A DNA stretch of 64,000 nucleotides from positions 20,130,814 to 20,194,813 of the forward strand of contig CM119269.1 in NCBI GenBank assembly GCA_051294375.1, written 5' to 3'. The notes beneath the pieces are model-generated. The model ran no database searches. It was not told the origin of the DNA and was given only the letters and a program-made list of their open reading frames with translations. Made by a program: the position numbers and the translations under genes. Positions within the stretch are counted from its first letter, which is position 1. Each line of letters starts with the position of its first letter. Positions 1 to 64,000 of the stretch are shown piece after piece. This DNA is from Paraspadella gotoi (lineage: Eukaryota > Animalia > Chaetognatha).

Positions 1-2870
1 CTCGTTTTATGGCGCCGAATGAGATTTTCGTTCAAGGAAGGTGGAGAGCCATTGCATTTGATCGAGCTCGCTCGGTCGTCCTCTATAAACCGGTAATACT
101 TTCAATCTCAGGTCGATCGAAAAAAACAGTAACTTCAGCATCGAACCCAGACGACAGAACCAGTATGTAGTGTCGGAGCAACGCGGACCGGGTCGTGACT
201 CGTTCGTGATCATGCCACGAGAGGAAGACTGGCGTTTTATAAAATTTTATTAGTTGTTCCAATTTCATTAGTTAGGGTAAATAAGCTTTTTTTCTGCGAG
301 AGATACTTTGTGGCTTCTTCCTGTCTTTTACTTTAATCAATTAAAAAATCCTTTTTCGAGGTAAGAGCATGAATTCTGAGAAACTGAAAACATGCGACTT
401 AATTTGACATAGAATACTGAAGCCTAAGCATGCACCTTCATTCCAAAACGGAATTTTATTTTTGAATTAATTGAGAGAAAAACTTCTACTTTTTTCCGGC
501 GACAATTTTACCTTAAAACAGTTTTTTGGTCGAATTACGAAACATGAAATGCCAATTGTATTTTTTTTTACGGATGATATTTTTCTTATATCTTTTTTTT
601 TTTTTAATTTATTGTGTTCTCCTTTGAGAAATTTAACCCCAAGCCTAATTGTTTCCATTTTCTTTTAAAAAAAGGTTACTCGTCATTTTAATCGACAATT
701 TAAATTAGAATTAAGAAACCTTCTTCAATTGTCCTCTCGCTTTCTCTCTTTCTCTCTCTTTCTCTCCTGTTCCGTTTACCTAACTCTCTCTCGGAATTTT
801 TAAATCTAACGATGACACGAAACTGTTATTTTTTCTTAGTGTCCACATTTGTACAAAGATATAAGCAGAACAGTTCTTAATTTAAACGTTGAATCGACGA
901 AGCAAGTATTCAATTTCTACTGTGAAGTTTCTTTTATCTTTTACGCCCGTAAATTATAACGTTGAAGCGTCGCCGTTCAAATATCTCTAGTGAGATTAAC
1001 GAAGTAAAACGAATAATCCAGAGTTTTAAGAAGTAATTTTTGTCGAGTTTAATAATGTACAAATAAAACTATAAACTCATAATTATTCGTTTTGAGAAGT
1101 ATTTTACGTTGTTTAATAATGTACAAATAAAACTATAAACTCATAATCGTTTCGTTACTTCTTCACGTTGAAATATTTGAACGGGCGACCGCTTCAACGT
1201 TAGAATTAGGGCGTGAAGAAAGAAACTTCACAAAACTCGTTTTTCAGGTTTTCGTTTTAGAAAAGTCATTTGAACTTGATAATATTAAAAAAGAATAAAG
1301 AGAAAGAGAAAATGACTTAACAAAAGATCACTCTTTTTTAAATTGGGAGGAATATTTAATAAGTAGACAATGAAACGAAAAACAATTTTTTACAGACGCA
1401 AATTTAAAAAAAAAAAACAAAAAACGGTAATTCCAAATGTGGTTTTGCGCCGCAGCCTTCTCACGATATATTTATCGTGATATGACATGACGGAATGACT
1501 ACAATAACTTTTTAGCCTTGTGTATTATTTTAGGATTTTCTGTAGGCGATGCAAGCAGTCACTTAGATTTGAGGTTTTTTTCCTGAACTTAAAAACAAAT
1601 GAACATCCAACTCGAGGCAAATTATAAGCGTTTTTCACATAAGTGGAATAGACCGAAGGACAGACGTACCGACGGACGGAGCGACAGACCGAAAACTGAC
1701 TTATAGAGTTTGCTCCGCGAGTACTCGAATGGATTCGACCTTGGGCAAACCAAAGTTCCCGGACGCAATGAAATCAATTTAATTTATTTGTAATTAGGTA
1801 AGAAACCTGTCTTTCTTTTCCAAATGGCGATCCGGGAATAACTCGTTTGTCAGGTTTACCTATATGACTTTAATCATTTGTGCTTTCCTTTTTTTTAAAT
1901 CTTAATTTCTTAATTGTAATAATACGATTATTTTACCCGTTTTTTGTCGTTTTCTTCTTGGAGGAAGGTAGGAGCCAAATTTCACGTTTTTTTTTTTCCA
2001 CTGTGCTGCGCAGCGAGATTTGCCTTTAAGACTGCGAACGTTTAAAAACCTTTGATTATTTACCTCCCACTGTGCATTAAATTTTTAAAAAAAAGGGAAA
2101 CAATGGCGGTTGTGACGGACACAGTGATATTTTACGTGAGGGTCGATCGTGAGATGATGAAGAACGTTAAAGACATCGAAGATCCGATTTGAGAAAATTC
2201 GACGCGAAATGTTCATGATGGAAAAACAACGACGACGACGACGACTTTAATAAAAAAACCATTGACTCTCGGTGGAGGGTTGTCCGGCCCTCGCCATGAT
2301 TGTGTATCATCTCAAGGTACGGTTAAGGTTAATAAGAGATGAATAAAAAAAAAAAGAGCGAGGACCTTTATTTTAATTTTGTGACACTTTTTTGTTTCAT
2401 TCATTTCATTCATTCGAACCAATAGTATACTAGCTCAATTATTGAAAGTTGTACTTGTAACTAAAACAAGATCCCGGTTCATCTAATGTGTTGCGCCGCA
2501 TTGACTTGCATTTCTCGTGAAATGACATGACTTGACACTACATGACATGAATACAGGATTACAAACACTTTCTTAACCGCGATTATTTGACATTGCACTG
2601 CATCGGAATTCCGTTTATAGTTTTAGGATTTCCTGAGGGAAAGCGCTAGCAGCCTAGGATTTGATGTTGTCTTAACAAATGAGCAACTAACTATAGGCGA
2701 ATTATGTGCATTTTGAACGTAAGTGGGGACAGACAGACCGATCGACCGACAGATCGACCGAAAATTGACTTATAATGTTAATGGCGAGTAATGGCGGCGC
2801 AACTAAAATACAAGTAAGGATTTTCGACAATATTTCGTCGATACAGAATGGAGGCAACGCAAAACCATAT
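1..2870 (+). repeat. Indel-rich duplicate of 13699-~16550 (upstream region, exon 1 and start of exon 2 of the spermine synthase-like gene)
   Basis: Colinear with 13699 onward (ctcgttttatgg... at both starts). Differences are mostly 1-nt indels, which frameshift the exon 1 copy at 2103-2316. The block ends near a 25-N gap (2890-2914). Confidence 0.9.
921..1232. mobile_element. MITE-like element with long terminal inverted repeats and internal tandem repeats (duplicate copy)
   Basis: Left arm tgtgaagtttc...gaagcgtcgccgttcaaatat is the reverse complement of right arm atatttgaacgggcgac..cttcaacg...gaaacttcaca. Internal ~60-bp tandem unit gtttaataatgtacaaataaaactataaactcataat. Confidence 0.6.
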
Positions 2871-5439
2871 CTCTCTCTTTTTTTTTTTTNNNNNNNNNNN
2901 NNNNNNNNNNNNNNCCATTCAAAATTTCGGTATTTAAACATTAGGTTAATTTATTTCTTCTTGTGCCTTGCAAATTTCAATAAAAAAAAAATATAAAGAT
3001 TTGTCATAACTCATAACGCAGTTCTTGAATTTTCTTTATCACTCCATGTTTGATTTTTTTTCCCTTTTGATAGCCAAGGGAACAGCATTATGAATTTATG
3101 ACATTTAGTTGTATTTTAGTTCAGTTTATTTATTATTGTTTTCATAACTGCCCTTGACTAGAATTTCTTTTTAAAACCTCTCGGATAAATAAAAAAAACA
3201 TCAAAAAATTCCAAAAATTCTGAACTCCAGCACCACAGCATTGGAAAGTTCAAAACTTTAGTTTCACCCATTCTGTAGCGGCGTGAGGGCCTCTTCTCAG
3301 GACACGTAATACAGAAGTGTCTTCATTATTGAGACGCAATTTAAGCTGGTTTTTTTCGGGAGGGAGTTTCAACGAATTGGAGGGGATAAGGACAATGGCG
3401 AATTCAGATATTCAATGGAGTATTCAGTAGAGAGAGAGCAGAGAGCCGAAGGGAGAGAGTGGAGAGAAGAGAGAGACTCTCTTGTTTCTGATGCACGTGT
3501 AAATTTCCCATCTTTGCTAAATATTTCCTTTCGTTCGTTGCCGAACATTAGTGCGAAAGTTTAAGTAAATATTAAGACAACTTTCAAAAGAATACGTACA
3601 TAAGCAAATCAAAATCAATCTACTCCAAACTATATACTTTCTTATTATTAACATTAGTGAATATATCCTAAGAAATATTAAAAAATAATGAAGTTATTGA
3701 TAAAAAACTAATCAATTGTTTTTTAAAAATAGAAGAAAAAAAACACTAATAGCAGTATTCGTTTTTTTAGCGTAAAACTTATGTTATTTCAATTATGTTT
3801 TCAACGCTTATTTTTTTTTTTACCAAATGGATTGTCTAGACTGCTTCCTTCAAAATAGAAGAGGACGAGCAAAAAGGTTAGAAAAGTTGGAAAAGAATAA
3901 TCGAAATCTCATTAATTTAATTTGTTTTTGACTGAAATTTCGAAGATGAGATCTTAACTTTTACGCCATCTCCTCATTTACGATTACTTTTTTAGTCTTA
4001 ACGATAAAACTATTCGTGCAGACTGTCGAAGCTCAAAGCCGTTGCAAATCATTCTCATTCTTTGAAGGGTCGTATGAACTATCACAAAAAAAAACAAAAT
4101 TCTCTAAGAATATCATCAACAATGTATCATGCTTAAATATCATGTTTTCTGTTAGGCGACAATTTCCACCCCAAAAAAATCGTGTGAATTGAAAAATGTG
4201 TAGTTGTGTTTTTAGGAAAATCACAAAAGTATAGATACTGGGCAAATAATTACAAATATTGAAATAATTAGCATAAGTTAATAATTCTTACTCAAGAATG
4301 CTGTTATATGGCGTGATAAAGACGAGGAGAAGTGAAAATGTTTCAGTATTTGAAAGATTCTATCTTTATTTCTTTTTTTTTACGTAAAGTAAGATTTTTT
4401 AAACGCCATATTTCGCATGGTCAACTCTTATACTATGGACATAACAAAATTACATAACAAAAGTTATATCCATAGAGGATATTTCAACTTTACTTATTTA
4501 TATTCTTTAAAAAATACTGTAAATTTATGCTCCGCCGGCGCGAGATAAAACTTATTTCTGGCTGTGACGACACGATAATACAGGAATCAATACTATAATG
4601 CCTAAACTTTAGCACGAGAAAATTAAAATTAAAATTGAACTTCAATCTATAGGTAAACCTTACAACTGCGCAAAATATGGAAATTCAGTGGGCTGGCTGT
4701 GATTGTTATAAAACCCCCACCCTCACCCCTTTAAAAATTAACTTTTTAAAAAGTTGAGCAAATAAGAGCGACTACCCATAGGCGCTTTGGCTTGGATGAG
4801 AACGGGAAATCCTGGACGAGCAAGACAAGGAAGACAATAAATGTTTTGGATATGTCTTTTTTTTGTTTTCGTTTTTGTCAGTTGGGACGAGGATTTTGTC
4901 GCCTATCGGAGCCCTCCACGCGGAACTAGGAGGTATGCACACACGGTGTATGGCGGTTTAAGGCTCGCACGCGGCGGTAAGGTTTAAAACAGCAAACCAC
5001 AACAACAATGACAACAATACAAGGAACGATAAAACGGAGCAAAACACAGACAAACAAAAAACACATCACGATGGGGGTCAAGAGCAGGAAGTCAACGAAA
5101 AAAAAAAGAGCAAACCAAAAAAGATTAACTGGGCCAAAAATCAATTTCTTTAGAGGAAATTAGGGTTGTGGATTTGAAGTTAATTAAAGTATTAAGGATG
5201 TGTTATCGCGTCGTTTGTCTTATCAATTTATTAGTCGTAACTGGGTCTGTCATGTCTCTCCCTCTTTTATTTTTTCTTCACTGTTTTTTCTTAAACTGTC
5301 TCAAATATAAGTTTTATTCTCTTCTCTTTCTTTCTTCTTTTTTTTTATCTTAAATTTTCTACTTTTTTACTTTTTTACCTTTTTCTCTTTTATTTGATTT
5401 TTTTAGCGAATCCCATACCTATTTAACAATAGGCATAAA

Positions 5440-5476
<37 letters not shown>

Positions 5477-5516
5477 CTCTCTCTCTCTCTCCTCCTTCTC
5501 CCGTCCCTTTCTCTTT

Positions 5517-5567
<51 letters not shown>

Positions 5568-7156
5568 AGATGACCTGTTTAATTAACTCGAAGAAACACA
5601 GAAAGATCCCGAGACTTGAACTTTTAATCGAGCCTTAATCACGGCCGCATCAGTCGGACTATCCAGAGCCCGCGCAGTTCCAAAGGCCGTTAACTTCTCG
5701 CCGACTCGCGAATCTGAACTGACCCTTTCTACCAAACCTTCTCGATTTCTCTCCGACTCTTCGATCTGCTGCCCCTTCCCCACATCCCCAACTTTTTCTG
5801 CAATAAATTTACAGAAGTCAAACAAACCTACCAAGTTGCTATAAACACAACCGCTGCTAATTTTTTAACTTTGGAGATATTTTGTCCTGATTCTCTTTTT
5901 TTTTTTAACGTAAACAGTGGATCGCGTGATAGAAAGCACCCTGCGATCGACATTCCACTGACTGCGTCGTTATATGACGAAATCCGTTTATGATGGTCAT
6001 TTTTCTTTTTTAATCAGATATGGAAAAACGATCCTGTCCGTTATAAATAATATAATATTATTTACACTATTTATATCAAGTTTTCTATGGGTTCTATAAA
6101 ATGTATAGATAGTTATTTCAACGTTTTTGAACATTCAATAAGCAGAAAAATCTGTGAGTAGAGGATCTGAAATAGAAACACAGATCCCAAATTACCCTTA
6201 AGTGTATTCAAGGAAAAATTGCATTGGTAAAAAAAAAAAATTCAAAATCATTTAAAACTATTTGAAATTAAAATATTAAATGTTCAGGATCCAACTCGAA
6301 ATGCTGATGAATGTTTTTTAATAAAAACGTTCAAAATATCCAACTGTAATGAATTACAAATGCAAGCAGCGGGGAAATGGCGGGCCGATCGAAGCCAGAA
6401 CATCCCGTCCTCTCGGTTTTCCCACCGCAGGGCGCCAAAAGAACGGATATTTCGAGCCCGGCAGCAATTTAGTTTAATTATTTTTTAACATCTCTTCTCT
6501 CTCTCTCTCTCTTTAACCCCCCCCCCCTCTTCTCTCTCTTCTCTTCAGTTTAGTTTTATTACTGTTTTTCTCTCTCTTTTAAATTAGTATTTTTTTAAAA
6601 AAAAATTATCTTTCATTTAATTTTATTACAGTTCTTTTTTTTTAGTTTTAGTAAAGTTTTGTTTGAATATGGTCTTATTAGTGTAAAAACTCCTAGGTTC
6701 TTTTACTTCTGTAACCTTTACCTTTGATCTCTTATTTACATTTGTAATAAACTTCTAGTATATATTGATTTTTTTCATTTTTTCATTTTTTACTTTCTTT
6801 CTTTTCTTTCTTTCTTTCTTTTCTTTTTCTTTCTTTCTTTTCTTTCTTTCTTCTTTTCTTTCTTTCTTTCTTCTTTCTTTCTTTCTTTCTACGTAAATCT
6901 TTTTTTTCCTCTTTTTTATTAATTTTTCTTTTTATCTTTCTTTCTTTCTTTTTCCAAGCCCGACGACAGGCTTACCACAAACCATACGTTTAAGTCAAGT
7001 TTTAGTCCAAAGAGCCATCTTGGTGAAGTAGGAAAGTTTCAAAGTCATAATTTAAAACTTGGAAAAATTTATATCACAAATTCACCCGCATTCCAACTAT
7101 GAATGCTTTTTCTTTCATACTATGTTTGTTAATCTATATTATGCCATAATGTTTAC

Positions 7157-8413
7157 CTCTTGTTTCAGCTCCCCAAATAAGCTGAGATTCACGTTGGCCT
7201 TTCGCCCGTCGATGATGGGGTTGGATCGCGGCAGGCGCGTTCTGCGCCTTGAGTCGTCGCCATGGTCACTGGAAAGCAGAGGTCGTCGATGGATTAATTA
7301 ATAGGTGGAGTGATTGAAAAGATTGAGTGATTACATTATTTTTTGCTGCCTATGGGACATATAATAATGGAATTTTAAATCCTTTTTAAAAAATTTTATT
7401 TAGCTAACAGTATAGCAAATTCAAATTATTTATATTCAGTAATATCCTTATAAAATCATCAAAATTTCAAATAATTTTTTTTTTTATTTTTAAGAACTAT
7501 TTGGATCGCTATGTAAAAAACTTAAGAAAACTTTATTAAAATAGTTATATGATTTTTAATGTTTAGATCACAAAAAAATGACTTAAAACGTTTTTTAAAA
7601 TATATAAGTTTCTTACTACAGAAAATAAAAAAAGTCAGGAATTTTTCACCTTTTTCCTTATTTCAAACATTGAAGATGACCAGAATTTTTATACATTGTT
7701 TTATATTTTGATTTCCAACTTTTATAAAGAATCTGAATCTTTAATAAAAATTTGTTTAAAATTATTTTTTAAAATTTACTATTTTTATAAGGATATTACG
7801 GACAAATATATAATATTTTACTATTCTATTCCCGAGATAATATGAGCCAAAATATTTTTCTGTACTATTTAATCATACTATTCGCATCTAAATATCATTG
7901 TTCGATCATTGTCAAATAAATTTTTTGTTCTTGATGTGCTCCACTCTATTAATAAATCATGAATTGATTGATTGATCGAGAAAGTTCGTATCACTCGGCT
8001 CATAAAAAGCATTTTTTTTCCATTCCAAACAATACACCCCTGTCACAAAGCGACTTTCAGCCAGAATGGCGGATGGACAGTTCGCTACGGCCAGCAAAGC
8101 CACCCAAAGAAAAAACAATGGACAAAATAATGGAATAGGGCAATGGAAACTTGGAAAGGATTAACTCTTCGAAAAAAGAAACAAAAGATTCGAATACGAA
8201 AACAACAACTAGATACAAGGCAAACCCAGAAACGAAAGCCAAACCCTAACTCACGAATTTCCGTATCCCCGGGATTGCCAGTCTGTCTGTCCGTAATGAC
8301 GACGGCTTCCTCTATGTCCCGAACTGCTCGAAAGAAATCGCCCAGGCTTTTGTCCGCTCGTGTGGTAAGGGAGACCCCCGACGAAGATCTTGGTGAGGTG
8401 TGTCTTTCTGCAT
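7157..8413 (-). CDS. RBM24: RBM24/RBM38 (SUP-12) family RRM RNA-binding protein, RRM exons 8255-8413 and 7157-7268; downstream exons not resolved
   Basis: Across small indels it reads MQKDT.LTKIFVGGLPYHT..KSLGDFF...DIEEAVVITDRQTG..RGYG.F | VTMATTQGAERACRD.NPIIDGRKANVNL.YLG, matching the RBM24/38 RRM. Donors gtgagt (8254) and gtaaac (7156). Frameshifts are probably sequence errors. Confidence 0.9.
7430..7810. repeat. AT-rich inverted-repeat element within the RBM24 intron
   Basis: taatatccttataaaa (~7440-7455) and ttttataaggatatta (~7783-7798) are reverse complements. Confidence 0.4.
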
Positions 8414-9735
8414 GATGGAACAGTGGTGGAGGACAGTGGCGTTGGATGCGATGCTGAGGCCGGTGATGCGATGGAGGAGATGGGCGGCAGTTGGTGATGA
8501 AGGCGTTGTCGACCTTCAACGTATTCTGATAATTTTTCCCTTCTTTTTTTTTTCTCCCTGACAAGATTCCTATTGGGTTTTCCGAAGTTTTTTTTTCTTT
8601 TTTTTCTAAAGGCGCTAAATTTTTTTATTTTGTTTACTTTTTACCGCGTTGTTTTAGGTTGCCGACCGGTAAAGGTAAACAAACGAGATTCGAAAGCGCG
8701 GACGAGAGAGAGTGACGGGGCGTATGAGGAAAGAGAGGGGAGATTGCAGATCACTTGTAGAAGTCTCCGCTAGTACTTTCGTTTTTGTTTTTTGTCTAAT
8801 TGATTTTTTTTGTTTTTTTTAATAATAAAAAAATGGAATAAAATTGTCGAAAAAGAAAGAAAATGGACCGAACATAGGAAAAAAAAAATAACAAATAAAA
8901 ATTCCACGGACGCGAGTTTTTTAATTAAGGTGGAGATTCTTAAATGAAACGCAAAATTAATAAATTCTAATTAAATTAAAACTTAAAAAGGATGAATTCG
9001 ATTGGTCCAAAAACCAAAAATGTAATGAATTCTGCGAGGCGTACGAATTAAAATAATATGCGTAATCATCGAGATTGGGAAGAGCACGAGAGAGAGAGAG
9101 AGATAGAGATAGAGAGAGAGAAGAGAGAGAGAGAGGAGAGAGAAGAGAGAAGAGAGACGGAGGAAGAGAGAGTGAGAGGGAAGAGGAGAGAGAGAGAGAG
9201 GCGAAAGTTGGTCATGATAGAGCGAAGAAGATGGGGAGAAACAGTCGGAGGCAAGATAAATAGAAAGGTGGGTGAGAGGTAGGAGAGAGAAGAGAAGCGA
9301 GAGAGAGAGAGAGAGAGAGAAGAGAGACGAGGAGAGAGAATCGACTCCTCCAGATAGAACAGCAGCCACCACGAGGATATTGAATGCGTTCATGGTTGAA
9401 TTTGAGGAGAAGGATGAAAGAGGAGGATGAGGAGAGGAATGAAAGAATGAGGAGGAAGAGGAAGTCTCGGTGAGTTGGCTTCCTTGGGGAGGGAAGTTGA
9501 TTATGGTGGAAGAGGAAACCCGGTGTGAGGTCGATGAGGAAATGAGGCGTCGTTGAAAAAATATGGAGATGGAAGAGGAAAATTTGAATGGCAGCTTCGA
9601 AAATAGGCGGAGTGATTGAGGAGAGGAAGCGTGGAGAAAAAGAGACGGACAGACAGATATTCGGAGGAGATGGATGAGTTTTATAGCAATGAGGCGGATA
9701 TGAAGCCCCCTACCCCGGCATTTTTTTTTATCCTG

Positions 9736-9771
<36 letters not shown>

Positions 9772-9868
9772 ACTCTCTCTCTCTCTCTTTTCTCCCTTCT
9801 GCCTCTCTCTCTTACCCTCTCTCTCTCTCTCTCTCTCCACTCCTCTCTACTCCTCTCTCTTCTCTCAC

Positions 9869-9904
<36 letters not shown>

Positions 9905-10960
9905 CCCCGCTCCGTTTCGCTTTAATTTTATCTTAGCAAAGAAAAAAAAAGAAAAACAAGATTTGATTTTTCAGATGCAGGCGTTGAAGTTTGACTGATT
10001 CTCATTATAGAAATTTTTCTGCAAACGATCGATTTGCCCGGAGGTCGTTCTCTTTCACCTTTTGAGATTTTTATGAATGATAGAATATATTTATATCTCT
10101 GACTCTCTCTCTCTCAGCTTGTTCCTAATTCAAGCGACCAAAATCATAGTTGTATTGAATCTGGATTTTAATCGAAGTCCTTCAGACAAAAGGGCAGCGT
10201 TTCGATCGCCTCACAAAGGAACTTTCCTCGTCGCTTGATCAAGCTCAATCCAGTATTGTCGGCCGCGGCGGCGGCAGCAGCAGCAGCGGATGGGTTTCCT
10301 TATTCTTTTTATTTTCTTTTCACATCTCCTTGNNNNNNNNNNTTTCCCGAAATTAGTATAGAACGGTGAGTAAAAAGTTCTCCAGAAGCAAAATCATCGG
10401 AATTCGAAAAAACCAAAATAAATCGGCGAGATATTTTTTTTTTTAAATTCATTCTGTCGATTTTCGAAGAGTTTCCTTTCACCAACAAAGCGAAGGTTTC
10501 ATCGACAATCATTTCTTGGTTTCTTTCTCGTCGCGAGTTTGATTCAAATTTTAAATTTCACGTTAACGTTTTGTCCCGGTTTCTTTGTATTTCTCTGCCG
10601 CCTCGAATTTGAAAGAGAAAAAAAGAGAAAAATATCTTTAGACTGTAAAAATTATCGAGGCAACAAAGAAAAAAGTCCGAAGTCGGCGGGGAAGCATCGC
10701 TCTCTCTCTCTCTCTNNNNNNNNNNNNNNNNNNNNNNNNNNNNNNNNNNNNNNNNNNNNNNNNNNNNNNNNNNNNNNNNNNNNNNNNNNNNNNNNNNNNN
10801 NNNNNNNNNNNNNNNNNNNNNNNNNNNNNNNNNNNNNNNNNNNNNNNNNNNNNNNNNNNNNNNNNNNNNNNNNNNNNNNNNNNNNNNNNNNNNNNNNNNN
10901 NNNNNNNNNNNNNNNNNNNNNNNNNNNNNNNNNNNNNNNNNNNNNNNNNNNNNNNNNNNN

Positions 10961-10998
<38 letters not shown>

Positions 10999-12067
10999 CG
11001 TTTAATAGCGTAATGAAAGTGATGATGCGTGCGTGAATGCCGTGAAACAAAGAAGGCTTCTCTCTCCTCGATATCGACAGTCACAATGGGATTCTGCTGT
11101 CGGTGAGAGGACCAGCTGTTTTCCTGGACGCTGGTTCGAGTTACGGTCGAGTTGCGTGACGGAATGACGTGGGAGTGACGGAGTGACGGAGTGACGGAGA
11201 CGCAAAAAGAGAGTTTCGAGGGTTTTGGACCTGACGGGGCGGGGAAAACCTTTGGCTCGAGGAGAAACGCACGTTTGAAGGGATTTGGGTTTACCATTTA
11301 ACGGGATATACAATTGAATTGTGGGACCATATCGATCAACGAAATGTCTTTGTGAAATGTTTTATAATAAACATTAAAACGCGATTCAATCAACAAAAAT
11401 TAAGCTTAAAAGTTAGTCAAAGAGATATTAATAAATGAAAATTCTGTTGACTGAGAATTAGAGGTTTAGATACGTAAGTAGAGCATGAAATTGAATTGAT
11501 CGACCAGTTAATCGACTTTTAACTAAAAACAATAGATTTTAGAGCAATCTTGAGAATTTTTATAGCATACAACTAACTTTTATTTAATGCCTGATTTTCA
11601 CAACTTTGTCTCCTTAAAATGACACTTATTTTTCCTCTACTTAGATAGTACTGTACATAGATTAATCAGGAATTTAAAGTGTGTGTTCAATAACTGACAT
11701 TTAATCTTCTTCAAATACTTAAAAAAGCGTTTTGTACCCAATATTTATAAATTATAATATATAATTATATAATTTTCTTCATTAATATTATTTATCATCG
11801 ATTTCGCTAAGCCTTCCTTTCTGCTTGCAATTCTTTCCCGAATTTCCTTCGCTTTTCGTCATGACGTTTGTACGTCCAAATCACTATGTCCGTCTCCCCG
11901 CAGTATAATCTCAGTCGCTGCCCTCTCGATGACTTCGGTCTCTCGTGATAACGTCTGTCTCACCTCGCGATAACATCACTCGTCCGCACCTCAACCGACT
12001 TTCTCGCTCCAAAACTTATCTCCCCTCATCCTTTCCCGGTCGATTCTCCTTTCGGGAAGCGAAGGGA

Positions 12068-12120
<53 letters not shown>
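12068..12120. repeat. (TCG)n microsatellite
   Basis: Seen directly in the sequence. Confidence 0.95.
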
Positions 12121-12121
<1 letters not shown>

Positions 12122-12985
12122 TCGTTGTCGTTTTCAAATCTTTTCCTAAACGAACGTTTGTATCGTCATCGAAATTACTATGATTATTACTATTAATCTT
12201 ACTATTATGGTGAGCATTTTAGAAATGATCCTTCAGATTATCAAAATCAAGATCATCATGATAATTAATCAATGATCATCATAAAATTCATAATACAAAT
12301 TATCTGTTTTATCTTCTTCATAATCATCATCATCTACCAAAAAAAAACAAAAAAAAACATTAACAACAACAAAAACAACAATTTCCTTTAAAAAAAAAAA
12401 TTGTTGTTGGTTTCGACTTTCGACGAAGAAATCGAATCTTCATCCGAAACCAGAAAAGAAAAAAATCGTAGGTCCAATCTTTGGAGCGATTGAAGTTTTC
12501 GATGTAGAGATCAAGGGATCGAGCCCCTGTCCTTGATCTCTGGTTTCTAAAGGGAATCACACTCGGGTCAAAACGTTGTCAATCGTCTTTGAACTCAAAT
12601 ATAAATGCGAATAAAGGAGGAGGACGACAACAACTACAACAACAACAACGATCCGCGATCGAACCTCAAACATGCGTAACTGATTCGAACCCAAACAGTT
12701 TATTCCGTCGAAGGCATAAATCTCTTCTTTTTTTTTCCCCTTTTTTTTTTAAATTTAGAATTTTTCCTTTTTGCTCCTGTTGTTGTCGTTGTTGTCGTTG
12801 TTGTTATAATTGTGGGGGTCGGAGGGGAGGAAGGGTAGAGGATCGGGATCGCGATGAGTGAATAAGGGGCGAGTGGGGGAGGAAGGGAAGATGAGTGGAA
12901 GGGATAGTGGCGAAATGTGGGAAGAGGGAGAAAAGAGGAAAGAATCTCCTCGGTTTTGCATCACTTATATCAACAGCAGCGAACA

Positions 12986-13065
<80 letters not shown>

Positions 13066-14605
13066 TTTCATATTTTCGTCTTATTTTAATAGATTTAGGA
13101 GTTTAATTTATCGAATTTATTTAAATATTAATTTTTTTTTTTTAAATTTGGTACCATAATTTTTTTTCAAATTTTACAATTTTCCAAAATCAACCACAAT
13201 TAATCAAACAGTTAATCAGACTATTTTATTGCAAATCAGAGGAATACTGATAGGTCAGTAATTTAGTATTAATGTTAACTCAGTCAATTGTAGATACTAC
13301 GATATTGACATAACCCGAAATATAAAATCGTCTGCTCGACCTAAACATTCTGTAATGGACGATTTCTCGAGACCAGATGAGCGTCGAATTCGACCTTCGA
13401 ACGGACGACTCGCGATCGAGGGAGGCCTCGTGGACGAGCCACTGGCGACCGAGGGAGGGCTCCGAGAACTCGATCGCTCGATCGCCTCGAGCTCAAAACC
13501 CTTTTTTACTCATTTAAATTTCTGAAGAGTGGGGACCGAATGGGAAATTGGAAGATTAAAAAATCCGTAACTATCCATACGTAGCTACGTGCAATTACGT
13601 AGGTATAGGACCTATGGGTATATATGGAAAAGTTTAACTAGCGAAACTATGTATACATGTAGGTATGGTTAGAATATTTTAATTAGAGTCTGGTGAAACT
13701 CGTTTTATGGCCGAATGAGATTTTCGTTCAAGAAGGTGGAGAGCCATTGCATTGATCGAGCTCGCTCGGTCGTCCTCTATAAACCGGTAATACTTTCAAT
13801 CTCAGGTCGATCGAAAAAACAGTAACTTCAGCATCGACCCAGACGACAGAACCAGATGGAGATGTCGGAGCAACGCGACCGGGTCGTGACTCGTCGTGAT
13901 CATGCCACGAGAGAAGACTGAGCGTTTTATAAAATTTTATTAGTTGTTCCAATTTCATTAGTTAGGGTAAATAAGCTTTTTTTCTGCGAGAGATACTTTG
14001 TGGCTTCTTCCTGTCTTTTACTTTAATCAATTAAAAAATCCTTTTTCGAGGTAAGAGCAGAATTCGAGAAACTGAAAACATGCGACTTAATTTGACATAG
14101 AATACTGAAGCCTAAGCATGCCACCTTCATTCCAAAACGGAATTTTATTTTTGAATTAATTGAGAGAAAAACTTCTACTTTTTCCGGCGACAATTTTAAC
14201 CTAAAACAGTTTTTGGTCGAATTACGAAACATGAAATGCCAATTGTATTTTTTTTTACGATGATATTTTCTTATATCTTTTTTTTTTTTTTTAATTTATG
14301 TGTTCTCCCTTTGAGAAATTTAACCCCAAGCCTAATTGTTTCCATTTTCTTTTAAAAAAGGTTACTCGTCATTTTAATCGACAATTTAAATTAGAATTAA
14401 GAAACCTTCTTCAATTGTCCTCTCGCTTTCTCTCTTTCTCTCTCTTTCTCTCCTGTCCGTTTACCTAACTCTCTCTCGGAATTTTTAAATCTAACGATGA
14501 CACGAAACTGTATTTTTTCTAGTGTCCACATTTGTACAAAGATATAAGCAGAAACAGTTCTTAAATTTAAACGTTGAATCGACGAAGCAAGTATTCAATT
14601 TCTAC

Positions 14606-14967
14606 TGTGAAGTTTCTTTTATCTTTACGCCCGTAAATTATAACGCTTGAAGCGTCGCCCGTTCAAATATCTCTAGTGAGATTAACGAAGTAAAACGAAT
14701 AATCCAGAGTTTTAAGAAGTATTTTTGTCGAGTTTAATAATGTACAAATAAAACTATAAACNNNNNNNNNNTTTCGAGTTTAATAATGTAAAAATAAAAC
14801 TATAAACTCATAATTATTCGTTTTGAGAAGTATTTTACGCGTTTAATAATGTACAAATAAAGACTATAAACTCATAATCATTCGTTTTACTTCTCACGTT
14901 GAAATATTTGAACGGGCGACGCTTCAAACGTTAGAATTTAAGGGCGTGAAGATAAGGAAACTTCACA
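14606..14967. mobile_element. MITE-like element with terminal inverted repeats and an internal tandem array (contains a small gap)
   Basis: tgtgaagtttcttttatctttacgccc...gaagcgtcgcccgttcaaatat pairs with atatttgaacgggcgacgcttcaaacg...gggcgtgaagataaggaaacttcaca. Confidence 0.6.
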
Positions 14968-15156
14968 AAACTCGTTTTCAGGTTTTCGTTTTAGAAAAGT
15001 CATTGAACTTGATAATATTAAAAAGAATAAAGAGAAAGAGAAATGACTTAACAAAGATCACTCTTTTTAAATTGGGAGGAATATTTAATAAGTAGACAAT
15101 GAACGAAAACAATTTTTTACAGCGCAAATTTAAAAAAAAACAAAAACGGTAATTCA

Positions 15157-15420
15157 AATGTGTTGCGCCGCAGCCTTCTCACGTATATTTATCGTGATAT
15201 GACATGACGGAATGACTACAATAACTTTTTAGCCTGTGTATTATTTTAGGATTTTCTGTAGGCGATGCAAGCAGTCACTTAGATTTGAGGTTTTTTCCTG
15301 ACTTAACAAATGAACATCCAACTCGAGGCAAATTATAAGCGTTTTTCACATAAGTGGAATAGACCGAAGGACAGACGTACCGACGGACGGAGCGACAGAC
15401 CGAAAACTGACTTATAGAGT
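15157..15420 (+). mobile_element. Dispersed repeat with a (GACA/GACG)-type microsatellite core, DINE-1/HINE-like; second diverged copy at ~16177-16465
   Basis: The two copies share aatgtgttgcgccgca, tgacatgac, ttttaggattt, ttaacaaatga and gacagac...gaccgaaaa(c/t)tgacttata. The class assignment is inference. Confidence 0.5.
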
Positions 15421-15799
15421 TGCTCCGCGAGTACTCGAATGGATTCGACCTTGAGCAAACCAAAGTTTCCCGACGCAATGAAATCAATTAATTTTATTTG
15501 TAATTAGGTAAGGAAACCTGTCTTCTTTTCCAAATGGCGATCCGGGAATAACTCGTTTGTCAGGTTTACCTATATGACTTTAATCATTTGTGCTTTCCTT
15601 TTTTTTAAATCTAATTTCTTAATTGTAATAATACGATTATTTTACCCGTTTTTGTGTCTTTCTTCTTGGAGGAAGGTAGGAGCAAATTTCACTTTTTTTT
15701 TCCACTGTGCTGCGCAGCGAGATTGCCTTTAAGACTGCGACGTTAAAACCTTTGATATTTACCTCCCACTGTGCATAAAATTAAAAAAAAAGGGAAACA

Positions 15800-18700
15800 A
15801 TGGCGGTTGTGACGGACACAGTGATATTTTACGTGAGGGTCGATCGTGAGATGATGAAGAACGTTAAAGACATCGAAGATCGATTTGAGAAAATTCGACG
15901 CGAAATGTTCATGATGGAAAACAACGACGACGACGACGACTTTAATAAAAAAACCATTGACCTCTCGGTGGAGGGTTGTCCGGCCCTCGCCATGATTGTG
16001 TATCATCTCAAGGTACGGTTAAGGTTAATAAGAGATGAATAAAAAAAAAAAGAGCGAGACCTTTATTTTAATTTTGTGACACTTTTTTGTTTCATTCATT
16101 TCATTCATTCGAACCAATAGTATACTAGCTCAATTATGAAAGTTGTACTTGTAACTAAAACAAGATCGGTTCATCTAATGTGTTGCGCCGCATTGACTTG
16201 CATTTCTCGTGAAATGACATGACTTGACACTACATGACATGAATACAGGATTACAAACACTTTCTTAACCGGTGTATTTTTGACATGCACTGCATCGGAA
16301 TTCCGTTATAGTTTTAGGATTTCCTGAGGGAAGCGCTAGCAGTCCTAGGATTTGATGTTTGTCTTAACAAATGAGCAACTAACTATAGGCGAATTATGTG
16401 CATTTTGAACGTAAGTGGGACAGACAGACCGATCGACCGACAGATCGACCGAAAATTGACTTATAATGTAATGGCGAGTAATGGCGGCGCAACTAAAAAT
16501 ACAAGTAAGGATTTTCGACAATATTCGTCGATACAGAATGGGAGTCACGCAACCATCAAACTTTATAACGATGGCCTCATCAACGTTGAAGTTCAGTTCA
16601 CGGAATTAAAGAATTTGACGCTGTCCGCGACTTCGAAGTATCACGCGCGATTGTTGGAGCAATTTGGGGCGAATGTCGTCAAGGAATCTAACATTCTCTG
16701 CTCAGGTTTAATCCGATCTTTGATGATAATTGATTATGAACGGTTGGTGGATTTCAGTCCACCATAGTTCGAACGAGGTAACTAGTACTTAGTACTATTT
16801 TCTCCAATTATTCTATTGTTTCAAATATATTTAAAAATATATATTTTTAGTCAGTGATGAGTCTTATCATAAAGTTCAAACGATTTTTTTTCTTTAAATT
16901 TGTTTCAAACAAAAGGTCAACATCGACAGAGGCCCTTTCCTTCTCTCAGGAATCCGGCGAGGGACGGAGTTTTGGAATTACAGCGTCCTCGACGATCACC
17001 GAATCGTGGAGACGGATTGGAACGGGATCGTCTGCGAAGTCCAAACGCCCTTCAACAACATCAAAGTCGTTTCCTCGCGAAACAATGGAAACGTCATCAT
17101 GCTGGACGAAGACGTCATGCTGGCAGGTGAACGATGGGTTTGTTTTTTTTTACTCCATTTCTTTCGTTATCTGTCTCTATCTCTTTTTCTTTCCCCTGGG
17201 ATTACAATTTTATTGCGTAACGTATTCTCGTTCAGAAAGCGATTTGACTTTCCCGAGAGTTCTTTGCGGTATTGGGGATAACCTCGCCAAGCATAAGGAA
17301 GATTACGTCGACAAGGAGGTTTTGATTTTGGGCGGAGGGATCGGGGGCAACCTGCACGAGGTATTGAAGGAGAAGCCCAAATTCGTCACAGTTGTCGAGG
17401 TAAAGTTAAGTCAGGCCGAAAAATCGTCGACGCGTAATATAATACACTCATGTACAAAAAAAAACGCGCCAATTTATAATATTAAATCCTAACGCTCTAT
17501 TAAAACAATTATATACAACAATTTTAAATTTTAAAATTTTAAATTTTTTTTAAATTTAAAATTTTATTATAATTTGTCAAGTAGTTTAAAAGATATGATT
17601 TTTTAAACTTGAGTGTCCCAAAACCAAATGGGAAAATCTACTTTTATCTAAAAGCTTCAGAATCATAGACCTATCTTTTATCGTATATTTCAATAACCTT
17701 AACATTATTATTTAGGGATATGGGGCAATCCCGTTAACTAGATAGCCCTCCAAATGTCCAGTGTAATTTTTTCATTTTTTAATCTACTATAAGGAATATA
17801 AAATATTTAAAAAAAAAAAGGATTATCAGATCTATCAGATCATCAAATTTATCAGATTTTTTTACATTCAGCTTTGTGGTACAGTACTTCATTTAAAAAA
17901 AATATTGCTCCTAAACAAATAAAATTTTAGCCAATCTTCTTATCTTTCAATAAACTTAAATTCATTTTTAAATTGTTTTTTTAAATTAAAATATATAGGG
18001 TGATTTGTAAAGTCTGGTACAACCTATATAAAAAATTATCTATTCAATCAATAAATAAGCTATCTTGCCCCTGACTCATACAAAGTTTTATTTATGACAA
18101 GCAACGATGTTTATTATAATTTTTTTGTAACTAATAAAACTTTGTTTTCTCTAAACGCAACGAAAAGAAAGTCAAAACACAACGAATAAAATGTAGGATA
18201 AAATAGTTTATCATATTGACAAGTTTACAACATCAGCGATTACCGTCGTCCTGGGTTCGGAATCTGCTTACAGCTTTGCCCAGATACATGCGAACCTAAA
18301 AAAACTACCACCAAATCGGTTTAAATTTCTTTAATCATAATTCAACTACCAACGCCCCATTGCAGCTCGACGCTGAGGTTCTCAACGCTTGCCGCCAGCA
18401 TCTCCGTGGAATCTGCTTCGACGCCTTGGACGAACTGAAAGGCCCCAACCATGAAATCATCGTGGGCGATGGCTTCAAGGTTTTGCAAGACTTCATCAAC
18501 AAAGGAAAAAAGGTGGTAAACATCTATTTTTGGCATTGATTCGCTGACTAGGGGTTGAGGGGATTAAGGATACGGATGGTTTAAAGGTGGTTTAGGGTGG
18601 TTAGGGGGTTAAGGGTGAGAGTTTGGGTAATTAGTAAAGGGTAGTAAGAATTCTAGATTTAAGTTTAATTAAAATTTTAAAGGAGAGGAATGAACATTTT

Positions 18701-19099
18701 TTTTAAAAGAAATAACTACCCTTTGATCTTTTCGCGGTGATGCTGGAAATACTTTCTGCCAATTTTTTCCAGACTATTCTTTTGATTGGTTTTATTTGGT
18801 TCACTCAGGTCGACATTCTCATCGACGACATTAACCTTGAGCAGGCTGAGGAAAACTTTGCCTTCGATCCCGTCCTCTCCGAGCGAATGTTCGATCTCGC
18901 GCTCCAGGTGCTCAAGAAACCAACGGGCAAGTTTCTCATGGGCGGAAGCGGCATCACGAACCTCAATTATCACGACAACCTCCAAGCTCTCATCACTGCT
19001 CGGGGGCTAGACTACCGGACCCATAAAGTGTATCCGCCCTCTTTCATGGGGGAATGCTATGTCACTTACGAAGCCTTTTATACGGAGATGAAGGATTAA
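15800..19099 (+). CDS. SMS: Spermine synthase-family protein with a variant cofactor motif (GGGIGG); 404 aa; exons 15800-16012, 16537-16705, 16758-16777, 16916-17126, 17236-17399, 18366-18512, 18809-19099
   Basis: All introns are GT-AG and phase-consistent; 1215 nt open. [96 protein letters not shown] and VYPPSF parallel animal spermine synthase motifs, including its N-terminal domain. Confidence 0.92.
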
Positions 19100-20802
19100 G
19101 AAAAGTGGTGCAAGCGGTCCGATCTGTACTCTTAACTAGTCTATATAAATTGGTTAACATTAGATGCTACGTGGATGGTAAAAACCTACATATGTTTTCT
19201 ATACGTTCTCTCGTCTTTTCATATTTATATTTTATTCAAAAACCTTAAAAAATCATCATCATTAGCTGAATTTTATGTTTTTTTTAAATTTTTACCAATA
19301 AAACAACAAAAATTTTTAAAAGTTGTATTAATAACTTTTATCTAACTTTTAAAGCTCTATCAGAATCTATTAAAAAAATAAAAATAAAAAAAAATTTTAA
19401 CTTTATATAGTATTAAAATAATCTTTAAATTCTTCCGTGTGCTTATTAATAAGATAATTTTTTAAAATTATTTTTATTTTCATATTCTCTAACAGTCACT
19501 TTACCATTATTTATTTGAGAGAACTTCTAGTTTTTAACCGATTCCGGCCTACTGTATACCTCACCTTTTAAAGTTTGCGTACGTACATAAAAGTTTTTTG
19601 ATATATTTCGAGAGCCCACTTTTATTTTTAAGAAAAAAATGGTTAAAAAGTTATTTACCGCAAGGGTAAAAATTTCGAGTTTAAGTTTATTTTTTTGGTT
19701 TATTTTACGAATCTTATCTTTATCTTTAAAATTACAAGAATAACAACAATGCAAATGCAATTTTTTAAAACCATAACTGTAATGATAAACAGGCCATTAT
19801 ATTTGGCAAAAGAGAAGACAAATTTTAAAACATTTTTGTAGATTTTATTAAGCAAGAAATCATCATCGTAGCCATATGCGTGCAAAACAATCAAAAAAGC
19901 GTTTTGTGCCAATTATTTTTATTTAATTTTTTATTTCAATCATTAAAATTCGTTTTCCAGTTTCGGAAGAGGCGGAGAGCATAGGGGTATGTTGTAGTGT
20001 GGGTTTTTAGCCATCAAAATGCCTTTTTTTACAGGATATTTAAAAAAAAGAGAAATAAAATTAAAACGAGCGAGAAATATTTTTTTGTTTTTGTATGTTT
20101 TTTAAAAAGACATTCAAAAAACAAAGAAGATTCGTACAAAAAAACAAAATAGGGAAACGTGAATTTTTTTCCGTTAATAATAATAGTACATTGTCCGATT
20201 AAAAAAGAAAACACATTTATAAATTCAACAAAAACGCGATCCAGGATTAACATCGAAGCGAAAAAAAAAAAACTTTTTTTTTTTTTTTTTTTGAGGCGTG
20301 GCCGCTCGAGATTAAAAATAATAAAGAAAAGAAATTAGACGAAATTTTCTTTCGTCAACAACGAATCAAACGAGCGACGTCACCTCACAAAAAAAAAAGA
20401 TTGTTTCTTTGTTTTTGTTTATTTGTAGAAAGCGATATTTCATCGGTGGCGACATCGATTTTAAAAGGGGGAGGAGGGAAAGAGGCGGAGAAAGGCGGAT
20501 GTAGGGGTATGAACCAAAAAAAAAGGGGGTGGAAGGGTGAAGGGCTGAGAAAAGGGGGTATCGGAATGGGTAGGGAAGGGGGGGGAAAGTAAAAAAAAAG
20601 AAGACAAATCTGAGAGTTTCTTTTCTTTCATAATTCCTCTTTTATTCCTGGATGCAACGAGAAGGCTGGGCGGGGGCAAGGGGGAAAAAAAAGGGTGGAG
20701 GAGAAAAGTGGAGGCTGGGCAGGCGTTAGACCGGCACAGGCGGCGTAGTAGTTCTGGGAGGAATCGCGGAGGCGACTGAAGTCTGGGCGAGATGTTTCGA
20801 TG

Positions 20803-23800
20803 CTAAAATCGTTGACCCTCATTGAAATCTTTGCCATCGAATTCCTGAATTGAAGTTAGTTCAAGGTTATAGAAAAATACGAGAGAGACAGGGGACGTTA
20901 AAGACGAGAGAGACAGGGGACGTTAAAGATGAGAGTGACAGGGACATTAAAGACGAGAGAGACAGGGGTTTAAAGACGAGAGAGACAGGACGTAAAGACG
21001 AGGGACAGGGGACGTTAAAGACGAGAGAGACAGGGACGTTAAAAGACGAGAGAGACAGGGGACGTTAAAGACGAGAGAGACAGAGGACGTTAAAGATGAG
21101 AGAGCACAGGGGACGTTAAAGATGAGAGTGACAGGGGACGTTAAAGATGAGAGAGTCAGGGGTCGTTAAAGACGAAGGACAGGGGACGTTAAAGACGAGA
21201 GAGACAGGGAATCAAAGATGAGAGAGACAGGGGAGTTAAAGATGAGAGACAGGGAGTTAAAGTGAGAGAGTCAGGGGACGTTAAAGATGAGAGAGACAGG
21301 GGACGTAAAGAGAGAGAGACAGGGGACGTTAAAGATGAGAGAGACAGGGGACGTTAAGATGAGAGAGACAGGGGACGTTAAAGACAGAGAGACAGGGGAC
21401 TTTAAAGACGAGAGTGACAGGGGATGTTAAAGATGAGAGAGTCAGGGGACGTTAAAGATGAGAGAGACAGGGGAGGTTAAAGACGAGAGAGACAGGGGAC
21501 GTTAAAGATAAGAAGAGACAGGGACGTTAAAGATGAGAGAGACAGGGGACGTTAAAGACGAGAGAGACAGGGGAGGTTAAAGACGAGAGAAGATAGACGA
21601 GAGTGACAGGGGACGTAAAGACGAGAGAGACAGGGGACGTTAAAGATGAGAGAGACAGGTGATGTTAAAGAGAGAGAGATAGGGGACGTTAAAGATGAGA
21701 GAGATAGGGACATTAAAGATGAGAGAGACAGGGACATTAAAGACGAGAGAGACAGGGACGTTAAGACGAGAGAGACAGGGGACGTTAAATACGAGAGAGA
21801 CAGGGGACGTTAAAGATGAGAGTGACAGGGGACATTAAAGACGAGAGAGACAGGGGATGTTAAAGACGAGAGAGACAGGCGACGACTTAAGACGAGAGAG
21901 ACAGGGGACATTAAAGACGAGAGAGACAGGGGACGTTAAAGATGAGAGAGACAGGGACATTAAAGACGAGAGAGACAGGGGACGTTAAAGACGAGAGTGG
22001 CAGGGGACGTTAAAGACGAGAGTGACAGGGACGTTAAAGACGAGAAGAGACAGGGACGTTAAAGACGAGAGAGTACAGGGGACATTAAAGTTAAAGAAGT
22101 TATAGAAAAAGTAAGCAAAACGAAAAGTAATAAAACATAAATGAATCGGAAAATTTAACAATAAAATGATTATGAATTCCAGAAGAAGGAATTTCTTGCA
22201 ATAAGTTTTTTTTTTTAAGTGTCCCTTTCCCAGCAAATTTTTTTCCCCCAATTGTTTTAACAAAACGACAAGGTACTTCGCCTAACTAGATCGAGTGCGC
22301 CTTAATCCCCAACACCTTGAAATTTTCTCACCTGCCTCTCTTGCCCCACCCCCGCGCCCGCTCCCGATCCCAATCCGGCGCCCGCCTCCGTCTCGTTCTT
22401 CTTCTTGATTTCCCTCGCCTCCTCCACCCCAACTTTGGTGAGCATGAGGAGAGTGAGGCCATAGCACAGCCCCGCCCAGGCGTGAAAGCCCAGGCATGTC
22501 AGGGTGATGGCGCAGGCGAGGAGGGAGAGCAACGTCACGCTGTTGAAGATGATCCCGCCGAAGATGTTGGACACGTGCTTGCCCCGACCATCGAAGGGGG
22601 ATTTTCTGTGAGGGGGGGGGGTCGCAATTTGCCATATTAAATGGGGGGAAAAAATAAAGGACTTTAATCTGCTGTTCATAACATTAAGAAAGCAGGAACG
22701 TCATACAAAATCTTAACACGGGCTTTAAGTGCGGGCAACCCGAACTTTGCACTCATAATCGATTTGGCATGCTGAGAATTTGGTGACCAACAAAGAAAAC
22801 CATTTTAGTGACTCAAATATTCGACATCTCACATATCTTACTTAATTGCAGAAAAAACGACAGATAGATAAACTACCAATCAAAGACTAATAGAGTTCAG
22901 GACCTTAAAAAGTATTTAATATGAAGTATTAAGAAATAAAATACGACGAACCTTTTTCGTTTTGATTTGGCGTGAGGCGCCGGATCGACGACAATGTCAT
23001 CGTCGAAGGCGGCGTCGGCGGCGCCGCTCGGTGAGGCCGCGCCGCCGGACGAGGCGCTGGAGGCTTTGCGCGACTTCCTGACGGCGCCGGAAGAGGCGTT
23101 AGAAGTGGCGCTGAATTTCCGACTATTCCGTCTTGGCTGCGCAGGTGAAGGAATTTGCTCTGGCGGGAAAACGTTTGAAATAGATTCCATGAAGTCAAAA
23201 TTTTGCGAATGTTCAATGATTGATTGAAAAAATAATTGAGTAAATTTGTACAAGTAGGTAAATGGCAAGTTTGATCGATGACAAAACTTGAACACAATGG
23301 TTTCTATCTCAACTAAAATCCTCACCCGCTTCCACGATGGCCTGCGTTGAGGATGTCCTCGACATCCCCTTTCCCCCAGCCTTCTTCAATACCGTCATCT
23401 CCAGTTTTGCGGCTTCCGGGGAACCTCAGGGAGCAGAGTTTTGTCGACAGGCGACGCCTGTGAAAGCCTGGCGACTAATGGAAGAGAGGGGTTGACAACG
23501 AGGGTAATGTTTTGTTTTTTGTTTTGTTTTTTGGGGGGCGGTTTTTTTTGTTTTGTTTTTTTACAAGATTCTGAATTCTGAACTTTTTTTTATTTGGATC
23601 AAGCCAGAGATTTGAATAAATCCTTGACGTTTGTGTTATCAAAGGATATGAATTTTGCCTGGGATGTTCGTTTATTCCTTCGTGATTAAATTTTTTTCAG
23701 GTGTTTTTTTTTAAACGAATAATTTAATCCTTGGTGTTTGTGTTATACAAGGATATGATTCAGGATTATAAATTTGGTCTTTTAGTAATTACATCTCATC

Positions 23801-26077
23801 AAGTAAAGTCTCCACGTGAAAAAATATTACTTTAGTCCACATTTTCCTTTTATTTTCAAGAAATTGAAGTTATTTATTAACTTTGTTTTAGTCGAATTTT
23901 TTTTCCCAAGAAGATAAAATCATCACTTAATGTCTTTTACAGAATGGCTTCGTTTATTTGATAAAAAAAGATATTTTAGCACAGAGGAATTTTGTTTTCT
24001 CCGCTTTAATTGTTTACTTTTTTACCCAAACAAATTATTATTCAAAGTATTTTTGTGAGGCGTTTTTTTTTTTAATTCAAGGCGCATTTTAAGCCACTCT
24101 TATTCATTTTTTTGGCGAAATTTTTTTTTATGTTTTTTGAAAAGAAGACAATATATTTATAACATGATGTGCGTTTCAGCATGAAACTTGATACTGAAAT
24201 TTCATCCGGAGAAATTGACACCAAGTTTAGGTTCAATTTTATTTTACTCGGTAAGTTATTGTGTAATTTTCTCTCTTTTCGTTGTTCAATAAGATCAGCA
24301 GATTCGAAAACGAAAGTTATATTAAGTAAGATAACAATATGTATTTCATTGCTATCATTTTATAACTAACTTTTTAGTTCTGAGATAGAGTTGGCAACCT
24401 CATCCTAGTTAAATGAGTGAAAGTAAAGTGTTTGTTGTTTTTTATACTTTTTTTTTTACGAAGAACCAAATCTAATTTATCTGAGTAGCAGAATTTGTCA
24501 TCTTTTTAGACGATTACAGAAAACTGATTTATATTTTGTTTAGCCAGTATGTGAAATTTTGACTAATTATAACGGGAAAATTTGACTATTGATTTCGGTT
24601 CGTGGCAGAAATCTTTTGGGTAAATCCGTTGTTCGATGGTTTTCAACTTAATCCTTAGTAATTAATTCGCGTTAAATCCAAAAATACTCGACGAATGTGA
24701 TCGTCTGTCGAAGCCGATGACTCTTCTTATTTTCGTCCATGTAATAAACAACAACCAAAACAAAAAGGAAACAAGTAAAAAAACAAAACAAAACAAAAAC
24801 GCCGAATAAAAAAATAATTGGCAGCGATGAATTTGAGCTTCGTTGTTTTCGTTATGATTGTTTTTGTTTATGAAAAGATTTTGCTTTTTCTTTCCTTTTT
24901 TTGGGGGGGTTTCGTTTTGTTTTGTTTTTTTGTTTTTGTTTTATTCGCGGCAAGAGGGGAAGTATCGAGTCATGGAGAGAGAAAGAAATGCACCATGATC
25001 ACCATAGATGAGATTATAAAAAATAAAAAAAAATCCTTTTGGAGTTCATTCATCTGCTGGCTTCACTATTCCTTCTCCACATTTCCGGGACACACTTGTG
25101 GTTTTTCCTTTTTTTTATTTTACTCTCGGTACAGAAGCTCCCACGAACCAGAGAGAGAGAGAGAGAGAGGAATCGGATGGCAAGAGGCACGGCGTTAGAA
25201 ATGGTAGGAATATTTTTTTAAATTAAAATAATTTTGTTAACCTTTTTTAAAAAAGATGAATTTTTTTTTATTTATTTCTTTATTTATTTTTTTATTTATC
25301 AAAAATATTAATTCAGAAATTATTAAAGTTTTAAGTTTAAAAATTATAATATAGGGTAGGTATAGGTATAAGGTTAGGGCTTATGTTAAGGATTTAGTTA
25401 ATTAAAGTTAGAGATTAGAGAATAATTGTAATAATAATAATAATGATGGTGATTAAGGTTAGGAATTATAAAAAAAGATAAGGTTTCGGTTAAGTATTTT
25501 GTTAAATATTAAAATTGAATATTTAGGTTAAACATTAATTTATTTTTTTTTTAAATAATGCCAAAATGGTATATATAAAGTTTAGGATGAATCAATTTTA
25601 TTTTTTATAAAGAATAGCAATTATTTAAAAATCAAATCAGATAATAGATTTAAAAAAAGCTATTTTTAACAATGAAATATTAATTAAACTAAATATTTTT
25701 ATTATTATTATTATTATTATTATTTTATTATTAATCAACTTGTAAAAAAAAGAACTATTTTAATTTTATTCTTAGAGAACGATAGGAATTTTTTACGTTC
25801 CTACGAGCAGTCGATGCCGTGCCAGAGAAGCCAGAATCCCAGTCCTTGCTTCCTCTGCAACGCACGCACTTGCAACTGGGAACTGACGACGACGACGACG
25901 ACGACGACGATCGCGGACGTTCGGTCCCGAGAAAGACGAGGATGAAAATAACAAAGACACTCTGCGATACCGGCACGGCAGTGCCGGAGCGGTGACGGGG
26001 CGTTGATGGGGTAATGTCGGGGGCCGTGATGAAACGGTATGGAGAAGGAAAGGAGCCGGGAGGGTGAAGGGGGACAT
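20803..26077 (-). CDS. Uncharacterised protein with a disordered N-terminal part and two C-terminal TM helices; exons 23326-23474, 22952-23159, 22332-22605, 20803-20844; tentative 5' exon ~25797-26077
   Basis: GC-rich exons with GT-AG ends. The last three splice in frame: EQIPSPAQPRRNSRKFS...KSPFDGRGKHVSNIFGGIIFNSVTLLSLLACAITLTCLGFHAWAGLCYGLTLLMLTKVG...EFDGKDFNEGQRF*. The 5' exons are disturbed by indels and the start is uncertain. Confidence 0.6.
20878..22090 (+). repeat. 25-bp minisatellite GA(C/T)GAGAGAGACAGGGGACGTTAAA in the last intron of the TM gene; duplicate at ~31407-32430
   Basis: Head-to-tail units with no spacers over ~1.2 kb. Confidence 0.97.
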
Positions 26078-26299
26078 CTTACCGCCGGAGGACCGGGGAC
26101 TCACCAGAGTAGTGACCAATCGAAACGAACAAAGGATCAATACGGTTCTAGGAATTAAAATGCCTGAGCGGTGCCAAGGTGAAGCTAGGGCAGTGCAGGC
26201 AGACTAAATGGATATAATATCCGAGCGTCGACGACCGCGATGGAAAAATAATGGGGAAAAAGTCGCCTTATGCAGGTGGAGAGTGATGGGGAGGGAGGG

Positions 26300-26440
<141 letters not shown>

Positions 26441-28186
26441 GTGAAAAGAAGAGAGAAAGAGAAAGAACCATGAAGAGAGAAAGAAAGTGAGTGAGCCTTT
26501 TTAATCAGATCCCAGACTTTCTTGGCTACAGCTTTTCAAACCGCAAGAATCCAGCCATGAATACCGATGGAAGTCCAGTTCGACCCGACTAATCTTTTGT
26601 TTTTTTCAAAATCGATGTTGATTCAGTTTTATGAACGTCTTTGTTTCCCTCTGGTGAATAAAACCGGCGAAAATGAAATCGTGAAAACAAGTTTGGCATT
26701 GTAGTTTCGAGTAGAAGAAAAAAAAAACCTTTAATTTTAATTTTATTTTCTTTTGTTTTACTAATCATCATTAAATTTACATAAGATTTTGGTTTTGTGC
26801 ATGGAGGAACAGACAAGCCTCTTGACCTGTCGTGCATCAACATTAAAAAATTAACGTAGCAGTTATGTACATACATTGAGAAAAAAAGTTTTTCTGGTCT
26901 CGGTGATTGGATTTTAGTTTAACGCCAATAACGATGGTGTTCCAGGAAAAAAATTCGGGAAAAGAAGAAAATTGATGTTGGCTAAAAAAAAAAATTAAAA
27001 AAAAGAAACCAAAAACATTGAATTTCGTGAGAATCGGGGAAAAATTGGATGAAAGCCGAACACAAACCGAGCTCATGGATTTCTTTTTTTTTCCCCCGTT
27101 TTAAAAATTAACGCTACTGTTCGCTCATTATTACAGTCAGTCTTATAAAAGTTGGATTCATGCTATCGATTGTCGCTTTTTTATAAAAAAAAATGTTTTT
27201 TCCTAAACAATTTAAATTTTATTTTATTCCAGTTTTAACTATTTTCCTATGTTTGTATTTCTGACTATTTTTTTATCCATCAAATCTCAAAGTAAGGTTA
27301 TATGCTTTATTACTGGAGTTGAAATTTCCAAGAGTCGAATCAAAATAAAAACAACATGGCGCGTTATCGAATACGTTTGTGTTTGCAAAGCGAGAAAAAC
27401 GTCGTTGTTTTGGTTAGTAAATGATTTTACATGCTTTTTCCATGGTGATACATGGTACATAATTTAACTCGGTATTTAGGAAGAAAAGTCGTGCCACTTT
27501 AGGTTATTTTTATGCAAAACGAACTCAACTGCAAAAACATGAATAAGCTAAGAATCAAAAGCTTAGAAACACATTTAGCATTACGTTGTATTGGCTTTCG
27601 TTATATTACTGTAAAACATCTCCAACTTTTGGTTTTTAAAATATTGAAGATATAGGGATTGTTAAAAGAAATTAACTTTATTTTCATTAAGGGCATGATC
27701 TCTTCTCCCATACTCTTGTCCAAAGTTGATTTTAAAAATCCAAATTATGAAATATACACAAAATGAAAACTCAGAACTTCCGCTTTCTACTAATCTTGTC
27801 AAACATTGCATGTGCCTTCAAAAATTAGCACCTTCTTAACAAATGATATTAAATCCTCTGCATCCAATCATCATCATCATCAAATAATCCGATCTTTCTA
27901 AACGCCTAATACCTTCCACCTCCCACCCTTATCTCGATGCGATCTCCGAAGTATCAGAACTTCCTCCCCCGACGTCTGAAACAATTTACTTTTACCTTTC
28001 TAGCAATCTCTCCTCTTTCTTTTCTCTTCTTTTCTTTCCACCTATCTTTCCTATTCCTTTCTGGTAGATGATATTTTTTTCTTCCCCTCTCATCTCTCTA
28101 TCCTTTCAACCTCGTCCTCTCACGGTCTCCTTTTATACCTCTACCCCTCTATCTCACTCCCCCATTTAAATCATCTCGATCCCCTT

Positions 28187-29141
28187 TCAAACCCCATAGT
28201 CATATTCGTACTCGTAATAATCCCTGGACTCTTTCTTCGAATCTTCTTCCCATTTTCTGAGGGCGGCGTCGCAGTTGAAATTCTCGGGAAGGGCCTCGTT
28301 GCATCGGTACACAACGTCCGACCAAATCACCTGCGATGACCGAGAGTCATTAGTTTAGTTCTAGTTATGTAGAAGCATGTTAAACCAAAAATTAGAACAA
28401 ATATAAAGCACTCGGACAGAATTGTTACCTTTTCTTGGGAGAAACAGTAAACGCCCAGACGACCGCCTAATAATAAAAGCAACATTTTTTTTTTTTCGTC
28501 TCTGAAAATACTTTTTTGACAAAAATGAAGAATTGAGACGCAATCACGGAGATAAACTATAAGTTGCTTAGAATAACAACCCCGACTTGGATATGAACAA
28601 AAAAAAAACAACAAAACTTGGTAAAAACTCATTGGACCTCTGAGGGTGGCGTCGATGACGTATCCCGTATCGGCCACCATCTCTTCCCCCTCGTAGAACT
28701 TCATCCTGATGAGACCGCAGATGGGACGATGGATGAGCTCCCATCTGTAGGCGACTCGCTGTTTCCACCCGATGTTGCGCGGGTCCTTCCAGAGCATCTT
28801 CGTCTCGCCGGGAATGTCGCCCGTGTGCCAGAGGGCGTTGCGGAGGATGCCGCCCGGGCCTTAAAAGTTGAGGCAAGGNNNNNNNNNNAGGAAGGAAATG
28901 AAAAGAGAAAAGCGGTAATCTAATTGTTGACTTATTATTTTATTATTTCATTCATTCATTCATTCATTCATTCATTCATTCATTCATTCATTCATTCATT
29001 TGCCACTATATACCAGTGAGGGACTTAACGAGTTTCAACTGTATGCCCGGTTCCCCAACCGCGCGAAAGGGGTTGGCTTGCCAGTAGGTCTGCCACTTCT
29101 TTCGCCATTGGACCAGGTAAAAACTGCCGCTGTCCTGGTAA
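28187..29141 (-). CDS. Copy of the last four thrombospondin exons (C-terminal L-lectin domain); cleaner of the two copies
   Basis: [42 protein letters not shown] | [33 protein letters not shown]...DATLR | [13 protein letters not shown] | [18 protein letters not shown]...YDYGV*. Confidence 0.85.
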
Positions 29142-29199
29142 CTTGCATGGGAAGAGGAGAAAAGGACAGGAGAAGGATTTAAAAAAAAAAAAAGAGAAG

Positions 29200-32100
29200 A
29201 GATTTCCAGACTATTCTTTTGATTGGTTTTATTTGGTTCACTCAGGTCGAACATTCTCCATCGACGACGATAACCTTGAGCAGGCTGAGGAAAAACTTTG
29301 CCTTCGATCCCGGCCTCTCGAGCGAATTTCGATCTCGCGCTCCAGGTGCTCAAGAACCAACGGGCAAAGTTCCTTCATGGGCGGAAGCGGCACACGAACG
29401 CCTCACATTATCACGAAACTACTCCAAGCTCGTCCATCACTCTGCTCGGGAGGGTCTAGACTACCGACCCATAAAGTGTATCCGCCCTCTTTCATGGGGG
29501 ATTGGCTATGTGCCACTTACGAAGGCCTTTTATACGGAGATGAGGATATAAAAAAAGTGGTGCAAGGAGGTCCGAGTATGTACTCTTAACTAGTCTAGAT
29601 ATAAAATTGAGGTTAACAATTAGATGCTACGTGGATGGTAAAAACCTACATATGTTTTCTATACGTTCTCTCGTACTTTTCAATATTTATATTTTATTCA
29701 AAAACGTTAAAAAATCATGCATCATTAGCTGAATTTTATGTTTCTTTTAAATTTTTAACTCAATAAACAACAAAATTTTTTAAAAAAGTTGTATTAATAA
29801 CTTTTATCTAACTTTTAAAGCTCTATCAGAATCTATTAAAAAACAAAAATTTTTTAAAAAATTTTTAAACTTTAATATAGTATTAAATATAATCTTTAAA
29901 TTCTTCCGTGTGCTTATTAATAGATAATTTTTTAAAATTATTTGTTTATTTTCCATATTGCTCTAACAGTTCATATTTACCATTTATTTATTTGAGCAGA
30001 ACTTCTAGTTTTTAACCGGTTCCGGCCTACTGTATACCCTCAACCTTTAAAGTTTGCGTACGTACATAAAAAAGTTTTTTGATATATTTCGAGAGCCACT
30101 CTTTATTTTTAAGAAAAAAATGTTAAAAAGTTATTTACGCGGCAAGGGTAAAATTTCGAGTTAAGTTTATTTTTTTGGGGTTATTTTAAGCGTAAATCTT
30201 ATCTTTATCTTTAAAATTACAAAGAATAACAACAATGCAAATGCACATTTTTTAAACACATAACTGTAATGATAAACAGGCCATTATAATTTGGAAAGAG
30301 AAGACAAATTTTAAAACATTTTTGTGTAGATTTTATTAAGACAAAAGAAATCATCATCGTAGGCCCTATGCGTGCAAAAACAATCAAAAAAAGCGTTTTG
30401 TGCCAATTATTTTTATTTAATTTTTTTTATTTCAACATAAAATCTCGTTTTCCAGTTTCGGAAGAGGAGAGAAGCATAGGGGTATGTTGTAGTGTGGGTT
30501 TTTTAGCCATCAAAATGCCTTTTTTTACAGATATTTAAAAAAAAGAGAAATAAAAATTTAAAACGAGCGAGAAAATATTTTTTTGTTTTTTTATGTTTTT
30601 AAAAAGACAAATTCAAAAGAACAAAGAAGAAGAGTTCGTACAAAACAAAATAGGGGAAACGTGAATTTTTTCCCGTTAATAATAATAGTAACATTGTCCG
30701 ATTAAAAAAGAAAACACATTTATAAATTCAACAAAAAAAGACGGATCCAGGATTAACATCGAAGCGAAAGAAAAAAAACTTTTTTTTTTTTTTTTGAGGC
30801 GGTGGCCGCTCGAGATTCAAAAATATAAAGAAAAGAAAATTAGACGAAATTTTCTTTGCGTCAACAACGAATCAAACGAGCGACGTCACCGTCACAAAAA
30901 AAAAAGATTGTTTCCTTTGTTTTTGTTTATATTTGTAGATAATGCGATAAATTTCAATCGGTGGCGACATCGATTTTAAAAGGGGGAGGGGGGAAAGAGG
31001 CCGGAGAAAGGCGGATGTAGGGGTATGAACCAAAAAAAGGGGGTGGAAGGGTGAAGGCTGAGAAAAGGGGGGTATCGGAATGGGTAGGGAAGGGGGGGGA
31101 AAGTAAAAAAAAAGACAAAAATCTGAGAGTTTCTTTTCTTTCATAAATTCCTGCTTTTAAATTCCTGGGATGCAAACGAGAAGGTGGGCGGGGGCCAAGG
31201 GGAAAAAAAAGGGTGGAGGAGAAAAGTGGAGGCTTGGGCAGAGCGTTAGACCGGCACAGGCGGCGTAGTAGTTTCTGGGAAGGAATCGCGGAGGCGACTG
31301 AAGTCTGGGCGAGATGTTTCGATGCTAAAAAGTCGTTGACCCTCATTGAATCGTTTGCGCATCCTGAATTCCTGAATTGAAGTTAGTTCAAGGTTAATAG
31401 AAAAATACGAGAGAGACAGGGGACGTTAAAGACGAGAGAGATCAGGGACGTTAAAGACGAGAGAGACAGGGGACGTTAAAGAGAAGAGTGACAGGGGAAC
31501 GTTAAAGATCGAGAGAGGGAATTAAAGGGAGACGTTAAAGATGAGAGTGACAGGGGACGTTAAAGACGAGAGAGACCAGGGGACGTTAAAGACGAGAGAG
31601 ACAGGGGACGTTAAAGATGAAGAGAGACAGAGGACGTTTAAAGATGAGAGAGACAGGGGACGTTAAAGATGAGAGTGACAGGGGACGTTAAAGATGAGAG
31701 AGTCAGGGGACGTTAAAGATGAGAGAGACAGGGGAACGTTAAAGACCGAGAGAGACAGGGACGTTAAAGATGAAGAGACAGGGGACGTAAAGACGAGAGA
31801 GACGAGGGGACGTTAAAGAACGAGAGAGACGGGGAGGTTAAAGACGAGAGACAGGGACTTTAAAGACGAGAGTGAAAGGGGACGTTAAAGATGAGAGAGT
31901 CAGGGGACGTTAAAGACGACGAGAGAACAGGGGAGGTTAAAGACGAGAGAGACAGGGAACGTTAAAGATAAGAGAGACAGGGGACGTTAAAGATGAGAGA
32001 GACAGGGGACGTTAAAGATAGAGAGAGAGCAGGGGACGTTAAAGACGAGAAGAGACAGGGGACGTTTAAAGACGAGAGAGGACAGGCGGACGTTAAGACG

Positions 32101-35100
32101 AGAGAGACAGGGGACGTTAAGAGGATGAAGAGTGACAAGGGGGACATTAGAAGATGAGAGAGACAGGGGACGTTAAAGACGAGAGAGACAGGGGATTAAA
32201 GACGAGAGAGACAGGGGACGTTAAAGATGAGGAGACAGGGGACGTTAAGAGAGAGAACATTAAAGACGAAGAGAGACAGGGGACGTTAAAGACGAGAGTG
32301 ACAGGGGACGTTAAAGACGAGAGTGAGCAGGGGACATTAAAGACGAGAGAGACAGGGGACGTTTTAAAGACGAGAGAGACAGGGGAGCGCTAAAGACGAG
32401 AGGGCAGGGACGTAAAGACGGAGAGACAGGACTTAACAGTTAAAAGAAGTTATAGAAAAAGTAAGCAAACAGCGAAAAGTAAATAAAACATAAATGAATC
32501 GGAAAATTTAACATAAAATGATTATGAATTCCAGAAGAAGGAAATTTTCTTGCAATAAGTTTTTTTTTTCAAGTGTCCCTTTCCCAGCAAATTTTTTTCC
32601 CCCAATTGTTTTAACAAAACGACAGGGTACTTTCGCCTAACTAGATCGAGTGCCCCTTAATCCCAACACCTTGAAATTTTCTCACCTGCCTCTCTTGCCC
32701 CCACCCCCGCGCCCGCTCCCGATCCCAATCCGGCGCCCCGCCTCTCGTCTCGTTCTTCTTCTTGATTTCCCTCGCCTCCTCCACCCCAACTTTTGGTGAG
32801 CATGAGGAGAGTGAGGCCATAGCACAGCCCCGCCCAGGCGTGAAAGCCAGGCATGTCAGGGTGATGGCGCAGGCGAAGGAGGGAGAGCAACGTCACCGCT
32901 GTTGAAGATGATCCCGCCGAAGATGTTGGACACGTGCTTGCCCCGACCATCGAAGGGGATTTTCTGTGAGGGGGGGGGGTCGCAATTTTGCAATATTAAA
33001 ATGGGGGAAAAAAAATAAAGGACTTTAAATCTGCTGTTCATTAACATTAAGAAGAGCAGGAACGTCATACAAAATCTTAACACGGGCTTTAAGTGCGGGC
33101 AACCCGAACTTTGCACTCATAATCGATTTGGCATGCTGAGATTTGGTGACCAACAAAGAAAACCATTTTAGTGACTGCAAATATTCGACATCTCACATAA
33201 TCTCAACTTAATTGCAGAAAAAACGAACAGATAGATAAACTACCAATCAAAGACTAATAGAGTTCAAGGACCCTTAAAAAGTATTTAATATGAAGTATTA
33301 AGAAATAAAATACGACGAACCTTTTCGTTTTGATTTGGGCGTGAGGCGCCGGATCGACGACCAATGTCATACGTCGAAGGCGCGTCGGCGGCGCCGCTCG
33401 GTGAGCGCGCGCGCGCCGGACGAGGCGCTGGAGGCTTTGCGCGACTTCCTGACGGCGCCGGAAGAGGCGTTAGAAGTGGCGCTGAATTTCCGACTATTCC
33501 GTCTTGGCTGCGCAGGTGAAGGAATTTGCTCTGGCGGGAAAACGTTTGGAAATAGATTCCATGAAGTCAAATTATTGCGAATGTTCAATGATTGATTGAA
33601 AAAATAATTGAGTAAATTTGTACAAGTAGGGTAAATGCAAGTTTTGATCGATGACAAACTTGAACAGCAAATGGTGTTCTATCTCAACTAAAATCCTCAC
33701 GGCCGCTTCCACGATGGCCTGCGTGTGAGGATGTCCTCGACATCCCTTTCCCCCAGCCTTCTTCAATACCGTCATCGTCACAGTTTTGCGGGCTTCCGGG
33801 GACCTCAGGGAGCAGAGTTTTGTCGACAGGCGACGCCTGTGAAAAGCCTGGCGACTATGGAAGAGAGGGGTTTGACAACGAGGGTAATGTTTTGTTTTTT
33901 GTTTTGTTTTTTTGGGGGCGGTTTTTTTTTGTTTTGTTTTTTTACAAAGATTCTGAATTCTGAAACTTTTTTTTATTTGGATCAAGCCAGAGATTTGAAT
34001 AAATCCTTGACGTTTGTGTTATCAAAGGATATGAATTTTGCCTGGGATGTTCGTTTATTCCTTCGTGATTAAATTTTTTCAGGTGTTTTTTTTAAACGAA
34101 TAATTTAATCCTTGGTGTTTGTGTTATACAAGGATATGATTCAGGATTATAAATTTGGTCTTTTAGTAATTACATCTCATCAAGTAAAGTCTCCACGTGA
34201 AAAATATTACTTTAGTCCACATTTTCCTTTTATTTTCAGAAATTGAAGTTATTTATTAACTTTGTTTTTAGGTCGAATTTTTTTTCCCAAGAAGAATAAA
34301 ATCATCACTTAATGTCTTTTACAGAATGGCTTCGTTTATTTTGATAAAAAATATTTTTAGCACGGAGGAATTTTGTTTTTTCTCCGCTTTAATTGTTTAC
34401 TTTTTTACCCAAACAAATTATTATTCAAAGTATTTTTGTGAGGCGTTTTTTTTTTAATTCAAAGGCGCATTTTTAAGCCACTCTTATTCATTTTTTTGGC
34501 GAAATTTTTTTTTTAATGTTTTTTGAAGAAGACAATATATTTATAACATGATGTGCGTTTCAGCATGAAACTTGATACTGAAATTCATCCGGAGAAATTG
34601 ACACGCAAGTTAGGTTCAATTTTATTTTACTCGGTAAGTTATTGTGTAATTTTTCTCTTTTCGTTGTCAATAAGATCAGCATTCGAAAACGAAAGTTATA
34701 TTAAGTAAGAATACACAATATGTATTTCATTGCTATCATTTTATAACTTAAGCTTTTTTAGTTCTGAGTAATAGAGTTGGCAACCTCATCCTAGTTAAAT
34801 GAGTGAAAGTAAAGTGTTTGGTTGTTTTTTACTTTTTTTTTTACGAAGAACGCAAATCTAATTTATCTGAGTAGCAGAATTTGTCATCTTTTTAGACGAT
34901 TACAGAAAACTGATTTATATTTTGTTTAGCCAGTATGTGAAATTTTGACTAATTATAACGGGAAAATTTGACTATTGATTTCGGTTCGTGGCAGAAATCT
35001 TTTGGGTAAATCCGTTGTTCGATGGTTTTTCAACTTAATCCTTAGTAATTAATTCGGCGTTAAATCCAAAAATACTCGACGAATGTGATCGTCTGTCGAA

Positions 35101-36726
35101 GCGATGACTCTTCTTATTTTCGTCCATGTAATAAACAACAACCAAACAAAAAGGAAACAAGTAAAAAAACAAAACAAAACAAAAACGCCGAATAAAAAAA
35201 TAATTGGCAGCGATGAGTTTGAGCTTCGTTGTTTTCGTTATGATTGTTTTTGTTTATGAAAAAGATTTTGCTTTTTTTTCCTTTTTTGGGGGGTTTCGTT
35301 TGTTTTGTTTTTTTGTTTTTGTTTTATTCGCGGCAAGAGGGGAAGAGTATCGAGTCATGGAGAGAGAAAGAAATGCACCATGATCACCATAGATGAGATT
35401 ATAAAAATAAAAAAAATCCTTTTGGAGTTCATTGCATCCTGCTGGTGGCTTCACTATTCCTTCCTCCAGCATTTCCGGGGGACACACTTGTGGTTTTTCC
35501 TTTTTTTTATTTTACTCTCGTACAGAAGCTCCCACGAACCAGAGAGAGAGAGAGAGAGAGGGAATCGGATGGCAAGAGGCACGGCGTTAGAAATGGTAGG
35601 ATATTTTTTAAATTAAAATAATTTTGTTAACGCTTTTTAAAAAAGATGAATTTTTTTTTTATTTATTTCTTTATTTATTTTTTTATTATCAAAAATATTA
35701 ATTCAGAAATTATTAAAGTTTTAAGTTTAAAAATTATAATATAGGTAGGTATAGTATAAAGGTTAGGGGGCTTATGTTAAGGATTTAGTTAATAGAGTTA
35801 GAGATTAGAGAATAATTGTAATAATAATAATAATGATGGGTGATTAAGGTTAGGAAATTATAAAAAAAAGATAAGGTTTCGGTTAAGTATTTTGTTAAAT
35901 ATTAAAATTGAATATTTAGGTTAAACATTAATTTATTTTTTTAAAATAATGCCAAAATGGTATATATAAAGTTTAGGATGAATCAATTTTATTTTTTATA
36001 AGGAATATCAATTATTTAAAATCAATCAGAATAATAGATTTAAAAAAAAAAGCTATTTTTAACAATGAAATATTAATTAAACTAAATATTTGTTTCATTA
36101 TTATTATTCATTATTATTTTTATTATTAATCTAACTTGTAAAAAAAAGAACTATTTTAATTTTATTCTTAGAGAACGATAGGAATTTTTTAGGTTCCTAC
36201 GAGCAGTCGATGCCGTGCCAGAGAAGCCAGAATCCCAGTCCTTGCTTCCTCGTGCAACGCACGCACTTGCAACTGGGAACTGACGAGCGACGACGACCGA
36301 CGACGACGACGACGATCGCGGACCGTTCGGTCCGGAGAAAGACGAGGATGAAAAAACAAAGACCACTCTGCGATACCGGCACGGCAGTGCCGGAGCGGTG
36401 ACGGGGGCGTTGAATGGGGTAATGTCGCGGGGGCCGTGATGAAAACGGTAATGGAGAAGGAAAGGAGCCGGGAGGGTGAAGGGGGACATCTTACCGCCGA
36501 GGACCGGGGACTCACCAGAGTAGTGACCAAATCGAAACGAACAAAGGATCAATACGGTTCTAGGAATTAAAAATGCCTGAGCGGTGCCAAGGTGAAGCTA
36601 GGGCAGTGCAGGCAGACTAAATGGATATAATATCCGAAGCGTCGACGACCGCGATGGAAAAATAATGGGGAAAAAGTCGCCTTATGGCAGGTGGAGAGTG
36701 ATGGGGAGGGAGGGAGGGAGAGGGAG

Positions 36727-36804
<78 letters not shown>

Positions 36805-39800
36805 AGAGAGAGAGAGAAAAAGGAGAGAGAGAGACAGTGAAAAGAAGAGAGAAGAGAAAGAACCATGAGAGAGAAAGAAAGTGAGTGAGCCTTTTTATCA
36901 GATCCGCAGACTTTCTTGGCTACAGCTTTTCAAACCGCAAGAATCCAGCCATGAATACCGATGGAAGTCCAGTTCGACCCGACTAATCTTTTGTTTTTTT
37001 TCAAAATCGATGTTGATTCAGTTTTATGAACGTCTTTGTTTCCCTCTGGTGAATAAAACCGGCGAAAATGAAATCGTGAAAACAAGTTTGGCATTGTAGT
37101 TTCGAGTAGAAGAAAAAAAAACCATTTAATTTTAATTTTATTTTCTTTTGTTTTACTAATCATCATTAAATTTACATAAGTATTTTGGTTTTGTGCATGG
37201 AGGAACAGACAAGCCTCTTGACGCTGTCGTGCATAACATTAAAAAATTAACGTAGCAGTTATGTACATACATTGAGAAAAAAAGTTTTTCTGGTCTCGGT
37301 GATTGGATTTTAGTTTAACGCCAAATAACGATGGTGTTTCCAGGAAAAAAATTCGGGAAAAGAAGAAAATTGATGTTGGCTAAAAAAAAAAATAAAAAAA
37401 AGAAACCAAAAACATTGAATTTCGTGAGAATCGGGGAAAAATTGGATGAAAGCCGAACACAAACCGAGCTCATGGGATTTCTTTTTTTCCCCCCCGTTTA
37501 AAAATTAACGCTACTGTTCGCTCATTATTACAGTCAGTCTTATAAAAAGTTGGATTCATGCTGATCGATTGTCGCTTTCTAAACAAATAAATGTATTTTC
37601 TTTCATGAGTTTTTTTATATTTTCCACAATTCAGTGTAAAGCGTTTTACTGATTTGAATTCAGATCATTGCAAAATAACTACATGGCGCGATAATCGTTC
37701 ATCGTAAGTTCCAGCGACAATCGTCAAGTATGTATGCAAGAGCAAATGCAATTACATCGCTCTTCAAACCGATGGATACATGTCCATATTAAACGCTCGT
37801 TTTGATCCAGACAAGATAGCTAGTGCCGCTTTAGGTCTAGCTTTTAGAAACACGAGATCCTGCCAATTCTCAAAAATCAGTTAAGATAAATTATTATAAT
37901 TATATTTATTATGAATATAATAATATTTTATTTTTAAAATAAATCAAAATATAAACATTTTGATTAATAATAATAAAATATTAATTAAATATATTAAAAT
38001 AAAAATTTTTATTATTTATATTAATAATTAAATATATTTAATATATATAAAAATTACTTATTATATTGAAAAAAAACGCAAAATTATTATTTGTATTATT
38101 TTATACATTATAAATTATAGTCATTTCTAGTTAATAAAAATAAACTAATTTATAAATATATTATATATAATTAATTTTTCAGATGGTAAAAACTTGGACG
38201 ATTTTTTTAAAGTATGACTTTTAATTTGATTAATTGAGAAACGCTTGATAACCGCGCTACCATAAGTAAAATCAGTCGTTCTAATTGGTTCAATAAAAGA
38301 AGGCTTGCTATGAGTTTTCTAAAAAGTTATTGATACAGCAATTAAGTTGCAGATTAATGTTTTACAGTGAAATAAGTGGACTGTATAATAGGATTTGTTT
38401 TTATCAAGCAGTTTGGAAAGGAAAAACCCTACGTCTATTTATCATTTTGGGAGATGGTACGATCGCGCCACTCCTGCTTCGCACTTCAACTGATAGATAA
38501 TTTGGGCGTACTATGCATTTTGATAAGAATAACTTCGGAGCTATGACATGCTCTAATTCATGCTATCATTGTCGCTTTTTTATAAAAAATGTTTTTCCTA
38601 AACATTTAAATTTTTTTTCTCATTTAACTATTTTCCTATGTTTGTATTTCTGACTATTTTTTATCCATCAATCTCAAGTAAGGTTATATGCCTTTATTAC
38701 TGGAGTTGAAATTTCCAAGAGTCGAATCAAAATGGCGCCGTTATCGAATACGTTGTGTTGCAAGCGAGAAAACGTCGTTGTTTTGGTTAGTAAATGATTT
38801 TACATGCTTTTTCCATGTGATACATGGTAATAATTTAACTCGGTATTTAGGAAGAAAGTCGTGCGTTTAGGTTATTTTTATGAAAACGAATCAACTGCAA
38901 CATGAATAACTAGATCAGCTTAGACTATTATATAATCTGTAAAACATTCCAACTTTTGGTTTTTAAAATATTGAAGATATAGGTTGTTAAAAGGATTAAC
39001 TTTATTTCATTAGGGCATGATCTCTTCTCCCATTACTCTTGTCAAAGTTGATTTTAAATTCAAATTATGAAATATACAAATGAAAACTCGAACTTCCGCT
39101 TTCTACTAATCTTGTAAACTTGCATGTGCTTCAAAATTAGCATTCTTAAAAATGATATAATCCTCTGCACCAATCATCATCATCATCAATATCGATCTTT
39201 CTAAAGCCTAATACCTTCCACCTCCCACCTTATCTCGATGCGATTTCCGAAGTATCAGAACTTCCTCCCCCGACGTCTGAAACAATTTACTTTTACCTTG
39301 TCTAGCAATCTCTCCCTCTTTCTTTTCTCTTCTTTTCTTTCACCTATCTTTCCTATTCCTTTCGGTAGATGATATTTTTTTTCTTCCCCTCTCGATCTCT
39401 CAATCCTTTCACCTCGTCCTCTCACGGTCTCCTTTAATACCTCTACCTCTATCTCACTCCCCATTTAAATCATCTCGATCCCTTTCAAACCCCATAGTCA
39501 TATTCGTACTCGTAATAATCCTGGACTCTTTCTTCGAATCTTCTTCCCATTTTCTGAGGCGGCGTCGCAGTTGAAATTCTCGGAAGGGCCTCGTTGCATC
39601 GGTACACAACGTCCGACCAAATCACCTGCGATGACCGAGAGTCATTAGTTAGTTTCTAGTTATGTAGAAGCATGTTAAACCAAAATTAGAACAAATATAA
39701 AGCACTCGGACAGAATTGTTACCTTTTCTTGGGAGAAACAGTATACGCCCAGACGACCGCCTAATAATAAAAGCAACATTTTTTTTTTTTTGCTTCTCGA

Positions 39801-40485
39801 AAAAAAAAAACAAAAGGTACCTTTTTGTTTCGGAAATACTTGACAAAAATGAAGAATTGAGACGCAATCACGGAGATAAACTATAAGTTGCTTAGAATAA
39901 CAACCCCGACTTGGATATGAAACAAAAAAAACAACAAAACTTGGTAAAAACCCATCGACCTCTGAGGGTGGCGTGCGATGACGTATCCCGTACGGCCACC
40001 ATTCTTCCCCCTCGTAGAACTTCATCCTGATGAGACCGCAGATGGGACGATGGATGAGCTCCATCTGTAGGCGACTCGCTGTTTCCACCCGATGTTGCGC
40101 GGGTCCTTCCAGGAGCATCTTCGTCTCGCCGGGAATGTCGCCCGTGTGCCACGAGGGCGTTGCGGAGGATGCCGCCCGGGCCTTAAAAGTTGAGGCAAGG
40201 GTTGGAGGGAAAAGAAATGAAAAGAGAAAGCGGTAATCTAATTGTTGACTTATTATTTTATTATTTCATTCATTCATTATCATTCATTTGCCATCAACTA
40301 TATGATGCCACTCGTGAGGGACTTAACGAGTTTCAACTGTATGCCCGGTTCCCCAACGCGCGAAAGGGTTGGCTTGCAGTAGGTCTGCCACTTCTTTCGC
40401 ATTGGACCAGGTAAAAACTGCCGCTGTCCTGGTAACTTGCATGGGAAGAGGAGAAAAGGACAGGAGAAGGATTTAAAAAAAAAAA
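29200..40485 (+). repeat. ~11-kb tandem near-duplicate of ~18765-29190 (last SMS exon, TM gene, minisatellite, thrombospondin 3' exons), probably an assembly artefact
   Basis: Colinear throughout, with dense 1-nt indels that break all reading frames. It carries an extra ~1-kb block at ~37580-38555. Confidence 0.9.
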
Positions 40486-43400
40486 ACCAACGTCGATTAA
40501 TGATTATTGCTGATCGGAATTATTAGAATAAAAAAAAAAAACTGATAATATAGCCATTAGAATTTAAAACAAAAAAAAAGTTTTAATACTAATTTGCTAA
40601 TTTCCGAACAATATCTCGGCAGCGTCGTGGACTCGAGAGACGAATACATCGTTGTCGTCTTTGCCGCAGCGCGGGGGCAGGAGCAGCAGCAGCCACCTCA
40701 CCCGAACACGAATCCAGCGTATGCTCGTCCTCGTCGGTGTTGACGAAAAAAGTTCCGCCGTAATCGACGCCGGAGAAATCTGGTGTAGCCGACGGCGAGA
40801 CCCGGGTCGGAGTTGGACTCTTGGATGATCTCCGCTCCTTTCGGGGGGGGGGGGTTTGGGGGGGGAGAGGGTGGGTAGATTAGGAGGAGCGGGAAAGGAG
40901 GGGAACGGTGGNNNNNNNNNNNNNNNNNNNNNNNNNCCAACGTCGATTAATGATTATTGCTGATCGGAATTATTAGATAAAAAAAAAAAACTGATAATAT
41001 AGCCATTAGAATTTAAAACAAAAAAAAAGTTTTAATACTAATTTGCTAATTTCCGAACAATATCTCGGCAGCGTCGTGGACTCGAGAGACGAATACATCG
41101 TTGTCGTCTTTGCCGCAGCAGCGGCGGCAGGAAGCAGCAGCAGCCACCTCACCCGAACACGAATCCAGCGTAGTCGTCGTCCTCGTCGGTGTTGACGAAA
41201 AAAGTTCGCCGTAATCGACGCCGGAGAATCTGGTGTAGCCGACGGCGAGACCCGGGTCGGAGTTGGACTCTTGGATGATCTCCGCTCCCTTCGGGGGGGG
41301 GGGTTTGGGGGGGGGAGAGGGTGGGTAGATTAGGAGGAGCGTAGGAAAAGGAAGTCATTGAATTAATGAATGAATGAAAGAAGGAATGAATGATTTAATG
41401 AATGAATGAATGAATGAATGAATNNNNNNNNNNNNNNNNNNNNNNNNNNNNNNNNNNNNNNNNNNNNNNNNNNNNNNNNNNNNNNNNNNNNNNNNNNNNN
41501 NNNNNNNNNNNNNNNNNNNNAATGAATGAATGAATGAATGAATGAATGAAAAAATGAATGGATCAACCAATTAATCAGTCAATCAATCATTCAATAAATC
41601 AATCAATCAATCAATATTTGTTTTTTTTCTCCACCTGATTAAGGATTTTCCACTGAGCGTCGATTTGCGATTCTCCGTAAGGATCCATGAGAACCGTTTG
41701 AAAAGTTCGAAAGTCGGTGTACCTTGCAAACGAAATTGTATTCAATATCTTTGTGTAAATCCTTTCTTTCGTTGTGTTTGTGACTNNNNNNNNNNNNNNN
41801 NNNNNNNNNNNNNNNNNNNNNNNNNNNNNNNNNNNNNNNNNNNNNNNNNNNNNNNNNNNNNNNNNNNNNNNNNNNNNNNNNNNNNNNNNNNNNNNNNNNN
41901 NNNNNNNNNNNNNNNNNNNNNNNNNNNNNNNNNNNNNNNNNNNNNNNNNNNNNNNNNNNNNNNNNNNNNNNNNNNNNNNNNNNNNNNNNNNNNNNNNNNN
42001 NNNNNNNNNNNNNNNNNNNNNNNNNNNNNNNNNNNNNNNNNNNNNNNNNNNNNNNNNNNNNNNNNNNNNNNNNNNNNNNNNNNNNNNNNNNNNNNNNNNN
42101 NNNNNNNNNNNNNNNNNNNNNNNNNNNNNNNNNNNNNNNNNNNNNNNNNNNNNNNNNNNNNNNNNNNNNNNNNNNNNNNNNNNNNNNNNNNNNNNNNNNN
42201 NNNNNNNNNNNNNNNNNNNNNNNNNNNNNNNNNNNNNNNNNNNNNNNNNNNNNNNNNNNNNNNNNNNNNNNNNNNNNNNNNNNNNNNNNNNNNNNNNNNN
42301 NNNNNNNNNNNNNNNNNNNNNNNNNNNNNNNNNNNNNNNNNNNNNNNNNNNNNNNNNNNNNNNNNNNNNNNNNNNNNNNNNNNNNNNNNNNNNNNNNNNN
42401 NNNNNNNNNNNNNNNNNNNNNNNNNNNNNNNNNNNNNNNNNAAAAAAAATCGTTGTTCAAAATTTAAAATCAAACTTTCTCCATTCAATTTCTGTAAAAT
42501 TCGATATTTTGGTGAAACAAACGCCATCGATCAAGACTTTCTACCCTAAAATATATTTTCTTATTTTCGAGATGACCCCTTACTTGACGAGGCCGTTGAA
42601 GGGGCATACGTCGAGGTCGTCGGGAACGCCGTCGCCGTCGAGATCTCCGTCGCAGGCGTCGCCGAACCCGTTGCCGTCAGAGTCCGTTTGGTTCGCGTTC
42701 TGGCGGCAAAAATGAGGGAGAAAGGGGGAAAGTTGACAAGATTTCCTTTTCGGACACGTACAGTCGTACATAGATCTCAAGACGGATAGAATGAATGAAT
42801 TGACGTCCGGAAAGATGAAACAAGGACAATCATATCCATTACCCATCAGTCCATCACCCAACAATGGATAGAAAAAACCGACCATTAAGCATTAAGCTAT
42901 TAATTTCTGCATTTTTGAGGATTTCTTTCGACCCAGCGGACGCAATCGCTCTGAAATTTTTCGAGTCTCATCCCCTTTTTTCTGGAACCCATTCCGCGAC
43001 CAGCTTGAAACCACCCTTCTTGACCTTCCCCCACCCAACCCCCCCGCCCACCGCTATGAGGACGCAGTTGTCGTTCCGATTCTGAACTCCGTCGTTGTCG
43101 ACGTCGACGTCGCAAGCGTCGCCTCTCCCGTCTCCGTCCGCGTCCGTCTGGTCGCTGTTGGGGAAGTCGGGGCAGTTGTCTTGATCGTCCTGGAGGCGAT
43201 TAGAGAAGCGATGAGAGAGGCGAATAGAAAAGTGATGAGAAAAAGTGATTAGAAAGGTAATTGGGTGAAGCGTTGAGAAAAGCGATTAGAAATGTGGTTA
43301 GAAGAGTGATGAGAAAAGTTATTGGAGAATTGATGAGAGAAGTCTTGAGAGGATTAGAAAAATTGATTATAAAAGTGATAAGATAAGTTATTAGAAAAGT

Positions 43401-45170
43401 GATAAGCGAATTTTTGAATTAGAAAATCTAGAAGTGAAACGAGTTTTAGTTTCGAGAGAATTCTTATTTCTGACCTCAGCTTTTTCTACGATTTTATTTG
43501 CTGCTTTTAATTTTTTTGAAAATTTTTTAGTATTTTTTGTATTTTCACTCCATAAGAGAATATTCAATAAACAATATATTTCCTTTGATTTTTTTTTACG
43601 TTTTCACTTTCATCGATTCTCTCACCAACCTTCTCTCTCTCTCCACTCCGGGTACCTGCAGTCCATCCCGGTCCGAGTCCACGTTCTTGTCGCAGACGTC
43701 ACCCACCAGGTCCGAGTCTCTGTCCTCTTGTCCAGGGTTGAAGTCTTTGGGACAATTGTCGCAGTCGTCGCCGACGCCGTCGCCGTCGCGGTCGAGTTGA
43801 AGCCGATTCTGGACGCAGGGACAGTTGTCCAGCTCGTTGGCCACGCCTGTTGAACACGGGTTTAATGCAGTTAAATGCAATATATATATATATATATATC
43901 TATTTATATCATTCATTTCTTTCTTTTTGGCTTTTTTTCTTTTTCTTTCTTGATTTCTTAATTTCTTGATTTCTTTGTTGTTGTCAATCTTTCTTCTTTC
44001 TTTCTTTCTCTCCATATTTCTTTCTTTCTTTCCTTATTTTTCTCTTTCGTTCTTTCTCTTTTACTTTTTTGTTTCTATCTCTCTTTTCATAATCGTGACT
44101 AAATTTGTTGTTTACCATTTCGATCACAAACCCCCGCCCTTTCTCACCATCGTCGTCGCTATCGTCGTCGCAAACGTCGCCGATCCCGTCCCGGTCCGTG
44201 TCCAGTTGGTCCGCGTTGGCGACGTAGGGGCAATTGTCGCAAGCGTCGCCGAGGCCGTCGTTGTCGTCGGCGCCGGATGTATAGTCAGAGTCGGTCTGGT
44301 ATCGATTGGAGGTGAGAGGACAGTTGTCGAACCGGTTGGTGATGCCGTCTCCGTCTGGAAAGGGGTGGAGGAAGGAAGGGAGGTGGTGGAGTGATTGATG
44401 GGGTTGAAGATGGTGGGAGATCGCGAAGACTAGAAAAGAATAGGCATTTTCAATTTTAACTACGACTCATTATCGTTATCCCTCATAATCATAATCATCA
44501 TCAACATGACGATCGTCAGCATCGTCATCACGTTCACCGGCGTCGCAATTGTCACAAGCGTCTCCGATGCCGTTCCCGTTGGAGTCTTCTTGTCGTCATC
44601 ACGTCATCATCACGTCATCACGTCATCATCAAGTCATCACGTCATCATCATCACGTCATCACATCATCGTCATCACGTTCACCCGCGTCGCAATTGTCAC
44701 AGGCGTCCCCGATTCCGTTCCCGTTGGAGTCTTCTTGTCCCGAGTTGGGGACTTTGGGGCAATTGTCTCGTCGGCAACTGTGATGCTCGCATGGGAGGGC
44801 CTTATCGGGCAGCCCGTCGAGGTCCGAGTCCCGCCCGCAAAAGACGCCGTTGCCCGCTTGCCCGATGCGGCATTTTCGACCCTACAAAGGTGAAAAGAAT
44901 ACACGCATATTACGAATTAGTACGTTCGAGACGTCTATTCACTATAATAACACCAAGTTGCAAACGCCTAATTCCTTTCGCTAATCATTTTGAACATCAT
45001 CCACTCGTCTCTCGCACTAAACCCCATCATTTTACCAGCGTGAAGGAGAATCCGTCGTCGACGTTGGCCGAGTCCGTCTTGAAAGTGTTGGACGATTGGG
45101 GATGAATTAGTTGGAGATTCGTCAGAACCAACACCGACGCCGCCAACACGGAATCCAATCGCACCGTCAT
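39485..45170 (-). CDS. Thrombospondin (COMP/TSP-B-like signature region) lacking N-terminal, coiled-coil and full EGF domains; ~12 exons
   Basis: Exon 45036-45170 ([25 protein letters not shown]...) splices in phase to [26 protein letters not shown]...[13 protein letters not shown]. Type 3 repeat exons lie at ~44148-44354, 43657-43847, 43052-43189 and 42583-42699. These are followed by [28 protein letters not shown] | [18 protein letters not shown]...[10 protein letters not shown] | YQDS... The 3' exons in this copy carry indels. Confidence 0.92.
40487..41345. repeat. ~420-bp direct duplication (including one thrombospondin exon) either side of a 25-N gap
   Basis: 40487-40911 is near-identical to 40937-41345. 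A similar small case occurs at ~48942-49143 around another gap. Confidence 0.9.
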
Positions 45171-48100
45171 TGTTGGAAGCGTTTTCAACGTTTTTTTTTT
45201 TTGTTATATCACTTGCGTTTTTTTAATTTTTATTCTATTTCAATTTATTTTTCTTTTTTTTATATATATTTTGAATCGTCGATTTAAAAATGCGGAGAGT
45301 TATATTCACATTTTCTGCGTAATCGTATAATTTCAATTTTACGAAAAAAATTAATTTTCGCAAGAAGTAAAAAATTGGTTCAATTCGTTCGAGTTAATGA
45401 TTTGTGACGTATTTTATTTTACGCGTGTAAATCACAACTCCGTTCTTTTACGATGAAAAAAACACGTCGTTAAAAGGGGAATTCACGGTATTTTTACAAG
45501 TAAAGAATTAAGCTCGCGGTGTCACGTGATGATTCGAAGAATAAGAGATGAGTTTTTCAGAATTGCTGGAAGCCATGACGTCCCATATTTTAATTTAGGA
45601 TTATACACAGCTATCAAAGCGAATGTATTTTAGAATTTAAAATGTATTTTAGAGAAGAAAAATTTAAATGTAACATTAATTTCAGGACTTAATATATATA
45701 TTCCCTGTAAGGGTTAAGACCGAATATCTTAGAAATGTTGATTTATGAGACTGAAATTAAGAGGTCAGATAAAGATAATAATCATTGTTTATAAATAGGT
45801 GTCCATTGTATTCTGTATTCTGTATTAACACTAGTACTAATAAATACTATTAATACTAATGATACTATTAATACTAATACTTTTAATACTTAACTAAAGA
45901 AAATAAGCAATAGTCATAGTGATTTAAGTAATTTAGTAATATCTTTAAAACGTCTTTTCTTCCGAGTCGGTGATTTTAGACCAAAAAAAAAAAAAGATTT
46001 TCTTTCCTTTCAAAACGAAATTCGTGCGCCGACGAAAGAAAAATGAAAGAAAAGAGGAGGGGGGGAGAAAGAGGAAGGAAAAAGCAAGAGGGAAGGGGGT
46101 CAGGAAGGGGGGTGGGGGCAAAGGAAGGGTTGGAATGGGGGGGGGGAAGAAATACCTCGAGAAGGTTTTGTTTTGGTTCGCGTCAAAGTCCGTTCAACTT
46201 CGAGATCAGAGGAAGTTCGAACTCCGCAGTTTCGTCGCAGTGGGTCGAATCGTCGTCGTCGACGTCGTCGTCGTCGTCGACGTCGTCGTCGACGTCGTCG
46301 TCGTCAGTCATCAAGATCATCGTCGTTCTCTGATCGTCATCGTCGCGTCTATCGGTTCCATCAGCGTCATGTTCGCTCTCTCCGTCATTATCATCTTCGT
46401 CATCTTCGGTTTGGGTTCGAATGTTCTTCAGTTGAGGGTTTTGACCCCTTCACCCATTTACCCCGGAAAATCTGCGGGAATTGAACCCGAGACTTTTCTC
46501 GTTCACAAGTCTGGAGTTTTTCTTCCCTCTTCACCGAGGTCAAGTTTGTGAGCGGGGGGGATTTTTCTCGCTCTTCATTGTTATCAACTTTGAGAGTGAG
46601 ATTGATTTGAGTTATGTTTTCACGGCTTTCTCAGCATTCTGTGGAATCGATACAATTTTTTCGTCTCAATTATTTCCATCTCTAATGTTTGTCATTATCA
46701 TTGCATTCATTTCGGGGGATAGATTACCTTCATCATTGTTTTTCCGATTTATCATTAACTTAACCTTCATCTCTACTATTTCTCTCTTCTCTATCTTAAT
46801 CACCAGCCTCACTATAATCGTCTATGTCGTTCATCTTCTGTCTTCGTCGTCGCTGTCGTCGTCACTGTCGACGTCGTCGTCGACGTCGTCAACGGACGAA
46901 GAAGCGACACGAGGAAAGAAAACAAAAACAAACCGCGACGGCGGCGGCGGGTGCTGCGGCGGCGGGTGCTGCGGCGGCGGCGGCGGATTGGGATGGTTGG
47001 TGAAGGGTGAAGGGACTGTAGGGTAGAGGATTTAAAGAACGAAGAGGCGGGAAATCAAAGAGGGAAGACATTAGAGGGTAACTGGATACCACTAATGCTG
47101 CAGGAAGTTAGGACGCTTTAATTAAAACGAGATTCTCCTTCGAGGAATTCGTGAATCTGATTAGAACGAGGATAGAAGTTTGACAAAAAAGTTGCCAAAA
47201 AACAAAGATTTAAAAGGGGCAAAGAAACGACGTTTGATTGCTATTTTTCTATTAGAACGATGACGGAGTAAGCAGGGGCGCTCCTGCGAAGATGTCGGCA
47301 TGTTGAAGGCTGCGCTAAATAAAAGGCTGTCGCCTCAAGGCCGTTTGGATAAGATGTGATCAAAGATGTGACCAAAAAAAATATATGAGCGCAGAGAAGA
47401 GCGCAAAAAAAAAATAAAGAAGGGAGCGCTCAAACGAAGACATGAAGCCATAACTGTGACGTGAATCTTACATAAACGGTCGGGCCGCCTGGCCATCCGG
47501 TCGCGGTTCCCTTTTGATATCTATCTCGTCCACGAAAAACCAAAATGTTTGAAATTTTTCTTTTTTTAAAAAAAAGATTTATTTAGCTTTTTTTTAAACG
47601 TATTTTCCCGTCGAAACGAATGGTTATAACCTCGTCGTCGTCGTTGTCGTCGTCGTCGTCGTCGTCGTCGAATTAGATGACTTATCCAGATAAGTTCTTT
47701 GTCGTCGTCCGCCTATAGTTGTTGTTTTTTGTTGTGGTTGATGATGATAGGACTAATAACCCTTATGACACGCATCAATTAGTGAGCGAATAAAAAAAGG
47801 TGAAATATTTTTCGAAAATTACGTAGCCGCCTATCTCTTTTAGTTTTGGAAAGGTGTCACACGGGTTATTCAATTTATAAAACTGAAACAGAAAATACCC
47901 TAATTTGGAGATTATTTTTGGGCAGCCAATCATCATTACATAATATTATTCACTACGATTTAATACGATTTAATACTCGGACTCTCTTGCCGAACTGAAT
48001 CTTTATCTATCCTTTGAGAGCCTTAAAAAACTTAATCAAGCCAGACTTGAATTTTCTACTAATGAGATTTTGATATAGATAGTGATGATGTTTTTTATAA

Positions 48101-49817
48101 GAGTTTGATCCTGTCACTGTATTGCAAGGGTGATTTGAAAAAATAATCTTGAATGAGGCAAGATTGAAAAACTAATGGCATCGACTTGATTTTGACGAAA
48201 GAAATGACAAAAAAAGAGAAAAAAATAAATTTGGGTAAAACCGAGAAAAAAGAATATGGGGGAGGGTTAAAATGGGAAATGATTTTGTGGTTTACATCAT
48301 AGGGATAGGGGTAGCCGCACTCAATGGGGTGAGTCAAAAATTTAGAGTGAGTTCATGCTCAAACGAATATTTAGACATTTTTAAGAATACTTTCAATGGA
48401 CAAAAAATTTCTAATATGTCTCTATACCCTAGTAATTAATTTTTTAATATTCATTTATAGATTTTAAATATTTTTACGATAAGTGTGTCAAAAATAAGAA
48501 AAACCATAAAAATCATCATCATCATTATCTTTCGATGATTTTATCAGTTTTTTTATATTTTCACTTAGAAAACGTAAGAATTTTTAAAAGCTGTAATTAT
48601 ATTTCTTGTTTAACTTTTTATGCTCTATCAGAATCCATCAAAAAAAATTAAGATTTCAAAAAAAAAAATTTTGCTCTATATAGTAATATAATATTTTTAA
48701 TTAGGCTAGTACCCTCAGAAGAAAGCATTTTTGACAAAAAATATTTTAATACCATAACCTATGGTCATAATACATTATTTTAACGCTGTATACATTAGCA
48801 TTTAAATTTCATCGGCTATGGCTAATAGGGAGGATCCAAAGCAACGAATAAAACAAATTTAAAAAAAAAAACAAAAAAAAACGCGACCTTATCTTAGGTG
48901 TTTCTCGAATTAGCTTTTTTTTCTTGCTTTCCATCTTTCTTGTCTTTTTTAGTAATTATTTCTCTATCTTTAGGTTCCGTATGATTCTGTTTTTGTTTGG
49001 GAATCATTTAAAGATATATGTTTTTTTACGTTAAAANNNNNNNNNNGTCTTTTTTAGTAATTCTTTCTCTATCTTTAGTTTCTGTATGATTCTGTTTTTG
49101 TTAGGGAATCATTTGAAGATATATGTTTTTTTTTACGTTAAAAGAAGTAAACTTTAGGGAGTTCATACGAATAAGAATGAAATATTTTGACTTAATGTAT
49201 GATTTACTTGATAATCTGATTGCTTTTTAATTTTCTTAATGTCAATAAATACTCAATATATTAGCGCAAAAATTGGACATCATCATGTAAAATTGATGAA
49301 AAAGACAGCGAAAAAATTGTCTCATTGCAGCAAATCTAATTTTAACAATACTATTTATTGAGATTCTCTCTGACACATTTCTTGCTTTCAAGTCTTATAG
49401 TTATATAATATATAATATTTAAAAAATAGATTGGAAAATGTCTTTTGTTTTCAAACCGCCTAAAGCGACATAACTTGAATCGGCGTGAATCGAACGAAAA
49501 ACAAATTCGATAGATTTTTTATGAAATTGGTACATTGAAATTGGTATATTATCCTGGCGCGTTAAAAAAAATATCAAGAAATAAATTCAATATTTATTAT
49601 CGATTGTAGAATACAAGGTACAATATTAATGACACTGATGGTCTCATGAAAAGGGGCTCAGCTACACGGTCCATTATTTTTTGAGGCTTCAAATTGATGA
49701 GTGAATCGCGAATTCTTATCGCGCTCTTCGAAGCCTCAATTTACTGCAGGTTGAAGCTATCTGGTTGGAACGCGTTAAATCCCCATCTCTCAGGATGTAG
49801 ATCGAACTCATCCTCTC

Positions 49818-49856
<39 letters not shown>

Positions 49857-50441
49857 CTTTCCCATCTCGCGAATTTCCTCGAAGTTAAAAATAGCATCCC
49901 GGATAAAAATACTCTCTCATCTTCGACGCATCGAATTTGGCGCAGAACTAAAAATCGCCGAAAATCTAAGGAAAGATGATGGATGGTGTTATCTTGGGGT
50001 TCAGAGTAGGACTGAAGGTTGAAGCTCGATTAAAGACTGATAGAATGTAAACTTTTCTTTGTAGCCTTTTTTAAGTAGTTTTAGTTAATATTTTAATGAA
50101 GTCACTAGACTTTGTCCGGCTGTGCTTCACTTTGCTTTATAACGACCAAAATACCAACGGTGACATGACCACAAAAAAAAACCAAAAAAAAAAAAAACAA
50201 CGCGATTTTTGGGTCTTTGCCGGAATTTCTTTTTCTTTTCCGCTTTCACTTTTCTTGATGAAACCTTTGTATTCTTAATCTTTTATCACATTGATAGTCA
50301 TCATGACTAATTATAATGTATCAGACTACTCTAAAAAAAATAGGTGGGTAATACATTTTTCACGAATCTAAAGAAAGTTTTTCAAACGCGATCAACGATA
50401 AACAACAAGCTCGGAATTGCGACCACCGAACACCATAGTTC

Positions 50442-50554
<113 letters not shown>

Positions 50555-50560
50555 GACGCC

Positions 50561-50568
50561 TATAAAAG
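50561..50568 (+). promoter_or_regulatory. TATA box of the troponin C gene
   Basis: TATAAAAG directly after a long (TC)n tract, 156 nt upstream of the ATG. Confidence 0.6.
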
Positions 50569-50716
50569 CTCACCCCCTTGCCCGATCGAATCTGATCGCC
50601 CCGGAATTTTCTCTCTCGCTCTCTCGAATTTTTATACCTCTCGCTCTCGCGATTCGCGTTTCTCTCTCGGAGATTTTTTCCAGCCACGTCCTCCGACTTA
50701 AGCGTCCATCGTTGCC

Positions 50717-50948
50717 ATGGGAGACGAAGCGCCAGCGCCCGCGCCAGAGTTCAAGTTGTCGGAGTCTCTTATCGCCGACTTCAAGTTGGTTACCATTATC
50801 GTTGTTGTTCTTTTTTTTTTTATGTTCTTCTGAAAACTGACTTCCATTGTAATTTCTTGAAACGTTTCATGTCGATAAATCAGAAATACAAATTTATTTC
50901 ATTTATTTTCTTTATTTCTATATTACTTTCTTTATACCTTTCATTTTT

Positions 50949-51035
<87 letters not shown>

Positions 51036-51795
51036 CTTTCTTTTCTTTATTTCCTTTTTTTCCGCCGACTTCTATTATATAATTCGTTCATACATTCTTA
51101 TATTCACTCATTCATCTATTTCAGAGATGCCTTCGAGAGGATCGACAAGGAAGGAACCGGTGAGATCCCGACCTCTGAACTCGGATCCGTCATGAGGATG
51201 TTGGGTCACAATCTAAAACCCGACCAACTGCAGGTCAGCAACAACGACAATTTATTAGGTTACGCATTGACCCCAATTATTAGTACTTTACGAGACTTCC
51301 TATCATCAACACAGCGTCCTCTTCGTCTTAATTGCACAAAAAATAAACTATTATTTCCAACTGAATTTCTTTTTTTTAGTTCAATTTTCTTCTTTTTTTT
51401 CTTGTCTTTTTTTTTGGGGGGGGGGTTAAATAATTTTTTGTGTTTATGCTTTTTTTACGAGGGAGGGACATTGACGATGAGAAATACCAGCAGGAACAGA
51501 CCAGCGTGAAGTCTCGATTTAAAAAAAAAAATGGGGGGAAAAAAGTAAACTTTTTATTTGAGTGGAGAAGCAGACGACGATTCGATTAAAAAAGACTCTC
51601 TTGAAAGACGACAGAGTCTGTAAAGAAAGACGGGTGAGAGATATTGATATCGATATTGAAAATAGCAGTCGAGCTTTAGGCCAGTTATTTAAACTACCTC
51701 AAAAAAAGCTACTTTGTCGAGATTATATTTTTTAAACAGCCGGTCGATTACTACTTCAAACAGTTAATTGTACTAAGTAGCTTTATCGTTTTCAA

Positions 51796-51874
<79 letters not shown>

Positions 51875-52602
51875 ATGAATCACGCCCATCCGCCATCCCA
51901 TCAGGAGTGCATCGAAGAGGTGGACGGCGACGGATCAGGATTCGTTGACTTCGACGAATTTTTGGTTCTGATGACGAAGAAGACGAAGGAGGCCGAGGAG
52001 GAGAAGGAAGTGAGGGAGGCTTTTCGTATTTTGGACAAGGAAGGAAAAGGTGAGAGAAAGAAAACAAGTATGTTCGATATATATCATTATATCTGATATA
52101 TATATATTTTTATACCCTTCTTTAATCTTCCTTTTTCCTCTCTCACCCACCCGTTCCTATCAACTAAAAACGACATTCCTCATCCGCATCCATTATTCTC
52201 ATCTTCCATGTCCCATCTTCCATATCGAGTCTCCCATGTCCAATCTCCCATGTTCCATCTCCCATGTCCCATCACCCATGTCTCACTTTTAACATTTCAC
52301 TTTTCCCTTCTCTTTCCCCGCATCCTTCCAAAATTCGTTTACACTTAATTCCTCTTCATTATCTTTACGATCCGCCATTCCCCCCATCCCTCCCCCCCAC
52401 CCGACCTCCCATTATCCACCGTTGAATCCTCACTCCGCCTCCTCCTTCAGGCACCATCGACACTGGCGTCCTCAAGGAAATCCTTCTCGCTCTGGACGAG
52501 ACGATGTCGGAACAGGACGTGGACGAGATGGTGACGGAGATCGACGAGGACGGCAGCGGCGCCGTTGACTACGAGGAGTTCAAGGCCGTCATGATGGGTT
52601 GA
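50717..52602 (+). CDS. TnC: Troponin C (invertebrate type, calmodulin superfamily), 157 aa; exons 50717-50784, 51125-51233, 51905-52049, 52451-52602
   Basis: In-phase GT-AG splicing. Four EF-hands: DKEGTGEIPTSE, DGDGSGFVDFDE, DKEGKGTIDTGV, DEDGSGAVDYEE. EAFRILDKEGKG.I...LKEIL..LD is typical of protostome-like troponin C rather than calmodulin. Confidence 0.88.
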
Positions 52603-53339
52603 AGCTGGTTGGAGCGGATCGAAGAAGGTGGAGCGGATCCAGGCGGGTGGAGTTGATCGCATTTAGGCGGGTGGAGCCGATCGAGGAAGACGGAGAGGTG
52701 TTCCGAACGAATCTATCGGAAACGCGGGCGATGAAGATTTTTTTTTTCCTCGCCTGTCGGACAAGTATCGACTTACCCTCGCTTCGCACTCTCTCTCTGA
52801 CTCGCTCGAAAAATTAATAGTCGGTGAAAAATGTGACTTTTTTTCTCTCTCTCTCTCGGCTAAACTCGCTTATTTCGAGGTTAATTTTTCTGAATTTATC
52901 ATTTTTTCTATTCTTTTTCGCCGTTGACGTTATTATATTTTTAATTGCGCTTTTAAAATATATATGTACTTACTTTTTAATAATTTATTGCGTAATTTGG
53001 AAGAATTCAGTTTCGATAAAAAAAAAATTGGCGATTTGAAAGAGTTGAATTTCTTCAATATTTATGAATCTTATTGCATCCGAGTTAAATTCATAGCAGT
53101 ATTTGGAATCATTAGCTTGAGAGTTAAAAAAAAGATTGAAACTGAACAACCCTTTCTAATTCTTCTAAATTCCCTTTTGGGATGTCGAAATGCAATTTCC
53201 CCTGAGAAACGAAGGTTTTTTCCTAAATCCGTGTAAAAAACAAGAACCGGCTAGTTCACGGTGTTGCGCTTCCGTAATTTTTTTTTTATGAACGTATGTT
53301 CCGATGATTACGTGATTACACAAGTATAAAACTTATGCA

Positions 53340-53556
53340 TGGCAAGCAGTTTACAATATGATCACCCTCAGATCACCGTCAGTATCCATGGAATGGGTCT
53401 GGGCTTTGAACCAGGGAAGAGGGTTTCCCAGGCTCCCAAGGCGGTTTTCTGCCGTCCTCACGCTTCCCGCAGGGTACATGCCTGGTTGGGATTGAACCTG
53501 GTACCTAGTGGCCTTGATCTGATGGCTTTACTCAATGAATCGTCGGGTCACGACTG
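53340..53556 (-). mobile_element. Possible tRNA-derived SINE
   Basis: GC-richer intergenic island whose minus strand begins with a tRNA-like head containing the B-box-like ggttcaatccc. Only one copy in this window. Confidence 0.3.
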
Positions 53557-54007
53557 AAGGTGTCCTGTTTATAGGCGGGGTCAACTTATTCAATGCCCGA
53601 TTACATAATTATTATTTTTAAAATATTGTTTAATAAACCAGTTATTTAAAATTTATTTTATTATATATGCGGTTAAAGCAAAGTTAAAGGTAATTTGAAG
53701 GTTACCAAAAAACCACGGGTATTCGGGTAAGCATTCAACGGACGATATATAAGTGGGTATCTTGAGCAAAACGTTTACAAAAAGCTTACAATAAAGCTTA
53801 ATAATAAAAAACAATAAACACAGAGGCAATTAGGAAAACGAAAAATAAAGATTAAAAAAGTTTTATGGAACGTAGGTAACCCGAAATTAATTTCGAAAAA
53901 TAAAAGTTGGTAAAATAAGATTTATTCATTTTCACCGTAAAACCTAAAAAAATGACATCTAAAAAAATATATAAACAAATTTTTTTTAAAGTAAATTCTA
54001 AATTGTT

Positions 54008-54439
54008 TTAGTCATCCTTCTTGTCTTCCTTGTCTTCCTTGTCTTTCTTGTCTTTGTCGTCCTTTTTTTCCTTTTTGTCCTTATCTTTGTCCTTGTCGCA
54101 TTTGTCGTCCTTGTCGTCCTTGTCTTTTTTGTCCTTGTCTTTTTTGTCTTTGTTGCCCTTCTTTTTCTTCTCCTTCTTCTCTTTCTTTTCCCCTCCTTCT
54201 CCTTCACTCTCCGAAGACGACGAGGAAGAAGAAGAGGACGAGGATGAAGACGAGGATTCCTCTCCTTCCTTCTTCTCCTTGTCCTTGTCTTTCTTATCTT
54301 TGTCCTTCTTGTCCTTTTTTCCCTTCTTTTCCTTCTTTTCTTCTTTCTTCTCCTTTCCTTCCGCCTTTCCTTCTTCCTTTTCCTCTTTCTTTTCCTTCAA
54401 TGCTTCCGTCAGCGCAGATGTATCAATTCCGTCCGCCAT
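54008..54439 (-). CDS. 143-aa K/D/E-rich, intrinsically disordered protein with a central poly-Ser tract
   Basis: ATG follows the acceptor tttcag|aaaaaaATG. Synonymous codons vary, so this is not a simple microsatellite. Candidate upstream UTR exon donor at ~55104 and TATA at 55881-55889. Confidence 0.75.
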   Translation of the reverse strand: MADGIDTSALTEALKEKKEEKEEGKAEGKEKKEEKKEKKGKKDKKDKDKKDKDKEKKEGEESSSSSSSSSSSSSSSESEGEGGEKKEKKEKKKKGNKDKKDKDKKDKDDKDDKCDKDKDKDKKEKKDDKDKKDKEDKEDKKDD

Positions 54440-54494
54440 TTTTTTCTGAAAAAAAAACGAATAAAAGTTAACATCTCTCCCTCTCTCTCTCTCC

Positions 54495-54525
<31 letters not shown>

Positions 54526-55464
54526 TCTCTCTGTTTTCAGGCTAGATACTACATAACAGTTGCAATTTTTTTTTGGTGCTTATAGTTAAAATAGAAAAAC
54601 ACTCAAAAATATGCAATTTGCCAAAACTCGCATTCTTGTTTCCCGCGCCAAAGGTCAGTATGACCTTCTGTCGTTAAAACACCTATCTCTCTCTCCTCTC
54701 TCTTTCTCTCTCTCTCACTCTCTCTCTTTTTCTCTCTCTCTTTCTTTCTTTTCTTTTCTCTCATTTTATCATTCTCCTTTATTTCTGATTCTAAATCTGT
54801 GATAATTCACGGTTAATAATTATAATAATTTTTGACAAGTAATTACTACCATTAAAAGCGGTCATTTAAGACGATTTAATTTTCTTCTAGTTACGTTTGA
54901 ACTTTAGTAAGTTTCTAAGTCTAAGAGCTTAAAATTATTAAAAACTAATGAAAAATAGATAAACAAGTTTTAAAAATAGAAATTAACAAGATAAAACTCC
55001 GACCGAAGAGAGAAGATTTTTATTTAATAATGAGGTAAAAAAAATACACTACGGAACATTTATTTCTGTTTTACCTATAATAATTTTTTTTTTCATTAAC
55101 TAACCTTCAACGATTGAAAGTCGATGAGGAAGAAAGACACGTGGAGACGAATCGAGAGGTGAGTCTGAAGAAGTTGACCTTTTTGTGGAACGAGAAAAAT
55201 GGACAATTTTGACAATTATCAATTAATTAAGCGGAAAAAAAAAGAACAAGGTCAAATAGAAATGAGAAAAGGAAACGTTGATCGAAATCGATGCGGAAAT
55301 TTTGGCGACAAGAAAATAAATAAAATGAAAATAGAAAAGCGTTCGCTCATCGGTGGAGAAGGAAAGACGAAAAAGACGAAAATCCAGAAATACGAAACAT
55401 TTCAATCTCTCTCTCTCTCTTTTTTCTTTTTTCCTTTTTTTCTTTTCCTCTCTTTCCCTCTCCC

Positions 55465-55529
<65 letters not shown>

Positions 55530-55879
55530 ACGCCGGACCCCTTTTCCAGCTTCGCCTCGTCTGGGCTTCGTCGAAACACCGCGTCGTTTTTTAGTCAACA
55601 GTGTCGACGTTTTCCAAATATTGTAAACTGTGAATATATGAAAATTCGTTACGCTAATGTCAAACGCTTGTTTATTGAAAAATAGTCGCCAAAGTTCGCC
55701 GCTAATTTGGGAAATTTAAGAAAGACAAAAAATTGAAAAAAAAGTCACGAAAAAAAGGGGAGTTCGATAAGCAGCTGCTCTGTGTTTTTCTTGAGGTCAG
55801 GAAAGGTGAGGGCTGATGAAGCTGATGGGAAGCTGGAGAGAAACGGGAGCAAATGGGAAACCTGTGGGAGAATAATGTG

Positions 55880-55889
55880 CTATTTATAG
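55880..55889 (-). promoter_or_regulatory. TATA box overlapping a MEF2-consensus site (CTATAAATAG) upstream of the charged-protein gene
   Basis: Matches YTA(W)4TAR and TATAAA. It lies just downstream of a (CT)n tract on the minus strand, the same layout as the TnC promoter. Confidence 0.45.
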
Positions 55890-55913
55890 AACGAAGAGAG
55901 TTTGGGAAGCAGG

Positions 55914-55978
<65 letters not shown>

Positions 55979-57565
55979 CTCTGGCAAACGTCTTTATGAG
56001 GAAATAGACGAAGAGCAGACCCAAGTTATGTTTCATGGGTAAAAGTTTTTACGTAAATTTAATACTGCCGTCAGCCTATACTGAAAAATAATTATTTAAC
56101 AATTACAATTATTTCAGAAATGTTAAGATTGATAACTCTGGAGATGACTTTATTGGAGTGAAAAACTAACACGACGACAACAAGGACAACGACGACGATC
56201 ACGCCGAATGGTAGTTTATTTAATTATAACATTAATCTTCAGATTAAACAGATGAGAAAGCTTTCGTGATTTTAGGTTACCATGACATTTTTTCCGTTAT
56301 TAATATTATCAACGAAATCGTCGCGGCCCTTAACCCGCCTGTAACATGGTGTTACAGACTGATCCGAAGCTCAGGGACTGCTTCTGTCACTAACACATAA
56401 CAATTATTACTGTCTCTTCAAGATTGTTTTTGTTTTTACGAAACTTCGTTTTATTTGAAAAACCTAGTATTCTGCCAAATATTCTATTTTTTAAGGACAA
56501 TGGTAATTTTTTTTTCGTGTACCGAGTACTTTTTTTCGGAAACCATCGTAAACATTTTATTATTTATTATTTATTCTTCCGATCATTCATCTTCTGCTGG
56601 CATTGGTATTTTTTCTTTGGAAAGGTTATTCTTCAATTGTATCTGTTGTTGTTTTAATCCTATTTTTTTGCTTTCCACAATTTCAGTATGGATAACTGAA
56701 GTTTTAAAAGAATATCTGGGAGTAGATGGAGGCCATAACTACTTCAAATCAACTCCATTAGTATCTTGGCGGCTGTGGCCAATTCATTTAAGTCAACAAC
56801 CGAATCACCAGTTGTCAATCACCTCAATTACCATCACTCAATCACTTCGTTTGTCGAGTCACCAAAAAATCGGTTAAAACAGTCAGTCGGTGGAAGAAGG
56901 AATTTTGGATTTCGCCAGTGTTTTAATTTTTTAGAAGGGGAACAAATAAAGTCTATCTGGCTTTTTATGATTTTCGAAGAATTCAAAAAACTTCGGCCTC
57001 CATTCATTTATGTATTCAAAGCAATAAAATTTGGTTCGCTATTATCGAAAATAAAAGACAAACTATTAAATTGAAAAAAAAAACCAAAAAATAAAACAAA
57101 CAAACAAACAAACAAGCATTGCTTTTTTTGGATTGCTTTAGGATCATTTCTATTTCGAGAATTCTCATTTTGGTTAAAGAAAAGCTTACAAAATTATCAT
57201 TTTTGCTCAATTCAATACGATATTCCCTTCATCCGATTTATCGCTAAACTTTCACGGAAATTTCTGTAGCGATGATTACCGTCCGTTGTTGATCAATCTT
57301 TTACAACCTTTTATATTTACTATGTCGGTTTTACCAATCTCATAAGCTCCCGTTTTGAAGATTTACACTCTGCGGCCACCCCCCTCCTTATCCTACCGAC
57401 TTGCTCTCGGTGAAAGAAATTTAACCTTAGATGTCGGCCTTTGCGTCAAAAGAAGAATTGAACCGAGAGCCGATAAAATGAGGTAGCAGGTTTCCTGGTC
57501 ACAGTATCGCCGTGATCCTGGCGCAGTTTTTCGCGCCAACCGAGTTTCACGCGGATTTGCCAGGG

Positions 57566-58472
57566 ATGGAGGACTCAGAAACGGAAGGAACGGAGCTACA
57601 TTTAATTCGGGTTAGAGAAGTCGTCAGCATTTTTATTCACTTTTATTATTTTGAAAATCCTTTTAGGAAAACAAACTCGAGGAAAAATGTTGCGACGTCA
57701 GGGATTATTATCAAGTGATAACAATTCTTGGAATTCTCACCGCCATGACAGGTGATGAGGACATGAACACAAGGGAAACTCTTCATCAGTACCTCTTTTT
57801 CTATGGAAGAAACATAATTTTTCATAAGAACTGATTAATAATTAACTTCTCTGTATTAAGTTTTAACACTTGCATTGGTTACAGGCGTTTTCATCTTGGG
57901 CTACGGACTCTCCTCGCTTTTCACCGAATTTTACGAAGAAGATAACGAATCTACGTTGAGTCAACGAATTAATTTTTTAGCAATTACTCGGTTTTATTTA
58001 CTTATATATCTTCTTAATATAGTTGACTTATAGAATATCAAAAATAAGATGTGAGATTATTATTCCAAATTAAAGCTAAAGAAAAACATCACTATTTAAA
58101 AGAAATAAATAGATACATAATAAGCTTCAACTAAAATTGGTCGATTCCCACGTCGAACTAGAAAAAGCAACGACGCGGTTTCTCGGGTCAGTGCCATCCT
58201 CGTTGTCGGAGGCGTCTCTGCAGTGATGGGCGTCCTTTGTGTGTCTGTCGGCAACAAGATTTACCCTAGGGCGTGGATGTGTGCAAACAGGTTGGTAGTA
58301 GTATGCTTTGTTTAAAGAGCTTATTTAAGGCACTGGGAGTAGGTTATAAAAGAAATGCAAATCTCACAATGGAAATAGCGCCGTCTTGACAATATTTTTT
58401 TTCTTTTTTATTAGACAGAATGACGCCCAATGGCCGGAATACCGCGAAATGCTATTTCAATATCCTGAATAG
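57566..58472 (+). CDS. Uncharacterised 128-aa two-TM protein; exons 57566-57610, 57667-57751, 57885-57954, 58162-58290, 58415-58472
   Basis: Five phase-consistent GT-AG exons give MEDSETEGTELHLIRENKLEEKCCDVRDYYQVITILGILTAMTGVFILGYGLSSLFTEFYEEDNESTKSNDAVSRVSAILVVGGVSAVMGVLCVSVGNKIYPRAWMCANRQNDAQWPEYREMLFQYPE*. Confidence 0.7.
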
Positions 58473-58998
58473 TCGGTGGTGCTCTGTCGAATTTTGTCTG
58501 CGTCGAAATACTGTATATAAAAAAAAATATTGAATAATTGTTTTGCTAGTCATTACTCACTTCCTACCAAATATTAAGTCTAATTATAAATGTCAACATT
58601 AGAAAAAAAAACAGATCTGCTTATACATATTATATGTGCTTATATATATGCATATATGTTATAGCATATTACGGCTCTATGATTCAATGTCGGTCTTTCG
58701 GTCTGCCCCGATAGTTTAGTCGGTTCGTCAATTAAATCGTTTTAGAATTGTTGCGGGTTTTTCTCTCATAAAACAAACGCTATACAGGGTTTAAGCAGTC
58801 CAATTATAATTATATTTCTTAATAAAGACGTGATTCCAATTCGACATTAATAAACGTATATAGACGAACATGAGGAAACAATTTATTTCTAACGACAAAA
58901 ATGTTGACGAAATGAATTAAAATACGAGACTAAACAGAAAAAGGCAATGTAGAGATCTGAAATGATACGGCAAGTTACCGTAACGTTTCAGACGTATA

Positions 58999-63840
<4,842 letters not shown>

Positions 63841-64000
63841 CTGTAGTAGTTTTGAAAATGTGTAGTTCGAAAAGAGACGTTGAGGATATGAGCGATGGAA
63901 AGGAAAGACTGTGATTTGTGAATTAAAGAAGGAAAAAAAAAGATCTTAGACGCCAGGACTTCAGTAGAATAGATAAGCTAAAAATGTTAAATTGAAAGTT

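Follow-up and report, generated by a model that had tools for sequence, protein, structure and literature searches.

The window, the whole stretch of 64,000 nucleotides that was analysed, contains a candidate gene homologous to spermine synthase (SMS), three further genes or gene pieces, and a repeat array:

15800-19099, plus strand: candidate gene, spermine synthase homologue, six exons, 386 amino acids
15800-16012, plus strand: exon 1 (amino acids 1-71), first part of the AdoMetDC-like N-terminal (dimer) domain; the alignment to a sister protein runs from amino acid 1
16537-16705, plus strand: exon 2, remainder of the N-terminal domain; Pfam SpmSyn_N at E = 0.093, below the cut-off
16950-17126, plus strand: exon 3, central beta domain; Pfam PF17284 at E = 7e-6, human SMS 3c6k at E = 6e-5
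17236-17399, plus strand: exon 4, glycine loop; Pfam PF01564 at E = 1.5e-5, 3c6k at E = 2e-8
17340-17342, plus strand: ATC codon (Ile222) at the GxG(D/E)G position; no difference in the contigs of runs X1, X2, X5 and X9
18366-18512, plus strand: exon 5; 3c6k at E = 1e-4, adenine-binding Asp276 (human Asp255) kept
18809-19099, plus strand: exon 6, catalytic Asp297, gate loop and Glu372; stop codon TAA
about 28300-45000, minus strand: thrombospondin/COMP-like gene (Pfam TSP_C, TSP_3)
51128-52601, plus strand: gene for a small EF-hand protein resembling troponin C or calmodulin, with three or more exons
about 8300-8450, minus strand: exon pieces similar to the beginning of an RRM protein; the open reading frame tested had no Pfam match
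20875-22090: degenerate tandem array with strong G and A skew

A six-exon spermine synthase homologue

The spliced open reading frame of the candidate gene is 1,161 nt long with no internal stops, and all five introns are of the GT-AG type. An earlier note on this DNA had described the gene as intact, and with the frame and every splice site unbroken this description holds; the six-exon model gives a product of 386 amino acids in place of the 404 that the note had reported. When exons 3, 4 and 5 were searched individually, the top PDB match of each was human spermine synthase (3C6K), and exons 3 (PF17284) and 4 (PF01564) passed the Pfam cut-offs. Exon 6 searched alone gave no Pfam and no PDB match; aligned with the closest relatives of the protein (the sisters described below), it has 30 of 88 residues alike. 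The fusion of an AdoMetDC-like N-terminal domain to an aminopropyltransferase domain is present, with the alignment to sister protein P0154 spanning amino acids 1 to 380. The order of domains is that of human SMS (EC 2.5.1.22; 3C6K/3C6M; PF01564, PF17284, PF17950), which belongs to a separate clade.

Several features of the introns stand apart from the coding sequence. Intron 3 (17126/17236) falls within the Glu codon of AESD, some three codons further downstream than the apparent break in many genomic fragments of other animals, and an intron shift is possible on this comparison. High-copy interspersed repeats lie within introns (16160-16500, 16740-16810, 17600-17760 and 18030-18160), where contig depth rises to thousands of times exon depth, and a relative of the 16160-16500 repeat is found upstream of the gene, near 15150-15420.

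Elsewhere in the window, the pieces at about 8300-8450 have a motif like that of the RBM24/38 type, and an exon of the thrombospondin gene has 62 to 66% identity to named molluscs and 85 to 90% to closer relatives. An Rfam search of the whole window gave no match. Three segments, at 1-2862, 29203-37600 and 38556-40486, copy 13699-16552, 18766-27202 and 27156-29192, respectively. These duplicates are bounded by gaps and rich in indels, with gap letters outnumbering mismatches by 148 to 25 in one of them and by 29 to 5 in a copy of exon 6, and they include broken copies of exons 1 and 6. Their appearance suggests unpolished long-read duplicates and not paralogues; the partial copies of the candidate gene at about 2.1 kb and about 29.3 kb, being dominated by indels and bounded by gaps, were rejected as real paralogues.

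The ATC codon and the spliced gene in public sequencing runs

The glycine loop reads GGGIGG, encoded by GGC GGA GGG ATC GGG GGC. Because the indel-rich duplicates mark the window as error-prone, the codon for isoleucine needed to be checked against public runs. Nine such runs, from one organism and three studies (P1, P2 and P3), match the stretch, and the contigs of four of the nine were compared. The codon is covered, with neither gaps nor deviating letters, by contigs of X1 and X2 (study P1; 16740-17613), of X5 (study P2; 17142-17455) and of X9 (study P3), the last of which is spliced. X1 and X2 may stem from the very sample that was assembled, whereas X5 and X9 come from other studies; that X9 derives from RNA is a guess. 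One record of X9 (record 28) joins exons 3, 4, 5 and 6, omitting exactly the introns of 109, 966 and 296 nt, and another (record 25) joins exons 1 and 2, omitting exactly the intron of 524 nt. The junction of exons 2 and 3 is unbridged in the rows listed; record 28 begins at 16945, consistent with an acceptor at 16950. Among the contigs listed there is a single coding difference, in X5 at position 19089, near the C terminus. The ATC codon is real, as the earlier note had read it at 17340-17342 and had asked to see checked against reads or RNA, and a spliced form of the gene exists. Compensating indels that mimic ATC were rejected on the exact contig matches from three studies.

The coding sequence also bears the marks of selection for protein. 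Compared with a sister coding sequence over 381 codons, identity is 59, 73 and 36% at codon positions 1, 2 and 3, respectively; among 200 runs of a simple neutral simulation, not one attained 20% amino-acid change free of stops, and a single run attained 30%. The sequence comparison indicates that the protein product has been maintained across a long divergence, and constraint and simulation together exclude an old decay of the gene, although they are no proof of catalysis.

Descent from a second clade of animal spermine synthases

To place the protein, we built a tree of 67 sequences (quick search, SH-aLRT support only, midpoint root, no sequence of a plant putrescine N-methyltransferase). 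It divides into two clades, one of vertebrate, arthropod and cnidarian sequences with some from annelids. The other, rich in spiralians, comprises those of Lingula, molluscs, Tubulanus and Paralvinella plus a second protein from Owenia. The candidate lies within this second clade, nested in groups of 10 and 27 sequences that both have support of 100; the group of 10 includes seven Asp-type sisters (P0001, P0151-P0155 and P0282). Its end branch measures some 1.05 changes per site, against 0 to 0.44 for the sisters, and long branches can be misplaced. The placement is backed, however, by an insert of six amino acids ahead of the glycine loop that the candidate has in common with the sisters, and by common exon breaks, the sister genomic fragments breaking where exons 1, 2, 4 and 5 of the candidate do.

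Identity between candidate and sisters is 45 to 47% overall. It is about 58% in the catalytic and about 34% in the C-terminal part, compared with 76 to 80% and 58 to 67% among the sisters themselves, and the N-terminal domain has diverged least. All the sisters retain GGGDGG and the other pocket residues that the candidate has changed. A structure model of the closest sister, used as a stand-in for the candidate (pLDDT 94 with a deep alignment, 57 with a shallow one), matched human SMS 3C6M over its full length (E = 2e-38, TM 0.76), and the clusters matched by this sister in an Atlas search were those of ordinary spermine synthases. For the gene as for the neighbouring thrombospondin exon, the nearest named relatives are spiralians. 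The earlier note's view of an animal spermine synthase scaffold is thus upheld by the nesting in the SMS tree, the top match to 3C6K and the Pfam domains. Animal SMS arose from a bacterial fusion, with a bacterial origin of its own (PMC12803844). Given this descent from an animal SMS scaffold, the change in the motif is independent of that in plants.

The tree has a wider bearing on the family. Invertebrate spermine synthases form two deep clades (P0157, P0160, P0161, P0163, P0164 and P0260); Owenia has one protein in each, and the molluscs sampled have the second clade only, some with several copies. In the accessible part of PMC12803844 none of the species assayed belongs to the second clade, the activity of which may so far be untested.

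Changes around the ligands, with adenosine-binding and catalytic residues kept

Exon 4, searched exhaustively, yielded 157 matches, and the residue at the motif position is Asp in all 150 of those listed; three residues further on, 149 of the 150 carry Ile, Leu or Val and the remaining one Thr, compared with Asn in the candidate. We assembled 125 homologues of at least 300 amino acids from the listings of this search and of a profile search (606 matches, 120 listed), and all 125, full-length animal proteins, have Asp at the position of human Asp201. The observation that isoleucine stands where aminopropyltransferases have Asp, from which the earlier note had started, thus withstands a broad comparison. 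No second animal sequence of the I-type was found by a word search, by the exon 4 search (150 of 157 matches listed) or by the profile search (120 of 606 listed). The word search with exon 4 and a first metagenome scan found no relative. A second metagenome scan gave five loci and no I-type wherever the motif was covered: L001 and L002 have Asp, as does L004, a distant match of bacterial type, and L003 and L005 stop short of the motif. At a threshold of 80%, the transcript contig of L001, the closest Asp-type sister, matched neither the contigs of X1, X9, X2 and X7 nor the candidate's own gene, which has 56% nucleotide identity to this sister; since even that gene went unmatched, the comparison is no evidence for or against a canonical copy.

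Across the 125 homologues, 44 columns are conserved at 95% or more, and the candidate is altered at 13 of them; in leave-one-out controls the homologues were altered at 0 to 8, and 73 of the 125 at none. The altered columns make up 7 of 10 in the pocket and 6 of 34 elsewhere (Fisher p = 0.003, a descriptive value because the pocket set was picked post hoc), and the changes mostly surround the ligands. Asn163 in exon 3 corresponds to human Gln148, and Phe192 and Pro193 in exon 4 to Tyr177 and Thr178 of the amine-binding helix; each of these three residues is found in none of the 125 homologues. Also in exon 4, Ile222 corresponds to Asp201 and Asn225 to Ile204. The equivalent of Thr278 is Asn. 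The gate loop after the catalytic Asp is altered and about three residues shorter, in what is the least certain stretch of the alignment, and one residue is inserted ahead of Glu372 (human Glu353). Unchanged are the glycine loop, ribose-binding Glu241 (human Glu220), adenine-binding Asp276 (Asp255), catalytic Asp297 (Asp276), Pro349-Ser350 and the distal Glu353 (the last three in human numbering). Human Asp201 and Asp276 are active-site residues (PMC3585406) and critical for catalysis (PMC13700777).

The motifs that the earlier note had singled out, PFNNI, VVELD with the ribose Glu and DILIDD with the catalytic Asp, are all present. So is DVMLAESDLTF, but its change of Asn to Met was discarded as diagnostic, since Met occurs in 7 of 7 Asp-type sisters and 26 of 125 homologues. 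Measured against what defines a spermine synthase, the catalytic Asp and the adenosine-binding Glu and Asp are there, whereas the acidic residue of GGG(D/E)G is replaced by Ile222, and Tyr177-Thr178 and Gln148 are lost. The protein is a member of the family by descent but, the defining donor-site acid being absent, is not to be called a spermine synthase.

Partial likeness to plant putrescine N-methyltransferase

Plant putrescine N-methyltransferases (PMT; EC 2.1.1.53) have the motif string GGGIG, which the earlier note had invoked. The isoleucine in it is documented at the site of Asp103 (PMC3725402) and corresponds to Ile222 of the candidate. That a change of Asp to Ile can act as a donor switch has been demonstrated experimentally in plant spermidine synthase: loss of the motif Asp lifts the repulsion of the SAM carboxylate, and in the Datura D103I mutant spermidine synthase activity was abolished and weak methylation of putrescine was gained (PMC3725402). 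Adding Q79T and V106T to D103I raised vmax from 24 to 4338 pkat/mg, about 180-fold, whereas the D-to-I change alone in the Datura enzyme gave less than 0.04% of wild-type PMT kcat (PMC3725402). These mutants are of spermidine synthase, not spermine synthase.

The PMT sites were mapped onto the candidate by motif register, from the primer table of PMC3725402, rather than by an alignment to PMT. At the three plant mutagenesis sites (Pro193, Ile222 and Asn225) the candidate departs from its own family throughout, but only the Ile is that of PMT. The sites of Q79, V106 and L70 are occupied by Thr, Thr and His in PMT and by Pro193, Asn225 and Leu185 in the candidate, and PMT has Tyr beside the reacting amine where the candidate has Phe. 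The two are alike in having a polar residue three positions after the Ile and in their aminopropyltransferase ancestry (PMC3725402). PMT derives, however, from plant spermidine synthase, and the candidate has SMS-type domains, the insert, the intron sites and an animal AdoMetDC-like N-terminal domain. By descent the candidate is no PMT, but its mode of action is likely to be similar. The likeness to PMT is partial, the precedent comes from mutants of spermidine synthase and D-to-I alone is weak, all of which counts against the methyltransferase reading.

Other proteins widen the comparison. In the AtSPDS structure the aminopropyl amine is held by three residues (PMC6514230), of which the candidate retains the catalytic one but not the other two, and validated aminopropyltransferases have Asp or Glu at the motif (PMC11107197). 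The fungal protein-histidine methyltransferase NHMT (AN4663) has Ile322 in place of the D/E of GxG(D/E)G (PMC10349129). Like the C-terminal domain of METTL13, it uses a spermidine-synthase-like fold for methyl transfer; both act on protein substrates and are not SMS orthologues. NHMT has a membrane domain of seven helices, whereas the N terminus of the candidate is a soluble SMS domain, and METTL13, although an animal methyltransferase of the same fold, is not derived from spermine synthase. A spermidine N-methyltransferase (SMT) and the dual enzyme SPMT evolved independently in Erythroxylum (PMC9894180, PMC13567343), where an aminopropyltransferase was recruited for polyamine N-methylation on the plant spermidine synthase scaffold. 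EcSPMT of E. coca combines methylation and aminopropyl transfer in one enzyme (PMC9894180), so motif and activity do not correspond one to one. A new activity has also arisen within animal SMS: coral thermospermine synthase is a paralogue about 45% identical to its partner (PMC12803844), altered at the acceptor end and not at the donor end. No animal methyltransferase derived from SMS was found in the literature searched, mostly the main texts of freely available papers. The word "methyltransferase" is absent from the main text of PMC12803844, the supplements of which may add animal homologues.

Proposed activity and alternative explanations

The combination of donor-side changes with a retained catalytic and adenosine-binding core suggests that the protein is probably a SAM-dependent N-methyltransferase acting on an amine rather than an enzyme of aminopropyl transfer. 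The adenosine half of the cofactor would bind as in the ancestor, through the glycine loop, Glu241 and Asp276. Ile222 would do away with the acidic group by which the aminopropyl amine is anchored and the SAM carboxylate repelled, and Pro193 with a second amine anchor; in the position at which Thr aids the plant enzymes, Asn225 would serve as a polar partner. The methionine arm would then rotate, so that the S-methyl group is presented to an amine activated by Asp297. As acceptor, a polyamine appears likeliest, and the kept Glu372 would favour a di- or polyamine, which takes up about two thirds of the methyltransferase reading. Another amine or a peptide N terminus is possible, because the Tyr hydroxyl is lost and the gate loop reshaped. 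Overall, identification as a polyamine N-methyltransferase is plausible at somewhat under an even chance.

Dead regulatory paralogues occur in polyamine metabolism, and with that precedent the protein could be a dead or crippled paralogue in a non-catalytic role, either as a dimer partner of a normal spermine synthase through its N-terminal domain or as a ligand binder. The joint loss of several invariant pocket residues, the N-terminal dimer domain as the least accelerated part, and the critical role of human Asp201 in catalysis (PMC13700777) would all fit such a role. We nevertheless consider it unlikely, since the catalytic Asp, ribose Glu, adenine Asp, glycine loop and distal Glu are retained, and the codon change from Asp to Ile, at least two nucleotide steps, arrived at exactly the residue of two unrelated methyltransferases. 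There is little probability, in our judgement, that the protein is still an aminopropyltransferase, with weak or altered specificity or as a dual dcSAM/SAM enzyme like Erythroxylum SPMT. Dual enzymes are known (PMC9894180), the coral thermospermine synthase is a product switch in an animal SMS paralogue (PMC12803844), and Arabidopsis D131I retains a trace of spermidine synthase activity; that trace is, however, about 0.14% of wild type, with none detected in Datura D103I (PMC3725402), validated aminopropyltransferases have an acid at the motif (PMC11107197), and two of the three amine-holding residues of AtSPDS are lost (PMC6514230).

Two further explanations bear on the chemistry and on the sequence itself. 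Transferases of the 3-amino-3-carboxypropyl group occur in other Rossmann families, and these precedents allow an enzyme that admits SAM and transfers its long arm, giving carboxy-polyamines. The ancestral geometry attacks that arm, and loss of the Asp lifts the repulsion of the SAM carboxylate (PMC3725402). The prospect is slim: the tested D-to-I mutants yielded N-methylputrescine (PMC3725402), and the amine anchors of the long arm are those that the candidate has lost. That the gene is an artefact of sequencing or assembly, or has recently become a pseudogene, is very improbable indeed. The gap-bounded, indel-rich part-duplicates of the gene and its neighbours do show the assembly to be error-prone, but the codon is exact in contigs from three studies, one of them spliced, and frame and splice sites are intact.

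A SAM-dependent N-methyltransferase therefore remains our preferred reading. For the neofunctionalisation proposed in the earlier note, the codon, its splicing, the constraint, the SMS ancestry and the donor-switch precedent all speak in favour; the methyl-polyamine pathway that the note had attached to it is not implied by the motif, given the same Ile in a protein-histidine methyltransferase and the remodelled acceptor side. We put forward only tentatively the full proposal of a polyamine N-methyltransferase that evolved independently from spermine synthase in an invertebrate as the animal counterpart of plant PMT and SMT, through which the animal itself would make N-methylated polyamines or alkaloids derived from N-methylpyrrolinium in a way so far undescribed. 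If true, the same short path to a methyltransferase would have been followed in a different kingdom and from a different enzyme, and the protein would be a candidate for the first step toward N-methyl amines made by animals. "Spermine synthase-like" labels in invertebrates can conceal other chemistry.
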